Shown: positions 1 to 51,083 of the stretch, piece after piece
Numbering within the stretch: position 1 is the stretch's first letter
Layout of the letters: each line of letters begins with the position of its first letter
IMG/VR virus record: IMGVR_UViG_2541047841_000011
Source of the DNA: a virus
Taxonomy: Duplodnaviria > Heunggongvirae > Uroviricota > Caudoviricetes
Direction: 5' to 3' (one strand)
Length of the DNA: 51,083 nucleotides
Notes under the pieces: generated by a model
Databases searched by the model: none
The model's input: the letters and a program-made list of their open reading frames with translations, nothing else
Told to the model about the DNA's origin: nothing
Made by a program: the position numbers and the translations under genes

Positions 1-1005
1 TTAATCCCCCGTGGACACTGCGTGGACACTTACGCCACCTTTCAGCGGATTAAGGGCCACCGCATCCTGCAGGTAATCCGGTGCAAAATGCGCATATGCC
101 ATTGTTTGCTGAATGGTTGCGTGACCAAGAATCTTCTGAAGCGCAATAATGTTTCCTCCGTTCATCACAAAATGGCTGGCGAACGTATGCCGCAGCACAT
201 GTGCAGCCTGGCCTTTTGGTAAATCGGGCTTAACTCTTTTCAGCGCCAGGCAGAATTCCCGGTACTTCACCTCAAACAAGCCGCCTGTTTCTCTGGTTTT
301 GATCGCCTCACAAACTGCCTGCGAAATTGGCACTGTTCTCTTCCGGCCATTTTTGGTTTCAAGAAACGTTACACGGTTATGAACTATCTGTTCACCACGA
401 AGCTTACAAGCTTCACTCCAGCGCGCCCCTGTGCTTAAACACAAAAGCGCAACACGCCAGTAGTCGCCCTCCAGTGTATCGAGCAATAGCGCCACTTCCT
501 TCTGTGACAGGAACGCCATTTCTCGTGGAGATACATAAAGAATAGAAATTCCCCTTACTGGATGTTCTGCATCCCAAAGACCTATTTTTTTCAGCACGGT
601 AAACATTCCGGATAACCGATTCATGTACCTGTTAGCAGATGACGGTTTCAATCCTTCAGCTATCTTTTGAGAACGCCACGCGATAATTTTCAGCTTATCA
701 AGATCCACAGCCTGCATATCAGCGCCAAGCTCATTGATTATGTTGCGCAGTTGTTTTCGGTCTTCTTCCGCCTTACGCCTGTGCTGGCCGTGATACATCC
801 ACCACAACTCAAGCAAATCATTTAGCGTTCGACGATCACGGTAGCCCTGTATATATTCCCGCTTTTCAGCGTTCGCCATGATGTAGCGTTCAGTGGCCAC
901 CGCTACCGATTTTTTGTCAAATACCTTACGCACGCGCTTTCCCTTGCGTCCGTTCGGCCTGATGTCCAGCAAATAACGACCATCTTCGAGCTTCTTAATC
1001 GACAT
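1..1005 (-). CDS. int: Tyrosine integrase, P2 Int-like
   Basis: ORF 1..1020 (TTG at 1018-1020); likely ATG start at 1003-1005 preceded by GGAGGG; C-terminal catalytic box HVLRHTFASHF...GHATIQQTMAYAHF; N-terminus MSIKKLEDGRY resembles P2-type integrases; window starts at its stop codon. Confidence 0.93.
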   Translation of the reverse strand: MSIKKLEDGRYLLDIRPNGRKGKRVRKVFDKKSVAVATERYIMANAEKREYIQGYRDRRTLNDLLELWWMYHGQHRRKAEEDRKQLRNIINELGADMQAVDLDKLKIIAWRSQKIAEGLKPSSANRYMNRLSGMFTVLKKIGLWDAEHPVRGISILYVSPREMAFLSQKEVALLLDTLEGDYWRVALLCLSTGARWSEACKLRGEQIVHNRVTFLETKNGRKRTVPISQAVCEAIKTRETGGLFEVKYREFCLALKRVKPDLPKGQAAHVLRHTFASHFVMNGGNIIALQKILGHATIQQTMAYAHFAPDYLQDAVALNPLKGGVSVHAVSTGD

Positions 1006-1101
1006 TACGAAGCCCTCCAATGAACCGCTCTACAATTTCTCCAGCCTCTTTCCAGCAATAATCAGACCAGACAAAAAGCAGGTCTAACCAGTTTTCTGGC
1101 C

Positions 1102-1422
1102 TCAGCGGGATAATTTTTGGATTGTTTCGGTTGAAACGCGATCTCCCTCCGAATTGCAGGAACCATCAAGAGAGAGAGCCGGAGAAATTTGCCCGACCTC
1201 CGGCATCGTTTCATCTGTTGATAACCAATAAGCATACTTCTTAAATTTAGGGTGTTTCGTAACCTTAAGTAAGGCACCCTCTGTTACTTGCTTCCCCCTC
1301 ACCTCATAGTTAGTTACCGTCCCATAAGGCAGCCCAACACAATCCGCAAACTCCTGGCGGGTCATACCTTCTGCTTCACGAATCAGGCGAAATTTTTCAC
1401 CCATGCTTGACAAAGATGCCAT
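1102..1422 (-). CDS. C: Immunity repressor, P2 C-like HTH protein
   Basis: ORF 1102..1476; probable start ATG 1420-1422 after GGAGGA; HTH segment RQEFADCVGLPYGTVTNYE; upstream of int on same strand and divergent from cox, as in P2. Confidence 0.75.
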   Translation of the reverse strand: MASLSSMGEKFRLIREAEGMTRQEFADCVGLPYGTVTNYEVRGKQVTEGALLKVTKHPKFKKYAYWLSTDETMPEVGQISPALSLDGSCNSEGDRVSTETIQKLSR

Positions 1423-1535
1423 ATCGGGCATATCCTCCATCGCAACATGCCACATCGGGCACAAACATAAAAACACTCAAATAAGCCGATATAAGCCATT
1501 TTGAGCCATTCGAACGAATTAGGGAGATTACCACA
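1423..1535. promoter_or_regulatory. Divergent early promoter/operator region between C and cox
   Basis: 113-bp intergenic gap between divergent repressor and cox; three phased direct repeats ATAAGCCGAT / ATAAGCCATT / TTGAGCCATT at about 1481..1510, candidate repressor operators. Mirror 49549..49661. Confidence 0.4.
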
Positions 1536-1823
1536 ATGAGCGAATCAGAGCTTGGGGGGTTCATTCAGGTAGCACCATATCCACTTGAAGCGGTGCCATA
1601 TCAACTATTCGCCAAGATGATCGGCCGCAAGGAATCCACAGTCAGAACCATGATTGACGCAGCAAAGCTACCGACAATTGACTTTGTGAAACCAGGTTCA
1701 GTAAAGACGCGTGCATCAGAAAACTGGGTATATCTGCCAGCATTTAACGAAGGCATGCGCAAAGCGTTTTTTGAGCAACCGAAAGAACGCCGCGACGCAT
1801 GGTTGTTGTGGCTGGGACTTTAG
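1536..1823 (+). CDS. cox: Cox-like excisionase/transcriptional regulator
   Basis: 95 aa; GGGAG RBS before ATG; IPYQLFAKMIG...WVYLPAFN...WLLWLGL resembles P2 Cox; first gene of rightward early operon. Confidence 0.8.
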   Translation: MSESELGGFIQVAPYPLEAVPYQLFAKMIGRKESTVRTMIDAAKLPTIDFVKPGSVKTRASENWVYLPAFNEGMRKAFFEQPKERRDAWLLWLGL

Positions 1824-2178
1824 TCATAAATGACCAGCCATATCATCAGCGCCATTCTGACCCTTGTTTTTATTGAGATAGGCGTAATAGAGATCTATTT
1901 GTTTCGCAAGTTAACGGACATGAAGAACGCTTTATTGAACTCAGCATTGAATATATCGCCACTTATACCAAAGGACTTTTCCCGGCAGCTATTGGGGCGA
2001 TGTTTATAGCGTTTGTTATCTGGTTTATCGGGTGAGAAACCTGACAACCCACAACTACTGCAATGAGGGTAATTATGTGTGGCATGGACAAATTGGACCT
2101 TATGTTAATTGTAATACTATCAATTAACTTCGGTTACCTCTTAAGCGGCGCAATTCTCATGTGCGGAGGCAAACGAAA

Positions 2179-2286
2179 ATGAACCAGCAGTCCGCAAAAC
2201 GTGAAAACAATGCGATGCGATTTAATCGCAAATATTTTGAGTTCGGCCTCTATGCCGGAATAATTAAATCTGTACAGAGTCTTTAA
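2179..2286 (+). CDS. Small ORF (35 aa), hypothetical
   Basis: ATG at 2179 with strong GGAGG RBS 11 nt upstream; stop TAA 2284-2286 directly abuts ATG of next ORF (TAAcATG); below ORF-track length cutoff. Confidence 0.3.
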   Translation: MNQQSAKRENNAMRFNRKYFEFGLYAGIIKSVQSL

Positions 2287-2287
2287 C

Positions 2288-2629
2288 ATGAAACAGCAAC
2301 GTAATTCACGCTTTCGCAATGGTGCAGAACGCCACGCTAACCGTTTTGCTACCAGTGCATCACGCAGCAACATCCGCTACAGCCTGAGTGATACACACGC
2401 AACGCCGGATGGCTACCCAGTAAAACAAATCGGCGAGCATGCCTGGCTGATTGAGAAAGCTGGAATCGTGATCCACAAATGCCCACGCAATCCGTTTACC
2501 GGAAACCGCATTTTTGCTCTAAGCAGTGGCAACAATCAGTTCGGGCAGGATTTCACATTATACGAAGCACTTCGCACGGTTGATCGTCTGCTTCGCGGGC
2601 AAAGTTTTATTAAACAGGCTGATTTATAA
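2288..2629 (+). CDS. Hypothetical early-operon protein (113 aa)
   Basis: Intact ORF in early operon orientation; no recognisable motif. Confidence 0.5.
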   Translation: MKQQRNSRFRNGAERHANRFATSASRSNIRYSLSDTHATPDGYPVKQIGEHAWLIEKAGIVIHKCPRNPFTGNRIFALSSGNNQFGQDFTLYEALRTVDRLLRGQSFIKQADL

Positions 2630-2639
2630 CAGGTGCTTT

Positions 2640-2927
2640 ATGACCAAAGACCATGCACAAGGTGTATTTATCCGTTTTATTGATTTTCGCGGTGAACTGT
2701 TATTACGTGCATCCGCTATTGACGGAGTAACTCCGGCGGGTAAAAACGGAGCCGACGAAGCCACTTACGTTTATCTGAACGGCACGCGACTGCTTGTGGA
2801 ACTTCCGTACCAGACCGTACGAGAAATCATTAGCGAAGCTGAAAAGGCACGCCAGGTTAATGGCGATGAACCCTATATCGAAATTATTTGTATGGATTCA
2901 GAAGCTGAAATACAGAAAGCAGATTAA
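2640..2927 (+). CDS. Hypothetical early-operon protein (95 aa)
   Basis: Internal ATG of ORF 2526..2927 with AGGTG RBS; tightly packed with neighbours. Confidence 0.5.
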   Translation: MTKDHAQGVFIRFIDFRGELLLRASAIDGVTPAGKNGADEATYVYLNGTRLLVELPYQTVREIISEAEKARQVNGDEPYIEIICMDSEAEIQKAD

Positions 2928-2935
2928 AGGGCGTT

Positions 2936-3181
2936 GTGATGGGCAAAGAATATAAAACTCTCATTAACAAAGCACTTGAGCGTTTTTATTTTCGCTTAAG
3001 TGCATCAGGCGCTCATGCTGAACGTGCGGCCCGTGACTCATTGACCAGAGCAATCCGAAGTCTGTATGACGTGGCTTTTTACGCTGATGATCTGGATGCA
3101 CTTAACGAACTTTCCGAGCTGATCTGTGCCGCAGAGTGCGGGGAACATATTGAACCGTATAAGCTGGGGAATATCGCATGA
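2936..3181 (+). CDS. Hypothetical early-operon protein (81 aa)
   Basis: ORF with GTG/ATG start at 2936/2939; stop overlaps next small ORF start (ATGA). Confidence 0.5.
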   Translation: MMGKEYKTLINKALERFYFRLSASGAHAERAARDSLTRAIRSLYDVAFYADDLDALNELSELICAAECGEHIEPYKLGNIA

Positions 3182-3291
3182 GTATATTTATCTCATGGCT
3201 TGTTCTGATTATTTCGGTGGCCTGCGCTATTGGGATTATGCGAATTATTCATTCAATAAAAAAGATTGAACGCTTTTTCACTGGCGAATAA
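3178..3291 (+). CDS. Small hydrophobic peptide (37 aa), putative single-TM
   Basis: ATG 3178 overlaps upstream stop (ATGA); translation MSIFISWLVLIISVACAIGIMRIIHSIKKIERFFTGE is one hydrophobic helix plus basic tail; below ORF-track cutoff. Confidence 0.3.
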   Translation: MSIFISWLVLIISVACAIGIMRIIHSIKKIERFFTGE

Positions 3292-3376
3292 CAGAGCAAA
3301 TAAAACCACAGATTAAATAAGAAAATGTAAAACAATCCGCATTCGCGGAGGTATTCGCACACGCCAAGGAGGCGTA

Positions 3377-3580
3377 ATGGCAATTAAGCATTTTCCTGTC
3401 GTTCGTTTTACCTCCAGAGGGCGTGAATACGAAGTCGACGAACGCCTGATTACCACAATCGACAAACACCGTTCAGAAAAGGATGCACATCACATCTATC
3501 TCACTGACGGCACTTACTTCTGCGCCACGAATGTGGTGCGGGTGAACCTTATCCGACAGGTACAGGAGTCACGCAGATGA
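3377..3580 (+). CDS. Hypothetical early-operon protein (67 aa)
   Basis: Excellent RBS AAGGAGG 7 nt upstream of ATG; stop overlaps next start. Confidence 0.6.
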   Translation: MAIKHFPVVRFTSRGREYEVDERLITTIDKHRSEKDAHHIYLTDGTYFCATNVVRVNLIRQVQESRR

Positions 3581-3822
3581 CCATTCTGGACTATATCGCC
3601 GCCAATCCGGGGTGTAGCGGTGGAGAAATCGCCGCAGCACTGAATACCCCAACCACAGCCATTAATGCGGAGTTACGCCGACTCTGGCGCAGCGGTTCAG
3701 TCATAAGAAAAGAGCGCAAAACAGGCGGTCGCTTTTCTTACCAGATAAACCCGATGCCGTTCGGGTGCGGCAATCCACTTACCAACATGTTTAACCAGCT
3801 ACTGAAGGAAGCCAGAGCATGA
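3577..3822 (+). CDS. Small winged-helix-like DNA-binding protein (81 aa)
   Basis: ATGA overlap with upstream gene; segment GCSGGEIAAALNTPTTAINAELRRLWRSG is a helix-turn-helix-like pattern. Confidence 0.5.
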   Translation: MTILDYIAANPGCSGGEIAAALNTPTTAINAELRRLWRSGSVIRKERKTGGRFSYQINPMPFGCGNPLTNMFNQLLKEARA

Positions 3823-4118
3823 GCGCCATCAACCACCAGGAATTACGCGAACTGGCGACTGACCTGCAACGAATGGCAACGCCTCAAAAATTACTGGCGT
3901 TTCGCGCAATGCTCTCGCCGTCTGCTGTGCTGGCGCTGCTGGATGAGCTGGAGCACGCCAGAACCACACCTCTCGCCATTCGCCTGACGCTCCGTCATGA
4001 AATCGAGGATTTCTGCGCGACGTTGGAGGCGCCAGGCGAACCGGAAACGCCGGAAGCAATACAGCAAGAGCTGCTGCAACGCATTGACAAGGTTTTTGAT
4101 TTTTTTCTGAACCACTAA
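3819..4118 (+). CDS. Hypothetical early-operon protein (99 aa)
   Basis: ATGA-coupled ORF, acidic helical protein; followed by 320-bp non-coding region. Confidence 0.5.
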   Translation: MSAINHQELRELATDLQRMATPQKLLAFRAMLSPSAVLALLDELEHARTTPLAIRLTLRHEIEDFCATLEAPGEPETPEAIQQELLQRIDKVFDFFLNH

Positions 4119-4440
4119 GAAACCAGAACATGCACACACAAAAAAACCGCTTGCCATGCCGCAATCAGTCAGGTTACATTTCCGCTGCACCTCACAAAAC
4201 GGGTGCCGGGTTTCGCAGCCTGCTGACTACACAAGCGCACAACCGCGCCAGCGTTTTTTTTGTGCGTACTGTATTGCCACGTTTTTTTCGCGTCAGAATT
4301 ATGGCGGGGCGTACGGGGCCGACTTCGGTCGGGCCGGGTTCTTGTGTAGCCGGTACTGCGAACCTCGTACGTCTCGCCACCCACAGTTTCGCAGCTCTGG
4401 ATGGTGAGTTTTCACAACTTACTACACAAGGGGCCACACC
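4119..4440 (+). other. Structured non-coding region (candidate sRNA/regulatory element)
   Basis: 320 bp without credible ORF inside an otherwise tightly packed operon; hairpin GGCCGAC-TTCG-GTCGGGCC at about 4317..4336; motif TACACAAG at about 4229 and 4424 and inverted as CTTGTGTAG at about 4343; direct repeat GTTTCGCAGC at about 4211 and 4387; T8 run at 4253..4260. Mirror 46644..46965. Confidence 0.4.
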
Positions 4441-4671
4441 ATGGCAAACCGCAAACCACACCGCGCTATCGCGGAGCGTCGTCACATCCAGACTGAAATC
4501 AACCGCAGACTTTCCCGCGCATCACGCGTCGCGCAAATCATGCACATCAATATGCTGCATGAGCGCAGCCACGCACTATCAAACATTTATTCCGCCTCTG
4601 TTTTCAGCTATCTGGCGGATGATCTGCACGAGCTTCAACAGCTCATCCAGCAGCAAAACAAACTCCATTAA
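4441..4671 (+). CDS. Hypothetical protein (76 aa), basic
   Basis: ORF directly after the structured non-coding region. Confidence 0.45.
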   Translation: MANRKPHRAIAERRHIQTEINRRLSRASRVAQIMHINMLHERSHALSNIYSASVFSYLADDLHELQQLIQQQNKLH

Positions 4672-4743
4672 CTCCTGTTCCGGGCCTTTCCTGCACCTTG
4701 CGGCGGGAGGCCTTCGCACATCTGTAACAAGAGGATTGCCGCA

Positions 4744-5109
4744 ATGATTCTCGCCAACGACTTTCTTGAATACCTGCTCAACACAGAACGTGATCTTGCC
4801 GCTCGCGTGCGTGATCGTTATGACATGTACCTGAAATCCCTGCCTGTACCGCAGCTCGCTGACGGAAAGATTGTTATTGATGGTCGCTACATGATTGACA
4901 GCCACGAGGGAAATTACAGGCTTTACCGCATTGAAGGTGGCACCCCGTCCGTTATTGGCATTTACCAGCGCCCATCCTCTGCAATCGTCGATGTGATTGC
5001 CGACAGCATCCGCATCACACATCGCCATGCCGACACAGAAGACACCGTGCTGGAAATTCAGCGGCTGGCTACAGTCTGCCGCGACACCCTGAATGGCATG
5101 ACGAAGTAA
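4744..5109 (+). CDS. Hypothetical protein (121 aa)
   Basis: ORF immediately upstream of gpA with AGAGGA RBS-like sequence. Confidence 0.5.
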   Translation: MILANDFLEYLLNTERDLAARVRDRYDMYLKSLPVPQLADGKIVIDGRYMIDSHEGNYRLYRIEGGTPSVIGIYQRPSSAIVDVIADSIRITHRHADTEDTVLEIQRLATVCRDTLNGMTK

Positions 5110-5115
5110 ATCACT

Positions 5116-7938
5116 ATGACGGCAGAGTACATCAGGGGCTGGCAACAACCGCGCCACGCAGTGGGGCGTGAAGGAACGGGGATCCCCGCTCCTGAATCCG
5201 CGCTTTCCTCCTGGCTGGATGCCTACCGGGTAGAGAACGAGCACCGCCAGGAAATGGCTGATGCGGCGTTCTCCGCAACGCCGCTGGGCAACCTGATTAA
5301 TAAAAGCCTGAACGCACAGGAAAAACAGGACAAAACCATCACACTGGCAGGAGATGCCAGAAAACAGGCACGCGGCGCGGTGGATGAAGCCATGGCCTCG
5401 CTGCGCCTGCTGCCGTCCTATCTGCGCGATCCGCTTATTCGCCACCTCTCCTTCCTGCGCAAAAAACAGGAAGCCGATCGTCAGAAAGGCAAAAAGAGCT
5501 GGCAGGCTGAACGCTACGCGCGCGGAAACCTGCGCAAAATATTCGAACGTCTGGATCGCACCGATCACCGCTGGCTGACACAGGGTTATCGCTCCCTTGC
5601 CGGACGCGAACGCCTGGACGATTTGCTTTACCTGCCGCAGCTCAACAAACACCAGATACAGACACTGGCCACCATGACGGCGGCGATGTTCAGCAGCACC
5701 TTCGAAAAACTCTGCGATGGCTTTGGCGCGACCGATGGCGAACTGACCATGGATGTAACGCTGAAGGCGTATCAGATGCTGGCCCGCATGGCGTTACACC
5801 TGCACGCCATGCCTCCACATTATGACGCACTGACAACAGACAAAGACCGGAGGAACGAACCGGACACGGAGCTGCTGCCGGGCGCAATCCTTCGCCTGAC
5901 CTGTGCAGAATGGTGGAAACGCAAACTGTGGCTGTTACGTTGCGAGTGGAGAGAAGAACAACTCCGCGCCGCCTGTCTGGTTTCCAGAAAAACATCGCCC
6001 TATCTGAGCCAGGACGCGTTAAGCGAGTTTCGCGCACAGCGCGAGAAAACACGCGATTTCCTGAAAAGTTTCATGCTGGAAAATGAAGACGGGTTCACGA
6101 TTGATCTCGAGACGGTGTATTACGCGGGAGTAAGTAACCCGGTTCACCGTAAGGCAGAAATGATGGCCACCATGAAGGGGCTGGAACTTCTGGCCGAAGC
6201 CCGTGGCGACAAAGCGGTGTTTCTGACTGTCACCTGCCCGTCAAAATACCACGCCACAACAGAGAACGGTCATCCGAATCCCAAATGGAACGGGGCCACC
6301 ATGCGCGACTCCAGCGATTACCTGGTTAACACGTTTTTTGCGGCGGTCCGCAAAAAACTGAACCGCGACGGTCTTCGCTGGTATGGCATCCGCACGGTGG
6401 AGCCTCACCATGACGGCACCGTGCACTGGCATATGATGGTCTTTGCGCATCCGGAAGAAATCGACAGCATCGTGGCCATCACCCGCGATATTGCCATTCA
6501 GGAAGACCGCCACGAGCTGGGCAATGATATTACTCCGCGCTTTAAGGCGGAGTATGTCGACGGCTCAAAAGGCACACCAACCAGCTATATCGCGACCTAC
6601 ATCGGAAAGAACCTGGACAGCCGCGCCGTGGATGGCATCGACCCGAAAACGGGCAAGCCACGCGTTGACCACGAAACCGGAAAATCAATGGCCGAGAGTG
6701 TGGAGCGCGCCATCGGCTGGGCGCGCCTTCATCGGGTCCGCCAGTTCCAGTTCTTTGGCATCCCCTCCCGTCAGGTGTGGCGTGAACTGCGCCGCCTTGC
6801 CAGCCAGATGGCACGCAACCCGGAAGGCCCGCAACGACTGAAAGATGACGCAATGGATGCGGTACTCGCTGCCGCCGATGCCGGGTGTTTTGCCACCTAC
6901 ATTGAAAAACAGGGCGGCGTACTTGTTCCACGCAAAGACTACCTGATTCGCACCGCCTACGACCTCGCAGATGAGCTGAATGATTACGGCGAACAGAGCG
7001 TACAGATTTACGGGATCTGGTCACCACTCATCGGGGAATCCTCCCGTGTGTGCACGCATCCGGATAACTGGAAACTGGTAAGACGTAAACCGGAAACGGA
7101 AGACAGCGCCCGCGAAAATGGTTTTGACCTTCAGGGCGGCCCTGCCGCCCCTTGGACTCGTGGCAATAACTGTCCCCGTGTACAGGAAACGGACAACAAC
7201 GGGACAGAACAGCCGGAAGAACGGCCAGCACCGTGGCCGCAGCTCCCTGACGGCGTTGAAGTGAACGAATGGATGCGCTCACTGAAACGACACGAACGCC
7301 GGGCGCTGATGCGTTCGCTTCGTGACAAACAGGCAAAAAACAGCAGCGATGAAATGCAGAGCTGGACACAGAGCCGCAAACAGCAGCGGCCTTTGCCTGA
7401 TAACCACGAATTACTCGCTAAAGAATGGCGGGAGTCTGCTGAATCTCTCGGCCTGCATATCGGTGAACAACAGATGCAGCACCTGTTACGGGGCGGCAGT
7501 CTGTACGTTGACGGCAGCATCATTGCACCGCAGGGATTTGAAATTGTACGCAAACCGGATACCCGCCCGGACAGCCGAATCACGCAGCTCTGGCAGCGCC
7601 TGAGCCGTAATCACGGCGTAAGCAGCACGGAGATCCGCCATAACCCGGTCTCCAGCTATCTGGCACAGCTCGGGGCATCAGACCCCGAAGCCGCCGCACG
7701 CCTGGCATCCACACTTCAGCAGGTCCAGAACACCATGAAAACACCCGTTACCGTGCTTTCTGACATGCTGCGCGCCATTCGTGACGCAGAGCACGCACAG
7801 AGAATCAGAGAAACCACTGAACGCGCCCGCCGCAAAGCAAACCTGCTGAGGACTGGCCTGACCAGTGGAAACAAAAAACAGACAGAAACGGGATTCACAA
7901 ATCCCGTAAATGAGCAAAAAACGCGCCGCGATATATGA
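5116..7938 (+). CDS. A: Rolling-circle replication initiator (P2 gpA-like HUH endonuclease), 940 aa
   Basis: HUH motif TVHWHMMVF and paired-tyrosine motif YIATYIGKN (YxxxY) typical of superfamily-I RCR initiators; position matches P2 A; about 300 extra C-terminal residues. Confidence 0.88.
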   Translation: MTAEYIRGWQQPRHAVGREGTGIPAPESALSSWLDAYRVENEHRQEMADAAFSATPLGNLINKSLNAQEKQDKTITLAGDARKQARGAVDEAMASLRLLPSYLRDPLIRHLSFLRKKQEADRQKGKKSWQAERYARGNLRKIFERLDRTDHRWLTQGYRSLAGRERLDDLLYLPQLNKHQIQTLATMTAAMFSSTFEKLCDGFGATDGELTMDVTLKAYQMLARMALHLHAMPPHYDALTTDKDRRNEPDTELLPGAILRLTCAEWWKRKLWLLRCEWREEQLRAACLVSRKTSPYLSQDALSEFRAQREKTRDFLKSFMLENEDGFTIDLETVYYAGVSNPVHRKAEMMATMKGLELLAEARGDKAVFLTVTCPSKYHATTENGHPNPKWNGATMRDSSDYLVNTFFAAVRKKLNRDGLRWYGIRTVEPHHDGTVHWHMMVFAHPEEIDSIVAITRDIAIQEDRHELGNDITPRFKAEYVDGSKGTPTSYIATYIGKNLDSRAVDGIDPKTGKPRVDHETGKSMAESVERAIGWARLHRVRQFQFFGIPSRQVWRELRRLASQMARNPEGPQRLKDDAMDAVLAAADAGCFATYIEKQGGVLVPRKDYLIRTAYDLADELNDYGEQSVQIYGIWSPLIGESSRVCTHPDNWKLVRRKPETEDSARENGFDLQGGPAAPWTRGNNCPRVQETDNNGTEQPEERPAPWPQLPDGVEVNEWMRSLKRHERRALMRSLRDKQAKNSSDEMQSWTQSRKQQRPLPDNHELLAKEWRESAESLGLHIGEQQMQHLLRGGSLYVDGSIIAPQGFEIVRKPDTRPDSRITQLWQRLSRNHGVSSTEIRHNPVSSYLAQLGASDPEAAARLASTLQQVQNTMKTPVTVLSDMLRAIRDAEHAQRIRETTERARRKANLLRTGLTSGNKKQTETGFTNPVNEQKTRRDI

Positions 7939-7983
7939 AGCGCGCACAAAACAGGCGAAAGCGGGATTTAAAAATCCCGTAAA
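7871..7983. repeat. Two 40-bp direct repeats, each with an 18-bp palindrome (parC-like centromere or ori element)
   Basis: Unit 1 at 7871..7910 (inside gpA 3-prime end) and unit 2 at 7944..7983 match at 32/40; each contains CGGGATT(T/C)A(A/C)AAATCCCG; lies directly upstream of the ParM-like gene. Mirror 43101..43213. Confidence 0.5.
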
Positions 7984-8014
7984 CGGTTAATTAACCAACA
8001 TAAGGAAAATCGAC

Positions 8015-8974
8015 ATGAAAATTTGTATCGACGACGGCTCCACCAACATCAAGCTGGCATGGACTGAGAATGGCGAACGCCGCAACGCCATCAGCCCGAA
8101 CAGCTTCAAGTCGGAATGGTCTGCGCCGTTCGGTGGCATGCAGCCCGCGAACTACATGCTTGATGGCGTGCGCTATGGTTTTGATCCGGTCAGCGATCGC
8201 TTTGTCCAGACGACCGACACGCAATACCAGTACAGCGATGTGAATGTAATCGCCATTCATCACGCGCTGGTCAAATCAGGCATCACGCCACAAGAGGTGG
8301 ATGTGGTTGTCACCCTGCCACTGAGCGAGTATTTCGAGACAAACGCACAGCCGGACATGGCCAACATCAACCGCAAAAAAGCGAACGTTATGCGCTCGGT
8401 GGAGTACCAGAACGGCGAAGCATTCACTATCCGTAACGTGCGGGTTATGCCTGAATCCATTCCGGCTGGCTTTAAAGCACTGGCTGACATGAGTCCGTTT
8501 GAATCCCTGCTGATTGTGGATTTAGGCGGAACCACGCTGGATGTGGCAAAGGTTCAAGGGCAACTGGCAGGTATCAGCCAGGTGTTTTGCGATCCACACG
8601 TAGGCGTTTCCCTGATGGCCGATGCCGTACTGTCGGTGATGGCCACTAACGGTATGCGCACCAGTCACCACATCGCCAATACCATTATCGAACATCGCCA
8701 TGATGAAGCCTGGCTGCGCCAGCACATCCACAATGACGCGCATTACGCCAGCCTGATGGCGGTTATTCGTGAAAAGGAAGAAACACTGAAACAACGCGTG
8801 ATCCGCGCGCTGGCGGTTTTTTCGGGTTACGGGCGGGTGATGGTTGTCGGTGGAGGGGCGGAGATTGTGGCACCCGCTATCCGCGAAGTCTGCGGAGTTA
8901 ATGCGACTTTCATCGCGGACGGGGTGCCACAGTTTGCTCTGGTTAATGGGCTGTACGCAATGGACAAGGAGTAA
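8015..8974 (+). CDS. parM: ParM/StbA-like actin-fold ATPase
   Basis: Actin-fold motifs IDDGSTNIK (phosphate 1), VDLGGTTLD (phosphate 2), VGGGAE (adenosine); length 319 aa as for ParM. Confidence 0.78.
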   Translation: MKICIDDGSTNIKLAWTENGERRNAISPNSFKSEWSAPFGGMQPANYMLDGVRYGFDPVSDRFVQTTDTQYQYSDVNVIAIHHALVKSGITPQEVDVVVTLPLSEYFETNAQPDMANINRKKANVMRSVEYQNGEAFTIRNVRVMPESIPAGFKALADMSPFESLLIVDLGGTTLDVAKVQGQLAGISQVFCDPHVGVSLMADAVLSVMATNGMRTSHHIANTIIEHRHDEAWLRQHIHNDAHYASLMAVIREKEETLKQRVIRALAVFSGYGRVMVVGGGAEIVAPAIREVCGVNATFIADGVPQFALVNGLYAMDKE

Positions 8975-8978
8975 ACCA

Positions 8979-9293
8979 ATGACGACACCAACCAGACGGA
9001 TAAGTTTCTATCTGAAGCCCGCCGCCGTCAAGAGTGAACAGGAGGCGTGCAATTACCTCGATAGCCTGCCAGCCTCCGAACGCAGCCGCGCGCAACGCGC
9101 GGCCTTTCTGGCTGGGCTAGCGCTCATAAAGCGCAACCCAGCATTTGCCTACTGGATGGCCGAATGGCCAGAGGACAACCTCCCCTTCAATACCGTTAGC
9201 ATCAAGGAAACATACCAGGATAATCAGCCTAGCGGAGTTGAATGCAATTTTTATAAAATTGCAAAGAATATTCAGACCTTATTCCCAGAATAA
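8979..9293 (+). CDS. parR: ParR-like centromere-binding adaptor
   Basis: Internal ATG of ORF 8844..9293 with AGGAG RBS; RRISFYLKP...ERSRAQRAAFLAGLAL matches the ParR ribbon-helix-helix N-terminus; immediately downstream of the ParM-like gene. Confidence 0.68.
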   Translation: MTTPTRRISFYLKPAAVKSEQEACNYLDSLPASERSRAQRAAFLAGLALIKRNPAFAYWMAEWPEDNLPFNTVSIKETYQDNQPSGVECNFYKIAKNIQTLFPE

Positions 9294-9341
9294 TCTGATA
9301 ATTGTATGTGAACTAATAAAATACAGACCAACACATCATTC

Positions 9342-9366
9342 TGGCACCCTTGCTAACAGGGTGCCA
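9342..9366. terminator. Bidirectional hairpin between parR-like gene and convergent cargo operon
   Basis: TGGCACCCT-TGCTAAC-AGGGTGCCA, 9-bp perfect stem, between convergent stops at 9293 and 9377. Mirror 41718..41742. Confidence 0.5.
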
Positions 9367-9376
9367 ATGTTTCAAA

Positions 9377-10219
9377 TCATGATGAAATTGCCGAAGTTTT
9401 TTTATCGTGCTGAAGTACCGCAAATGCCATTAAAACCTCAAGAGAATAGCGGCGATAATACTTAACAAAACCATAATAAAATACTCGGGATGCAGCAATA
9501 CAAAACAAGAGAAGAAAACAAAAAGGTAACAGTCTGATATTTATATCTATTAAAAAGGATAGAAGGAGCAGGAACATAAGCAACCAGACTGAAGCGAGAA
9601 AAACAAATGTAATGTTTCTACAAAAACCATACAAAGCAACATAGTTTTGCATTTTCACCTGATGATTTTTAGAATGTTCATACACATAATGATAAGCAAG
9701 GCGAAAAAGATCGCCCCTCAAGCCCTTACGTCGATATAGCGTAGATACAGAAAAAACATTTATATAACCATCTCGTATTTGCGGCCAAAAGACTTTAATA
9801 AGTATAGAATGCAGTGTGGTTTTATGATGTTCTGCTTTATCAAAAGCTGATACAGGAAATAAAAAAACTCCACGAATAAAATTAACTATACTGAACTTAG
9901 TATTATGTCGTTTTATTTTCAGGGAGCTTCTTTTAGAAAACAGATAAATTGAAGGATACCCAAGTTTACTGTTCATGTATTTTTCAATTAAACAGGATGA
10001 TAGAATAGATATGAAGTGACCTGAAATATATGATAGAACGATTAATACCACATATATAAATACACTTATTATTTCTTTATATTTCAGGATATGGTTAAGA
10101 ATACCTTCTATATAAACAGGGTTAATTTCAATAGAAAACAAAAAAAGGATAAACAGGAATAACCCACCTGGAATTAGATAGCCCAAAAAGTCATAAAATG
10201 AAAACGGATTCTGTGTCAC
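9377..10219 (-). CDS. Polytopic membrane protein (280 aa), unknown function; low-GC cargo
   Basis: GTG start with GGGGGAAG RBS; at least 4 hydrophobic helices (e.g. FLGYLIPGGLFLFILFLF, IISVFIYVVLIVLSYISGHFISIL, ITFVFLASVWLLMFLLLLSFLI, LLPFCFLLLFCIAASRVFYYGF); GC about 30-35 percent against about 55 percent in the backbone. Confidence 0.7.
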   Translation of the reverse strand: MTQNPFSFYDFLGYLIPGGLFLFILFLFSIEINPVYIEGILNHILKYKEIISVFIYVVLIVLSYISGHFISILSSCLIEKYMNSKLGYPSIYLFSKRSSLKIKRHNTKFSIVNFIRGVFLFPVSAFDKAEHHKTTLHSILIKVFWPQIRDGYINVFSVSTLYRRKGLRGDLFRLAYHYVYEHSKNHQVKMQNYVALYGFCRNITFVFLASVWLLMFLLLLSFLIDINIRLLPFCFLLLFCIAASRVFYYGFVKYYRRYSLEVLMAFAVLQHDKKTSAISS

Positions 10220-10258
10220 ACTTCCCCCTGTGTTACTTGTAAATTAAAGGGTAAAACA

Positions 10259-10756
10259 TTATTTGTTTTTCCGTAAAGGATTAGCTTTCCATCTTCTTAC
10301 TAACCATTCGAATTCTTGATATGTAGTATCCGAATTAATGCTTTCTCTGATTGCTTTAATTAATGGCTCGGCAATATCATATGTCTCTACAACTGTTGTG
10401 TAAGATGTTCTTTTTATCATTTTTTCATCATAAATACCTTCACGAATACTTACAGCAACTCGCTCGTAAAAATTTAAAATATATTGAAATTTTCGGCGCT
10501 CGGCCATTTCTTCATCTGTTATTATGCAACCATCACAAGGAAAAACATAAGAACGAAATGATTTGCCTGAACGATGCACTTGTTTCAGGGTATGCAATGA
10601 CTCTATATATTGCATATCTTGCCGACTCTCAAAAAGAAAGTTGGCCGTTTGAGTTTTTTTTGCGGTACGCACATTGTAGATAATGGTTCCAATGGCAACC
10701 AAAACGCCAAGCAGAACAATAGTATTGCTGATGATTTGTAGTGTTATTGGGTTCAT
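10259..10756 (-). CDS. Single-pass membrane protein (165 aa) with soluble C-terminal domain, unknown function; low-GC cargo
   Basis: N-terminal helix ITLQIISNTIVLLGVLVAIGTIIYNV then charged domain with CDGC motif; 39 bp upstream of the 280-aa gene on same strand, so likely an operon. Confidence 0.7.
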   Translation of the reverse strand: MNPITLQIISNTIVLLGVLVAIGTIIYNVRTAKKTQTANFLFESRQDMQYIESLHTLKQVHRSGKSFRSYVFPCDGCIITDEEMAERRKFQYILNFYERVAVSIREGIYDEKMIKRTSYTTVVETYDIAEPLIKAIRESINSDTTYQEFEWLVRRWKANPLRKNK

Positions 10757-10774
10757 CCTATTTCATCCATAAAA

Positions 10775-10805
10775 AAGGCGGGGAGCAAATCCCCGCCTCA
10801 TTAGA
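10775..10805. other. Candidate cos (cohesive end) site
   Basis: Minus-strand sequence TGAGGCGGGGATTTGCTCCCCGCC contains GAGGCGGGGA, matching the core of the P2/186 cos sequence as I recall it (GGCGAGGCGGGGAAAGCAC); located between cargo and portal, where P2 has cos. Mirror 40279..40309. Confidence 0.4.
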
Positions 10806-10953
10806 GGTCAACGTAGCTTAGAAACCATCAAATTCATCATACATTTTATTCATATCAACCCCCTCATAGAAATCATAACCACGTTTTGTGGTTTTTGTGA
10901 CGTATAAACTACATCAAAGGCAAGCCACGGTCAAATATATAGGCATGCTTACC

Positions 10954-10980
10954 TGCACAAAAGTGCACAAATTTGCACAA
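10954..10980. repeat. Three 10-bp-phased TGCACAA repeats in cos-proximal region
   Basis: cTGCACAAaagTGCACAAattTGCACAAttttttt, plus a fourth GTGCACAAAAAAA at about 11045; candidate terminase/IHF-type binding array. Mirror 40104..40130. Confidence 0.35.
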
Positions 10981-11353
10981 TTTTTTTGAACGACTTTTTA
11001 CCCTTCCGGCCCGCATGGCGGCTGGATCCGTCAAGGATCCGTGCGTGCACAAAAAAACGCGCTTTTTCTGCGCGCAGGTGACGGGGGAACAGCCCGCGTT
11101 TCAGGGGGTAAATAGTATTCCCTGAGCGATGTCGCAGCGACATAACAGAATGGCCATATTTCTCACGCTGAGCGTGAAAAAGATGTGAGGGCTTTTGATT
11201 TGATGGGGTGAAAGGTAAGGCCGTCAAAATCGCACTGAGGCGGTGAGAACATGCAGTCAGCGCGGTGGGATTGCGTAAGAGTCTGACCGTCGATGATGGT
11301 AATAAACAGGAAAGCGTCGTGAAATTATCTGATTGATACAGGAGCTGGAGAGT

Positions 11354-11378
11354 CGGGGCATAAATTTTTTATGCCCCG
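11354..11378. terminator. Perfect 11-bp hairpin downstream of portal gene
   Basis: CGGGGCATAAA-TTT-TTTATGCCCCG, 26 bp beyond the portal stop. Mirror 39706..39730. Confidence 0.5.
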
Positions 11379-11404
11379 CCGAAGCAGCAGACAAGCGAAG
11401 CGCG

Positions 11405-12451
11405 TCAGGATGTGGGCTGGGTGTCTAACAGTGCGTAAGGGTTAAAGCGAATCACCTCTTCGCCAAGCCAGTCATTGATGTGCTTCATGGCCTCCATGAC
11501 GGGCATCAGCTCGTTAATTGCGTAAACCCGCGCGGCCTTCTCCACATCACCAAACGCACTTTTTTCGCCTGGCATCGCCCCCATCAGTTGCGGCGGAACG
11601 CGGTGCGCAGCCAGCACATCATCACGGGATGCCACCTTAACATTCATGAACTCATCCTTTGCGGTGATCTGCTGGAACGGCAAAATTTGCACCCCCTCTT
11701 TGCCACCGTTGGGCGCATGAATGAGCACGTTTTTAAACGCACCACCACCACGCGCACCCTGTAGCGTTTCTTTCAGGGAGTCCATGCTTTCGCGGTTTAC
11801 CTGCGCTGCACCGATGTAGATGATGCACCCGGCGTGGGATCCGTTGTCGTAATACAGTTTTCTGAACATGTCCGCCGAATGAGACAGGCTGGCCGAGAGT
11901 AATGCGCCGAGATATTCCGGCATGCCGTAGATTTCCTGGTTAATGTCAGGATTCATCAGGTGGCACACTTTGCCAGGGCGAAACTGAAACGCGTCCTTGC
12001 CATCCTGCACATACCACCATGATTCAAGATCGCTTCCGCGTCGCATGTATTTCGCCAGGGCGTGCCGTAATTTAAGCGGTTCGCCGAGCATATTGCTTCG
12101 AAGCTCAAGGAATGCGTTACCGAACACAAACCAGTCCAGCGCCAGCGCCGAGAAATCCTGCCGGGAAAGCAACGGGTGCGGGATGTAGCAACCGAGTAAT
12201 ACATTGCGCTTAAAGTAAAGCGCAGACTGATGCCAGGACGTTTGCCGGGCAGCTCTTGCCAGACCGTACCAGTCCACCGGGGTTTCATACCACCGCCCGT
12301 TATCAGCACAGTACATATTGTCCAGCAGGTCATGCCCGGTCAGGCGATAAGGACCATCAAATGTGAATGCACTGAGCGATGATTCTTTCCTGAGCGCATC
12401 AGCGAGATCAATGCGTGAACTCATGCGCACTTTTTTATTTTTTCTGCTCAT
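11405..12451 (-). CDS. Q: Portal protein (P2 gpQ-like)
   Basis: 348 aa; downstream of and translationally overlapped (TGATG) with large terminase on the leftward strand, as in P2 P-Q. Confidence 0.88.
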   Translation of the reverse strand: MSRKNKKVRMSSRIDLADALRKESSLSAFTFDGPYRLTGHDLLDNMYCADNGRWYETPVDWYGLARAARQTSWHQSALYFKRNVLLGCYIPHPLLSRQDFSALALDWFVFGNAFLELRSNMLGEPLKLRHALAKYMRRGSDLESWWYVQDGKDAFQFRPGKVCHLMNPDINQEIYGMPEYLGALLSASLSHSADMFRKLYYDNGSHAGCIIYIGAAQVNRESMDSLKETLQGARGGGAFKNVLIHAPNGGKEGVQILPFQQITAKDEFMNVKVASRDDVLAAHRVPPQLMGAMPGEKSAFGDVEKAARVYAINELMPVMEAMKHINDWLGEEVIRFNPYALLDTQPTS

Positions 12452-14202
12452 CAGAACTCCATAACCGTGAAACGCTCGTTTTCTCCTTCGCCGCCAATTG
12501 GTTCGTTAATGACAGCAAGCATGGTTGCCCACGCAAGGTCGCCGTGGCTGATCCCCCTCGCGCGGTCCGTTTCGTAAGTGATAAAGCCGCCCGGTGTTTT
12601 CACCTTACGCACGGCGTTAAAGGCCGCGACCAGCTCGCGTTCGGCGCGATCGTATTCCCACCGCCCGGCACGCATTATTTGCAGCATTTTCAGTACCAGC
12701 GACCGTTTTGATGACAGCGTGAAGGTGTACGGAATAGCGGCAGGGAAAAACCGTTTCACTATCTGATAAACAGCCTCCCCGTTCCCGCCCGTCACATCAA
12801 TGCCGATGTGTTCCACGTTGTAGCGACACGTGAACTCTTCAATGACTCTGGCCTGTTCTTCAAACTCCAGCCCCTGAACGCGTCGCGTCTCTACCGTTCG
12901 AAAACGGCCACCAGGAACAGACGGAGGAACCACCACGGACACAGCGCCGCTGTCGCCGTTGCCACTGCTGCCGTTTGCGTCATACCCAATCCATACCGGA
13001 CGATTCCCCATCGGGCGGGGAGCAAAAGGTTTCCAGTCTTTCCAGTCGTCGTATCCGTCAACACCGCAGCCAATCAGGATATTCAGGTTAAATGCCGATT
13101 CCCCTTCGCGGACAAACTCACACATATAGAGATTGAGGAACTCGTCTTCGGTGTTTTCATCACGAATTTCGTCGATATCGGTGTGTTCCCAGCCGTGATT
13201 AACCACATCTTCCAGCGTGACAATTTGCCGCCACGTCCGGTCAGGGCAGATAAGCCCGTTATGCAGCGCTTTCCAGTCCACAGAAAAACGCTGGCGTTTA
13301 TGCGTGACCTTTTTCTCGTTCCAGCGGTCGCCGTTCCAGTAGGCGTATGCCTCGTGCATTTCGGTGGATGGCGTGGAGAAGTAGGTGCGCCGCAGTCCGC
13401 TGAGGGTTGCCATAGCGCCAGCCACCTTGCGCAGTTCAGCAAAGCGACTGACCCAGAAAAATTCATCAAAATAAAAATTGCCCGTATAGGACTGTGCCGA
13501 CGCAGCAGAAGTGCCGAGAAAATGCAGCTCTGCGCCGTTGGAGAGGATGATTTTATCGCCCCCTTTCAGCTCCACATCAACTTCAGCCGCGGCCTTCTGA
13601 ATAATGCTTTTAAACTGGAACGCCTGACGACGCGACGCAGACAAAAAAATCTGGTTACGCTGGTAAGGTTGCGCCACATCGTCACGCAGCGCCATCAGCA
13701 GCGCTTCCTGTGCAAAATACCAGGTCGCCCCAATCTGTCGGGATTTCAGGATCATCCTGTTACGTATCCCTGCTTCCCTGCAAAGGGTCAGGGAGTCAAA
13801 CCAGCCCCGCTGATGCCACTCCAGCCTGCTGATGATTTTTTCCCGCAGTGCGGCAATCTGTTCCGGCGTGAAATGATTTTTAAGCTTTTTCGCCCGGCCT
13901 TTCTTTCCTGTGGCCGTCGCATCCGGCTGGCCATCATGCAGTTTTTTAAGCTGCCGGGTCAGCAGGTCTATTTCCTTGAAGTCACCACCTGTTTTATTCT
14001 GTTTTTCAGTGAGCTGGATGAGGCGCGCATCGATGGACTGCGTGACACGCTGCACGGGTGGCGTTTCATCCCACTGGTCGCGTTTTTTCCACGCATAAAT
14101 CGTGTTCGGGTTTATTCCCATCAGACGTGATATTTCTGCGGGCGGATAACCCTGCCAGTAAAGTTGCCGCGCACGCTGGCGCACAAAAGCGTCCTGAATC
14201 AT
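12451..14202 (-). CDS. P: Terminase large subunit (P2 gpP-like ATPase/nuclease)
   Basis: 583 aa; Walker-A-like MILKSRQIGATWYF; divergent from scaffold/capsid operon. Confidence 0.93.
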   Translation of the reverse strand: MIQDAFVRQRARQLYWQGYPPAEISRLMGINPNTIYAWKKRDQWDETPPVQRVTQSIDARLIQLTEKQNKTGGDFKEIDLLTRQLKKLHDGQPDATATGKKGRAKKLKNHFTPEQIAALREKIISRLEWHQRGWFDSLTLCREAGIRNRMILKSRQIGATWYFAQEALLMALRDDVAQPYQRNQIFLSASRRQAFQFKSIIQKAAAEVDVELKGGDKIILSNGAELHFLGTSAASAQSYTGNFYFDEFFWVSRFAELRKVAGAMATLSGLRRTYFSTPSTEMHEAYAYWNGDRWNEKKVTHKRQRFSVDWKALHNGLICPDRTWRQIVTLEDVVNHGWEHTDIDEIRDENTEDEFLNLYMCEFVREGESAFNLNILIGCGVDGYDDWKDWKPFAPRPMGNRPVWIGYDANGSSGNGDSGAVSVVVPPSVPGGRFRTVETRRVQGLEFEEQARVIEEFTCRYNVEHIGIDVTGGNGEAVYQIVKRFFPAAIPYTFTLSSKRSLVLKMLQIMRAGRWEYDRAERELVAAFNAVRKVKTPGGFITYETDRARGISHGDLAWATMLAVINEPIGGEGENERFTVMEF

Positions 14203-14356
14203 TGCTCCCCCTGAGTAATTACAGGAAGATTACCCGCGCGCGAAACTGTTCTCCTTAACCCCCTGTTCTGGCCGTTTTCTTACAACAAAAGCCCTTTGTA
14301 TCAGCCTGTTACGCTTTGCCATCATGACTGAAGAACCAGTCAGAGGGGCAAAAACT
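14203..14356. promoter_or_regulatory. Divergent late promoter region (P-Q leftward, O-N-M-L rightward)
   Basis: 154-bp gap between divergent late operons; I could not find a clean TGT-N12-ACA Ogr-type element by eye. Mirror 36728..36881. Confidence 0.4.
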
Positions 14357-15193
14357 ATGGCTAATGAAAAAAAGACATCCCGCAAAAAGTTTCGCGTGGC
14401 TGTCTCCGGTGTAACGGCAGACGGGCGCGAAATCAACGGCGACATGCTGAAAGCTGCCGCCACCAGTTATAACCCGTCCGTTTATGGTGCACGTGTGAAT
14501 ATTGAGCACATCCTGTCACCACTCCCCGGTAGCGAGTTTTCCGCTATGGGCGATGTTGTGGGGTTGAGCACCGAAGACATAACCGATGGCCCGCTGGCAG
14601 GCCGCACGGCACTGTATGCCGAAATTGAGCCGACCGCTCGCATGATGTCCCTGCTTAACGATGGTAAAAAAATTTACTCCAGTATTGAGCTGGAACCACA
14701 GTCAACCATCACGGGAGGCCCTTACCTGCGCGGGCTGGCAATGACCGACACCCCTGCCAGCCTGGGCACGGAACGTCTGGCCTTTGCGGCACAACAACGT
14801 ATGCAACTGATGACATTCAACTGTCAGCAGGGAGACGTGGCGATGTTTACCGCCGCTATGGAGTCAGAACTTATCGAACTCACCGAACAACGTCAGGAAG
14901 AAGGCACCCAGTGGTTTAACCGCGTTATGGGGATTATTGGCCGTGGCCGCAAAGCGGATGACGCCAGTTTCTCCCGTATTCAGGAAGCGGTGGAAGGTGT
15001 CGCAACGTCACAGGCCGACATTATCGACCGTTTTAATGCGCTGGAAACCCGCCATCAGCAGGACAGCCAGAAAATCACTTTACTGACCACAGAGCTGACA
15101 GCACTGAAGGAAAAACTGCGCACGCAGGACGGCGATCCGCAGAACCGGTTCACCGCAACGGGCGCAGCCTCCGATCAACTGGCTGACTTCTGA
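14357..15193 (+). CDS. O: Capsid scaffolding protein (P2 gpO-like)
   Basis: Internal ATG (MANEKK) of ORF 14324..15193 with GAGGGG RBS; conserved YGARVNIEH and GLAMTDTPASLGTE segments as in gpO. Confidence 0.85.
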   Translation: MANEKKTSRKKFRVAVSGVTADGREINGDMLKAAATSYNPSVYGARVNIEHILSPLPGSEFSAMGDVVGLSTEDITDGPLAGRTALYAEIEPTARMMSLLNDGKKIYSSIELEPQSTITGGPYLRGLAMTDTPASLGTERLAFAAQQRMQLMTFNCQQGDVAMFTAAMESELIELTEQRQEEGTQWFNRVMGIIGRGRKADDASFSRIQEAVEGVATSQADIIDRFNALETRHQQDSQKITLLTTELTALKEKLRTQDGDPQNRFTATGAASDQLADF

Positions 15194-15216
15194 TAAGACA
15201 AAGGAGCAAATTTTTT

Positions 15217-16269
15217 ATGAATCTGGTGATGTCAGATATTACCCGCAACAAGCTGGGTTGCTATATGGCGCAGCAGGCGTCGCTTAACAACATCCCGGTA
15301 TCTGCACTGGTATCGCGATTTACCGTGGAACCCTCGGTGCAGCAGCGTTTTGAAAACGCAGTAAAGGAGAGCACTGAATTTACAAAAAAAATTAACGTGT
15401 TCGGTGTGACCGACCAGAAAGGCGAAAAAATCCTCCTGGACACCACCGGGCCGATTGCGCGCACGAATACCAGTTATGACGGCACAAAACGCCGTAACCC
15501 GAATAACGTGGTTGATCTGAAAAACCGTAAATATCAGTGCGAACAGGTGAACTACGACACGTTTATTTCGTATCCGCAGCTTGATGCCTGGGCGGCACAC
15601 CCTGATTTTCAGTCACGCGTCAGCACACAGATTGCCCGGCAGGTGGCGCTTGACCGCATCATGATCGGTTTCAACGGCACGTCTCACGCAGATGAGTCCA
15701 ACTTCAGCACCAACAAGCTGCTTCAGGACGTTAACGTGGGATGGCTGGAGCACATCAGAACCGACGCCAGCGAGCGCGTAATGAATGACGTGACGCTGAC
15801 CTCCCGCAACATGGACAACACCGTGGCGCACGCGGGTAAGTATGCGAACGCTGATGCACTGGTACAGGACGCGCGCTCATCCCTGCTGGATGAATGGCAC
15901 AAGGAAGCTGACGACCTCGTGGTGATTATGGGGCGCAACCTGTTTAACTCGCTGCGTCTGCCCGTGCTGAACAGCATCAGCGGCCAGAATCCCAATGCGG
16001 AATTACTTGCCGGACAGCTCATCCTGTCATCGCGCGCCATTGGCGGACTGGATGTATTCCTTGCGCCGTTCTTCCCGGATTCAACGATGCTGATCACCTC
16101 GTTCAACAACCTGTCGATTTACTGGCAGAAAGGAACAATGCGTCGCCTGATGAAAGACGAGCCGGAATACAACCGCATCGCCACCTACCAGTCCATCAAT
16201 GACGCTTATGTCGTTGAAGACTATGGCAAGTGCGCGATGGTCACTGGCCTGAAGTTCGCCGACAGCTAA
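15217..16269 (+). CDS. N: Major capsid protein (P2 gpN-like)
   Basis: 350 aa; AAGGAG RBS; FTVEPSV..., LSIYWQ and DAYVVEDYG segments similar to gpN. Confidence 0.9.
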   Translation: MNLVMSDITRNKLGCYMAQQASLNNIPVSALVSRFTVEPSVQQRFENAVKESTEFTKKINVFGVTDQKGEKILLDTTGPIARTNTSYDGTKRRNPNNVVDLKNRKYQCEQVNYDTFISYPQLDAWAAHPDFQSRVSTQIARQVALDRIMIGFNGTSHADESNFSTNKLLQDVNVGWLEHIRTDASERVMNDVTLTSRNMDNTVAHAGKYANADALVQDARSSLLDEWHKEADDLVVIMGRNLFNSLRLPVLNSISGQNPNAELLAGQLILSSRAIGGLDVFLAPFFPDSTMLITSFNNLSIYWQKGTMRRLMKDEPEYNRIATYQSINDAYVVEDYGKCAMVTGLKFADS

Positions 16270-16314
16270 TCAACTCACGGCGGGCATCATGCCCGCCTGT
16301 AACGGAGAGAAAAA

Positions 16315-17115
16315 ATGATTACTCCTGCACAGCAACACTGGCAGAACGTGATGGCACAGCGCGCAGGCCGGGCGAATGAAGGCGTGGACCACGCCGCGCG
16401 TACCGCGCATGAAGAGGTGCTGTATCGTCTGCGTCTGGCACAGGCCCGACTTAAGGGCGTACAGGCCAGAAGCGCGAAAGCCGCCATCAAAAAAGAGTTG
16501 TTACCGGACTTTTCCGGCTGGATTGAGGGAACGCTGGAGGCTGACGGCGGGCAGCAAGATGAAGTGATTGCCACGCTGATGGTGTGGGCAATTGACTGCG
16601 GCGATCTTCCGCTGGCGCTGCGTATTGGTGCGTATGTGGTCCGTCACAACCTCATCATGCCGGATAACTTTGACCGTACTGCTGCCACGGTACTGACCGA
16701 AGAAATCTGTAATCCGGTACTGACGCAGGCCGGGACGGATGCCGACGCGGATTTGTCCGCCTTTATCGAACCACTGGACACCCTCCGGGAGATTGTCACC
16801 GACCAGGACATGCCGGACGAAGTGCGCGCCAAATTATGCAAGGCGTGCGCCTTTGCCCGTCGTGGCCTGACCGATGCGGACAGCATGGCCTCATCACTGA
16901 AGCTGCTGCGCGAAGCGATGCACCTGAACCCGAACGCAGGTGTGAAACGCGAGATTGCAACCCTTTCCCGCGCCCTGAAAAAAGCCGATTCCGCAGCCGC
17001 ACCAGAAGATGCCAGCACACCGCAGGCGCAGGACGAAAGCAGCAAAAGTAAAAAGACAACGCGGAAGCCTGCAACACGAAAAACCACCGCGACGCAGAAG
17101 GCGAAGCGCGGTTAA
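16315..17115 (+). CDS. M: Terminase small (endonuclease) subunit (P2 gpM-like)
   Basis: 266 aa with basic low-complexity C-terminal tail; position between capsid and head completion genes. Confidence 0.8.
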   Translation: MITPAQQHWQNVMAQRAGRANEGVDHAARTAHEEVLYRLRLAQARLKGVQARSAKAAIKKELLPDFSGWIEGTLEADGGQQDEVIATLMVWAIDCGDLPLALRIGAYVVRHNLIMPDNFDRTAATVLTEEICNPVLTQAGTDADADLSAFIEPLDTLREIVTDQDMPDEVRAKLCKACAFARRGLTDADSMASSLKLLREAMHLNPNAGVKREIATLSRALKKADSAAAPEDASTPQAQDESSKSKKTTRKPATRKTTATQKAKRG

Positions 17116-17216
17116 CGACTGACCCCGTCAGCGGGCGGCGTGCGCGGTGTTCCGGTTTGACTCCGTGACCGTTTACACCGCACACCCACCGCCCGATTTT
17201 TTCAGGAGTGAACACC

Positions 17217-17711
17217 ATGAGTATGGTTGCCAGAACCAACCCCGGCCCCGCAGAGGACGACATCACCGATACCGATGATGGTGATACCCGTATTTCAGCG
17301 GGCGCATTCTGGCCGGATATTGTGCTGCGTGAGCTGCGTCTGGCGATACGACTGCCGGGCCGTGTGACCACCTCCCGCCTGCTGCATACCGCCACCGGGG
17401 CCGTGGCACACGTTACCCGCGAGCTGGAAGCGTGGCAGCAGGAACAGCAGGCGGCTGGCCATCAGACGCTGGCCGATGTTCCGGCACCCGTAATTAACGG
17501 AGAAAGCGTCAATCTCTGGCACTGGCGCAATGCTGTTTATACCGCCACGCGCGCCCTGATTCTGGAGCGTTATCGTGATGCAGACACAACGGACAAGGGC
17601 GACCGCCGGGCGGACGCTCTGGATATACAGACATCGGATTTGTGGCGTGATGTGAGCTGGGCCATCTCTGACATTCTGTGCCGCCCGCGAATCTTTGCGG
17701 AGTTGTGCTGA
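17217..17711 (+). CDS. L: Head completion/stabilisation protein (P2 gpL-like)
   Basis: ATG at 17217 with AGGAG RBS inside ORF 17208..17711; synteny. Confidence 0.8.
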   Translation: MSMVARTNPGPAEDDITDTDDGDTRISAGAFWPDIVLRELRLAIRLPGRVTTSRLLHTATGAVAHVTRELEAWQQEQQAAGHQTLADVPAPVINGESVNLWHWRNAVYTATRALILERYRDADTTDKGDRRADALDIQTSDLWRDVSWAISDILCRPRIFAELC

Positions 17712-17911
17712 TGAAAGTGAAGGCACTGGAAGGCGACACCGTGGATTCGCTCTGTTTCCGGCACTACGGCACGACGCAGGGCGTCACCGAAAAGGTGCTG
17801 GATGCCAACCCCGGACTCTGTCAGCAGGTATTTCTGGACGCCGGGCAGGAAGTGGAGATGCCGGAGCCGGAGAAGAAGAAACGAGAAATGATTCAGTTGT
17901 GGGGGGAGTAG
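17711..17911 (+). CDS. X: Tail protein X (P2 gpX-like)
   Basis: 66 aa MKVKALEGDTVDSLCFRHYG...; TGATG overlap with L. Confidence 0.75.
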   Translation: MKVKALEGDTVDSLCFRHYGTTQGVTEKVLDANPGLCQQVFLDAGQEVEMPEPEKKKREMIQLWGE

Positions 17912-17913
17912 CA

Positions 17914-18237
17914 GTGAGCACCATTCAAACAGGGATCACAGAGCAGGTTATTGCATGGCTCTTTGACCACCTGCCAACGGTGTATGCAGTAGGCGCGGCG
18001 GTCAGCATTTCCGCGCTGATGAGTCTTTATGACGGACGAACACTGGTTCAGACCGTAACGGGATCGCTGGCGTGCGGCGTTCTTGCCATGGCTGTGGCCG
18101 GGTCGTTGCGCTTCTTCGGTTTTCCTGAAGATGCCGTGACGTTTATCGGCGCATCAATCGGTTTTATGGGGGCAGAGAAAGCACGCGATAAGGTTATTGC
18201 GGCCTTTAATCGCAGGGTGAAGGAGAAGGACGAATGA
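17914..18237 (+). CDS. Holin (three predicted TM helices)
   Basis: GTG start after gpX stop; hydrophobic segments LPTVYAVGAAVSISALMSLY, GSLACGVLAMAVAGSLRFFGF, AVTFIGASIGFMGA; basic C-terminus; precedes endolysin. Confidence 0.6.
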   Translation: MSTIQTGITEQVIAWLFDHLPTVYAVGAAVSISALMSLYDGRTLVQTVTGSLACGVLAMAVAGSLRFFGFPEDAVTFIGASIGFMGAEKARDKVIAAFNRRVKEKDE

Positions 18238-18626
18238 GCAACACATTTAAATTCAGCAGCCGGAGCGAAAAGAATTTGCAGGGCGTAAATCCTGATCTGG
18301 TGAAAGTGACCCGACGGGCACTGGAAATTTCGGAAGTGGATTTTGGTATCACCGAAGGGTTGCGCAGTCGTTACCGCCAGAAGCAACTTGTGGCCACAGG
18401 TAAGAGCCAGACCATGAACAGCCGCCACCTTACGGGACATGCCGTGGATGTTGTGGCTTATATCGGCAGCCAAGTGTCATGGGAATGGCCGCTGTACGAA
18501 AAAATCGCAGCCGCATTCAAACAGGCCAGCCGGGAACTGAATATTCCGGTGGAATGGGGCGGCGACTGGAAGACCCTGAAAGACGGACCGCATTTTCAGT
18601 TACCACACGGAGCCTATCCGGCATGA
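18234..18626 (+). CDS. Endolysin, peptidase M15-type (L-Ala-D-Glu / D-Ala-D-Ala peptidase fold)
   Basis: 130 aa; Zn-binding signature SRHLTGHAVDV and DGPHFQ; ATGA overlap with holin. Confidence 0.8.
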   Translation: MSNTFKFSSRSEKNLQGVNPDLVKVTRRALEISEVDFGITEGLRSRYRQKQLVATGKSQTMNSRHLTGHAVDVVAYIGSQVSWEWPLYEKIAAAFKQASRELNIPVEWGGDWKTLKDGPHFQLPHGAYPA

Positions 18627-19030
18627 AGCTCTGGCCAACGCTTGGCGTTGCTTTCCTTCTGATTGCCGGATGGGGAACATCCATGCGTCTGTCATGGTCG
18701 CTGGGCCGGGAGAACGCCAGAAACGAAGCGCAGGCCAGCACCCTGAAACGTACCGCCGACACCCTGAATATCATCAGCGCCGGGGTACAGGATATGCAGC
18801 AGGTGCTGGCGCAACTCCGCGTGGAAAATCAGCAACGCAATCAGGACGGAGAGGCAAGACGTGAACAGCTACGCAACGATATTGCAAAAGATGAATGCGC
18901 CCACGCTTTGCCTGACGCTCGTTTTACTGACAGGCTGCGCAGGCACGCAGAACGCGCTACGGCCAGCGCCGTCAGTCCGGCTTATACCGCAGACGCTGAC
19001 CATACCGGTAACGCCTCCCCCCTTCCCTGA
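18623..19030 (+). CDS. i-spanin (Rz/LysB-like)
   Basis: Internal ATG of ORF 18479..19030; N-terminal TM (MKLWPTLGVAFLLIAGWG) then coiled-coil-like periplasmic domain. Confidence 0.6.
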   Translation: MKLWPTLGVAFLLIAGWGTSMRLSWSLGRENARNEAQASTLKRTADTLNIISAGVQDMQQVLAQLRVENQQRNQDGEARREQLRNDIAKDECAHALPDARFTDRLRRHAERATASAVSPAYTADADHTGNASPLP

Positions 19031-19181
19031 CACTCCCACATGGGGAAATCTCGGTATATGGGGCGACCGCCTTCTGGATGCACTGGAAACCTGTAACGCG
19101 GATAAACGGGCCATTGAATTACTGGAACAGCGCAGGCTGCAACGACTGAACAACGAGGACAACAACCATGCTGAAAACTGA
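18891..19181 (+). CDS. o-spanin lipoprotein (Rz1/LysC-like), overlapped out of frame with i-spanin
   Basis: Lipobox LLTGC then proline-rich segment; starts inside the i-spanin gene and extends past it, as in P2 lysB/lysC. Confidence 0.55.
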   Translation: MNAPTLCLTLVLLTGCAGTQNALRPAPSVRLIPQTLTIPVTPPPFPDTPTWGNLGIWGDRLLDALETCNADKRAIELLEQRRLQRLNNEDNNHAEN

Positions 19182-19635
19182 TTCCCTGCGTGAAGCCATG
19201 ACCCGTTCATGCCGATGGTGTCAGGCCAACCCGGAAAAATTCACCATTTTCGTGGAGAGCGGCAACATTGAAACGACCGGAGAAACGCCCTCGTTTGTTT
19301 ACCGCTATCAGATGGTGATGTTTGTCATGGATTACGCCGGGGAGCTGGACGACCTCACGCTGCCGCTACTGGCGTGGTTATCCGAAAATCAGCCACAGTT
19401 GTTGCTCAATCCGGAGCGTAATCAGGACATCAAATTCTCCGCCGTTATCAATGACGATGACAGCGCCGATCTCCTGTTTACGCTCCCCCTGCGGGAACGC
19501 GTTCGCATTACGCGCAGCAGTCAGGGGACACCGCAGGCAGAGCACCTGCCGGAGCCAAAACCCCGTCTGCCATCTTCCGAAGGCGACTGGTCGCATATAT
19601 TCCAGGATGTGACGTGGGGTGAAAGCGATGGATAA
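19168..19635 (+). CDS. R: Tail completion protein (P2 gpR-like)
   Basis: 155 aa, N-terminus MLKTDSLREA; synteny. Confidence 0.8.
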   Translation: MLKTDSLREAMTRSCRWCQANPEKFTIFVESGNIETTGETPSFVYRYQMVMFVMDYAGELDDLTLPLLAWLSENQPQLLLNPERNQDIKFSAVINDDDSADLLFTLPLRERVRITRSSQGTPQAEHLPEPKPRLPSSEGDWSHIFQDVTWGESDG

Positions 19636-20263
19636 GGCATTCACCCGTGTGGATGAAACCTTTGAGGCCATCCGCGACAGCCTGAATCAGCAGGCCATCA
19701 ATAACATCGCCAGAAAGCTGGCACAGGATTTACGCCGCGCCCAGCAGGCGCGCATCCGGTCACAGAAAGCGCCGGACGGGACCGCATGGACACCACGCAG
19801 ACGCCGCGTAACCCGGATACAGGAGCGCATTCGCTTTATCTGGAATAACGAAGCACGCACGCTGAAAAACTGGCATCACGACACGGGGAAATACGGGCGA
19901 ACCATTACCGGGTGGGATGAGGATAAAAACAATATCCGCACGTTTTACCGGGATGACATCGACCGTTTTCTGGAAATACGCACCCGGCGCATCAACCAGG
20001 ACAGCACAAAGCGCGTCCCCATGTTCGTAAAACTGCGCACCGCCCGCTACCTGAAAGCCCGTGCAGATGCTTCCGGTGTGACGGTGGGTTACAGCGGCGT
20101 GGCCGCACGTATTGCACGCGTTCATCAGTTCGGTGAGCGCGATCAGGTTGCGCCGGGCATTTTCACCGATTACCCGGTACGTGAGCTGCTGGGTATCAGC
20201 CAGGCAGATGAGCGCCTGATTTATAACACGGTGCTGGGCCGGATTGCGGAGGCTGTACGGTGA
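19628..20263 (+). CDS. S: Tail completion / virion morphogenesis protein (P2 gpS-like)
   Basis: ATG at 19628 inside ORF 19619..20263; synteny. Confidence 0.78.
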   Translation: MDKAFTRVDETFEAIRDSLNQQAINNIARKLAQDLRRAQQARIRSQKAPDGTAWTPRRRRVTRIQERIRFIWNNEARTLKNWHHDTGKYGRTITGWDEDKNNIRTFYRDDIDRFLEIRTRRINQDSTKRVPMFVKLRTARYLKARADASGVTVGYSGVAARIARVHQFGERDQVAPGIFTDYPVRELLGISQADERLIYNTVLGRIAEAVR

Positions 20264-20841
20264 GCGCAGAACTCATGCGACTGCTGAGCAACATCATCCG
20301 TACCGGGATCATCTCTGAAGTTGATGAGGAATCCTGGTGCGTGCGCGTTCGCAGCGGCGAACTGGAAACAGGCTGGCTGCGCTGGAACACCACGCGCGCG
20401 GGAGCCTTCAATGTATGGCTGCCGCCATCACCAGGCGAACAGGTGGTAATTGCCTGCATTGGCGGCAACCCGGAAACCGCCATGATAATTGGCAGCCTGT
20501 GGAGTGATGCCAGTCCGGCCCCCGGCAAAAGCCTGAAAGAAATCGTGGTCAGCGCGCCGGATGGCGCGGTGTTCCGCTACGACGCGGAAGCAGGCGCACT
20601 GAGCGCCAGCGGCATGAAAACAGCCACCCTGCAGGCATCCGTCAGCGTGACACTGGACACGCCCGTCGTGGAATGCACAGACCTTCTGAGAACGGCGACG
20701 CTTGACGTCACAAAAGGAGGAAAGATGAGCGGCAATATCACGCACAGCGGCGGCAACTTCACCTCAAACGGCATTACCGTGCATACGCATAAACACGGTG
20801 GCGTGAAAGGCGGCAGCGATTCGACAGGAGGCCCGCAGTGA
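20260..20841 (+). CDS. V: Baseplate spike/hub protein (P2 gpV-like)
   Basis: 193 aa; C-terminal GNITHSGGNFTSNGITVHTHKHGG as in gpV; GTG start overlaps S stop. Confidence 0.9.
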   Translation: MSAELMRLLSNIIRTGIISEVDEESWCVRVRSGELETGWLRWNTTRAGAFNVWLPPSPGEQVVIACIGGNPETAMIIGSLWSDASPAPGKSLKEIVVSAPDGAVFRYDAEAGALSASGMKTATLQASVSVTLDTPVVECTDLLRTATLDVTKGGKMSGNITHSGGNFTSNGITVHTHKHGGVKGGSDSTGGPQ

Positions 20842-21188
20842 CAACCCGCTACACAGGAATGAATCCGGACGGGACGGGAAACCTGAACGATATGGAGCAC
20901 CTGAAACAGTCAGTCAGGGATATCCTGACCACCCCGCTGGCAAGCCGGGTTATGCGACGGGAATATGGCAGCCTTGTGCCTGATTTGATTGACGAACCCA
21001 TGAATAACACCACGCGTCTGCAATGCATGAGTGCTGCCGTGATTGCGCTGACACGATGGGAACCCCGCATTGCCCTGGATGCCATCGACGTTGTCTGGAA
21101 AGCGGGAGGCCGCGCCGGGGTGACGCTGTCGGGCACTGTCATGCAGACCATGCAGAATGTTGAATTAACCATCACGCTGAGGGAGTAA
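20838..21188 (+). CDS. W: Baseplate wedge protein (P2 gpW-like)
   Basis: 116 aa, MTTRYTGMN...RVMRREYGS as in gpW. Confidence 0.85.
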   Translation: MTTRYTGMNPDGTGNLNDMEHLKQSVRDILTTPLASRVMRREYGSLVPDLIDEPMNNTTRLQCMSAAVIALTRWEPRIALDAIDVVWKAGGRAGVTLSGTVMQTMQNVELTITLRE

Positions 21189-21191
21189 ATC

Positions 21192-22088
21192 ATGCCTGCC
21201 GTTGACCTTTCCCAGTTACCGGAACCCGCCATCATCGCGGAGCCTGACTTTGAGGCAATTCTGGCTGACACAAAGGCCATGATGATTGCGGCTTATCACG
21301 CCGAACAGCGTGAAGCCGTTTCCGCCGCGCTGGAGCTGGAATCGGAACCCCTGAACGTTATCGCCCAGACAACAGCGTTTCGTGAAATGCTGTTACGCCA
21401 GCGGGTCAATGAGGGGGCACGCGCCTGCATGTTAAGCCACAGCGCCGGGACAGACCTGGACAACCTCGCGGGCAATATGAACACAAAGCGCCTGACCATC
21501 ACTCCGGCAACGGATACCACCGACGCAGTGATGGAAAGTGACACCTCGCTGAGACTGCGGGCGCAGCGGGCGTACGATGGCCTGAGTGTTGCTGGCCCGT
21601 CAGGTGCATACGAGTATTTTGCCCGCAGCGCCAGCGGTCTGGTGCGTGATGCGCGGGCTATCAGTCCGTCTCCGGCAAATGTGACGGTTTCCATTCTGTC
21701 CACTGAAGGCGACGGCACAGCAACGGAGGCGTTGCTTAATACCGTTCGCGCCGTTCTGAATGCAGAGGACACCCGCCCGGTGGCCGACCGCCTGACCGTA
21801 CAGAGCGCCAGAATCGTGACATGGCGGCTGAATGCAAAACTGTACTTTTACCCCGGTCCGGAATCCGAACCTATTCTGGCTGCGGCGGAATCGTCGTTCA
21901 GGAAGTGGCTGGCTGAGCAGGGGCTTATCGGTCAGGACGTGGCGTTGTCCGCCATTGCTGCCGCACTGCATGTGCACGGTGTGCAACGCGTGGAGATAAT
22001 CGAACCCACACAGAATATGGCCATCAGCGACATACAGGCGGCGCGCTGTGAGTCATTCACCATCAGCGAAGGTGGGCGCAATGAGTAA
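21192..22088 (+). CDS. J: Baseplate assembly protein (P2 gpJ-like)
   Basis: 298 aa; GGGAG RBS; synteny. Confidence 0.88.
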   Translation: MPAVDLSQLPEPAIIAEPDFEAILADTKAMMIAAYHAEQREAVSAALELESEPLNVIAQTTAFREMLLRQRVNEGARACMLSHSAGTDLDNLAGNMNTKRLTITPATDTTDAVMESDTSLRLRAQRAYDGLSVAGPSGAYEYFARSASGLVRDARAISPSPANVTVSILSTEGDGTATEALLNTVRAVLNAEDTRPVADRLTVQSARIVTWRLNAKLYFYPGPESEPILAAAESSFRKWLAEQGLIGQDVALSAIAAALHVHGVQRVEIIEPTQNMAISDIQAARCESFTISEGGRNE

Positions 22089-22611
22089 TTCGTTGTTACC
22101 ACCATCAGCCAGCAATTTCATGCGTTGTGCCGAAGCCGTCGGAACACGCATTACAGACATTCCGGTAGACCTCAACACACTGTGGTCGCCGGATACCTGC
22201 CCGGTGCATCTGCTGCCCTATCTCGCCTGGGCATTTTCCGTTGACCGCTGGGATCGCAACTGGCCGGAAGAGACAAAGCGACAGGTTATTCGTGATGCAT
22301 GGCTGATACACCGACACAAAGGGACCATCAGCGCACTGCGCAGGGCCATTGAGCCGCTGGGATACCTCATTCGCGTGTCTGAGTGGTGGGAGTTCGGCGG
22401 AGAACCGGGAACATTTACCGTTGAAGTCGGCACACTGGACAGTGGCGTGACGGAGGAAATGTATCTGGAAATGGAGCGGTTGATTGCTGATGCCCGCCCG
22501 GTCAGCCGCCACATGACAGGGCTGAATATCATTCAGGAAATTCCGGGGGATATTTTCGCAGCGGCGGCAACTTATGACGGTGAAGTTATTACCATTTATC
22601 CGGACGATTAA
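22081..22611 (+). CDS. I: Baseplate protein (P2 gpI-like)
   Basis: ATG at 22081 inside ORF 22048..22611 gives 176 aa; overlaps J stop. Confidence 0.83.
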   Translation: MSNSLLPPSASNFMRCAEAVGTRITDIPVDLNTLWSPDTCPVHLLPYLAWAFSVDRWDRNWPEETKRQVIRDAWLIHRHKGTISALRRAIEPLGYLIRVSEWWEFGGEPGTFTVEVGTLDSGVTEEMYLEMERLIADARPVSRHMTGLNIIQEIPGDIFAAAATYDGEVITIYPDD

Positions 22612-22613
22612 GC

Positions 22614-24848
22614 ATGAGTACCACAACACGAAAATTTAAAACCGTTATCACCGATACAGGTGCAAAAAAATTAGCTCAGGCAGCCGCGCCAGATGGTAAG
22701 CCTGTCCGCCTGACTCATATGGCCGTGGGCGACGGTGGCGGCACGTTGCCCACACCAGACAGTAAGCAGACCCGTCTGGTGCATGAGGTGTGGCGACACA
22801 CTGTTAATCGCGTCATCCTGGACGCAACACATCAGAACCGCATTATTGCGGAGCTGGTTATACCTCCTGAAACGGGCGGATTCTGGATCCGGGAAATTGG
22901 TGTATTTGATGAGCACGGCGATTTAATCGCGGTGGGCAATACTGCCGAAAGTTACAAGCCAACCGTTGCCGAGGGGTCCGGACGTGCACAAACATTTCGC
23001 ACCATTCTGACCGTATCCAGCACTGCCAGCGTGGCGCTTACCGTGGATAACACCATGGTGATGGCCACAGTGGATTACGTGGATGACAAACTGAAAGAGC
23101 ATGAACAGTCACGACGTCACCCGGATGCCTCGCTGACCGCAAAAGGCTTTGTTCAACTCAGTAGCGCCACTAACAGCGATTCTGAAACGCTGGCCGCAAC
23201 GCCGAAAGCGGTTAAGGCCGCGTATGACCTGGCTAACGGAAAATATACCGCTCAGGACGCCACGACGGCACGAAAAGGGATAGTCCAGCTCAGCAGTGCA
23301 ACCAACAGCACGTCTGAAACGCAGGCTGCAACGCCGAAAGCAGTAAAGGCGGCATATGACCTTGCTAACGCAAAATATACCGCTCAGGACGCAACGACGG
23401 CACGAAAAGGGATAGTTCAGCTCAGTAGCGCCACTAACAGCCCGTCTGAAACGCTGGCTGCGACACCAAAAGCGGTTAAGGCGGTAATGGATGAAACGAA
23501 CAAGAAAGCGCCTTTAAACAGTCCTGCGCTGACCGGAACGCCAACAACGCCAACTGCGCGACAGGGAACGAATAATACCCAAATCGCAAGCACGGCTTTC
23601 GTTATGGCTGCGATTGCCGCCCTTGTAGATTCGTCACCTGACGCACTGAATACGCTGAACAAGTTAGCGGCGGCGCTGGGAAACGACCCGAATTTTGCGA
23701 CCACCATGACTAACGCGCTTGCGGGTAAGCAACCGAAAGATGCCACCCTGACGGCGCTGGCCGGGCTTGCTACTGCGGCAGACAGGTTTCCGTATTTTAC
23801 GGGGAATGATGTCGCCAGCCTGGCAACCCTGACAAAAGTCGGGCGGGATATTCTTGCGAAATCGACCGTTGCTGCCGTTATCGAATACCTCGGTTTACAG
23901 GAAACGGTAAATCAGGCTTCTGGCGCATTACAGAAAAACCAGAACGGCGCAGATATTCCGGGTAAAGATACCTTCACCAAAAACATTGGTGCCTGCCGCG
24001 CATATAGCGCATGGCTGAATATTGGTGGCGATAGTCAGGTCTGGACAACTGCGCAATTTATTTCGTGGCTGGAGAGTCAGGGGGCATTTAACCATCCTTA
24101 CTGGATGTGCAAAGGCTCATGGGCTTATGCAAATAATAAGGTCATTACAGATACAGGTTGCGGAAATATTTGTCTTGCAGGTGCTGTGGTGGAAGTTATT
24201 GGCACTCGCGGCGCAATGACCATACGCGTTACTACGCCGAGTACGTCCAGCGGCGGCGGAATTACTAACGCTCAATTCACCTATATTAATCATGGTGATG
24301 CTTATGCTCCTGGCTGGCGACGAGACTACAACACGAAAAACCAGCAGCCTGCATTTGCTTTAGGGCAAACAGGACGCAGGGTCGCAAATGATAAAGCTGT
24401 TGGCTGGAACTGGAATAGCGGTGTTTATGATGCAGATATCAGTGGTGCATCGACATTAATCCTCCACTTCAATATGAATGCGGGGAGTTGCCCTGCTGTA
24501 CAGTTCCGCGTGAATTACAGGAACGGCGGTATCTTTTATCGTTCAGCGCGTGATGGTTATGGCTTTGAAGCTAACTGGTCAGAGTTTTACACCACAACCC
24601 GCAAACCCTCTGCGGGGGATGTTGGTGCATATACGCAGGCAGAATGTAATTCAAGGTTTATTACAGGTATTCGCTTGGGCGGTCTGTCATCTGTTCAGAC
24701 ATGGAATGGTCCCGGCTGGTCTGACAGGTCAGGTTATGTCGTTACGGGTTCAGTTAACGGAAACCGTGATGAATTAATTGATACAACTCAGGCAAGGCCA
24801 GTTCAGTATTGCATTAATGGGACGTGGTATAACGCGGGGAGTATTTAA
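22614..24848 (+). CDS. H: Tail fibre protein H, variant 1 (constant N-terminus plus variable C-terminus Hv1)
   Basis: 744 aa; N-terminal part with 44-aa SSATNS...ATPKAVK repeats identical to the 842-aa mirror ORF up to ...[10 protein letters not shown]; C-terminus diverges after the 26-bp crossover site at 23878..23903. Confidence 0.9.
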   Translation: MSTTTRKFKTVITDTGAKKLAQAAAPDGKPVRLTHMAVGDGGGTLPTPDSKQTRLVHEVWRHTVNRVILDATHQNRIIAELVIPPETGGFWIREIGVFDEHGDLIAVGNTAESYKPTVAEGSGRAQTFRTILTVSSTASVALTVDNTMVMATVDYVDDKLKEHEQSRRHPDASLTAKGFVQLSSATNSDSETLAATPKAVKAAYDLANGKYTAQDATTARKGIVQLSSATNSTSETQAATPKAVKAAYDLANAKYTAQDATTARKGIVQLSSATNSPSETLAATPKAVKAVMDETNKKAPLNSPALTGTPTTPTARQGTNNTQIASTAFVMAAIAALVDSSPDALNTLNKLAAALGNDPNFATTMTNALAGKQPKDATLTALAGLATAADRFPYFTGNDVASLATLTKVGRDILAKSTVAAVIEYLGLQETVNQASGALQKNQNGADIPGKDTFTKNIGACRAYSAWLNIGGDSQVWTTAQFISWLESQGAFNHPYWMCKGSWAYANNKVITDTGCGNICLAGAVVEVIGTRGAMTIRVTTPSTSSGGGITNAQFTYINHGDAYAPGWRRDYNTKNQQPAFALGQTGRRVANDKAVGWNWNSGVYDADISGASTLILHFNMNAGSCPAVQFRVNYRNGGIFYRSARDGYGFEANWSEFYTTTRKPSAGDVGAYTQAECNSRFITGIRLGGLSSVQTWNGPGWSDRSGYVVTGSVNGNRDELIDTTQARPVQYCINGTWYNAGSI
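23141..23490 (+). repeat. 132-bp tandem repeat (2.6 units) inside tail fibre gene
   Basis: Units start at 23141, 23273, 23405; encode 44-aa fibre repeat [44 protein letters not shown]. Mirror 27594..27943. Confidence 0.85.
23878..23903. other. Left crossover site for a Gin/Hin/Cin/Pin-family serine invertase (gix-like)
   Basis: TTATCGAATACC-TC-GGTTTACAGGAA, a 12-2-12 imperfect palindrome matching the Din-family site as I recall it (Mu gix about TTATCCAAAACC-TC-GGTTTACAGGAA), at the constant/variable junction of the fibre gene. Confidence 0.75.
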
Positions 24849-24850
24849 CG

Positions 24851-25384
24851 ATGATGCACTTAAAAAACATTACTGCTGGCAACCCTAAAACAAAAGAGCA
24901 ATACCAGCTAACGAAACAATTTAACATCAAATGGCTTTATTCAGAGGATGGAAAAAACTGGTATGAGGAACAAAAGAATTTCCAGCCAGACACTTTGAAA
25001 ATGGTCTATGACCATAACGGCGTTATTATTTGTATTGAAAAGGATGTTTCAGCAATTAATCCGGAAGGCGCAAGCGTCGTTGAATTACCTGATATTACAG
25101 CAAATCGCCGTGCTGACATTTCGGGTAAATGGATGTTCAAAGATGGCGTAGTGGTAAAGCGAACTTATACCGAGGAAGAGCAGAGGCAGCAGGCGGAAAA
25201 TGAAAAGCAAAGCCTGCTACAGCTCGTCAGGGATAAAACCCAGCTATGGGACTCACAGCTACGGCTGGGCATCATTTCCGACGAGAATAAACAAAAATTA
25301 ACAGAGTGGATGCTCTTTGCGCAGAAAGTCGAATCTACAGACACTTCCAGCCTGCCAGTAACGTTTCCCGAACAACCAGAATGA
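24851..25384 (+). CDS. G: Tail fibre assembly protein, variant 1 (P2 gpG / Mu U-like)
   Basis: 177 aa, MMHLKNITAGNPKT...[14 protein letters not shown]; immediately follows Hv1. Confidence 0.85.
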   Translation: MMHLKNITAGNPKTKEQYQLTKQFNIKWLYSEDGKNWYEEQKNFQPDTLKMVYDHNGVIICIEKDVSAINPEGASVVELPDITANRRADISGKWMFKDGVVVKRTYTEEEQRQQAENEKQSLLQLVRDKTQLWDSQLRLGIISDENKQKLTEWMLFAQKVESTDTSSLPVTFPEQPE

Positions 25385-25387
25385 GAG

Positions 25388-25414
25388 AAGGCCTGATATC
25401 GGGCCTTAATTTTT
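25388..25414. terminator. Bidirectional hairpin between convergent tail-fibre assembly genes
   Basis: AAGGCC-TGATATC-GGGCCTT followed by AATTTTT; lies in the 28-bp gap between stops at 25384 and 25413. Confidence 0.5.
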
Positions 25415-25940
25415 ACTCAGGCTTTTGTGGCCATTCGGGCTTTGCCGTATCCACACGGCTGACCATAACACTGTAGCGTTCCCATGACTCCAGTCGTGCG
25501 CATTCCTCATCCGTCGCCATATTCAGCCTGACAGCGCGTTCCAGTGGCTGAATAACGCTTTCCGCTTCGGAAAGTAACGCGGCCTTTTGTGATTCTGCCT
25601 GTTGTTGCTGTTCATCTGCCGTATAAATCCGTTTAACCACAGCACCATCCTTAAACATCCATTTACCTGAGTCGTCAGCACGTCGGTTGGAGGTAATATC
25701 AGGAACCTCAACAACGCTAAAACCTTCAGGATTAAGCGTTGAAGCATCTCTGGTGATAGCGACAATAATATTATTTTCATCGTAAACAATCTTTATTGTG
25801 TCTGACTGAAAGTTCTTCACTTCCTCATACCAGTTTTTCCCGTCTTCAGTGTAAAGCCAGATGACTCCATGCTTCTTTGTTAACTCATACTGTTCCAGTG
25901 TTTTAGCGTTACCCGCTTTTATGTTCTTTAAGTGCATCAT
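25413..25940 (-). CDS. Tail fibre assembly protein, variant 2 (Mu U-prime-like)
   Basis: 175 aa, [14 protein letters not shown]...[14 protein letters not shown]; homologous to but distinct from variant 1. Confidence 0.85.
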
Positions 25941-25941
25941 A

Positions 25942-28470
25942 TTAAACGCTCGCTACATTATACCATGTGCCATTTATATACTTTTGAACGGGTCTGTAAT
26001 AAACACCCGCAATATTATCGGCGGAGTTGGAACCTGTATCCTGAACATTTATACCAGACAATACATGACCTGAAGGGCACTGGAAGTTCCATGTTTGCCA
26101 GTTGTTCACACCATAATATTGCTGTGAGCCAAGCCGAACATCTTTCACATATCTGGAATCAATGTTACCCCAGTTGCTTGGTTGTATCTGACCGTTTACA
26201 GCAAATGTCACCGAGTTATCTGTATTTCGCTGACTATAGAAATGCCAGCCTGAATCATCACCAAGCTCTGCAACAGTTGGTCTTGACGAATTTCCCCACA
26301 AGTTAAATGATGCATTACGGGCAGCGGTATTTGCACTTGAAAGTGTGAATAACTTACTTTCCCCAGCCTGAATACCCTTTAATGATATTGCTGAGCCATT
26401 TCTAAAGCGGAATACATGCACACCATTAGCATAAGCATCCAGCACCCCATCACCATTTTGTTTAAACCCAGTATCGTTATCTCCTAAAACTATTGAATTT
26501 CCCCCCAGGGCATTAGCCGTTCCAATCCCCAGATTTCCGCTAAAAATGGCATTAATACCGAATATTGAGTGAGAACAATAAAACCCTCGCCCATTGTTAA
26601 AATCCAGAATGGCTTGTGCGTTCGTGCTTTCTGTCGCGGGATTAGTTGCTCCCCACTTATATGTTGTTTGACCGACGGTATAATCCTGAGTTGGAACAAT
26701 AACCGTTAGCCCTTCTTCGGCAAAAACTCGCACAGGAAAAGCCCTGCCTTCAACGTAAAAAACGCTGCATACATCATCTTCTTTAAGGCTTGTTACAATG
26801 GAATGGATTGCGCGCTCATTAGTCTGATACGTCGAAAAATAACCTGCCGCATATGAACCACGATCAGTCCAGCCACCAGGCATTACCATTCCATTGAATT
26901 CGCAGTTATTCATTGCGTAATCACCACTGGCAGATGTGGTCGTTATAATCACTCTGGAAGCCAGCTCGCCAGTGCTGCCTGTGGAACGCCGGAAAATAAC
27001 TGGATACCACTTTCCACCAACTGCATTAGACGGCGCATTAAATGCGTACTGCCGCATTCCTTTTTTCTTATCCACCTCGCCTTTGCTGTAAACATTAATG
27101 TTACTCAGGAAGCGATCCTTATCAGGAATATCCGCGCCGTTCTGTTTTTTTTGTAATGCGCCAGAAGCCAGATTTACCGTTTCCTGCAAACCGAGGTATT
27201 CGATAACGGCAGCAACGGTCGATTTCGCAAGAATATCCCGCCCGACTTTTGTCAGGGTTGCCAGGCTGGCGACATCATTCCCCGTAAAATACGGAAACCT
27301 GTCTGCCGCAGTAGCAAGCCCGGCCAGCGCCGTCAGGGTGGCATCTTTCGGTTGCTTACCCGCAAGCGCGTTAGTCATGGTGGTCGCAAAATTCGGGTCG
27401 TTTCCCAGCGCCGCCGCTAACTTGTTCAGCGTATTCAGTGCGTCAGGTGACGAATCTACAAGGGCGGCAATCGCAGCCATAACGAAAGCCGTGCTTGCGA
27501 TTTGGGTATTATTCGTTCCCTGTCGCGCAGTTGGCGTTGTTGGCGTTCCGGTCAGCGCAGGACTGTTTAAAGGCGCTTTCTTGTTCGTTTCATCCATTAC
27601 CGCCTTAACCGCTTTTGGTGTCGCAGCCAGCGTTTCAGACGGGCTGTTAGTGGCGCTACTGAGCTGAACTATCCCTTTTCGTGCCGTCGTTGCGTCCTGA
27701 GCGGTATATTTTGCGTTAGCAAGGTCATATGCCGCCTTTACTGCTTTCGGCGTTGCAGCCTGCGTTTCAGACGTGCTGTTGGTTGCACTGCTGAGCTGGA
27801 CTATCCCTTTTCGTGCCGTCGTGGCGTCCTGAGCGGTATATTTTCCGTTAGCCAGGTCATACGCGGCCTTAACCGCTTTCGGCGTTGCGGCCAGCGTTTC
27901 AGAATCGCTGTTAGTGGCGCTACTGAGTTGAACAAAGCCTTTTGCGGTCAGCGAGGCATCCGGGTGACGTCGTGACTGTTCATGCTCTTTCAGTTTGTCA
28001 TCCACGTAATCCACTGTGGCCATCACCATGGTGTTATCCACGGTAAGCGCCACGCTGGCAGTGCTGGATACGGTCAGAATGGTGCGAAATGTTTGTGCAC
28101 GTCCGGACCCCTCGGCAACGGTTGGCTTGTAACTTTCGGCAGTATTGCCCACCGCGATTAAATCGCCGTGCTCATCAAATACACCAATTTCCCGGATCCA
28201 GAATCCGCCCGTTTCAGGAGGTATAACCAGCTCCGCAATAATGCGGTTCTGATGTGTTGCGTCCAGGATGACGCGATTAACAGTGTGTCGCCACACCTCA
28301 TGCACCAGACGGGTCTGCTTACTGTCTGGTGTGGGCAACGTGCCGCCACCGTCGCCCACGGCCATATGAGTCAGGCGGACAGGCTTACCATCTGGCGCGG
28401 CTGCCTGAGCTAATTTTTTTGCACCTGTATCGGTGATAACGGTTTTAAATTTTCGTGTTGTGGTACTCAT
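25942..28470 (-). CDS. Tail fibre protein H, variant 2 (constant N-terminus plus variable C-terminus Hv2, P2 H-like tip)
   Basis: 842 aa; first roughly 430 aa identical to variant 1; C-terminus ends ...[13 protein letters not shown]...RYVKDVRLG...[13 protein letters not shown], which resembles my recollection of the P2 gpH end. Confidence 0.9.
27181..27206. other. Right crossover site for a Din-family serine invertase (gix-like)
   Basis: TTCCTGCAAACC-GA-GGTATTCGATAA, reverse complement of the left site except one base (27187). Confidence 0.75.
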
Positions 28471-28472
28471 GC

Positions 28473-29003
28473 TTAATCGTCCGGATAAATGGTAATAACT
28501 TCACCGTCATAAGTTGCCGCCGCTGCGAAAATATCCCCCGGAATTTCCTGAATGATATTCAGCCCTGTCATGTGGCGGCTGACCGGGCGGGCATCAGCAA
28601 TCAACCGCTCCATTTCCAGATACATTTCCTCCGTCACGCCACTGTCCAGTGTGCCGACTTCAACGGTAAATGTTCCCGGTTCTCCGCCGAACTCCCACCA
28701 CTCAGACACGCGAATGAGGTATCCCAGCGGCTCAATGGCCCTGCGCAGTGCGCTGATGGTCCCTTTGTGTCGGTGTATCAGCCATGCATCACGAATAACC
28801 TGTCGCTTTGTCTCTTCCGGCCAGTTGCGATCCCAGCGGTCAACGGAAAATGCCCAGGCGAGATAGGGCAGCAGATGCACCGGGCAGGTATCCGGCGACC
28901 ACAGTGTGTTGAGGTCTACCGGAATGTCTGTAATGCGTGTTCCGACGGCTTCGGCACAACGCATGAAATTGCTGGCTGATGGTGGTAACAACGAATTACT
29001 CAT
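28473..29003 (-). CDS. I: Baseplate protein (gpI-like), mirror copy
   Basis: Exact inverted copy of 22081..22611. Confidence 0.83.
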   Translation of the reverse strand: MSNSLLPPSASNFMRCAEAVGTRITDIPVDLNTLWSPDTCPVHLLPYLAWAFSVDRWDRNWPEETKRQVIRDAWLIHRHKGTISALRRAIEPLGYLIRVSEWWEFGGEPGTFTVEVGTLDSGVTEEMYLEMERLIADARPVSRHMTGLNIIQEIPGDIFAAAATYDGEVITIYPDD

Positions 29004-29892
29004 TGCGCCCACCTTCGCTGATGGTGAATGACTCACAGCGCGCCGCCTGTATGTCGCTGATGGCCATATTCTGTGTGGGTTCGATTATCTCCACGCGTTG
29101 CACACCGTGCACATGCAGTGCGGCAGCAATGGCGGACAACGCCACGTCCTGACCGATAAGCCCCTGCTCAGCCAGCCACTTCCTGAACGACGATTCCGCC
29201 GCAGCCAGAATAGGTTCGGATTCCGGACCGGGGTAAAAGTACAGTTTTGCATTCAGCCGCCATGTCACGATTCTGGCGCTCTGTACGGTCAGGCGGTCGG
29301 CCACCGGGCGGGTGTCCTCTGCATTCAGAACGGCGCGAACGGTATTAAGCAACGCCTCCGTTGCTGTGCCGTCGCCTTCAGTGGACAGAATGGAAACCGT
29401 CACATTTGCCGGAGACGGACTGATAGCCCGCGCATCACGCACCAGACCGCTGGCGCTGCGGGCAAAATACTCGTATGCACCTGACGGGCCAGCAACACTC
29501 AGGCCATCGTACGCCCGCTGCGCCCGCAGTCTCAGCGAGGTGTCACTTTCCATCACTGCGTCGGTGGTATCCGTTGCCGGAGTGATGGTCAGGCGCTTTG
29601 TGTTCATATTGCCCGCGAGGTTGTCCAGGTCTGTCCCGGCGCTGTGGCTTAACATGCAGGCGCGTGCCCCCTCATTGACCCGCTGGCGTAACAGCATTTC
29701 ACGAAACGCTGTTGTCTGGGCGATAACGTTCAGGGGTTCCGATTCCAGCTCCAGCGCGGCGGAAACGGCTTCACGCTGTTCGGCGTGATAAGCCGCAATC
29801 ATCATGGCCTTTGTGTCAGCCAGAATTGCCTCAAAGTCAGGCTCCGCGATGATGGCGGGTTCCGGTAACTGGGAAAGGTCAACGGCAGGCAT
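28996..29892 (-). CDS. J: Baseplate assembly protein (gpJ-like), mirror copy
   Basis: Exact inverted copy of 21192..22088. Confidence 0.88.
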   Translation of the reverse strand: MPAVDLSQLPEPAIIAEPDFEAILADTKAMMIAAYHAEQREAVSAALELESEPLNVIAQTTAFREMLLRQRVNEGARACMLSHSAGTDLDNLAGNMNTKRLTITPATDTTDAVMESDTSLRLRAQRAYDGLSVAGPSGAYEYFARSASGLVRDARAISPSPANVTVSILSTEGDGTATEALLNTVRAVLNAEDTRPVADRLTVQSARIVTWRLNAKLYFYPGPESEPILAAAESSFRKWLAEQGLIGQDVALSAIAAALHVHGVQRVEIIEPTQNMAISDIQAARCESFTISEGGRNE

Positions 29893-29895
29893 GAT

Positions 29896-30246
29896 TTACT
29901 CCCTCAGCGTGATGGTTAATTCAACATTCTGCATGGTCTGCATGACAGTGCCCGACAGCGTCACCCCGGCGCGGCCTCCCGCTTTCCAGACAACGTCGAT
30001 GGCATCCAGGGCAATGCGGGGTTCCCATCGTGTCAGCGCAATCACGGCAGCACTCATGCATTGCAGACGCGTGGTGTTATTCATGGGTTCGTCAATCAAA
30101 TCAGGCACAAGGCTGCCATATTCCCGTCGCATAACCCGGCTTGCCAGCGGGGTGGTCAGGATATCCCTGACTGACTGTTTCAGGTGCTCCATATCGTTCA
30201 GGTTTCCCGTCCCGTCCGGATTCATTCCTGTGTAGCGGGTTGTCAC
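29896..30246 (-). CDS. W: Baseplate wedge protein (gpW-like), mirror copy
   Basis: Exact inverted copy of 20838..21188. Confidence 0.85.
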   Translation of the reverse strand: MTTRYTGMNPDGTGNLNDMEHLKQSVRDILTTPLASRVMRREYGSLVPDLIDEPMNNTTRLQCMSAAVIALTRWEPRIALDAIDVVWKAGGRAGVTLSGTVMQTMQNVELTITLRE

Positions 30247-30824
30247 TGCGGGCCTCCTGTCGAATCGCTGCCGCCTTTCACGCCACCGTGTTTATGCGTA
30301 TGCACGGTAATGCCGTTTGAGGTGAAGTTGCCGCCGCTGTGCGTGATATTGCCGCTCATCTTTCCTCCTTTTGTGACGTCAAGCGTCGCCGTTCTCAGAA
30401 GGTCTGTGCATTCCACGACGGGCGTGTCCAGTGTCACGCTGACGGATGCCTGCAGGGTGGCTGTTTTCATGCCGCTGGCGCTCAGTGCGCCTGCTTCCGC
30501 GTCGTAGCGGAACACCGCGCCATCCGGCGCGCTGACCACGATTTCTTTCAGGCTTTTGCCGGGGGCCGGACTGGCATCACTCCACAGGCTGCCAATTATC
30601 ATGGCGGTTTCCGGGTTGCCGCCAATGCAGGCAATTACCACCTGTTCGCCTGGTGATGGCGGCAGCCATACATTGAAGGCTCCCGCGCGCGTGGTGTTCC
30701 AGCGCAGCCAGCCTGTTTCCAGTTCGCCGCTGCGAACGCGCACGCACCAGGATTCCTCATCAACTTCAGAGATGATCCCGGTACGGATGATGTTGCTCAG
30801 CAGTCGCATGAGTTCTGCGCTCAC
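30243..30824 (-). CDS. V: Baseplate spike protein (gpV-like), mirror copy
   Basis: Exact inverted copy of 20260..20841. Confidence 0.9.
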   Translation of the reverse strand: MSAELMRLLSNIIRTGIISEVDEESWCVRVRSGELETGWLRWNTTRAGAFNVWLPPSPGEQVVIACIGGNPETAMIIGSLWSDASPAPGKSLKEIVVSAPDGAVFRYDAEAGALSASGMKTATLQASVSVTLDTPVVECTDLLRTATLDVTKGGKMSGNITHSGGNFTSNGITVHTHKHGGVKGGSDSTGGPQ

Positions 30825-31456
30825 CGTACAGCCTCCGCAATCCGGCCCAGCACCGTGTTATAAATCAGGCGCTCATCTGCCTGGCTGATACCCAGCAGCT
30901 CACGTACCGGGTAATCGGTGAAAATGCCCGGCGCAACCTGATCGCGCTCACCGAACTGATGAACGCGTGCAATACGTGCGGCCACGCCGCTGTAACCCAC
31001 CGTCACACCGGAAGCATCTGCACGGGCTTTCAGGTAGCGGGCGGTGCGCAGTTTTACGAACATGGGGACGCGCTTTGTGCTGTCCTGGTTGATGCGCCGG
31101 GTGCGTATTTCCAGAAAACGGTCGATGTCATCCCGGTAAAACGTGCGGATATTGTTTTTATCCTCATCCCACCCGGTAATGGTTCGCCCGTATTTCCCCG
31201 TGTCGTGATGCCAGTTTTTCAGCGTGCGTGCTTCGTTATTCCAGATAAAGCGAATGCGCTCCTGTATCCGGGTTACGCGGCGTCTGCGTGGTGTCCATGC
31301 GGTCCCGTCCGGCGCTTTCTGTGACCGGATGCGCGCCTGCTGGGCGCGGCGTAAATCCTGTGCCAGCTTTCTGGCGATGTTATTGATGGCCTGCTGATTC
31401 AGGCTGTCGCGGATGGCCTCAAAGGTTTCATCCACACGGGTGAATGCCTTATCCAT
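30821..31456 (-). CDS. S: Tail completion protein (gpS-like), mirror copy
   Basis: Exact inverted copy of 19628..20263. Confidence 0.78.
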   Translation of the reverse strand: MDKAFTRVDETFEAIRDSLNQQAINNIARKLAQDLRRAQQARIRSQKAPDGTAWTPRRRRVTRIQERIRFIWNNEARTLKNWHHDTGKYGRTITGWDEDKNNIRTFYRDDIDRFLEIRTRRINQDSTKRVPMFVKLRTARYLKARADASGVTVGYSGVAARIARVHQFGERDQVAPGIFTDYPVRELLGISQADERLIYNTVLGRIAEAVR

Positions 31457-31916
31457 CGCTTTCACCCCACGTCACATCCTGGAATATATGCGACCAGTCG
31501 CCTTCGGAAGATGGCAGACGGGGTTTTGGCTCCGGCAGGTGCTCTGCCTGCGGTGTCCCCTGACTGCTGCGCGTAATGCGAACGCGTTCCCGCAGGGGGA
31601 GCGTAAACAGGAGATCGGCGCTGTCATCGTCATTGATAACGGCGGAGAATTTGATGTCCTGATTACGCTCCGGATTGAGCAACAACTGTGGCTGATTTTC
31701 GGATAACCACGCCAGTAGCGGCAGCGTGAGGTCGTCCAGCTCCCCGGCGTAATCCATGACAAACATCACCATCTGATAGCGGTAAACAAACGAGGGCGTT
31801 TCTCCGGTCGTTTCAATGTTGCCGCTCTCCACGAAAATGGTGAATTTTTCCGGGTTGGCCTGACACCATCGGCATGAACGGGTCATGGCTTCACGCAGGG
31901 AATCAGTTTTCAGCAT
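31449..31916 (-). CDS. R: Tail completion protein (gpR-like), mirror copy
   Basis: Exact inverted copy of 19168..19635. Confidence 0.8.
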   Translation of the reverse strand: MLKTDSLREAMTRSCRWCQANPEKFTIFVESGNIETTGETPSFVYRYQMVMFVMDYAGELDDLTLPLLAWLSENQPQLLLNPERNQDIKFSAVINDDDSADLLFTLPLRERVRITRSSQGTPQAEHLPEPKPRLPSSEGDWSHIFQDVTWGESDG

Positions 31917-32193
31917 GGTTGTTGTCCTCGTTGTTCAGTCGTTGCAGCCTGCGCTGTTCCAGTAATTCAATGGCCCGTTTATCCGCGTTACAGGTTTCCA
32001 GTGCATCCAGAAGGCGGTCGCCCCATATACCGAGATTTCCCCATGTGGGAGTGTCAGGGAAGGGGGGAGGCGTTACCGGTATGGTCAGCGTCTGCGGTAT
32101 AAGCCGGACTGACGGCGCTGGCCGTAGCGCGTTCTGCGTGCCTGCGCAGCCTGTCAGTAAAACGAGCGTCAGGCAAAGCGTGGGCGCATTCAT
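31903..32193 (-). CDS. o-spanin lipoprotein, mirror copy
   Basis: Exact inverted copy of 18891..19181. Confidence 0.55.
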   Translation of the reverse strand: MNAPTLCLTLVLLTGCAGTQNALRPAPSVRLIPQTLTIPVTPPPFPDTPTWGNLGIWGDRLLDALETCNADKRAIELLEQRRLQRLNNEDNNHAEN

Positions 32194-32461
32194 CTTTTGC
32201 AATATCGTTGCGTAGCTGTTCACGTCTTGCCTCTCCGTCCTGATTGCGTTGCTGATTTTCCACGCGGAGTTGCGCCAGCACCTGCTGCATATCCTGTACC
32301 CCGGCGCTGATGATATTCAGGGTGTCGGCGGTACGTTTCAGGGTGCTGGCCTGCGCTTCGTTTCTGGCGTTCTCCCGGCCCAGCGACCATGACAGACGCA
32401 TGGATGTTCCCCATCCGGCAATCAGAAGGAAAGCAACGCCAAGCGTTGGCCAGAGCTTCAT
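32054..32461 (-). CDS. i-spanin, mirror copy
   Basis: Exact inverted copy of 18623..19030. Confidence 0.6.
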   Translation of the reverse strand: MKLWPTLGVAFLLIAGWGTSMRLSWSLGRENARNEAQASTLKRTADTLNIISAGVQDMQQVLAQLRVENQQRNQDGEARREQLRNDIAKDECAHALPDARFTDRLRRHAERATASAVSPAYTADADHTGNASPLP

Positions 32462-32850
32462 GCCGGATAGGCTCCGTGTGGTAACTGAAAATGCGGTCCG
32501 TCTTTCAGGGTCTTCCAGTCGCCGCCCCATTCCACCGGAATATTCAGTTCCCGGCTGGCCTGTTTGAATGCGGCTGCGATTTTTTCGTACAGCGGCCATT
32601 CCCATGACACTTGGCTGCCGATATAAGCCACAACATCCACGGCATGTCCCGTAAGGTGGCGGCTGTTCATGGTCTGGCTCTTACCTGTGGCCACAAGTTG
32701 CTTCTGGCGGTAACGACTGCGCAACCCTTCGGTGATACCAAAATCCACTTCCGAAATTTCCAGTGCCCGTCGGGTCACTTTCACCAGATCAGGATTTACG
32801 CCCTGCAAATTCTTTTCGCTCCGGCTGCTGAATTTAAATGTGTTGCTCAT
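32458..32850 (-). CDS. Endolysin (peptidase M15-type), mirror copy
   Basis: Exact inverted copy of 18234..18626. Confidence 0.8.
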   Translation of the reverse strand: MSNTFKFSSRSEKNLQGVNPDLVKVTRRALEISEVDFGITEGLRSRYRQKQLVATGKSQTMNSRHLTGHAVDVVAYIGSQVSWEWPLYEKIAAAFKQASRELNIPVEWGGDWKTLKDGPHFQLPHGAYPA

Positions 32851-33170
32851 TCGTCCTTCTCCTTCACCCTGCGATTAAAGGCCGCAATAACCTTATCGCG
32901 TGCTTTCTCTGCCCCCATAAAACCGATTGATGCGCCGATAAACGTCACGGCATCTTCAGGAAAACCGAAGAAGCGCAACGACCCGGCCACAGCCATGGCA
33001 AGAACGCCGCACGCCAGCGATCCCGTTACGGTCTGAACCAGTGTTCGTCCGTCATAAAGACTCATCAGCGCGGAAATGCTGACCGCCGCGCCTACTGCAT
33101 ACACCGTTGGCAGGTGGTCAAAGAGCCATGCAATAACCTGCTCTGTGATCCCTGTTTGAATGGTGCTCAC
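32847..33170 (-). CDS. Holin, mirror copy
   Basis: Exact inverted copy of 17914..18237. Confidence 0.6.
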   Translation of the reverse strand: MSTIQTGITEQVIAWLFDHLPTVYAVGAAVSISALMSLYDGRTLVQTVTGSLACGVLAMAVAGSLRFFGFPEDAVTFIGASIGFMGAEKARDKVIAAFNRRVKEKDE

Positions 33171-33172
33171 TG

Positions 33173-33373
33173 CTACTCCCCCCACAACTGAATCATTTCT
33201 CGTTTCTTCTTCTCCGGCTCCGGCATCTCCACTTCCTGCCCGGCGTCCAGAAATACCTGCTGACAGAGTCCGGGGTTGGCATCCAGCACCTTTTCGGTGA
33301 CGCCCTGCGTCGTGCCGTAGTGCCGGAAACAGAGCGAATCCACGGTGTCGCCTTCCAGTGCCTTCACTTTCAT
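33173..33373 (-). CDS. X: Tail protein X, mirror copy
   Basis: Exact inverted copy of 17711..17911. Confidence 0.75.
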   Translation of the reverse strand: MKVKALEGDTVDSLCFRHYGTTQGVTEKVLDANPGLCQQVFLDAGQEVEMPEPEKKKREMIQLWGE

Positions 33374-33867
33374 CAGCACAACTCCGCAAAGATTCGCGGG
33401 CGGCACAGAATGTCAGAGATGGCCCAGCTCACATCACGCCACAAATCCGATGTCTGTATATCCAGAGCGTCCGCCCGGCGGTCGCCCTTGTCCGTTGTGT
33501 CTGCATCACGATAACGCTCCAGAATCAGGGCGCGCGTGGCGGTATAAACAGCATTGCGCCAGTGCCAGAGATTGACGCTTTCTCCGTTAATTACGGGTGC
33601 CGGAACATCGGCCAGCGTCTGATGGCCAGCCGCCTGCTGTTCCTGCTGCCACGCTTCCAGCTCGCGGGTAACGTGTGCCACGGCCCCGGTGGCGGTATGC
33701 AGCAGGCGGGAGGTGGTCACACGGCCCGGCAGTCGTATCGCCAGACGCAGCTCACGCAGCACAATATCCGGCCAGAATGCGCCCGCTGAAATACGGGTAT
33801 CACCATCATCGGTATCGGTGATGTCGTCCTCTGCGGGGCCGGGGTTGGTTCTGGCAACCATACTCAT
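33373..33867 (-). CDS. L: Head completion protein (gpL-like), mirror copy
   Basis: Exact inverted copy of 17217..17711. Confidence 0.8.
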   Translation of the reverse strand: MSMVARTNPGPAEDDITDTDDGDTRISAGAFWPDIVLRELRLAIRLPGRVTTSRLLHTATGAVAHVTRELEAWQQEQQAAGHQTLADVPAPVINGESVNLWHWRNAVYTATRALILERYRDADTTDKGDRRADALDIQTSDLWRDVSWAISDILCRPRIFAELC

Positions 33868-33968
33868 GGTGTTCACTCCTGAAAAAATCGGGCGGTGGGT
33901 GTGCGGTGTAAACGGTCACGGAGTCAAACCGGAACACCGCGCACGCCGCCCGCTGACGGGGTCAGTCG

Positions 33969-34769
33969 TTAACCGCGCTTCGCCTTCTGCGTCGCGGTGG
34001 TTTTTCGTGTTGCAGGCTTCCGCGTTGTCTTTTTACTTTTGCTGCTTTCGTCCTGCGCCTGCGGTGTGCTGGCATCTTCTGGTGCGGCTGCGGAATCGGC
34101 TTTTTTCAGGGCGCGGGAAAGGGTTGCAATCTCGCGTTTCACACCTGCGTTCGGGTTCAGGTGCATCGCTTCGCGCAGCAGCTTCAGTGATGAGGCCATG
34201 CTGTCCGCATCGGTCAGGCCACGACGGGCAAAGGCGCACGCCTTGCATAATTTGGCGCGCACTTCGTCCGGCATGTCCTGGTCGGTGACAATCTCCCGGA
34301 GGGTGTCCAGTGGTTCGATAAAGGCGGACAAATCCGCGTCGGCATCCGTCCCGGCCTGCGTCAGTACCGGATTACAGATTTCTTCGGTCAGTACCGTGGC
34401 AGCAGTACGGTCAAAGTTATCCGGCATGATGAGGTTGTGACGGACCACATACGCACCAATACGCAGCGCCAGCGGAAGATCGCCGCAGTCAATTGCCCAC
34501 ACCATCAGCGTGGCAATCACTTCATCTTGCTGCCCGCCGTCAGCCTCCAGCGTTCCCTCAATCCAGCCGGAAAAGTCCGGTAACAACTCTTTTTTGATGG
34601 CGGCTTTCGCGCTTCTGGCCTGTACGCCCTTAAGTCGGGCCTGTGCCAGACGCAGACGATACAGCACCTCTTCATGCGCGGTACGCGCGGCGTGGTCCAC
34701 GCCTTCATTCGCCCGGCCTGCGCGCTGTGCCATCACGTTCTGCCAGTGTTGCTGTGCAGGAGTAATCAT
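33969..34769 (-). CDS. M: Terminase small subunit (gpM-like), mirror copy
   Basis: Exact inverted copy of 16315..17115. Confidence 0.8.
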   Translation of the reverse strand: MITPAQQHWQNVMAQRAGRANEGVDHAARTAHEEVLYRLRLAQARLKGVQARSAKAAIKKELLPDFSGWIEGTLEADGGQQDEVIATLMVWAIDCGDLPLALRIGAYVVRHNLIMPDNFDRTAATVLTEEICNPVLTQAGTDADADLSAFIEPLDTLREIVTDQDMPDEVRAKLCKACAFARRGLTDADSMASSLKLLREAMHLNPNAGVKREIATLSRALKKADSAAAPEDASTPQAQDESSKSKKTTRKPATRKTTATQKAKRG

Positions 34770-34814
34770 TTTTTCTCTCCGTTACAGGCGGGCATGATGC
34801 CCGCCGTGAGTTGA

Positions 34815-35867
34815 TTAGCTGTCGGCGAACTTCAGGCCAGTGACCATCGCGCACTTGCCATAGTCTTCAACGACATAAGCGTCATTGATGGACTGGTAGG
34901 TGGCGATGCGGTTGTATTCCGGCTCGTCTTTCATCAGGCGACGCATTGTTCCTTTCTGCCAGTAAATCGACAGGTTGTTGAACGAGGTGATCAGCATCGT
35001 TGAATCCGGGAAGAACGGCGCAAGGAATACATCCAGTCCGCCAATGGCGCGCGATGACAGGATGAGCTGTCCGGCAAGTAATTCCGCATTGGGATTCTGG
35101 CCGCTGATGCTGTTCAGCACGGGCAGACGCAGCGAGTTAAACAGGTTGCGCCCCATAATCACCACGAGGTCGTCAGCTTCCTTGTGCCATTCATCCAGCA
35201 GGGATGAGCGCGCGTCCTGTACCAGTGCATCAGCGTTCGCATACTTACCCGCGTGCGCCACGGTGTTGTCCATGTTGCGGGAGGTCAGCGTCACGTCATT
35301 CATTACGCGCTCGCTGGCGTCGGTTCTGATGTGCTCCAGCCATCCCACGTTAACGTCCTGAAGCAGCTTGTTGGTGCTGAAGTTGGACTCATCTGCGTGA
35401 GACGTGCCGTTGAAACCGATCATGATGCGGTCAAGCGCCACCTGCCGGGCAATCTGTGTGCTGACGCGTGACTGAAAATCAGGGTGTGCCGCCCAGGCAT
35501 CAAGCTGCGGATACGAAATAAACGTGTCGTAGTTCACCTGTTCGCACTGATATTTACGGTTTTTCAGATCAACCACGTTATTCGGGTTACGGCGTTTTGT
35601 GCCGTCATAACTGGTATTCGTGCGCGCAATCGGCCCGGTGGTGTCCAGGAGGATTTTTTCGCCTTTCTGGTCGGTCACACCGAACACGTTAATTTTTTTT
35701 GTAAATTCAGTGCTCTCCTTTACTGCGTTTTCAAAACGCTGCTGCACCGAGGGTTCCACGGTAAATCGCGATACCAGTGCAGATACCGGGATGTTGTTAA
35801 GCGACGCCTGCTGCGCCATATAGCAACCCAGCTTGTTGCGGGTAATATCTGACATCACCAGATTCAT
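34815..35867 (-). CDS. N: Major capsid protein (gpN-like), mirror copy
   Basis: Exact inverted copy of 15217..16269. Confidence 0.9.
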   Translation of the reverse strand: MNLVMSDITRNKLGCYMAQQASLNNIPVSALVSRFTVEPSVQQRFENAVKESTEFTKKINVFGVTDQKGEKILLDTTGPIARTNTSYDGTKRRNPNNVVDLKNRKYQCEQVNYDTFISYPQLDAWAAHPDFQSRVSTQIARQVALDRIMIGFNGTSHADESNFSTNKLLQDVNVGWLEHIRTDASERVMNDVTLTSRNMDNTVAHAGKYANADALVQDARSSLLDEWHKEADDLVVIMGRNLFNSLRLPVLNSISGQNPNAELLAGQLILSSRAIGGLDVFLAPFFPDSTMLITSFNNLSIYWQKGTMRRLMKDEPEYNRIATYQSINDAYVVEDYGKCAMVTGLKFADS

Positions 35868-35890
35868 AAAAAATTTGCTCCTTTGTCTTA

Positions 35891-36727
35891 TCAGAAGTCA
35901 GCCAGTTGATCGGAGGCTGCGCCCGTTGCGGTGAACCGGTTCTGCGGATCGCCGTCCTGCGTGCGCAGTTTTTCCTTCAGTGCTGTCAGCTCTGTGGTCA
36001 GTAAAGTGATTTTCTGGCTGTCCTGCTGATGGCGGGTTTCCAGCGCATTAAAACGGTCGATAATGTCGGCCTGTGACGTTGCGACACCTTCCACCGCTTC
36101 CTGAATACGGGAGAAACTGGCGTCATCCGCTTTGCGGCCACGGCCAATAATCCCCATAACGCGGTTAAACCACTGGGTGCCTTCTTCCTGACGTTGTTCG
36201 GTGAGTTCGATAAGTTCTGACTCCATAGCGGCGGTAAACATCGCCACGTCTCCCTGCTGACAGTTGAATGTCATCAGTTGCATACGTTGTTGTGCCGCAA
36301 AGGCCAGACGTTCCGTGCCCAGGCTGGCAGGGGTGTCGGTCATTGCCAGCCCGCGCAGGTAAGGGCCTCCCGTGATGGTTGACTGTGGTTCCAGCTCAAT
36401 ACTGGAGTAAATTTTTTTACCATCGTTAAGCAGGGACATCATGCGAGCGGTCGGCTCAATTTCGGCATACAGTGCCGTGCGGCCTGCCAGCGGGCCATCG
36501 GTTATGTCTTCGGTGCTCAACCCCACAACATCGCCCATAGCGGAAAACTCGCTACCGGGGAGTGGTGACAGGATGTGCTCAATATTCACACGTGCACCAT
36601 AAACGGACGGGTTATAACTGGTGGCGGCAGCTTTCAGCATGTCGCCGTTGATTTCGCGCCCGTCTGCCGTTACACCGGAGACAGCCACGCGAAACTTTTT
36701 GCGGGATGTCTTTTTTTCATTAGCCAT
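35891..36727 (-). CDS. O: Capsid scaffolding protein (gpO-like), mirror copy
   Basis: Exact inverted copy of 14357..15193. Confidence 0.85.
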   Translation of the reverse strand: MANEKKTSRKKFRVAVSGVTADGREINGDMLKAAATSYNPSVYGARVNIEHILSPLPGSEFSAMGDVVGLSTEDITDGPLAGRTALYAEIEPTARMMSLLNDGKKIYSSIELEPQSTITGGPYLRGLAMTDTPASLGTERLAFAAQQRMQLMTFNCQQGDVAMFTAAMESELIELTEQRQEEGTQWFNRVMGIIGRGRKADDASFSRIQEAVEGVATSQADIIDRFNALETRHQQDSQKITLLTTELTALKEKLRTQDGDPQNRFTATGAASDQLADF

Positions 36728-36881
36728 AGTTTTTGCCCCTCTGACTGGTTCTTCAGTCATGATGGCAAAGCGTAACAGGCTGATACAAAGGGCTTTTGTT
36801 GTAAGAAAACGGCCAGAACAGGGGGTTAAGGAGAACAGTTTCGCGCGCGGGTAATCTTCCTGTAATTACTCAGGGGGAGCA

Positions 36882-38633
36882 ATGATTCAGGACGCTTTTG
36901 TGCGCCAGCGTGCGCGGCAACTTTACTGGCAGGGTTATCCGCCCGCAGAAATATCACGTCTGATGGGAATAAACCCGAACACGATTTATGCGTGGAAAAA
37001 ACGCGACCAGTGGGATGAAACGCCACCCGTGCAGCGTGTCACGCAGTCCATCGATGCGCGCCTCATCCAGCTCACTGAAAAACAGAATAAAACAGGTGGT
37101 GACTTCAAGGAAATAGACCTGCTGACCCGGCAGCTTAAAAAACTGCATGATGGCCAGCCGGATGCGACGGCCACAGGAAAGAAAGGCCGGGCGAAAAAGC
37201 TTAAAAATCATTTCACGCCGGAACAGATTGCCGCACTGCGGGAAAAAATCATCAGCAGGCTGGAGTGGCATCAGCGGGGCTGGTTTGACTCCCTGACCCT
37301 TTGCAGGGAAGCAGGGATACGTAACAGGATGATCCTGAAATCCCGACAGATTGGGGCGACCTGGTATTTTGCACAGGAAGCGCTGCTGATGGCGCTGCGT
37401 GACGATGTGGCGCAACCTTACCAGCGTAACCAGATTTTTTTGTCTGCGTCGCGTCGTCAGGCGTTCCAGTTTAAAAGCATTATTCAGAAGGCCGCGGCTG
37501 AAGTTGATGTGGAGCTGAAAGGGGGCGATAAAATCATCCTCTCCAACGGCGCAGAGCTGCATTTTCTCGGCACTTCTGCTGCGTCGGCACAGTCCTATAC
37601 GGGCAATTTTTATTTTGATGAATTTTTCTGGGTCAGTCGCTTTGCTGAACTGCGCAAGGTGGCTGGCGCTATGGCAACCCTCAGCGGACTGCGGCGCACC
37701 TACTTCTCCACGCCATCCACCGAAATGCACGAGGCATACGCCTACTGGAACGGCGACCGCTGGAACGAGAAAAAGGTCACGCATAAACGCCAGCGTTTTT
37801 CTGTGGACTGGAAAGCGCTGCATAACGGGCTTATCTGCCCTGACCGGACGTGGCGGCAAATTGTCACGCTGGAAGATGTGGTTAATCACGGCTGGGAACA
37901 CACCGATATCGACGAAATTCGTGATGAAAACACCGAAGACGAGTTCCTCAATCTCTATATGTGTGAGTTTGTCCGCGAAGGGGAATCGGCATTTAACCTG
38001 AATATCCTGATTGGCTGCGGTGTTGACGGATACGACGACTGGAAAGACTGGAAACCTTTTGCTCCCCGCCCGATGGGGAATCGTCCGGTATGGATTGGGT
38101 ATGACGCAAACGGCAGCAGTGGCAACGGCGACAGCGGCGCTGTGTCCGTGGTGGTTCCTCCGTCTGTTCCTGGTGGCCGTTTTCGAACGGTAGAGACGCG
38201 ACGCGTTCAGGGGCTGGAGTTTGAAGAACAGGCCAGAGTCATTGAAGAGTTCACGTGTCGCTACAACGTGGAACACATCGGCATTGATGTGACGGGCGGG
38301 AACGGGGAGGCTGTTTATCAGATAGTGAAACGGTTTTTCCCTGCCGCTATTCCGTACACCTTCACGCTGTCATCAAAACGGTCGCTGGTACTGAAAATGC
38401 TGCAAATAATGCGTGCCGGGCGGTGGGAATACGATCGCGCCGAACGCGAGCTGGTCGCGGCCTTTAACGCCGTGCGTAAGGTGAAAACACCGGGCGGCTT
38501 TATCACTTACGAAACGGACCGCGCGAGGGGGATCAGCCACGGCGACCTTGCGTGGGCAACCATGCTTGCTGTCATTAACGAACCAATTGGCGGCGAAGGA
38601 GAAAACGAGCGTTTCACGGTTATGGAGTTCTGA
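36882..38633 (+). CDS. P: Terminase large subunit (gpP-like), mirror copy
   Basis: Exact inverted copy of 12451..14202. Confidence 0.93.
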   Translation: MIQDAFVRQRARQLYWQGYPPAEISRLMGINPNTIYAWKKRDQWDETPPVQRVTQSIDARLIQLTEKQNKTGGDFKEIDLLTRQLKKLHDGQPDATATGKKGRAKKLKNHFTPEQIAALREKIISRLEWHQRGWFDSLTLCREAGIRNRMILKSRQIGATWYFAQEALLMALRDDVAQPYQRNQIFLSASRRQAFQFKSIIQKAAAEVDVELKGGDKIILSNGAELHFLGTSAASAQSYTGNFYFDEFFWVSRFAELRKVAGAMATLSGLRRTYFSTPSTEMHEAYAYWNGDRWNEKKVTHKRQRFSVDWKALHNGLICPDRTWRQIVTLEDVVNHGWEHTDIDEIRDENTEDEFLNLYMCEFVREGESAFNLNILIGCGVDGYDDWKDWKPFAPRPMGNRPVWIGYDANGSSGNGDSGAVSVVVPPSVPGGRFRTVETRRVQGLEFEEQARVIEEFTCRYNVEHIGIDVTGGNGEAVYQIVKRFFPAAIPYTFTLSSKRSLVLKMLQIMRAGRWEYDRAERELVAAFNAVRKVKTPGGFITYETDRARGISHGDLAWATMLAVINEPIGGEGENERFTVMEF

Positions 38634-39679
38634 TGAGCAGAAAAAATAAAAAAGTGCGCATGAGTTCACGCATTGATCTCGCTGATGCGCTCAGGAAAGA
38701 ATCATCGCTCAGTGCATTCACATTTGATGGTCCTTATCGCCTGACCGGGCATGACCTGCTGGACAATATGTACTGTGCTGATAACGGGCGGTGGTATGAA
38801 ACCCCGGTGGACTGGTACGGTCTGGCAAGAGCTGCCCGGCAAACGTCCTGGCATCAGTCTGCGCTTTACTTTAAGCGCAATGTATTACTCGGTTGCTACA
38901 TCCCGCACCCGTTGCTTTCCCGGCAGGATTTCTCGGCGCTGGCGCTGGACTGGTTTGTGTTCGGTAACGCATTCCTTGAGCTTCGAAGCAATATGCTCGG
39001 CGAACCGCTTAAATTACGGCACGCCCTGGCGAAATACATGCGACGCGGAAGCGATCTTGAATCATGGTGGTATGTGCAGGATGGCAAGGACGCGTTTCAG
39101 TTTCGCCCTGGCAAAGTGTGCCACCTGATGAATCCTGACATTAACCAGGAAATCTACGGCATGCCGGAATATCTCGGCGCATTACTCTCGGCCAGCCTGT
39201 CTCATTCGGCGGACATGTTCAGAAAACTGTATTACGACAACGGATCCCACGCCGGGTGCATCATCTACATCGGTGCAGCGCAGGTAAACCGCGAAAGCAT
39301 GGACTCCCTGAAAGAAACGCTACAGGGTGCGCGTGGTGGTGGTGCGTTTAAAAACGTGCTCATTCATGCGCCCAACGGTGGCAAAGAGGGGGTGCAAATT
39401 TTGCCGTTCCAGCAGATCACCGCAAAGGATGAGTTCATGAATGTTAAGGTGGCATCCCGTGATGATGTGCTGGCTGCGCACCGCGTTCCGCCGCAACTGA
39501 TGGGGGCGATGCCAGGCGAAAAAAGTGCGTTTGGTGATGTGGAGAAGGCCGCGCGGGTTTACGCAATTAACGAGCTGATGCCCGTCATGGAGGCCATGAA
39601 GCACATCAATGACTGGCTTGGCGAAGAGGTGATTCGCTTTAACCCTTACGCACTGTTAGACACCCAGCCCACATCCTGA
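38633..39679 (+). CDS. Q: Portal protein (gpQ-like), mirror copy
   Basis: Exact inverted copy of 11405..12451. Confidence 0.88.
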   Translation: MSRKNKKVRMSSRIDLADALRKESSLSAFTFDGPYRLTGHDLLDNMYCADNGRWYETPVDWYGLARAARQTSWHQSALYFKRNVLLGCYIPHPLLSRQDFSALALDWFVFGNAFLELRSNMLGEPLKLRHALAKYMRRGSDLESWWYVQDGKDAFQFRPGKVCHLMNPDINQEIYGMPEYLGALLSASLSHSADMFRKLYYDNGSHAGCIIYIGAAQVNRESMDSLKETLQGARGGGAFKNVLIHAPNGGKEGVQILPFQQITAKDEFMNVKVASRDDVLAAHRVPPQLMGAMPGEKSAFGDVEKAARVYAINELMPVMEAMKHINDWLGEEVIRFNPYALLDTQPTS

Positions 39680-40327
39680 CGCGCTTCGCTTGTCTGCTGC
39701 TTCGGCGGGGCATAAAAAATTTATGCCCCGACTCTCCAGCTCCTGTATCAATCAGATAATTTCACGACGCTTTCCTGTTTATTACCATCATCGACGGTCA
39801 GACTCTTACGCAATCCCACCGCGCTGACTGCATGTTCTCACCGCCTCAGTGCGATTTTGACGGCCTTACCTTTCACCCCATCAAATCAAAAGCCCTCACA
39901 TCTTTTTCACGCTCAGCGTGAGAAATATGGCCATTCTGTTATGTCGCTGCGACATCGCTCAGGGAATACTATTTACCCCCTGAAACGCGGGCTGTTCCCC
40001 CGTCACCTGCGCGCAGAAAAAGCGCGTTTTTTTGTGCACGCACGGATCCTTGACGGATCCAGCCGCCATGCGGGCCGGAAGGGTAAAAAGTCGTTCAAAA
40101 AAATTGTGCAAATTTGTGCACTTTTGTGCAGGTAAGCATGCCTATATATTTGACCGTGGCTTGCCTTTGATGTAGTTTATACGTCACAAAAACCACAAAA
40201 CGTGGTTATGATTTCTATGAGGGGGTTGATATGAATAAAATGTATGATGAATTTGATGGTTTCTAAGCTACGTTGACCTCTAATGAGGCGGGGATTTGCT
40301 CCCCGCCTTTTTTATGGATGAAATAGG

Positions 40328-40825
40328 ATGAACCCAATAACACTACAAATCATCAGCAATACTATTGTTCTGCTTGGCGTTTTGGTTGCCATTGGAACCA
40401 TTATCTACAATGTGCGTACCGCAAAAAAAACTCAAACGGCCAACTTTCTTTTTGAGAGTCGGCAAGATATGCAATATATAGAGTCATTGCATACCCTGAA
40501 ACAAGTGCATCGTTCAGGCAAATCATTTCGTTCTTATGTTTTTCCTTGTGATGGTTGCATAATAACAGATGAAGAAATGGCCGAGCGCCGAAAATTTCAA
40601 TATATTTTAAATTTTTACGAGCGAGTTGCTGTAAGTATTCGTGAAGGTATTTATGATGAAAAAATGATAAAAAGAACATCTTACACAACAGTTGTAGAGA
40701 CATATGATATTGCCGAGCCATTAATTAAAGCAATCAGAGAAAGCATTAATTCGGATACTACATATCAAGAATTCGAATGGTTAGTAAGAAGATGGAAAGC
40801 TAATCCTTTACGGAAAAACAAATAA
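40328..40825 (+). CDS. Single-pass membrane protein (165 aa), low-GC cargo, mirror copy
   Basis: Exact inverted copy of 10259..10756. Confidence 0.7.
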   Translation: MNPITLQIISNTIVLLGVLVAIGTIIYNVRTAKKTQTANFLFESRQDMQYIESLHTLKQVHRSGKSFRSYVFPCDGCIITDEEMAERRKFQYILNFYERVAVSIREGIYDEKMIKRTSYTTVVETYDIAEPLIKAIRESINSDTTYQEFEWLVRRWKANPLRKNK

Positions 40826-40864
40826 TGTTTTACCCTTTAATTTACAAGTAACACAGGGGGAAGT

Positions 40865-41707
40865 GTGACACAGAATCCGTTTTCATTTTATGACTTTTTG
40901 GGCTATCTAATTCCAGGTGGGTTATTCCTGTTTATCCTTTTTTTGTTTTCTATTGAAATTAACCCTGTTTATATAGAAGGTATTCTTAACCATATCCTGA
41001 AATATAAAGAAATAATAAGTGTATTTATATATGTGGTATTAATCGTTCTATCATATATTTCAGGTCACTTCATATCTATTCTATCATCCTGTTTAATTGA
41101 AAAATACATGAACAGTAAACTTGGGTATCCTTCAATTTATCTGTTTTCTAAAAGAAGCTCCCTGAAAATAAAACGACATAATACTAAGTTCAGTATAGTT
41201 AATTTTATTCGTGGAGTTTTTTTATTTCCTGTATCAGCTTTTGATAAAGCAGAACATCATAAAACCACACTGCATTCTATACTTATTAAAGTCTTTTGGC
41301 CGCAAATACGAGATGGTTATATAAATGTTTTTTCTGTATCTACGCTATATCGACGTAAGGGCTTGAGGGGCGATCTTTTTCGCCTTGCTTATCATTATGT
41401 GTATGAACATTCTAAAAATCATCAGGTGAAAATGCAAAACTATGTTGCTTTGTATGGTTTTTGTAGAAACATTACATTTGTTTTTCTCGCTTCAGTCTGG
41501 TTGCTTATGTTCCTGCTCCTTCTATCCTTTTTAATAGATATAAATATCAGACTGTTACCTTTTTGTTTTCTTCTCTTGTTTTGTATTGCTGCATCCCGAG
41601 TATTTTATTATGGTTTTGTTAAGTATTATCGCCGCTATTCTCTTGAGGTTTTAATGGCATTTGCGGTACTTCAGCACGATAAAAAAACTTCGGCAATTTC
41701 ATCATGA
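40865..41707 (+). CDS. Polytopic membrane protein (280 aa), low-GC cargo, mirror copy
   Basis: Exact inverted copy of 9377..10219. Confidence 0.7.
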   Translation: MTQNPFSFYDFLGYLIPGGLFLFILFLFSIEINPVYIEGILNHILKYKEIISVFIYVVLIVLSYISGHFISILSSCLIEKYMNSKLGYPSIYLFSKRSSLKIKRHNTKFSIVNFIRGVFLFPVSAFDKAEHHKTTLHSILIKVFWPQIRDGYINVFSVSTLYRRKGLRGDLFRLAYHYVYEHSKNHQVKMQNYVALYGFCRNITFVFLASVWLLMFLLLLSFLIDINIRLLPFCFLLLFCIAASRVFYYGFVKYYRRYSLEVLMAFAVLQHDKKTSAISS

Positions 41708-41790
41708 TTTGAAACATTGGCACCCTGTTAGCAAGGGTGCCAGAATGATGTGTTGGTCTGTATTTTATTAGTTCACATACAATTATCAGA

Positions 41791-42105
41791 TTATTCTGGG
41801 AATAAGGTCTGAATATTCTTTGCAATTTTATAAAAATTGCATTCAACTCCGCTAGGCTGATTATCCTGGTATGTTTCCTTGATGCTAACGGTATTGAAGG
41901 GGAGGTTGTCCTCTGGCCATTCGGCCATCCAGTAGGCAAATGCTGGGTTGCGCTTTATGAGCGCTAGCCCAGCCAGAAAGGCCGCGCGTTGCGCGCGGCT
42001 GCGTTCGGAGGCTGGCAGGCTATCGAGGTAATTGCACGCCTCCTGTTCACTCTTGACGGCGGCGGGCTTCAGATAGAAACTTATCCGTCTGGTTGGTGTC
42101 GTCAT
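41791..42105 (-). CDS. parR: ParR-like protein, mirror copy
   Basis: Exact inverted copy of 8979..9293. Confidence 0.68.
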   Translation of the reverse strand: MTTPTRRISFYLKPAAVKSEQEACNYLDSLPASERSRAQRAAFLAGLALIKRNPAFAYWMAEWPEDNLPFNTVSIKETYQDNQPSGVECNFYKIAKNIQTLFPE

Positions 42106-42109
42106 TGGT

Positions 42110-43069
42110 TTACTCCTTGTCCATTGCGTACAGCCCATTAACCAGAGCAAACTGTGGCACCCCGTCCGCGATGAAAGTCGCATTAACTCCGCAGACTTCG
42201 CGGATAGCGGGTGCCACAATCTCCGCCCCTCCACCGACAACCATCACCCGCCCGTAACCCGAAAAAACCGCCAGCGCGCGGATCACGCGTTGTTTCAGTG
42301 TTTCTTCCTTTTCACGAATAACCGCCATCAGGCTGGCGTAATGCGCGTCATTGTGGATGTGCTGGCGCAGCCAGGCTTCATCATGGCGATGTTCGATAAT
42401 GGTATTGGCGATGTGGTGACTGGTGCGCATACCGTTAGTGGCCATCACCGACAGTACGGCATCGGCCATCAGGGAAACGCCTACGTGTGGATCGCAAAAC
42501 ACCTGGCTGATACCTGCCAGTTGCCCTTGAACCTTTGCCACATCCAGCGTGGTTCCGCCTAAATCCACAATCAGCAGGGATTCAAACGGACTCATGTCAG
42601 CCAGTGCTTTAAAGCCAGCCGGAATGGATTCAGGCATAACCCGCACGTTACGGATAGTGAATGCTTCGCCGTTCTGGTACTCCACCGAGCGCATAACGTT
42701 CGCTTTTTTGCGGTTGATGTTGGCCATGTCCGGCTGTGCGTTTGTCTCGAAATACTCGCTCAGTGGCAGGGTGACAACCACATCCACCTCTTGTGGCGTG
42801 ATGCCTGATTTGACCAGCGCGTGATGAATGGCGATTACATTCACATCGCTGTACTGGTATTGCGTGTCGGTCGTCTGGACAAAGCGATCGCTGACCGGAT
42901 CAAAACCATAGCGCACGCCATCAAGCATGTAGTTCGCGGGCTGCATGCCACCGAACGGCGCAGACCATTCCGACTTGAAGCTGTTCGGGCTGATGGCGTT
43001 GCGGCGTTCGCCATTCTCAGTCCATGCCAGCTTGATGTTGGTGGAGCCGTCGTCGATACAAATTTTCAT
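42110..43069 (-). CDS. parM: ParM-like actin-fold ATPase, mirror copy
   Basis: Exact inverted copy of 8015..8974. Confidence 0.78.
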   Translation of the reverse strand: MKICIDDGSTNIKLAWTENGERRNAISPNSFKSEWSAPFGGMQPANYMLDGVRYGFDPVSDRFVQTTDTQYQYSDVNVIAIHHALVKSGITPQEVDVVVTLPLSEYFETNAQPDMANINRKKANVMRSVEYQNGEAFTIRNVRVMPESIPAGFKALADMSPFESLLIVDLGGTTLDVAKVQGQLAGISQVFCDPHVGVSLMADAVLSVMATNGMRTSHHIANTIIEHRHDEAWLRQHIHNDAHYASLMAVIREKEETLKQRVIRALAVFSGYGRVMVVGGGAEIVAPAIREVCGVNATFIADGVPQFALVNGLYAMDKE

Positions 43070-43145
43070 GTCGATTTTCCTTATGTTGGTTAATTAACCG
43101 TTTACGGGATTTTTAAATCCCGCTTTCGCCTGTTTTGTGCGCGCT

Positions 43146-45968
43146 TCATATATCGCGGCGCGTTTTTTGCTCATTTACGGGATTTGTGAATCCCGTTTCT
43201 GTCTGTTTTTTGTTTCCACTGGTCAGGCCAGTCCTCAGCAGGTTTGCTTTGCGGCGGGCGCGTTCAGTGGTTTCTCTGATTCTCTGTGCGTGCTCTGCGT
43301 CACGAATGGCGCGCAGCATGTCAGAAAGCACGGTAACGGGTGTTTTCATGGTGTTCTGGACCTGCTGAAGTGTGGATGCCAGGCGTGCGGCGGCTTCGGG
43401 GTCTGATGCCCCGAGCTGTGCCAGATAGCTGGAGACCGGGTTATGGCGGATCTCCGTGCTGCTTACGCCGTGATTACGGCTCAGGCGCTGCCAGAGCTGC
43501 GTGATTCGGCTGTCCGGGCGGGTATCCGGTTTGCGTACAATTTCAAATCCCTGCGGTGCAATGATGCTGCCGTCAACGTACAGACTGCCGCCCCGTAACA
43601 GGTGCTGCATCTGTTGTTCACCGATATGCAGGCCGAGAGATTCAGCAGACTCCCGCCATTCTTTAGCGAGTAATTCGTGGTTATCAGGCAAAGGCCGCTG
43701 CTGTTTGCGGCTCTGTGTCCAGCTCTGCATTTCATCGCTGCTGTTTTTTGCCTGTTTGTCACGAAGCGAACGCATCAGCGCCCGGCGTTCGTGTCGTTTC
43801 AGTGAGCGCATCCATTCGTTCACTTCAACGCCGTCAGGGAGCTGCGGCCACGGTGCTGGCCGTTCTTCCGGCTGTTCTGTCCCGTTGTTGTCCGTTTCCT
43901 GTACACGGGGACAGTTATTGCCACGAGTCCAAGGGGCGGCAGGGCCGCCCTGAAGGTCAAAACCATTTTCGCGGGCGCTGTCTTCCGTTTCCGGTTTACG
44001 TCTTACCAGTTTCCAGTTATCCGGATGCGTGCACACACGGGAGGATTCCCCGATGAGTGGTGACCAGATCCCGTAAATCTGTACGCTCTGTTCGCCGTAA
44101 TCATTCAGCTCATCTGCGAGGTCGTAGGCGGTGCGAATCAGGTAGTCTTTGCGTGGAACAAGTACGCCGCCCTGTTTTTCAATGTAGGTGGCAAAACACC
44201 CGGCATCGGCGGCAGCGAGTACCGCATCCATTGCGTCATCTTTCAGTCGTTGCGGGCCTTCCGGGTTGCGTGCCATCTGGCTGGCAAGGCGGCGCAGTTC
44301 ACGCCACACCTGACGGGAGGGGATGCCAAAGAACTGGAACTGGCGGACCCGATGAAGGCGCGCCCAGCCGATGGCGCGCTCCACACTCTCGGCCATTGAT
44401 TTTCCGGTTTCGTGGTCAACGCGTGGCTTGCCCGTTTTCGGGTCGATGCCATCCACGGCGCGGCTGTCCAGGTTCTTTCCGATGTAGGTCGCGATATAGC
44501 TGGTTGGTGTGCCTTTTGAGCCGTCGACATACTCCGCCTTAAAGCGCGGAGTAATATCATTGCCCAGCTCGTGGCGGTCTTCCTGAATGGCAATATCGCG
44601 GGTGATGGCCACGATGCTGTCGATTTCTTCCGGATGCGCAAAGACCATCATATGCCAGTGCACGGTGCCGTCATGGTGAGGCTCCACCGTGCGGATGCCA
44701 TACCAGCGAAGACCGTCGCGGTTCAGTTTTTTGCGGACCGCCGCAAAAAACGTGTTAACCAGGTAATCGCTGGAGTCGCGCATGGTGGCCCCGTTCCATT
44801 TGGGATTCGGATGACCGTTCTCTGTTGTGGCGTGGTATTTTGACGGGCAGGTGACAGTCAGAAACACCGCTTTGTCGCCACGGGCTTCGGCCAGAAGTTC
44901 CAGCCCCTTCATGGTGGCCATCATTTCTGCCTTACGGTGAACCGGGTTACTTACTCCCGCGTAATACACCGTCTCGAGATCAATCGTGAACCCGTCTTCA
45001 TTTTCCAGCATGAAACTTTTCAGGAAATCGCGTGTTTTCTCGCGCTGTGCGCGAAACTCGCTTAACGCGTCCTGGCTCAGATAGGGCGATGTTTTTCTGG
45101 AAACCAGACAGGCGGCGCGGAGTTGTTCTTCTCTCCACTCGCAACGTAACAGCCACAGTTTGCGTTTCCACCATTCTGCACAGGTCAGGCGAAGGATTGC
45201 GCCCGGCAGCAGCTCCGTGTCCGGTTCGTTCCTCCGGTCTTTGTCTGTTGTCAGTGCGTCATAATGTGGAGGCATGGCGTGCAGGTGTAACGCCATGCGG
45301 GCCAGCATCTGATACGCCTTCAGCGTTACATCCATGGTCAGTTCGCCATCGGTCGCGCCAAAGCCATCGCAGAGTTTTTCGAAGGTGCTGCTGAACATCG
45401 CCGCCGTCATGGTGGCCAGTGTCTGTATCTGGTGTTTGTTGAGCTGCGGCAGGTAAAGCAAATCGTCCAGGCGTTCGCGTCCGGCAAGGGAGCGATAACC
45501 CTGTGTCAGCCAGCGGTGATCGGTGCGATCCAGACGTTCGAATATTTTGCGCAGGTTTCCGCGCGCGTAGCGTTCAGCCTGCCAGCTCTTTTTGCCTTTC
45601 TGACGATCGGCTTCCTGTTTTTTGCGCAGGAAGGAGAGGTGGCGAATAAGCGGATCGCGCAGATAGGACGGCAGCAGGCGCAGCGAGGCCATGGCTTCAT
45701 CCACCGCGCCGCGTGCCTGTTTTCTGGCATCTCCTGCCAGTGTGATGGTTTTGTCCTGTTTTTCCTGTGCGTTCAGGCTTTTATTAATCAGGTTGCCCAG
45801 CGGCGTTGCGGAGAACGCCGCATCAGCCATTTCCTGGCGGTGCTCGTTCTCTACCCGGTAGGCATCCAGCCAGGAGGAAAGCGCGGATTCAGGAGCGGGG
45901 ATCCCCGTTCCTTCACGCCCCACTGCGTGGCGCGGTTGTTGCCAGCCCCTGATGTACTCTGCCGTCAT
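43146..45968 (-). CDS. A: Rolling-circle replication initiator gpA-like, mirror copy
   Basis: Exact inverted copy of 5116..7938. Confidence 0.88.
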   Translation of the reverse strand: MTAEYIRGWQQPRHAVGREGTGIPAPESALSSWLDAYRVENEHRQEMADAAFSATPLGNLINKSLNAQEKQDKTITLAGDARKQARGAVDEAMASLRLLPSYLRDPLIRHLSFLRKKQEADRQKGKKSWQAERYARGNLRKIFERLDRTDHRWLTQGYRSLAGRERLDDLLYLPQLNKHQIQTLATMTAAMFSSTFEKLCDGFGATDGELTMDVTLKAYQMLARMALHLHAMPPHYDALTTDKDRRNEPDTELLPGAILRLTCAEWWKRKLWLLRCEWREEQLRAACLVSRKTSPYLSQDALSEFRAQREKTRDFLKSFMLENEDGFTIDLETVYYAGVSNPVHRKAEMMATMKGLELLAEARGDKAVFLTVTCPSKYHATTENGHPNPKWNGATMRDSSDYLVNTFFAAVRKKLNRDGLRWYGIRTVEPHHDGTVHWHMMVFAHPEEIDSIVAITRDIAIQEDRHELGNDITPRFKAEYVDGSKGTPTSYIATYIGKNLDSRAVDGIDPKTGKPRVDHETGKSMAESVERAIGWARLHRVRQFQFFGIPSRQVWRELRRLASQMARNPEGPQRLKDDAMDAVLAAADAGCFATYIEKQGGVLVPRKDYLIRTAYDLADELNDYGEQSVQIYGIWSPLIGESSRVCTHPDNWKLVRRKPETEDSARENGFDLQGGPAAPWTRGNNCPRVQETDNNGTEQPEERPAPWPQLPDGVEVNEWMRSLKRHERRALMRSLRDKQAKNSSDEMQSWTQSRKQQRPLPDNHELLAKEWRESAESLGLHIGEQQMQHLLRGGSLYVDGSIIAPQGFEIVRKPDTRPDSRITQLWQRLSRNHGVSSTEIRHNPVSSYLAQLGASDPEAAARLASTLQQVQNTMKTPVTVLSDMLRAIRDAEHAQRIRETTERARRKANLLRTGLTSGNKKQTETGFTNPVNEQKTRRDI

Positions 45969-45974
45969 AGTGAT

Positions 45975-46340
45975 TTACTTCGTCATGCCATTCAGGGTGT
46001 CGCGGCAGACTGTAGCCAGCCGCTGAATTTCCAGCACGGTGTCTTCTGTGTCGGCATGGCGATGTGTGATGCGGATGCTGTCGGCAATCACATCGACGAT
46101 TGCAGAGGATGGGCGCTGGTAAATGCCAATAACGGACGGGGTGCCACCTTCAATGCGGTAAAGCCTGTAATTTCCCTCGTGGCTGTCAATCATGTAGCGA
46201 CCATCAATAACAATCTTTCCGTCAGCGAGCTGCGGTACAGGCAGGGATTTCAGGTACATGTCATAACGATCACGCACGCGAGCGGCAAGATCACGTTCTG
46301 TGTTGAGCAGGTATTCAAGAAAGTCGTTGGCGAGAATCAT
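45975..46340 (-). CDS. Hypothetical protein (121 aa), mirror copy
   Basis: Exact inverted copy of 4744..5109. Confidence 0.5.
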   Translation of the reverse strand: MILANDFLEYLLNTERDLAARVRDRYDMYLKSLPVPQLADGKIVIDGRYMIDSHEGNYRLYRIEGGTPSVIGIYQRPSSAIVDVIADSIRITHRHADTEDTVLEIQRLATVCRDTLNGMTK

Positions 46341-46412
46341 TGCGGCAATCCTCTTGTTACAGATGTGCGAAGGCCTCCCGCCGCAAGGTGCAGGAAAGGC
46401 CCGGAACAGGAG

Positions 46413-46643
46413 TTAATGGAGTTTGTTTTGCTGCTGGATGAGCTGTTGAAGCTCGTGCAGATCATCCGCCAGATAGCTGAAAACAGAGGCGGAATAAATG
46501 TTTGATAGTGCGTGGCTGCGCTCATGCAGCATATTGATGTGCATGATTTGCGCGACGCGTGATGCGCGGGAAAGTCTGCGGTTGATTTCAGTCTGGATGT
46601 GACGACGCTCCGCGATAGCGCGGTGTGGTTTGCGGTTTGCCAT
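46413..46643 (-). CDS. Hypothetical protein (76 aa), mirror copy
   Basis: Exact inverted copy of 4441..4671. Confidence 0.45.
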   Translation of the reverse strand: MANRKPHRAIAERRHIQTEINRRLSRASRVAQIMHINMLHERSHALSNIYSASVFSYLADDLHELQQLIQQQNKLH

Positions 46644-46965
46644 GGTGTGGCCCCTTGTGTAGTAAGTTGTGAAAACTCACCATCCAGAGCTGCGAAACTG
46701 TGGGTGGCGAGACGTACGAGGTTCGCAGTACCGGCTACACAAGAACCCGGCCCGACCGAAGTCGGCCCCGTACGCCCCGCCATAATTCTGACGCGAAAAA
46801 AACGTGGCAATACAGTACGCACAAAAAAAACGCTGGCGCGGTTGTGCGCTTGTGTAGTCAGCAGGCTGCGAAACCCGGCACCCGTTTTGTGAGGTGCAGC
46901 GGAAATGTAACCTGACTGATTGCGGCATGGCAAGCGGTTTTTTTGTGTGTGCATGTTCTGGTTTC

Positions 46966-47265
46966 TTAGTGGTTCAGAAAAAAATCAAAAACCTTGTCAA
47001 TGCGTTGCAGCAGCTCTTGCTGTATTGCTTCCGGCGTTTCCGGTTCGCCTGGCGCCTCCAACGTCGCGCAGAAATCCTCGATTTCATGACGGAGCGTCAG
47101 GCGAATGGCGAGAGGTGTGGTTCTGGCGTGCTCCAGCTCATCCAGCAGCGCCAGCACAGCAGACGGCGAGAGCATTGCGCGAAACGCCAGTAATTTTTGA
47201 GGCGTTGCCATTCGTTGCAGGTCAGTCGCCAGTTCGCGTAATTCCTGGTGGTTGATGGCGCTCAT
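46966..47265 (-). CDS. Hypothetical protein (99 aa), mirror copy
   Basis: Exact inverted copy of 3819..4118. Confidence 0.5.
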   Translation of the reverse strand: MSAINHQELRELATDLQRMATPQKLLAFRAMLSPSAVLALLDELEHARTTPLAIRLTLRHEIEDFCATLEAPGEPETPEAIQQELLQRIDKVFDFFLNH

Positions 47266-47507
47266 GCTCTGGCTTCCTTCAGTAGCTGGTTAAACATGTT
47301 GGTAAGTGGATTGCCGCACCCGAACGGCATCGGGTTTATCTGGTAAGAAAAGCGACCGCCTGTTTTGCGCTCTTTTCTTATGACTGAACCGCTGCGCCAG
47401 AGTCGGCGTAACTCCGCATTAATGGCTGTGGTTGGGGTATTCAGTGCTGCGGCGATTTCTCCACCGCTACACCCCGGATTGGCGGCGATATAGTCCAGAA
47501 TGGTCAT
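47262..47507 (-). CDS. Winged-helix-like protein (81 aa), mirror copy
   Basis: Exact inverted copy of 3577..3822. Confidence 0.5.
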   Translation of the reverse strand: MTILDYIAANPGCSGGEIAAALNTPTTAINAELRRLWRSGSVIRKERKTGGRFSYQINPMPFGCGNPLTNMFNQLLKEARA

Positions 47508-47707
47508 CTGCGTGACTCCTGTACCTGTCGGATAAGGTTCACCCGCACCACATTCGTGGCGCAGAAGTAAGTGCCGTCAGTGAGATAGATGTGATGTGCA
47601 TCCTTTTCTGAACGGTGTTTGTCGATTGTGGTAATCAGGCGTTCGTCGACTTCGTATTCACGCCCTCTGGAGGTAAAACGAACGACAGGAAAATGCTTAA
47701 TTGCCAT
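47504..47707 (-). CDS. Hypothetical protein (67 aa), mirror copy
   Basis: Exact inverted copy of 3377..3580. Confidence 0.6.
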   Translation of the reverse strand: MAIKHFPVVRFTSRGREYEVDERLITTIDKHRSEKDAHHIYLTDGTYFCATNVVRVNLIRQVQESRR

Positions 47708-47902
47708 TACGCCTCCTTGGCGTGTGCGAATACCTCCGCGAATGCGGATTGTTTTACATTTTCTTATTTAATCTGTGGTTTTATTTGCTCTGTTATTCGC
47801 CAGTGAAAAAGCGTTCAATCTTTTTTATTGAATGAATAATTCGCATAATCCCAATAGCGCAGGCCACCGAAATAATCAGAACAAGCCATGAGATAAATAT
47901 AC

Positions 47903-48148
47903 TCATGCGATATTCCCCAGCTTATACGGTTCAATATGTTCCCCGCACTCTGCGGCACAGATCAGCTCGGAAAGTTCGTTAAGTGCATCCAGATCATCAG
48001 CGTAAAAAGCCACGTCATACAGACTTCGGATTGCTCTGGTCAATGAGTCACGGGCCGCACGTTCAGCATGAGCGCCTGATGCACTTAAGCGAAAATAAAA
48101 ACGCTCAAGTGCTTTGTTAATGAGAGTTTTATATTCTTTGCCCATCAC
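47903..48148 (-). CDS. Hypothetical protein (81 aa), mirror copy
   Basis: Exact inverted copy of 2936..3181. Confidence 0.5.
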   Translation of the reverse strand: MMGKEYKTLINKALERFYFRLSASGAHAERAARDSLTRAIRSLYDVAFYADDLDALNELSELICAAECGEHIEPYKLGNIA

Positions 48149-48156
48149 AACGCCCT

Positions 48157-48444
48157 TTAATCTGCTTTCTGTATTTCAGCTTCTGAATCCATACAAATAA
48201 TTTCGATATAGGGTTCATCGCCATTAACCTGGCGTGCCTTTTCAGCTTCGCTAATGATTTCTCGTACGGTCTGGTACGGAAGTTCCACAAGCAGTCGCGT
48301 GCCGTTCAGATAAACGTAAGTGGCTTCGTCGGCTCCGTTTTTACCCGCCGGAGTTACTCCGTCAATAGCGGATGCACGTAATAACAGTTCACCGCGAAAA
48401 TCAATAAAACGGATAAATACACCTTGTGCATGGTCTTTGGTCAT
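48157..48444 (-). CDS. Hypothetical protein (95 aa), mirror copy
   Basis: Exact inverted copy of 2640..2927. Confidence 0.5.
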   Translation of the reverse strand: MTKDHAQGVFIRFIDFRGELLLRASAIDGVTPAGKNGADEATYVYLNGTRLLVELPYQTVREIISEAEKARQVNGDEPYIEIICMDSEAEIQKAD

Positions 48445-48454
48445 AAAGCACCTG

Positions 48455-48796
48455 TTATAAATCAGCCTGTTTAATAAAACTTTGCCCGCGAAGCAGACGA
48501 TCAACCGTGCGAAGTGCTTCGTATAATGTGAAATCCTGCCCGAACTGATTGTTGCCACTGCTTAGAGCAAAAATGCGGTTTCCGGTAAACGGATTGCGTG
48601 GGCATTTGTGGATCACGATTCCAGCTTTCTCAATCAGCCAGGCATGCTCGCCGATTTGTTTTACTGGGTAGCCATCCGGCGTTGCGTGTGTATCACTCAG
48701 GCTGTAGCGGATGTTGCTGCGTGATGCACTGGTAGCAAAACGGTTAGCGTGGCGTTCTGCACCATTGCGAAAGCGTGAATTACGTTGCTGTTTCAT
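48455..48796 (-). CDS. Hypothetical protein (113 aa), mirror copy
   Basis: Exact inverted copy of 2288..2629. Confidence 0.5.
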   Translation of the reverse strand: MKQQRNSRFRNGAERHANRFATSASRSNIRYSLSDTHATPDGYPVKQIGEHAWLIEKAGIVIHKCPRNPFTGNRIFALSSGNNQFGQDFTLYEALRTVDRLLRGQSFIKQADL

Positions 48797-49260
48797 GTTA
48801 AAGACTCTGTACAGATTTAATTATTCCGGCATAGAGGCCGAACTCAAAATATTTGCGATTAAATCGCATCGCATTGTTTTCACGTTTTGCGGACTGCTGG
48901 TTCATTTTCGTTTGCCTCCGCACATGAGAATTGCGCCGCTTAAGAGGTAACCGAAGTTAATTGATAGTATTACAATTAACATAAGGTCCAATTTGTCCAT
49001 GCCACACATAATTACCCTCATTGCAGTAGTTGTGGGTTGTCAGGTTTCTCACCCGATAAACCAGATAACAAACGCTATAAACATCGCCCCAATAGCTGCC
49101 GGGAAAAGTCCTTTGGTATAAGTGGCGATATATTCAATGCTGAGTTCAATAAAGCGTTCTTCATGTCCGTTAACTTGCGAAACAAATAGATCTCTATTAC
49201 GCCTATCTCAATAAAAACAAGGGTCAGAATGGCGCTGATGATATGGCTGGTCATTTATGA

Positions 49261-49548
49261 CTAAAGTCCCAGCCACAACAACCATGCGTCGCGGCGTTCT
49301 TTCGGTTGCTCAAAAAACGCTTTGCGCATGCCTTCGTTAAATGCTGGCAGATATACCCAGTTTTCTGATGCACGCGTCTTTACTGAACCTGGTTTCACAA
49401 AGTCAATTGTCGGTAGCTTTGCTGCGTCAATCATGGTTCTGACTGTGGATTCCTTGCGGCCGATCATCTTGGCGAATAGTTGATATGGCACCGCTTCAAG
49501 TGGATATGGTGCTACCTGAATGAACCCCCCAAGCTCTGATTCGCTCAT
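49261..49548 (-). CDS. cox: Cox-like protein, mirror copy
   Basis: Exact inverted copy of 1536..1823. Confidence 0.8.
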   Translation of the reverse strand: MSESELGGFIQVAPYPLEAVPYQLFAKMIGRKESTVRTMIDAAKLPTIDFVKPGSVKTRASENWVYLPAFNEGMRKAFFEQPKERRDAWLLWLGL

Positions 49549-49661
49549 TGTGGTAATCTCCCTAATTCGTTCGAATGGCTCAAAATGGCTTATATCGGCT
49601 TATTTGAGTGTTTTTATGTTTGTGCCCGATGTGGCATGTTGCGATGGAGGATATGCCCGAT

Positions 49662-49982
49662 ATGGCATCTTTGTCAAGCATGGGTGAAAAATTTCGCCTG
49701 ATTCGTGAAGCAGAAGGTATGACCCGCCAGGAGTTTGCGGATTGTGTTGGGCTGCCTTATGGGACGGTAACTAACTATGAGGTGAGGGGGAAGCAAGTAA
49801 CAGAGGGTGCCTTACTTAAGGTTACGAAACACCCTAAATTTAAGAAGTATGCTTATTGGTTATCAACAGATGAAACGATGCCGGAGGTCGGGCAAATTTC
49901 TCCGGCTCTCTCTCTTGATGGTTCCTGCAATTCGGAGGGAGATCGCGTTTCAACCGAAACAATCCAAAAATTATCCCGCTGA
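49662..49982 (+). CDS. C: C-like repressor, mirror copy
   Basis: Exact inverted copy of 1102..1422. Confidence 0.75.
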   Translation: MASLSSMGEKFRLIREAEGMTRQEFADCVGLPYGTVTNYEVRGKQVTEGALLKVTKHPKFKKYAYWLSTDETMPEVGQISPALSLDGSCNSEGDRVSTETIQKLSR

Positions 49983-50078
49983 GGCCAGAAAACTGGTTAG
50001 ACCTGCTTTTTGTCTGGTCTGATTATTGCTGGAAAGAGGCTGGAGAAATTGTAGAGCGGTTCATTGGAGGGCTTCGTA

Positions 50079-51083
50079 ATGTCGATTAAGAAGCTCGAAG
50101 ATGGTCGTTATTTGCTGGACATCAGGCCGAACGGACGCAAGGGAAAGCGCGTGCGTAAGGTATTTGACAAAAAATCGGTAGCGGTGGCCACTGAACGCTA
50201 CATCATGGCGAACGCTGAAAAGCGGGAATATATACAGGGCTACCGTGATCGTCGAACGCTAAATGATTTGCTTGAGTTGTGGTGGATGTATCACGGCCAG
50301 CACAGGCGTAAGGCGGAAGAAGACCGAAAACAACTGCGCAACATAATCAATGAGCTTGGCGCTGATATGCAGGCTGTGGATCTTGATAAGCTGAAAATTA
50401 TCGCGTGGCGTTCTCAAAAGATAGCTGAAGGATTGAAACCGTCATCTGCTAACAGGTACATGAATCGGTTATCCGGAATGTTTACCGTGCTGAAAAAAAT
50501 AGGTCTTTGGGATGCAGAACATCCAGTAAGGGGAATTTCTATTCTTTATGTATCTCCACGAGAAATGGCGTTCCTGTCACAGAAGGAAGTGGCGCTATTG
50601 CTCGATACACTGGAGGGCGACTACTGGCGTGTTGCGCTTTTGTGTTTAAGCACAGGGGCGCGCTGGAGTGAAGCTTGTAAGCTTCGTGGTGAACAGATAG
50701 TTCATAACCGTGTAACGTTTCTTGAAACCAAAAATGGCCGGAAGAGAACAGTGCCAATTTCGCAGGCAGTTTGTGAGGCGATCAAAACCAGAGAAACAGG
50801 CGGCTTGTTTGAGGTGAAGTACCGGGAATTCTGCCTGGCGCTGAAAAGAGTTAAGCCCGATTTACCAAAAGGCCAGGCTGCACATGTGCTGCGGCATACG
50901 TTCGCCAGCCATTTTGTGATGAACGGAGGAAACATTATTGCGCTTCAGAAGATTCTTGGTCACGCAACCATTCAGCAAACAATGGCATATGCGCATTTTG
51001 CACCGGATTACCTGCAGGATGCGGTGGCCCTTAATCCGCTGAAAGGTGGCGTAAGTGTCCACGCAGTGTCCACGGGGGATTAA
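50079..51083 (+). CDS. int: Tyrosine integrase, mirror copy
   Basis: Exact inverted copy of 1..1005; window ends at its stop codon. Confidence 0.93.
   Translation: MSIKKLEDGRYLLDIRPNGRKGKRVRKVFDKKSVAVATERYIMANAEKREYIQGYRDRRTLNDLLELWWMYHGQHRRKAEEDRKQLRNIINELGADMQAVDLDKLKIIAWRSQKIAEGLKPSSANRYMNRLSGMFTVLKKIGLWDAEHPVRGISILYVSPREMAFLSQKEVALLLDTLEGDYWRVALLCLSTGARWSEACKLRGEQIVHNRVTFLETKNGRKRTVPISQAVCEAIKTRETGGLFEVKYREFCLALKRVKPDLPKGQAAHVLRHTFASHFVMNGGNIIALQKILGHATIQQTMAYAHFAPDYLQDAVALNPLKGGVSVHAVSTGD

Follow-up and report, generated by a model that had tools for sequence, protein, structure and literature searches.

Genes and setting of the island

The window, that is, the whole 51,083-nt stretch of viral DNA analysed here, carries at 9295..10760 an island of 33.3% GC, against 51.9% and 54.5% in its flanks. 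The low GC attributed to it in an earlier sequence-only reading is thereby borne out, as is the presence of two open reading frames on the minus strand, at 10756..10259 (165 aa, ATG start) and 10219..9377 (280 aa, GTG start), with a gap of 39 bp between them (Table 1). Both are real genes, since purifying selection acts on both (dN/dS 0.28 and 0.11). To the left lie the replication endonuclease, ParM and partition genes (5116..9293, plus strand), and to the right the portal and terminase genes (11405..14202, minus strand). The island had been described as antisense to both flanks, which is correct for the replication and partition side but not for the portal and terminase genes, whose strand it shares. 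The bounds given above likewise stand for the core only; upstream the functional unit reaches to about 10934 and takes in a promoter, a leader ORF and a terminator.

The element that hosts the island is a P88-like (Xuanwuvirus) E. coli prophage of the P2 family. Within it the island fills the cos-adjacent gpA–gpQ variable slot, in agreement with its earlier assignment to the P2 tin/old hotspot; the P2 defence hotspot was delimited by Rousset et al. (2022) as the cos-proximal stretch between gpA and gpQ, where P2 itself carries old and tin. Different cargo occupies exactly the same site in other P88-like phages. The term undescribed, applied to it earlier, fits the locus in part: at least 161 entries for it are catalogued in Table S5 of Rousset et al. 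(2022), but it is not among the systems assayed in that study. The gene pair is present in about 283–289 of 5,426 complete E. coli genomes, all of one lineage. Counted this way, about 5% of the complete E. coli genomes, JJ1886 and other ST131 strains among them, have the island in a recognised defence hotspot.

At 40324..41789 the mirror copy repeats the island exactly as its reverse complement but is probably no second biological copy. The window has the form A, centre, reverse complement of A, a palindrome that probably arose when the assembly folded back on itself at an invertible tail-fibre segment. The hairpin reported on the downstream side is confirmed, with a 9-bp stem that folds better than shuffled sequences (z = -3.1), but no U-tract follows it.

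Table 1. Coordinates of the genes and of the DNA and RNA elements of the island and its upstream region
Feature	Position	Strand	Basis or remark
Hairpin closing the transcription unit at its 3' end	9342..9366	-	kept in the diverged allele L037
280-aa four-TM inner-membrane protein, Csx27 superfamily; co-transcribed with DUF4760 here	9377..10219	-	PHROG, PADLOC, AlphaFold
DUF4760 protein, 165 aa, single-pass anchor and cytoplasmic all-helical domain	10259..10756	-	Pfam, PHROG, AlphaFold, hydropathy/charge
Conserved nucleotide box ATGGATGAAA, between terminator and DUF4760 start	10761..10770	-	column conservation
Intrinsic terminator, 10-bp G+C-rich stem and U-run	10771..10799	-	ends 18 nt ahead of the DUF4760 start codon
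Anti-SD box GTTGACCTCT, predicted partner of the leader SD region	10803..10812	-	conserved 'TAACCTC' column block
5-bp stop-codon hairpin, loop UCUA	10814..10827	-	RNAalifold
SD GAGGGGG (10865..10859) and leader ORF (10853..10818), MNKMYDEFDGF-stop	10818..10865	-	translation
5' hairpin AACCAC-AAAAC-GTGGTT, between promoter and leader SD	10877..10893	-	fold prediction
Candidate sigma-70 promoter: -35 TTGACC (10934..10929), 17-nt spacer, -10 TAGTTT (10911..10906)	10906..10934	-	sequence reading, prediction

The two proteins

Neither product had been recognised in the sequence-only reading. The 165-aa protein belongs to Pfam DUF4760 (PF15956; 120.2 bits against a cutoff of 25, E=1e-34), its residues 12-156 aligning with profile positions 2-141 of 141, and to PHROG family phrog_2284 (E=1.6e-73). 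It is thus a full-length, high-scoring member of a family without described function. NCBIfam matched neither island protein. The predicted structure (AlphaFold, pLDDT 92.7) and hydropathy agree with the single N-terminal TM helix noted earlier, and hydropathy and charge analysis predicts an N-out/C-in topology with the anchor at residues 8-26. The 'CDGC' motif singled out in the soluble domain is not conserved, C75 and C78 being freely variable among 37 homologues.

The 280-aa protein is polytopic, as had been proposed. Its AlphaFold model has helices at residues 8-27, 48-85, 184-224 and 231-279; three of the four are called TM by hydropathy and charge analysis, which also predicts that the basic loop of about 120 aa at residues 74-195 is cytoplasmic. 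The protein falls into phrog_12528 (E=1e-71). Its own match to the PADLOC Csx27 model is weak (E=1.1e-5, 23.9 bits); among distant members of its family 99 of 143 match that model (best E=2.2e-10) and 31 match tm_4. These profile matches support membership of the Csx27 superfamily, not orthology. Passages of PMC7642515 and PMC11662929 describe Csx27 as an accessory membrane protein of type VI-B1 CRISPR-Cas13b with four predicted TM helices and, citing Makarova et al. (2019), as a predicted nucleic-acid membrane channel. The four predicted TM helices are shared with Csx27, and HMM similarity to it extends through the family of relatives. The 280-aa gene differs in being stand-alone prophage cargo, placed beside xis/int or in the P2 hotspot; neither cas13b nor a CRISPR array lies beside it, its neighbours being DUF4760, a partition gene and cos/portal. 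Its subfamily is set apart by the large basic loop and by the motifs GDLFRLAYHYVYE and QNYVALYGFCRN, and has no Pfam model. Residues F6, Y64, G67, S74, E79, R201 and K253 of the 280-aa protein are invariant. Where checked, relatives outside the P88-like lineage lie just before xis/int in lambdoid prophages. A 180-aa gene upstream of one relative of the 280-aa gene was considered as a partner and rejected as a YfdR-like HD-domain backbone gene. With the 280-aa protein, the Csx27 family and its predicted nucleic-acid channel would reach into prophages of enterobacteria that are genetically tractable.

The leader region upstream of DUF4760

Equivalents of the candidate promoter (TTGACN-16..18-TAnnnT) are found in 23 of 42 distinct DUF4760 upstream regions, and 20 of the 42 have a palindrome, ATTACC-N5-GGTAAT, in the spacer and -10 element. 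A consensus promoter scan gave another candidate, with -35 at 10901 and -10 at 10872. The place of the 5' hairpin is taken by a hairpin of different sequence in 24 of the 42 regions.

The leader ORF (M-K-K-x-F-DEFDGF-stop, with the C-terminal pattern [DE]E[FY][DE]G[FLIC]-stop) accompanies DUF4760 in 66 of 68 loci and comprises 33 distinct peptides. In every one of the 33 the stop codon stands immediately 3' of an F, L, I or C codon. Judged from codon comparison, selection acts at the level of the peptide; third positions vary and the amino acids are kept. Exact matches to the motif in 1.48 Mb are directly upstream of DUF4760 in 71 of 73 cases, and a literature search for DEFDGF returned no relevant match.

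Several RNA elements overlie the end of this ORF and its SD. In the stop-codon hairpin, the 5' arm runs from the Asp wobble base through the Gly codon to the first U of the Phe codon, and the 3' arm starts with the final stop-codon base. The hairpin positions pair in 83.7% of cells, compared with 74.4% in shuffles (0/500 as high) and 10-50% in slid controls; covariation is 0.438 compared with 0.278 (0/500), in a comparison whose controls leave part of the effect of sequence relatedness. Equivalent stems of different sequence are seen in Pseudomonas and in locus L081. The anti-SD box pairs with 10863..10854 in the MFE fold. Across 26 sequences the SD:anti-SD helix is paired in 71.5% of cells, with the core pairs kept in about 20 of 24, which gives this predicted pairing moderate support. 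The anti-SD core (CCUC) lies 11-14 nt beyond the stop codon, at or past the expected edge of a terminating ribosome. An outer helix, P1, formed in the MFE fold by the 5' flank of the SD and the ATGGATGAAA box with its AUGGAU, is just 61.6% paired across sequences and is regarded as a candidate. RNAalifold and the MFE fold gave no convincing stable anti-terminator helix in the leader, and a permissive Rfam scan of 9200..11450 gave chance-level matches only.

Nearly all loci have the intrinsic terminator in this place, and L019, L020, L043, L044 and L045 show compensatory variants of its stem. The default transcription path stops 18 nt short of DUF4760, and the interval from the terminator to the ATG is too short to hold a promoter. 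DUF4760, and here also the downstream 280-aa gene, must therefore depend on read-through. The ATGGATGAAA box was considered as a second, coupling mini-ORF, but its frame relative to DUF4760 varies among loci, so that it is taken to be non-coding.

The order expected of an attenuator, an SD-preceded short ORF followed by an intrinsic terminator and then the gene, is present in 66/68 loci. The leader is somewhat more likely than not a translation-coupled attenuator. It has in common with the ermC, msrD, tnaC and trpL attenuators the short SD-preceded uORF and the intrinsic terminator before the regulated gene, as well as a peptide conserved up to the stop and RNA helices over the ORF end and SD; for msrD the combination of a leader peptide with a terminator is documented (PMC10314930). 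The DUF4760 leader differs from them in its new motif, DEFDGF, and in having no clear anti-terminator. It also differs in its target, a prophage membrane-protein gene instead of a biosynthetic or resistance one.

Proposed organisation and function of the island

The explanation preferred here, whose chances as a whole are judged to be about even, is that the island consists of two mobile, lysogen-protective cargo cassettes that have become stacked. Two independently mobile single-gene cassettes would lie head to tail at the cos-adjacent hotspot and, here, share one transcript. The first would comprise, in order, the promoter, 5' hairpin, 11-codon leader ORF, stop-codon hairpin, anti-SD box, intrinsic terminator and DUF4760. 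The nascent peptide ending in DEFDGF-stop may pause or perturb the terminating ribosome, which would melt the stop-codon hairpin and come up to the edge of the anti-SD box. Refolding of the leader could then set the level of read-through and of translation, in the manner of ribosome-mediated attenuation of the ermC, msrD and tnaC type. The products would be an N-out/C-in DUF4760 protein with a cytoplasmic helical domain resembling the plant EP domain (see below) and a Csx27-like protein with four TM helices and a large basic cytoplasmic loop. Each by itself, working on the cytoplasmic side of the inner membrane, may shield the lysogen, whether by keeping superinfecting DNA from entering or through a membrane-based abortive response.

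Small inner-membrane proteins that are encoded in prophage cargo positions and act at the inner membrane include P22 SieA, T4 Imm, HK97 gp15 and lambda RexB. The island proteins, which would work in a comparable way, resemble these in position and topology only, and no homology to them was found. Tin, Old and the AC1 2TM+1TM+TIR system (Rousset et al. 2022) occupy the same gpA–gpQ slot beside cos, and AC1 too encodes small TM proteins there. No sequence relationship of the island to Tin, Old or AC1 (Rst_2TM_1TM_TIR) was detected with PADLOC at E<=1, and the island contains no TIR, ATPase or nuclease gene. The PADLOC check suggested earlier returned no validated system with its required partner genes, for the island or in family-wide DUF4760 scans; the PADLOC v2 output for the island at E<=1 consists of Csx27 and weak matches to PDC-S35 and PprPIWI.

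On this analysis an anti-phage function of the island genes is plausible, with chances that fall somewhat short of even. A less likely alternative, though the strongest of those considered, is that neither gene is anti-phage and that both encode lysogenic-conversion or host-physiology membrane proteins carried as fitness cargo, for example in envelope, ion or translation-stress adaptation, with the leader sensing a physiological cue. In four genera DUF4760 is also present as a singleton on the chromosome, where it lies syntenically between nrdAB-yfaE and glpT, and a role in host physiology therefore fits it as well as defence does. The classical leader-peptide attenuators respond to metabolic or translation state, and DUF4760 has no match in defence databases. 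Most P2-hotspot genes of unknown kind, moreover, are not predicted to be antiviral (15% of unknown P2 proteins are so predicted by machine-learning tools and 32% by a context-aware method). Against this, DUF4760 is strongly biased to prophage cargo sites, namely the P2 defence hotspot, the position right after a co-oriented cI gene in a Pseudomonas phage, and sites adjoining int/att in Acinetobacter phages. The 280-aa family has a CRISPR-associated protein among its relatives, and the low GC and mosaicism of both genes are typical of mobile cargo.

One module or two cassettes

The sequence-only reading took the two membrane proteins for an exclusion or Abi module comparable in function to RexA/RexB; as one cooperating system, this would combine a sensor with a membrane effector. 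The genes do share an orientation, are separated by 39 bp in which no terminator was found, encode inner-membrane products with cytoplasmic domains and sit in a defence hotspot. The pair is also stable: about 289 E. coli genomes and the L037 allele keep the spacing unchanged, although the 280-aa gene of the latter is just 87% identical, and cooperation within this lineage is conceivable. Outside one E. coli lineage, however, the genes are not kept as a pair. Among 44 viral contigs with DUF4760, 35 have no 280-aa gene and nine have the pair, all nine belonging to the E. coli P88-like lineage. No 280-aa relative lies near DUF4760 in genomes of other species (0/22), and DUF4760 is absent from all 59 viral contigs with 280-aa relatives outside the P88-like lineage, which makes co-occurrence beyond the single lineage 0/22, 0/35 and 0/59. 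In a sister phage, the Citrobacter Xuanwuvirus, DUF4760 alone fills the same site, and the recurrence of the pair in P2-like prophages beyond that lineage, which had been put forward as a check and whose absence was to count as refuting the module, was not seen; 21 further P2-like prophages have a cos-adjacent DUF4760 and no 280-aa gene. The regulatory leader goes with DUF4760 in every context, and in L037 the two genes are discordant in divergence (dS 0.05 versus 0.28). A single cooperating system is accordingly improbable, and the island very probably consists of two independent single-gene cassettes. Two autonomous cassettes change the experiment to be done, as the genes would have to be assayed singly.

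Resemblance of DUF4760 to the EP domain

The predicted DUF4760 fold matches the EP domain of the plant EDS1 family (EDS1, PAD4, SAG101), with the same topology by two methods; the match has 7-12% sequence identity and a Foldseek E of >=0.4, and the TM helix is inside the matched part. Titles of structure entries name EP domains as receptors for small molecules that TIR enzymes produce. DUF4760 could by this analogy be tethered to the membrane as a receptor, or a sponge, for nucleotide-derived immune signals, akin to the EP domain in fold and function, that either causes membrane damage when its ligand binds or protects the phage by sequestering a host TIR-type signal. The DUF4760 family would then be bacterial and phage relatives of the EP domain whose synthesis is gated by a ribosome-sensing attenuator of a kind not described before, with a nascent peptide ending in DEFDGF-stop.

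This proposal, drawn from structural models, is quite improbable, marginally more so than that of a single cooperating system. The all-helical fold and its topology are shared, but all-helical folds can converge, and homology is only a possibility. A Pfam scan at E<=1 gave no sequence-profile signal to the EP domain or to EDS1, PAD4 or SAG101, and the DUF4760 family profile run against PDB sequences found solely a nopaline-binding protein (E=1.7). EDS1-family proteins have an N-terminal lipase-like domain and form heterodimers that bind pRib-AMP/ADP or ADPr-ATP, whereas DUF4760 has only a TM helix before its helical domain and is a membrane-anchored, single-gene unit lacking a TIR partner. In about 80 loci it has neither a TIR nor any other signal-generating gene linked to it, and there are no domain fusions among the 120 profile-search matches listed, all of which are single-domain. 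A literature search on prokaryotic relatives of the EP domain found nothing, and one on the name DUF4760 led to an unrelated genomic-island paper that mentions neither the leader/terminator unit nor an EP-like fold. A prokaryotic antecedent is already known for TIR domains; to our knowledge, the origin of the EP domain outside seed plants is not known. If the EP-like fold did reflect homology, a plant immune receptor module would be linked to prokaryotic mobile elements and the EP domain would gain a prokaryotic antecedent of its own.

The leader as product or regulator

It is very improbable that the 11-residue peptide is itself the product, its gene ended by the terminator and DUF4760 reached by leak-through, perhaps with an acidic, aromatic C-terminal tail that mimics the SSB C-terminal tip: the amino acids and free C-terminus are conserved, and a strong SD and a separate terminator go with the ORF, but the peptide is tied to DUF4760, the covarying RNA elements over the stop codon and SD point to cis-regulation, and peptides of about 11 residues are usually unstable. 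Read as a regulator of DUF4760, the leader is a compact and highly conserved peptide/terminator switch with a new motif that lends itself to easy dissection by reporter assays and toeprinting, and it could show which signal the prophage monitors before making a membrane protein.

Genomic setting of the island

The low-GC island at 9295..10760 (33.3% GC, against 51.9% upstream and 54.5% downstream) carries two ORFs separated by 39 bp, as the sequence-only reading had described. Both are real protein-coding genes, as dN/dS relative to a diverged allele is 0.28 and 0.11. Their orientation, described as antisense to the flanking genes, is so toward the replication, ParM and partition side and not toward portal and terminase. 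The sequence at 9366..9342 folds into a hairpin with a stem of 9 bp; it is more stable than shuffled sequence (z = -3.1) and lacks a U-tract.

Features of the island, its flanks and the centre of the window
Feature	Coordinates	Strand	Remark
Replication endonuclease, ParM and partition genes	5116..9293	+	island genes convergent with these
ORF, 280 aa, GTG start	10219..9377	-	280-aa protein
ORF, 165 aa, ATG start	10756..10259	-	DUF4760
Intrinsic terminator	10799..10775 + U-run	-	ends 18 nt ahead of DUF4760 start codon
Leader ORF, 11 codons, MNKMYDEFDGF, preceded by Shine-Dalgarno (SD) sequence	10853..10818	-	upstream of terminator
Portal and terminase	11405..14202	-	island genes co-directional with these
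Tail-fibre-like ORF, 744 aa	22614..24848	+	
Tail-fibre-like ORF, 842 aa	25942..28470	-	

The phage is P88-like (Xuanwuvirus, Peduoviridae). In P2, a cos-proximal defence hotspot between gpA and gpQ holds old and tin (Rousset et al. 2022). Placement of the island in this hotspot is correct, because P88, PhiR44_2 and Chuche hold unrelated cargo at the identical site. In P88-like phages a ParM/StbA and Plasmid_stab_B partition pair, here at 8015..9293 (+), lies between gpA and the cargo, and the hotspot contents defined by the Rousset pipeline take in these genes (Rousset et al. 2022). Compared with a Citrobacter relative, the small partition protein is 53% and ParM 98% identical.

Three phage records carry the 2.3-kb region, as do 289 of the 5,426 complete E. 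coli genomes, always at 99-100% identity. The DUF4760 part alone, used as query, is found in 299 genomes (283 with at least 80% coverage), including ST131 strains, and the same gene arrangement occurs at least 161 times in Table S5 of Rousset et al. (2022). IS421 (IS4-like) is inserted in this locus in several E. coli genomes (hits H32-H36), again including ST131. In a P2-like hotspot of Trabulsiella guamensis (L025, 989..1153) a leaderless DUF4760 remnant, residues 109-163 only, lies beside other cargo, which shows cassette turnover at the site.

DUF4760 and the 280-aa gene as separate genes

The two genes had been read as one module, which the comparison of 22 species loci and 44 + 59 viral loci does not support: pairing is absent outside one E. 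coli lineage. With one genome scanned per species, neither the 280-aa protein nor relatives at 45% identity were found near DUF4760 in any of the 22 loci. There DUF4760 is a solitary low-GC gene. Some copies occupy this hotspot in further P2-like prophages, some lie in prophages of another kind, and some are chromosomal singletons, e.g. between nrdAB-yfaE and glpT in four genera. Among the 44 viral contigs with DUF4760 the pair occurs in nine, all of the E. coli lineage; 21 are P2-like prophages with the order terminase-portal-cos-DUF4760 and no 280-aa gene, and 14 show other contexts. In a sister Citrobacter Xuanwuvirus, DUF4760 stands alone with cos on one side and a partition gene on the other. 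Where checked, proteins related to the 280-aa one at 36-47% identity are encoded in lambdoid prophages by the last gene ahead of xis/int, and DUF4760 is found in none of 59 viral loci with such relatives outside the P88-like lineage.

One diverged copy of the pair (L037) encodes a DUF4760 99% identical and a 280-aa protein 87% identical to those of the window. Between L037:768-1610 and window 9377..10219, only a central stretch of the 280-aa gene has diverged (dS 0.28 vs 0.05), its 60-nt blocks being 77-92% identical; toward both gene ends, and in the neighbouring DUF4760, identity is 97-100%. This pattern indicates a recombination mosaic with exchange inside the 280-aa gene.

The two proteins

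The 165-aa protein is a full-length member of Pfam PF15956 and phrog_2284. Homologues across Enterobacterales are 40-99% identical, and more distant ones occur in Pseudomonas, Alteromonas and Acinetobacter phages. In a Pseudomonas phage the gene lies immediately 3' of cI and in the same orientation, and in Acinetobacter phages it adjoins int. Among the 120 profile matches listed, all are single-domain proteins of ~165-211 aa and no domain fusions are seen. A CDGC motif, pointed out earlier, is not conserved. Hydropathy and charge predict one TM helix at residues 8-26, an outside N-terminus and a basic, cytoplasmic remainder. The AlphaFold model is all-helical and of high confidence (pLDDT 92.7, pTM 0.80), its predicted fold being EP-domain-like.

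The 280-aa protein belongs to phrog_12528 and has no Pfam or NCBIfam family. Profile searching with its family, which has strongly conserved polar motifs, gave 1,096 representative clusters. The PADLOC Csx27 model is hit independently by 99 of the 143 distant members (best E = 2.2e-10) and tm_4 by 31; both models are associated with Cas13b. Csx27 is described, in work cited by PMC7642515 and PMC11662929, as a Cas13b repressor with four predicted TM helices and a predicted ssDNA channel. The model of the 280-aa protein (pLDDT 69.9) and hydropathy fit four TM helices with both termini inside, and the predicted topology has a basic cytoplasmic loop of ~120 aa (20 K+R). By these profile matches the protein is assigned to a prophage branch of the Csx27 superfamily and not to Csx27 proper, because no cas genes lie near its gene.

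A conserved leader upstream of DUF4760

The terminator leaves only 18 nt and thus no room for a promoter before DUF4760, so that read-through of the terminator is obligatory. The same leader arrangement precedes DUF4760 in 66 of the 68 loci with enough upstream sequence, in any genus or context. The peptide consensus is M-[KR]-K-x-[FY]-D-E-[FY]-[DE]-G-F-stop, and variants persist where DUF4760 identity falls to 26-46%. Third-codon positions vary with the amino acids kept; selection therefore acts on the leader peptide itself. The motif has 73 exact matches in 1.48 Mb of sequence, and 71 of them are directly followed by DUF4760. The remaining two (L052/L094, one contig) lie 1,432 nt upstream instead of ~100 nt, consistent with an insertion that may separate DUF4760 from its putative attenuator.

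A 5-bp hairpin spans the leader stop codon, the Asp and Gly wobble bases covarying with bases just past the stop (RNAalifold). It is 83.7% paired, compared with 74.4% in shuffles and 10-50% in slid controls, and its covariation score of 0.438 (vs 0.278) is reached by none of 500 shuffles. In the MFE fold the leader SD pairs with a conserved ACCUCU box (71.5% of cells paired), and the terminator stem has compensatory variants. Many loci, including those on chromosomes, have in common a candidate promoter, TTGACT-17-TAATTT, and a 5' hairpin whose sequence varies. The analysis shows this cassette architecture, the need for read-through and conservation at the level of the peptide.

A palindrome, ATTACC-N5-GGTAAT, lies inside the promoter spacer/-10 in 20 of 42 distinct upstream regions, chromosomal singletons included, and may be an operator for a regulator. 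It is seen upstream of the leader in, e.g., L006, L011, L040, L056, L059 and L066; the window's copy (10906..10934, -) is degenerate. A 46-kb E. coli plasmid (NZ_OZ282456.1, 6877..7043) matches promoter and leader at 79% (query 509-678, window ~10767..10936) with nothing annotated beneath, one of seven plasmid places in all, and could hold a DUF4760 cassette that is more distantly related. The leader C-terminus (…FDEFDGF-COOH, 10818..10853, -), acidic and aromatic, looks like the C-terminal tips of single-stranded-DNA-binding proteins, that of E. coli SSB being …DFDDDIPF.

Possible regulation and function

The leader layout matches the ribosome-mediated attenuation architecture of msrD (PMC10314930). 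The nascent DEFDGF-stop chain would affect the terminating ribosome and hence leader folding, as in a translation-coupled attenuator; no anti-terminator was identified in the leader. The element has no match in Rfam or the literature, and this undescribed putative leader-peptide switch, always accompanying DUF4760, is of interest alongside the EP-domain-like predicted fold and the prophage branch of the Csx27 superfamily.

Each protein on its own, at the cytoplasmic face of the inner membrane, could protect the lysogen. The prior that a cloned hotspot system is active is about one third, and DUF4760 was not found in the table of tested systems (Rousset et al. 2022). Machine-learning tools predict 15% of unknown P2 proteins as antiviral, and 32% with a context-aware method. 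An anti-phage function is a serious yet tentative possibility, falling somewhat short of probable.

Palindromic structure of the window

The window consists of an arm (1..23895), a 3.3-kb centre (23896..27187) and the arm's exact reverse complement (27188..51083). The supposed mirror copy of the island at 40324..41789 arises only from this arrangement. The two tail-fibre-like ORFs of the centre are convergent, with N-termini common to both and encoded in the arms, and an ORF of ~175 aa comes after each. The centre resembles a Mu G or P1 C-type invertible tail-fibre segment, which looks to have provoked an assembly fold-back.

Follow-up and report, generated by a model that had tools for sequence, protein, structure and literature searches.

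The invertible tail-fibre cassette

The DNA analysed here, referred to as the window, is the whole 51,083-nt stretch of the IMG/VR record IMGVR_UViG_2541047841_000011 (Caudoviricetes). Its central part holds a tail-fibre gene with two alternative ends. The constant N-terminal part of the fibre gene H, Sc (22614..23890, plus strand, about 425 codons), has Pfam matches to a tail-collar N-terminal domain and to three 132-nt Phage_fiber_2 repeats (PF12571, PF03406), the repeats lying in tandem at 23123-23518. It is followed on the same strand by Sv, the first alternative C-terminus (23891..24848, about 319 aa), which has about 92% DNA identity to Mu S' (the G(-) form), and by a 177-aa tail-fibre assembly chaperone for Sv (24851..25384; PF02413 Caudo_TAP, E = 2.7e-36), the counterpart of Mu U'. 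On the minus strand lie a 175-aa chaperone for the second fibre end (25413..25940; PF02413, E = 1.2e-36), the counterpart of Mu U, and that end itself, Sv' (25942..27193, about 417 aa). The two chaperone genes have about 70% inverted similarity to each other.

Two fibre ORFs result, one at 22614..24848 (744 aa) and one at 25942..28470 on the minus strand (842 aa). They are identical over residues 1-433 and divergent thereafter. The first ~32 codons, common to Sv and Sv', are encoded by an inner inverted repeat (23891..23987, partner 27097..27193) that is imperfect, with 15 mismatches in 97 nt. Two in-frame fusion ORFs together with two mirror-arranged Caudo_TAP chaperone genes are the arrangement of the phage subgroup of such switches, represented by Mu G, P1 C and e14 P.

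The segment of about 3.3 kb at 23891..27193 is bounded by the central dinucleotides of two 26-bp sequences. The sequence at the Sc/Sv junction (23878..23903, plus strand) reads TTATCGAATACC-TC-GGTTTACAGGAA and is the left site in what we call orientation A. That at the Sc/Sv' junction (27181..27206) reads TTATCGAATACC-TC-GGTTTGCAGGAA on the minus strand and is the inverse of the first with one mismatch (A/G at 23897). Both are 12-2-12 imperfect dyads, inverted relative to each other and with identical central dinucleotides, as is typical of Din-family sites. When the 26-mer was searched with up to three mismatches, exactly two matches were found within the window compared with zero expected from shuffles. 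The sequences agree with published sites and their consensus (PMC4134206 Table 3) and with Mu gixR. They are therefore supported as crossover sites of the Din/Gin family, with an invertible tail-fibre cassette resembling Mu G between them, as the initial annotation had proposed. Its placement of the sites at the junction between constant and variable fibre parts also holds, as the site encodes roughly residues 422-430, at the edge of the region that the fusion ORFs share. A scan of the window for extra or cryptic sites with AAACCNNGGTTT at up to one mismatch, a loose pattern no rarer than chance, returned the two known positions only.

The window is a palindrome

Positions 1..23896 are the reverse complement of 27188..51083 with zero mismatches, and the paired arms extend to 1..23987 and 27097..51083 when the imperfect inner part is included. 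The centre of the palindrome is the centre of the window, and divergence starts at 23897, inside the inner half-site. The inverted repeat thus spans the whole window, not 26 bp.

The left arm (1..23896, plus strand) is the genuine left part of a P2-like prophage, and is 100.0% identical over its full length to the prophages of E. coli NR1430 and AH21F008. The int stop codon has its last base at position 1 of the window. The early genes come next, then Q, P, O, N, M and L, then the genes for lysis and the baseplate, and finally the constant part of H. Judged by gene set and gene order, as taken from the annotation of the 100%-identical native prophage and from the Pfam families of neighbouring genes, the element is a P88-like P2-type prophage (Xuanwuvirus, Peduoviridae) of E. 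coli. When the cargo genes were screened with PADLOC, the one match, Csx27-like, was weak.

In native copies the prophage is about 37 kb long. Gene I and H(Sc) are followed by the left site, Sv, the U-type chaperone, U', Sv' and the right site, and then by a gin-like invertase, the genes gpU, T, E, FII and FI on the opposite strand, D and ogr. We considered whether the inverted FI-U tail block beside the AH21F008 invertase was a strain-specific second rearrangement and rejected this, as the block is common to P88, 503458 and all relatives.

The right arm of the window (27188..51083, minus strand) has none of the native genes beyond the right site. It is an exact reverse-complement copy of 1..23896, again with zero mismatches, and most likely an artefactual duplication standing in for the true right flank. 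The genes replaced are those for the invertase, gpU, tape measure, E/E', tube and sheath, with D and ogr. No part of the window matches bases 10598-16597 of the native copy L001, where the invertase and tail genes lie. The report in the initial annotation that the window holds no invertase is confirmed by a tblastn search with the native Gin-like protein (best E = 1.3). The invertase is apparently absent because the contig folds back at the invertible segment.

The palindrome also alters the reading of the right-hand crossover site. Because the window is palindromic, the outer half of that site is the same Sc DNA reversed and no independent site. The sequence at 27181..27206 is the left site as seen in the flipped orientation B and not the native right site, whose outer half in native genomes is TTATCTAAAACC. 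Of the near-perfect inverse pair described initially, the single mismatch stands, but the outer half on the right is mirrored Sc.

Native copies carry an invertase beside the cassette

The prophage of AH21F008 matches window positions 16614..27210 at 99.95% and then runs into a gene for a 199-aa recombinase (Resolvase + HTH_7, PF00239 + PF02796, E = 6e-50). The protein is 81% identical to Mu Gin and matches the Gin structures 4M6F (E = 8e-100) and 3UJ3 (E = 4e-99). Where measured, the gene starts 54 bp beyond the outer site, so the enzyme is indeed encoded beyond the window, beside the true right junction, where the initial annotation had suggested looking for it. NR1430 carries the same prophage with an intact 199-aa invertase and with the cassette flipped relative to AH21F008. 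Sv' is a promoterless fragment facing the invertase in AH21F008 and is fused to Sc in NR1430. A flip of the cassette likewise distinguishes 95JB1 from 95NR1 (same location, Adelaide). Opposite orientations in near-identical genomes are as expected of Din-family inversion. In a census of junctions, Sc/Sv was found in 126 genomes and Sc/Sv' in 22.

A Gin orthologue adjoins the cassette in the complete genomes AH21F008, NR1430, 95JB1 and 95NR1, in one metagenome contig and in phages P88 and 503458. Long public contigs that encode the exact fibre proteins also have a Resolvase gene beside the cassette. The sole exception to an undivided gene among the native copies examined is L013 (GCA_964043755.1), in which it is split by an IS4-family insertion. 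This distribution does not support the idea of a switch that lacks an invertase of its own in cis. The initial annotation had named the lack of a flipped orientation and of an invertase as grounds for abandoning the switch; near-identical genomes contain both orientations and the invertase.

Besides showing that the invertase is encoded in cis in the native layout, these genomes delimit the point of exchange. Their Sc/Sv junction reads TTATCGAATACC-TC-GGTTTACAGGAA, and the junction of the invertase side with Sv' reads TTATCTAAAACC-TC-GGTTTGCAGGAA. In the other orientation, the Sc/Sv' junction reads TTATC[A/G]AATACC-TC-GGTTTGCAGGAA and the junction of the invertase side with Sv reads TTATCTAAAACC-TC-GGTTTACAGGAA. 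The half-site markers recombine, and the exchange is confined to 23888..23896 (CC-TC-GGTTT), an interval that includes the central dinucleotide. The central TC/GA is common to the native sites of L001 and L002. The junctions of the window are Sc/Sv plus Sc/Sv'. The first is identical to the junction in AH21F008 and to the published 5' site of EC958 Phi4, and the second has the same form as the Sc/Sv' junction of NR1430.

The first ~250 nt of the native invertase gene have about 98% nucleotide identity to Mu gin, and the Mu enhancer sequence is presumably retained there; from the window it is missing together with the gene. A crude search for Fis motifs at the 5' end of native gin, too unspecific to place the enhancer, returned the same candidate 15-mers as in Mu.

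It could be argued that the source prophage has no working adjoining invertase and that another Din-family invertase of the host acts on the cassette in trans, for example one from another P2-like or Mu-like prophage or e14 pin. We regard this as very unlikely. A precedent exists in EC958 Phi4, where the invertase is truncated and inversion is credited to a trans enzyme (PMC4134206), and the split gene of L013 could create the same situation. The true right flank of the source prophage lies outside the window, which is uninformative on that flank because a mirror copy of the left flank replaces it. However, the left arm is 100.0% identical to the prophage of NR1430, whose invertase is intact, and all long contigs with identical fibre proteins other than L013 carry the invertase.

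Origin of the fold-back

We conclude, with a probability of about 0.9, that the window is a chimeric fold-back contig around an active Gin-type invertible tail-fibre cassette of a P88-like E. coli prophage. The invertase would exchange strands at the central TC/GA of both 26-bp sites, probably assisted, by analogy with Mu, by host Fis and an enhancer within the 5' end of the invertase gene. The 3.3-kb flip would join the constant fibre N-terminus to Sv or to Sv', each with its own chaperone, and the exchange of fibres would switch the host range. In a culture or sample with both orientations, the adjacencies Sc to Sv and Sv' to Sc (reverse) would be present on different molecules. An assembler then most likely took a path through the inversion bubble from Sc into Sv and on through Sv' to the reverse complement of Sc. 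Such a path would give a 51-kb palindrome and lose the invertase-bearing flank.

The Sc/Sv and Sc/Sv' junctions together cannot occur on one molecule of a single-copy prophage. Sc on both sides of the cassette was found in 0 of 5,426 complete E. coli genomes, and no match in the same search joins the last 90 nt of the query with its first 1260. The draft contigs L021, L022 and L014 break at the branch nucleotide instead; L021 ends in ...AAACCGAGGT, the last base common to both possible outer half-sites. The exact 52-nt Sc/Sv' junction has no match in IMG/VR or in the GTDB representative genomes, and its single metagenome match (L007) has the normal layout and an invertase. Exact-protein look-ups with both fusion fibres revealed no second fold-back: every contig either had the normal layout or stopped at the site.

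A palindrome that exists as a real molecule is highly improbable. It would be either a true inverted duplication of the left half or a head-to-head dimer, formed if the left site of one prophage copy recombined intermolecularly with the right site of a second copy. On paper, the latter reaction yields A-G-A' plus B'-G-B, and the fold-back point is not random but lies at the crossover sites. If it were true, a Gin-type invertase would have escaped its usual intramolecular, inversion-only selectivity in vivo. Gin-type invertases strongly favour intramolecular inversion owing to the topological filter imposed by Fis and the enhancer, and an intermolecular product runs against this bias. The arrangement is seen in no complete E. 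coli genome, and it is implausible, on topological grounds, that a chromosome carries an inverted duplication of this kind. Genes for the tail sheath, tube and tape measure would be missing from the molecule, which at 51 kb would exceed the P2-type genome of roughly 33-37 kb. Both ends of the window lie at the int stop codon, as expected of an integrated prophage call, and zero mismatches over 23.9 kb are expected if the same DNA was used twice.

That the 26-bp sequences are conserved fibre-gene coding sequence with no role in recombination is refuted to the point of negligible probability, although they lie inside coding sequence and the adjoining 97 nt show some conservation between Sv and Sv'. 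A precise flip distinguishes near-identical prophages, and its exchange maps to 9 nt that contain the central dinucleotide. The second native site has an outer half that lies in the invertase leader, outside any fibre gene, and differs from the Mu sequence at one base. The inner half-site TTCCTGTAAACC is the same as in Mu gixR, and the sites match published crossover sites (PMC4134206).

The case is chiefly of practical value. An actively inverting cassette can lead an assembler to output a perfect 51-kb palindrome, which could pass for a large phage genome bounded by inverted terminal repeats. In it, 24 kb of genes are present twice and the invertase gene, the one gene that explains the structure, is concealed. 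Scans for missing partner genes should therefore first check a contig for fold-back symmetry. Conversely, when a contig folds back about a pair of crossover sites, this points indirectly to the presence of both orientations in the sample that was sequenced.

Comparison with known switches

The switch itself is already known. It is a textbook host-range switch of the Gin/gix type in a common E. coli P2-like prophage, and its site sequence is published. Tail-fibre switching in EC958 Phi4 (and Phi1) was described by Forde et al. 2014 (PMC4134206), who found both orientations within one culture and warned of artefactual duplications in phage regions arising from contigs of alternative orientation. 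EC958 Phi4 is also a P2-like prophage with a segment of ~3.1 kb and mirror-image fibre C-termini and chaperones. Its 26-bp 5' crossover site (TTATCGAATACCTC GGTTTACAGGAA) is identical to that of the window, and its invertase-side outer half-site is TTATCTAAAACC, as in native copies of the window prophage (PMC4134206). The two differ in that the EC958 Phi4 invertase is truncated and a trans enzyme is invoked, whereas AH21F008 and NR1430 have intact invertases of 199 aa, and in that the inner half of the Phi4 3' site, GGTTTACGAGAA, is two bases off (PMC4134206).

The Mu G segment, with Gin, gix sites and the sis enhancer, is built in the same way, Sc / Sv U / U' Sv' / invertase. The Sv, U-type and U' genes have about 92% DNA identity to Mu S', U' and U. 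In the native invertase, 118 of the first 120 residues are identical to those of Gin, and the stretch from the native right site through the leader into the 5' region of gin is about 95% identical to Mu gixR-gin. In contrast, Mu is a transposable phage and the switch here resides in a P2-like myovirus, the constant fibre resembles P2 H and has Phage_fiber_2 repeats, Sv' is for the most part unrelated to Mu S, and the Sc-side outer half-site is TTATCGAATACC.

Phages P88 and 503458 share the order H - chaperone - chaperone' - H' fragment - DNA invertase - gpU/T/E/FII/FI (opposite strand), and where their cassettes match that of the window, DNA identity is about 92-93%. They carry other alleles, with fibre genes of different lengths, and were deposited as normal, non-palindromic genomes. 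The window resembles fold-back assembly artefacts in being a palindromic contig, with the invertible segment as its loop. Unlike a sequencing-adapter hairpin artefact, it turns around exactly at a biological crossover site, and each of its junctions is genuine.

Crossover sites and symmetry of the window

The initial annotation had described two inverted crossover sites of a serine-invertase switch at the constant/variable junction of the tail-fibre gene. These sites are real. The 26-mer TTATCGAATACC-TC-GGTTTACAGGAA (23878..23903) and its inverse at 27181..27206, which differs from it by one base (A versus G at 23897), were the only two matches in the window when up to three mismatches were allowed, compared with none in 100 shuffles. 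Each lies in a fibre fusion ORF, one of 744 aa (22614..24848, plus strand) and one of 842 aa (25942..28470, minus strand). Residues 1-433 of the two ORFs are identical, after which they are unrelated except for a short C-terminal motif. The crossover site, which codes for about residues 422-430, is located at the constant/variable boundary, as had been proposed. The intervening segment carries two Caudo_TAP chaperone genes that mirror each other (24851..25384, plus strand; 25413..25940, minus strand).

The inverted repeat spans the whole window, not 26 bp. Arms 1..23987 and 27097..51083 are complementary, and base-by-base comparison of 1..23896 with the reverse complement of 27188..51083 gave 0 mismatches. 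Mismatches between the arms begin at 23897, six bases inward of the central dinucleotide, identity falls off across the following ~90 nt, and past 23988 it is random. The symmetry axis, 25542, is the exact midpoint of the window. Because the whole window is palindromic, what looks like a "right flank" is the switch's left flank in reverse, and the right-hand "site" takes its outer half from the same DNA of the constant fibre N-terminus (Sc, gene H) and is not independent.

Both window ends (1..3 and 51081..51083) coincide exactly with the last base of the integrase stop codon. A 20-nt direct repeat, AAAATCCTTGTTGATGAAAA, probably the att core, lies ~180 bp beyond base 1 (mirror 51083) and brackets the native 37-kb prophage at 10007-10026 and 47214-47233 of an annotated native locus (L003). 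The window thus resembles a provirus call cut at gene boundaries from a larger fold-back contig.

The native prophage carries an invertase beside the cassette

The complete E. coli chromosome AH21F008 (orientation A) matches window 16614..27210 at 99.95% and diverges from it 4 bp past the right site. Its right site is TTCCTGCAAACC-GA-GGTTTTAGATAA, the outer half of which reads TTATCTAAAACC in the other direction. A serine invertase adjoins this true right junction: a 199-aa gene starts 54 bp past the site, and its product contains Resolvase (E = 6e-50) and HTH_7 domains. The protein is 81% identical to Mu Gin, with 118 of 120 N-terminal residues identical, and matches the Gin crystal-structure chains 4M6F (E = 8e-100) and 3UJ3 (4e-99). 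It is followed on the opposite strand by the gpU, tape-measure, E, tube and sheath genes, and then by D and ogr. The invertase and tail genes (10598-16597 of the AH21F008 locus) have no match anywhere in the window, against which the best tblastn hit of the native invertase is only E = 1.3.

The E. coli genome NR1430 (orientation B) has this prophage too and matches window 1..23896 at 100.0% over the full length. Its cassette is opposite to that of AH21F008, such that the 842-aa fusion is intact and the invertase is faced by a fragment of Sv, one of the two alternative C-termini (Sv and Sv'). The 199-aa Resolvase and HTH_7 gene adjoins the cassette in every long contig among the matches listed, although in the GCA_964043755.1 copy (L013) it is split. 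The initial annotation was thus right that the window holds no invertase ORF and that the enzyme is encoded beyond it, but "no invertase in cis" fails as a statement of biology, because all but one of the native copies examined, AH21F008 among them, carry the gene beside the cassette. Its absence is a consequence of the fold-back contig.

The split gene in GCA_964043755.1 is interrupted by an IS4-family transposase of 442 aa (L013 15035..16684), leaving a 100-aa remnant. This prophage copy would be locked, or would need an invertase in trans.

Exchange point and activity of the switch

We wrote each junction as outer half, central dinucleotide and inner half. In AH21F008 the Sc-Sv junction is TTATCGAATACC-TC-GGTTTACAGGAA and that between the invertase side and Sv' is TTATCTAAAACC-TC-GGTTTGCAGGAA. 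In NR1430 the Sc-Sv' junction is TTATCAAATACC-TC-GGTTTGCAGGAA and the invertase side joins Sv as TTATCTAAAACC-TC-GGTTTACAGGAA. The marker bases, T or A in the outer half (four bases 5' of TC) and A or G in the inner half (six past TC), reassort between the two genomes, which places the exchange within 23888..23896, central dinucleotide included. Such an interval would fit a serine invertase, as expected. The assignment to the Din/Gin family was correct.

The window holds the Sc-type junction of both orientations, Sc-Sv as TTATCGAATACC-TC-GGTTTACAGGAA and Sc-Sv' as TTATCGAATACC-TC-GGTTTGCAGGAA. Both cannot lie on one molecule of a prophage with a single Sc copy. Among 5,426 complete E. coli genomes searched, not one has Sc at both ends of the cassette; the 8 full-length matches all end at query position 4597 (window 27210), and the flipped match begins at query position 1261.

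The switch is demonstrably active in nature. Flipped cassettes are seen between AH21F008 and NR1430 and again between 95JB1 and 95NR1, both from Adelaide. The latter two share the prophage, and the proteins of its recombinase and flanking genes have the same accessions in both. Among complete genomes, 126 have the Sc-Sv junction and 22 have Sc-Sv'. Metagenome contig ERZ507784 NODE_169 has the exact Sc-Sv' junction with the invertase on the far side, and exact-sequence look-ups placed both fibres (842 and 744 aa) in hundreds of assemblies.

Relation to known switches

The 5' site of prophage Phi4 of EC958, ccgccgTTATCGAATACCTC GGTTTACAGGAA, is identical to window 23878..23903, and the outer half of its 3' site, ccgccaTTATCTAAAACCTC GGTTTACGAGAA, is identical to the native invertase-side half-site of the present prophage (Forde et al. 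2014, PMC4134206, Table 3). The two prophages also share the mirror-image fibre/chaperone architecture; in Phi4 the invertase is truncated, and inversion in trans was noted (PMC4134206). Goldberg et al. 2014 (PMC4272514) found the two orientations side by side in P2-like EPEC prophages. The switch type and site are already known from the literature, and the value of the case is its quality-control lesson.

The cassette is a mosaic related to the Mu G segment. Its Sv and its two chaperone genes share ~92% identity with Mu S', U' and U, and in the native prophage the stretch from the right site through the leader into the first ~250 nt of the invertase gene shares ~95% with Mu gixR-gin. The mosaic pattern is visible when window 23878..26004 is compared with Mu 32910..35037; most of Sv' (25942..~27100) is without a Mu counterpart, its matches being to P88 and Yersinia phage vB_YpM_39. 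In Mu, the enhancer (sis) is located within the 5' portion of gin. For Hin, ~100 bp separate hixL from the proximal Fis site (PMC3798978). Judged from its sequence identity, the native element would most likely keep a Fis-dependent enhancer; a Fis-motif scan did not discriminate.

Origin of the fold-back contig

In a mixed-orientation population the assembly graph would have edges from Sc to Sv, from Sc to Sv' (reverse complement), from Sv' to the invertase side and from Sv (reverse complement) to the invertase side. An assembler could then follow a path from Sc through Sv and Sv' to Sc (reverse complement), with every adjacency genuine and the source molecules different. We infer that the artefact arose by such a walk. 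Forde et al. 2014 warned of artefactual duplications of phage regions from alternative-orientation contigs (PMC4134206). The Sc-specific and Sv'-specific markers are 10 nt apart, so the Sc-Sv' junction of the window could hardly have been assembled without reads that hold it; the contig itself suggests that the sample held both orientations.

Three draft contigs break here instead. One (L021) ends at 10584 with ...TTCCTGCAAACCGAGGT, the last base shared by the continuations GGTATTCGATAA (Sc) and GGTTTTAGATAA (invertase side), and the others stop slightly inside the shared inner repeat (L022 at 10563, L014 at 14563). These ends at the crossover site suggest that mixed orientation is common within single isolate cultures. 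The only uncertainty left concerns the history of this contig, together with a slight chance that the source strain itself has a damaged invertase, like that of GCA_964043755.1 or EC958 Phi4.

Other features of the prophage lineage

The layout H - chaperone - chaperone' - H' - invertase - inverted tail block is shared by phages P88 and 503458 (Xuanwuvirus). The FI-FII-E-T-U tail block directly follows the invertase on the strand opposite to H (11274..16597 of the AH21F008 locus; P88, 503458). D and ogr are in the P2 orientation, and the tail block is inverted relative to P2, with one inversion end adjoining the invertase. Because all relatives seen have this inversion, it is a trait of the lineage, not a rearrangement in one strain. 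Gene D is annotated as 266 aa in AH21F008 and 369 aa in some relatives, which could be another start call or a frameshift. At the native right end, outside the window, the stretch from ogr to the right attachment repeat (L003 10174..11807) encodes a Hok/Gef toxin, a zinc-ribbon protein and a protein annotated as TagO-like, type VI secretion-associated.

The constant fibre part contains three tandem 132-nt repeats (23123..23518, mirror 27600..27995; 100/79/67% identity), each coding for one 44-aa Phage_fiber_2 unit. Fibres in relatives are 700, 744, 798 and 842 aa long, differences that possibly reflect changes in repeat number.

Two cargo genes on the minus strand (9377..10219 and 10259..10756; mirrors 40865..41707 and 40328..40825) occupy the usual P2 variable hotspot, which separates the portal gene from the replication/partition genes. 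One encodes a DUF4760 protein of 165 aa, the other a 280-aa protein with only a weak PADLOC match to Csx27 (E = 1e-5). The prophage also encodes a ParM-type segregation protein and a small partition protein, named from the native annotation (8015..8974, plus strand), and an unusually long replication endonuclease of 940 aa (5116..7938, plus strand). Together these are a hint that this P2-like lineage has plasmid-like maintenance functions.

Follow-up and report, generated by a model that had tools for sequence, protein, structure and literature searches.

The 3.3-kb core of the window, the whole 51,083-nucleotide stretch of DNA analysed here, very probably derives from a P88-like (Xuanwuvirus, P2-family) E. 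coli prophage, in which it forms the invertible tail-fibre segment, and was captured in a window that is most likely misassembled. The system itself is already known: it is an ordinary invertible tail-fibre switch of an E. coli P2-family prophage, and only the folding back of the contig at the switch gives it an unusual look. An earlier note had placed two alternative fibre tips with cognate chaperones at 23897-27187, and two intact, convergent cassettes, with two Caudo_TAP open reading frames, indeed lie there. The features are as follows.

1..23896, no strand: palindrome left arm, a P88-like prophage between the stop codon of its integrase gene and the constant part of its fibre gene
22614-24848, + strand: fibre ORF 1 (constant part and Hv1), 744 aa, ending ...QYCINGTWYNAGSI
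22614..23890, + strand: constant 5' part of the tail-fibre gene, P2 gpH-type, aa 1-425/426 (ORF, Pfam, P2 H identity)
23878..23903, + strand: crossover site 1, 26 bp, TTATCGAATACC-TC-GGTTTACAGGAA, gix/cix type, central dinucleotide 23890-23891, in codon 426
23891..24848, + strand: variable tip Hv1 (about 318 aa), orthologue of the Mu S' variable part, the G(-) fibre tip (tblastn, PDB)
24851..25384, + strand: chaperone 1 for tail-fibre assembly, 177 aa, orthologous to Mu U', paired with Hv1 (Pfam)
25388..25407, no strand: G+C-rich hairpin, 8-bp stem with 5 G-C pairs, within the 28 nt that separate the convergent chaperone genes
25413..25940, - strand: chaperone 2 for tail-fibre assembly, 175 aa, of the Mu U / P2 G type, paired with Hv2 (Pfam)
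25942..27193, - strand: variable tip Hv2 (about 416 aa), mosaic (phage-isolate matches, P2 H, PDB)
25942-28470, - strand: fibre ORF 2 (constant part and Hv2), 842 aa
27181..27206, - strand: crossover site 2, 26 bp, TTATCGAATACC-TC-GGTTTGCAGGAA, inverted relative to site 1
27188-51083: palindrome right arm, exact reverse complement of the left arm
27194..28470, - strand: second, mirror-image constant 5' part, in a palindrome arm and read as artefactual

When the window was compared with itself, positions 1-23896 and the reverse complement of 27188-51083 proved to be one and the same sequence, without a single mismatch in 23,896 nt, and the symmetry centre of this palindrome coincides with the centre of the 51-kb window. 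Positions 23897 and 27187 are the exact first and last at which the window ceases to be its own reverse complement, and the arms end within 6 nt of the crossover-site centre. The left arm, which is 95-97% identical to P88-like phages, begins at window position 1 with the integrase stop codon. The layout is, accordingly, X-S-X', where X is the left arm, S the segment and X' the reverse complement of X, in contrast to X-S-Y in the native prophage; genes for the sheath, tube, tape measure, gpU and gpD are absent from the window, and a tblastn search of its 51 kb detected no invertase gene. The earlier note did not mention the palindrome, and it missed both the lack of an invertase in the window and the identity of the two "constant shaft" copies as palindrome arms; findings elsewhere in the window come as mirror-image pairs.

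Because the window is a perfect palindrome, each tip in it is already fused to its own full constant part. The two fibre ORFs are 99% identical across aa 1-458, beyond which a C-terminal stretch of 76 columns (37% identity, E 8e-9) is all that they have in common, in keeping with the previous claim that the tips share only the junction and the C-terminus. With the crossover centre in codon 426, 318 (Hv1) and 416 (Hv2) residues are variable, close to the lengths of about 315 and 410 aa given before. Neither fibre ORF contains a frameshift or an internal stop, both fusions being open to their stop codons, so that the decay named in the earlier note as a possible refutation is absent; annotated proteins in complete E. 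coli genomes match the 744-aa fusion at 744/744 positions and the 842-aa fusion at 841/842. These exact fibre proteins are already in RefSeq. The constant part combines an N-terminal Phage_tail_fib domain (PF12571, E 1e-53) with three Phage_fiber_2 repeats (PF03406, E 3e-61), is 74% identical to P2 H residues 4-394, and follows the baseplate genes J and I in the gene order V-W-J-I-H; by both Pfam domains and by gene position, it belongs to a long tail fibre of the P2 gpH type.

The crossover sites are located exactly where the two fibre genes diverge. They match each other at 25/26 positions, differ from Mu gix (TTATCCAAAACCTCGGTTTACAGGAA) at 2-3 of 26 positions, and are the only matches in the 51 kb (0 expected, from 100 shuffles); the annotated G-segment boundaries in the Mu record fall at the gix centre, and site 1 is identical to the 5' crossover site of EC958 Phi4 (PMC4134206, Table 3). 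The outer half of site 2 in the window is of the fibre-gene type, as opposed to the invertase-side type TTATCTAAAACC in real genomes. When genomes of opposite orientation were compared, the half-sites were found to be exchanged, the outer ones remaining with the flanks and the inner ones travelling with the segment; the exchange maps to positions 11-19 of the 26-mer, as expected for a crossover at its centre.

Complete E. coli genomes carry the same segment at 96-99.9% nucleotide identity, adjoining just one constant 5' portion of the fibre gene. Among the best 17 chromosomal matches, Hv2 is fused to the constant part in 9 and Hv1 in 8, so the claim that inversion joins either tip to the same shaft is borne out: both orientations occur beside one constant part. 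In particular, the O145 isolates RM9872 and RM9467-C1 are 100% and 99.98% identical in the flanks of a 3337-nt block that is inverted between them. In NR1430 and AH21F008 (99.9% nucleotide identity) there is a single constant arm, and the far side of the segment harbors a 199-aa recombinase followed by gpU, tape measure, gpE, tube and sheath. In every native relative examined, this recombinase is a Resolvase+HTH_7 protein whose gene lies 55 bp away from the site; it shows 81% identity to Mu Gin and matches PDB 4M6F/3UJ3 with E about 1e-99 (4M6F, E 8e-100). The first 180 nt of the AH21F008 invertase gene are 97% identical to Mu gin, compared to 51-78% further downstream, and this conserved 5' end is consistent with a conserved cis element such as a Fis-dependent enhancer, which would lie outside the window. 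The segment thus shows the features of the Gin/Cin/Pin/Hin type: two inverted, consensus-matching 26-bp sites, both orientations in otherwise identical genomes, a constant part outside and, inside, opposed in-frame 3' parts with their chaperones; the adjacent invertase is lacking in the window but present in every native relative examined. The whole two-tip segment is also found, at about 88% nucleotide identity, on P1-like plasmids of 92-110 kb.

Of the two tips, Hv1 has the more straightforward affinities. It is 96.5% identical to Mu S' over 316/316 aa, 97.5% to P7 Sv, 87% to P1 Sv' and 97.2% to the silent tip of P88 (all by tblastn), and matches PDB 8JU3 (E 2e-214); judged by this full-length, high-identity match, it is a receptor-binding tip of the Mu S' (G(-)) kind. 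The S' protein of SfMu is 96% identical to that of Mu, yet the host range of SfMu differs (PMC4406740), and the host range of Hv1 therefore cannot be read from Mu. The Hv2 tip is a mosaic. Its proximal half is of the lambdoid and 9g-like side tail fibre type (residues 1-230, 58-73% identical), residues 211-414 show 63-65% identity to those of WPhi H and relatives, and the distal 204 aa are 63% identical to P2 H 473-669; identity to Mu S 417-503 is 47%, and PDB 5YVQ_A is matched with E 9e-16. The alignment to Mu S/S', P1 and P2 H proposed in the earlier note thus identifies Hv1 with Mu S' and the C-terminal part of Hv2 with P2 H, and its label "P2 H-like" was right for the last 204 aa of Hv2 and for chaperone 2. 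The best full-length match of Hv2 among phage isolates is just 58% (phage 9W, Peduovirus P22H4): Hv2 is common in E. coli, without a characterised close relative among isolated phages, and its receptor is a modest question of interest to host-range engineering.

Both chaperones are Caudo_TAP tail-fibre assembly proteins by their PF02413 scores (125 and 126 bits, cut-off 22.1) and by their position behind a fibre gene, each start codon lying 2-3 nt past the fibre stop codon. Chaperone 1 (E 3e-36) is 97% identical to Mu U'; chaperone 2 (E 1e-36) is 90% identical to Mu U and 89% to P2 G, and matches chain B of PDB 5YVQ (E 7e-102). As noted before, they are of 177 and 175 aa and have diverged, with 56% identity overall, although the first 120 aa are 70% identical and it is the C-terminal thirds that differ. 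The hairpin between them is followed by a T-run on the + strand, which is suggestive of a terminator, in a region where the count of terminator-like matches is not above chance; the same holds for promoter matches.

In the native prophage, one promoter-proximal constant part ends at a 26-bp crossover site, beyond which the segment comprises Hv1 and its U'-type chaperone, convergent with Hv2 and its U/G-type chaperone, and closes at an inverted copy of the site, with a Gin-family serine invertase gene beginning 55 bp further on. Helped by host Fis and by an enhancer at the 5' end of its own gene, the invertase would cut at the central TC of both sites and rotate the strands, and inversion would bring either Hv1 or Hv2, together with the cognate chaperone, into place as the in-frame continuation of the constant part. 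A lysogen population would then yield virions with two adsorption specificities. The comparisons show the anatomy, the sites, the orthology to Mu S'/U'/U and P2 G, the invertase next to the segment in near-identical genomes, and the natural occurrence of both orientations; the dependence on Fis and the enhancer, as well as which receptors are bound, we infer. The earlier reading of the locus as a host-range switch holds for the switch, in view of both orientations and of the near-isogenic inversion, and the effect on host range would follow by analogy with Mu, in which the G(+) and G(-) orientations have different host ranges (PMC4406740).

The palindromic window itself is probably a fold-back misassembly through the invertible segment. 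An assembler could have crossed the segment and then come back by way of the other real junction, producing X-S-X', and the invertase would be missing because the window is a fold-back contig and not the element itself. The longest exact run common to the native inverted repeats is 18 nt; with so little shared sequence, the DNA that was sequenced must have contained the X-Hv1 junction as well as the X-Hv2 junction, and hence both orientations were present in the sample. The misassembly thus probably indicates that switching was active in the source. Three draft contigs (L032, L039 and L040) terminate at this same crossover site. Inversion of fibre segments in E. coli P2-like prophages has been shown from reads and PCR, with about 50:50 mixtures of orientations in single cultures and a warning on artefactual duplications at such segments (PMC4134206, PMC4272514).

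Conceivably, the palindrome could be a real head-to-head X-S-X' molecule formed in vivo, the invertase having joined the fibre-side site of one copy to the site next to the invertase gene in another copy of direct orientation, so that the intervening DNA was inverted or two genomes were fused. Such an exchange, right site of one copy by left site of the other, gives exactly X-S-X' on paper, and the arms do end within a few nucleotides of the crossover-site centre, as site-specific exchange between copies would dictate. However, a constant part on both sides of the segment was found in 0 of 5,426 complete E. coli genomes, and the invertase occupies the far side at all inspected loci that encode exactly the 842-aa or the 744-aa protein. 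Moreover, an element lacking sheath, tube, tape measure, gpU and gpD could not make tails, the perfect identity of the arms and the mirror-image ends suit a graph walk, and enzymes of the Gin/Hin family have a strong preference for inverted sites that lie in cis within a single supercoiled molecule. A genuine palindrome is, then, highly improbable; were it real, it would be a 51-kb head-to-head prophage that has lost its tail-tube module, the second copy being a sister chromosome, a second prophage or a replicating phage genome, and it would mean that an enzyme family regarded as confined to sites in cis had, unusually, acted in trans.

It is also very unlikely that switching was inactive in the source and that the assembler merged a pair of strains or prophage copies that each had a fixed orientation. 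Each orientation does occur as a fixed state in different finished genomes, and locked variants exist, such as L031 with an IS4 insertion in the invertase gene, but arms identical at all 23,896 positions are not to be expected of independent strains, when even 99.9% relatives differ; in addition, near-isogenic isolates differ in orientation, and mixtures within single cultures are documented (PMC4134206, PMC4272514). That two separate full-length fibre genes are expressed together, without inversion, in a dual-fibre virion is scarcely credible. Both ORFs in the window are full-length, begin at a start codon of their own and have a chaperone each, but this explanation needs the 23.9-kb inverted duplication to be real, and it is at odds with crossover sites placed precisely at the divergence point of the two genes and with the one constant part and the invertase in all natural relatives. 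With an invertible segment in a misassembled contig as the preferred reading, the window length, the gene content and the "two fibre genes" of this chimeric contig should not be read as those of a real genome. The biological gain is small, given that Gin/Cin-type fibre switching is textbook knowledge and has been demonstrated experimentally in E. coli P2-like prophages.

The same layout is found in the Mu G segment with Gin (S/U versus S'/U'), in which the constant part, a 26-bp site, tip and chaperone, inverted chaperone and tip, second site and invertase follow in the same order, and the DNA is 92% identical over 2.1 kb. The differences are that the host phage here is of the P2 family, that the constant part is a 426-aa P2 gpH-type sequence as opposed to the about 170 aa of Mu Sc, that only the last ~90 aa of Hv2 resemble Mu Sv (47% identical), and that the segment measures 3.3 kb compared to 3.0 kb. 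The C segment of P1/P7 with Cin has the Hv1 counterparts (P7 Sv, P1 Sv') and both chaperones in common with the present one but differs in replicon and constant part. The inverted repeats of P1 are also described in the literature as much longer (0.6 kb), whereas similarity between those described here is limited to about 130 nt. The invertible fibre segments of EC958 Phi1/Phi4, EPEC E2348/69 and phage P88 belong to the same prophage family. P88 has the same constant part (96%, aa 1-441), S'/U' cassette (97-98%) and invertase (98% identical), but its other cassette is swapped, the expressed tip being Hv2-like only over the last 96 aa (42%). In this family, inversion was shown from PacBio reads and PCR (PMC4134206, PMC4272514). 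The EC958 Phi4 segment is 3106 bp and its invertase is truncated. By contrast, P2 H/G is fixed and non-invertible, without crossover sites, second cassette or invertase and with fun(Z) after G, and the likeness to it extends to the constant part, the distal 204 aa of Hv2 and chaperone 2. Finally, the e14 P segment with Pin and the p15B Min shufflon share the invertase family and the 26-bp site consensus (Sandmeier, as quoted in PMC4134206), but p15B Min is a multi-site shufflon, whereas the segment described here, with two sites only, is a simple two-state switch.

The window contains two long convergent fibre ORFs, with two small convergent ORFs between them; Hv1 and Hv2 denote the two alternative tail-fibre tips, that is, the variable 3' parts of the fibre genes. 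The features are, in order:

22614-24848, + strand: fibre ORF with Hv1, 744 aa, its 3' portion inside 23897-27187
23878-23903, + strand: left crossover site, the 26-mer TTATCGAATACCTCGGTTTACAGGAA, at the divergence point of the two fibre genes
24851-25384, + strand: chaperone 1 (cognate to Hv1), 177 aa, Caudo_TAP E about 1e-36
25388-25407: hairpin between the convergent chaperone genes, parting the two cassettes
25413-25940, - strand: chaperone 2 (cognate to Hv2), 175 aa, Caudo_TAP E about 1e-36
25942-28470, - strand: fibre ORF with Hv2, 842 aa, its 3' portion inside 23897-27187
27181-27206, - strand: right crossover site, the inverted partner of the left site, from which it differs by one base

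Over residues 1-458 the two fibre proteins are 99% identical; past residue 458, the only similarity left is weak and C-terminal, at 37% across 76 columns (E 8e-9). In Pfam, each shows three Phage_fiber_2 repeats in addition to an N-terminal Phage_tail_fib domain. The variable residues after codon 426 number 318 in Hv1 and 416 in Hv2. The tip lengths and end sequences that the earlier note had given proved correct, and its claim that there is no decay holds: both tips have open reading frames and find identical counterparts among the expressed-form ORFs of other genomes, which rules out that one of them is a decayed pseudogene. Each tip is indeed accompanied by its own diverged chaperone; identity between the two is 56% overall and 70% in the first 120 residues, the C-terminal thirds having diverged. 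The observation of two tips, each with its own chaperone, is confirmed. Promoter and terminator scans of the segment yielded nothing above the shuffled expectation, and the one terminator-scan feature of note, the hairpin between the chaperone genes, can be considered suggestive.

The two 26-mers are the sole matches within the window, where none is expected by chance, and a search of the window for extra crossover sites, the sign of a shufflon, with up to 3-5 mismatches detected none. The central TC dinucleotide (23890-23891) lies inside codon 426. In Mu, TTATCCAAAACCTCGGTTTACAGGAA is present at both ends of the G segment, the annotated boundaries of which are the centre of that 26-mer. The left site in the window is letter-identical to the 5' crossover site of the EC958 prophage Phi4, the inversion of which is directly visible in PacBio reads (PMC4134206).

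The segment inverts in nature. A Megablast search of 5,426 complete E. coli genomes recovered it at 96-99.9% identity, in all cases beside only one constant arm, the genome matches ending at window position 23874 or 27210, no more than 5 bases outside a site. Inversion had been predicted to fuse either tip to the same constant shaft, and both fusions are seen: among the best 17 chromosomal matches, Hv2 is fused in 9 and Hv1 in 8. In the complete genome NR1430 it is Hv2 that is fused, Hv1 being a promoterless fragment; in AH21F008 the roles are reversed, with Hv1 fused and Hv2 left as the fragment. In a near-isogenic pair of O145 isolates, the flanks are 100% and 99.98% identical and a 3337-nt block is inverted. 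When genomes with opposite orientations are compared, the outer half-sites remain with the flanks and the inner half-sites move with the segment, which maps the exchange of strands to positions 11-19 of the 26-mer, a stretch that includes the central dinucleotide. Segments of this kind in P2-like prophages have been found as mixed populations inside single E. coli cultures, by read-level and PCR data (PMC4134206, PMC4272514). Three large draft E. coli contigs that carry the segment (L032, L039 and L040), 454-460 kb long, terminate on the far crossover site or no more than about 20 nt from it, L039 at the exact point where the fibre-side and invertase-side half-sites diverge; these ends suggest mixed orientations in those cultures.

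On the far side of the segment, NR1430 and AH21F008 have a gene for a recombinase of 199 aa at a distance of 55 bp from the site, and beyond it, on the opposite strand, those for gpU, tape measure, gpE, tube and sheath. The recombinase shares 81% identity with Mu Gin and 98% with the P88 invertase; its matches to the crystal structures of Gin reach E about 1e-99. In its gene, the first 180 nt (7562-7741 of L002, the AH21F008 locus) are 97% identical to Mu gin (L004), compared with 51-78% downstream and about 51% in the 3' third. The recombinational enhancer is situated in the 5' end of gin, and the 97% identity would fit a conserved enhancer; the steep gradient along the gene suggests either such a conserved cis element or recent recombination of the 5' end. 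In one sequence (L031, GCA_964043755.1, positions 15035-16684), an IS4-family transposase lies within the invertase gene, of which about 100 aa are left; presumably, this is a natural variant locked with Hv2 expressed.

The window is palindromic: its positions 1-23896 and 27188-51083 are reverse complements of each other with 0 mismatches, its centre is the centre of symmetry, and 23897-27187 is exactly the non-palindromic core. The constant shaft is therefore present twice, each copy complete and already joined to one of the tips. The window begins, at position 1, with the stop codon of the integrase gene of the prophage, which means that it is cut at mirror-image gene boundaries. No invertase was detected in the window by tblastn, and the genes for gpU, tape measure, gpE, tube and sheath are absent from it. 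The perfect identity of the arms, the mirror-image ends, the breakpoints at crossover sites, the absence of essential tail genes and the lack of any such structure in the 5,426 finished E. coli genomes all point to a fold-back misassembly, a kind of error about which the EC958 authors explicitly warned (PMC4134206) and which accounts for the missing invertase. A genuine head-to-head recombinant, that is, a real palindrome, is highly improbable. Hundreds of public assemblies encode exactly the 842-aa and 744-aa proteins, with the invertase on the far side in each context read and the palindromic arrangement in none. The exact 50-nt junction between the left arm and Hv2 had 0 matches in IMG/VR and 0 in GTDB representative genomes, and in the metagenome collection was found in one contig, of normal architecture.

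With both orientations in the population, reads would join X, the left arm with the constant 5' part of the fibre gene, to Hv1 as well as to Hv2, and in a bidirected assembly graph the path X-S-X' (S, the invertible segment; X', the reverse complement of X) would then be as legal as X-S-Y, where Y is the native invertase-side flank. The longest exact run common to the native inverted repeats is 18 bases, so a short-read assembler would need genuine X-Hv2 reads to pass from Hv2 into X'; for short-read graph assemblers, we therefore reject a jump via the inverted repeat without real junction reads. The draft assemblies L032, L039 and L040 simply break at this point instead. As the main cause, a random fold-back chimera, such as an amplification artefact or a missed hairpin adapter would produce, was rejected: what lies between the arms is a 3.3-kb segment that is not palindromic, and both arm ends coincide with the crossover sites. 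The useful new information on the window, namely, its apparent status as a chimeric palindromic contig, is negative.

All genes outside 23897-27187 are doubled as mirror images, and any finding in one arm recurs in the other. A segregation protein of the actin-like ParM type (8015-8974, + strand, and mirror copy; StbA_N E 1e-81, ParM C-terminal domain E 1e-69) is encoded in the arms of this integrative P2-family prophage, its gene lying between the portal gene and replication gene A (5116-7938). The accessory hotspot between the same two genes also holds a two-gene cassette (9377-10756, - strand, and mirror copy) encoding a 280-aa protein with no Pfam match and a weak PADLOC match to Csx27 (E 1e-5), and a 165-aa DUF4760 protein; this cassette is possibly defence cargo.

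Gin-family serine invertases bind two inverted 26-bp sites, are activated by enhancer-bound Fis and make staggered cuts at the central dinucleotide, followed by 180-degree rotation of one half of the synapse (PMC3575834). Such cleavage and rotation would invert the 3.3-kb segment, and expression would be limited to the cassette that follows the constant part with its upstream late promoter, the chaperone being co-transcribed with its tip; the virions would then carry either the S'-type or the Hv2-type tip. By analogy with Mu, the reaction probably depends on Fis and the enhancer. The earlier note read the segment as a host-range switch; this reading is supported by the natural inversion, and, to judge from Mu, inversion would change the host range (PMC4406740). 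Mu is no safe guide to the receptor of Hv1: the S' of SfMu is 96% identical, and yet SfMu behaves differently from Mu (PMC4406740).

Hv1 is the variable part of Mu S' (96.5% amino acid identity to Mu, 97.5% to P7 Sv and 87% to P1 Sv'; PDB 8JU3 at E 2e-214), and chaperone 1 is Mu U' (97%). Chaperone 2 is 90% identical to Mu U and 89% to P2 G, and matches PDB 5YVQ_B at E 7e-102. Mu, D108, SfMu, P7 and P88 match 2.1 kb of the segment with 92-93% nucleotide identity. The best full-length match of Hv2 among isolated phages is only 58% (phage 9W, Peduovirus P22H4), and its likeness to Mu S is limited to about 90 C-terminal residues (47%). The label P2 H-like from the earlier note fits chaperone 2 and the last 204 aa of Hv2, which have 63% identity to P2 H and WPhi H; in its proximal half, Hv2 is similar to side fibres of the lambdoid and 9g types. 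Several E. coli plasmids of P1-like size (92-110 kb; matches H131-H139) carry the segment with both tips, one of them Hv2-like, and both chaperones, at about 88% nucleotide identity, which implies that the cassette pair moves between P2-family prophages and these plasmids. Phage P88 shares the S'/U' cassette, the constant part and the invertase with this prophage and has the other tip exchanged, a case of the familiar mosaicism of fibre genes. The system is of a known kind, with alleles already in the databases.
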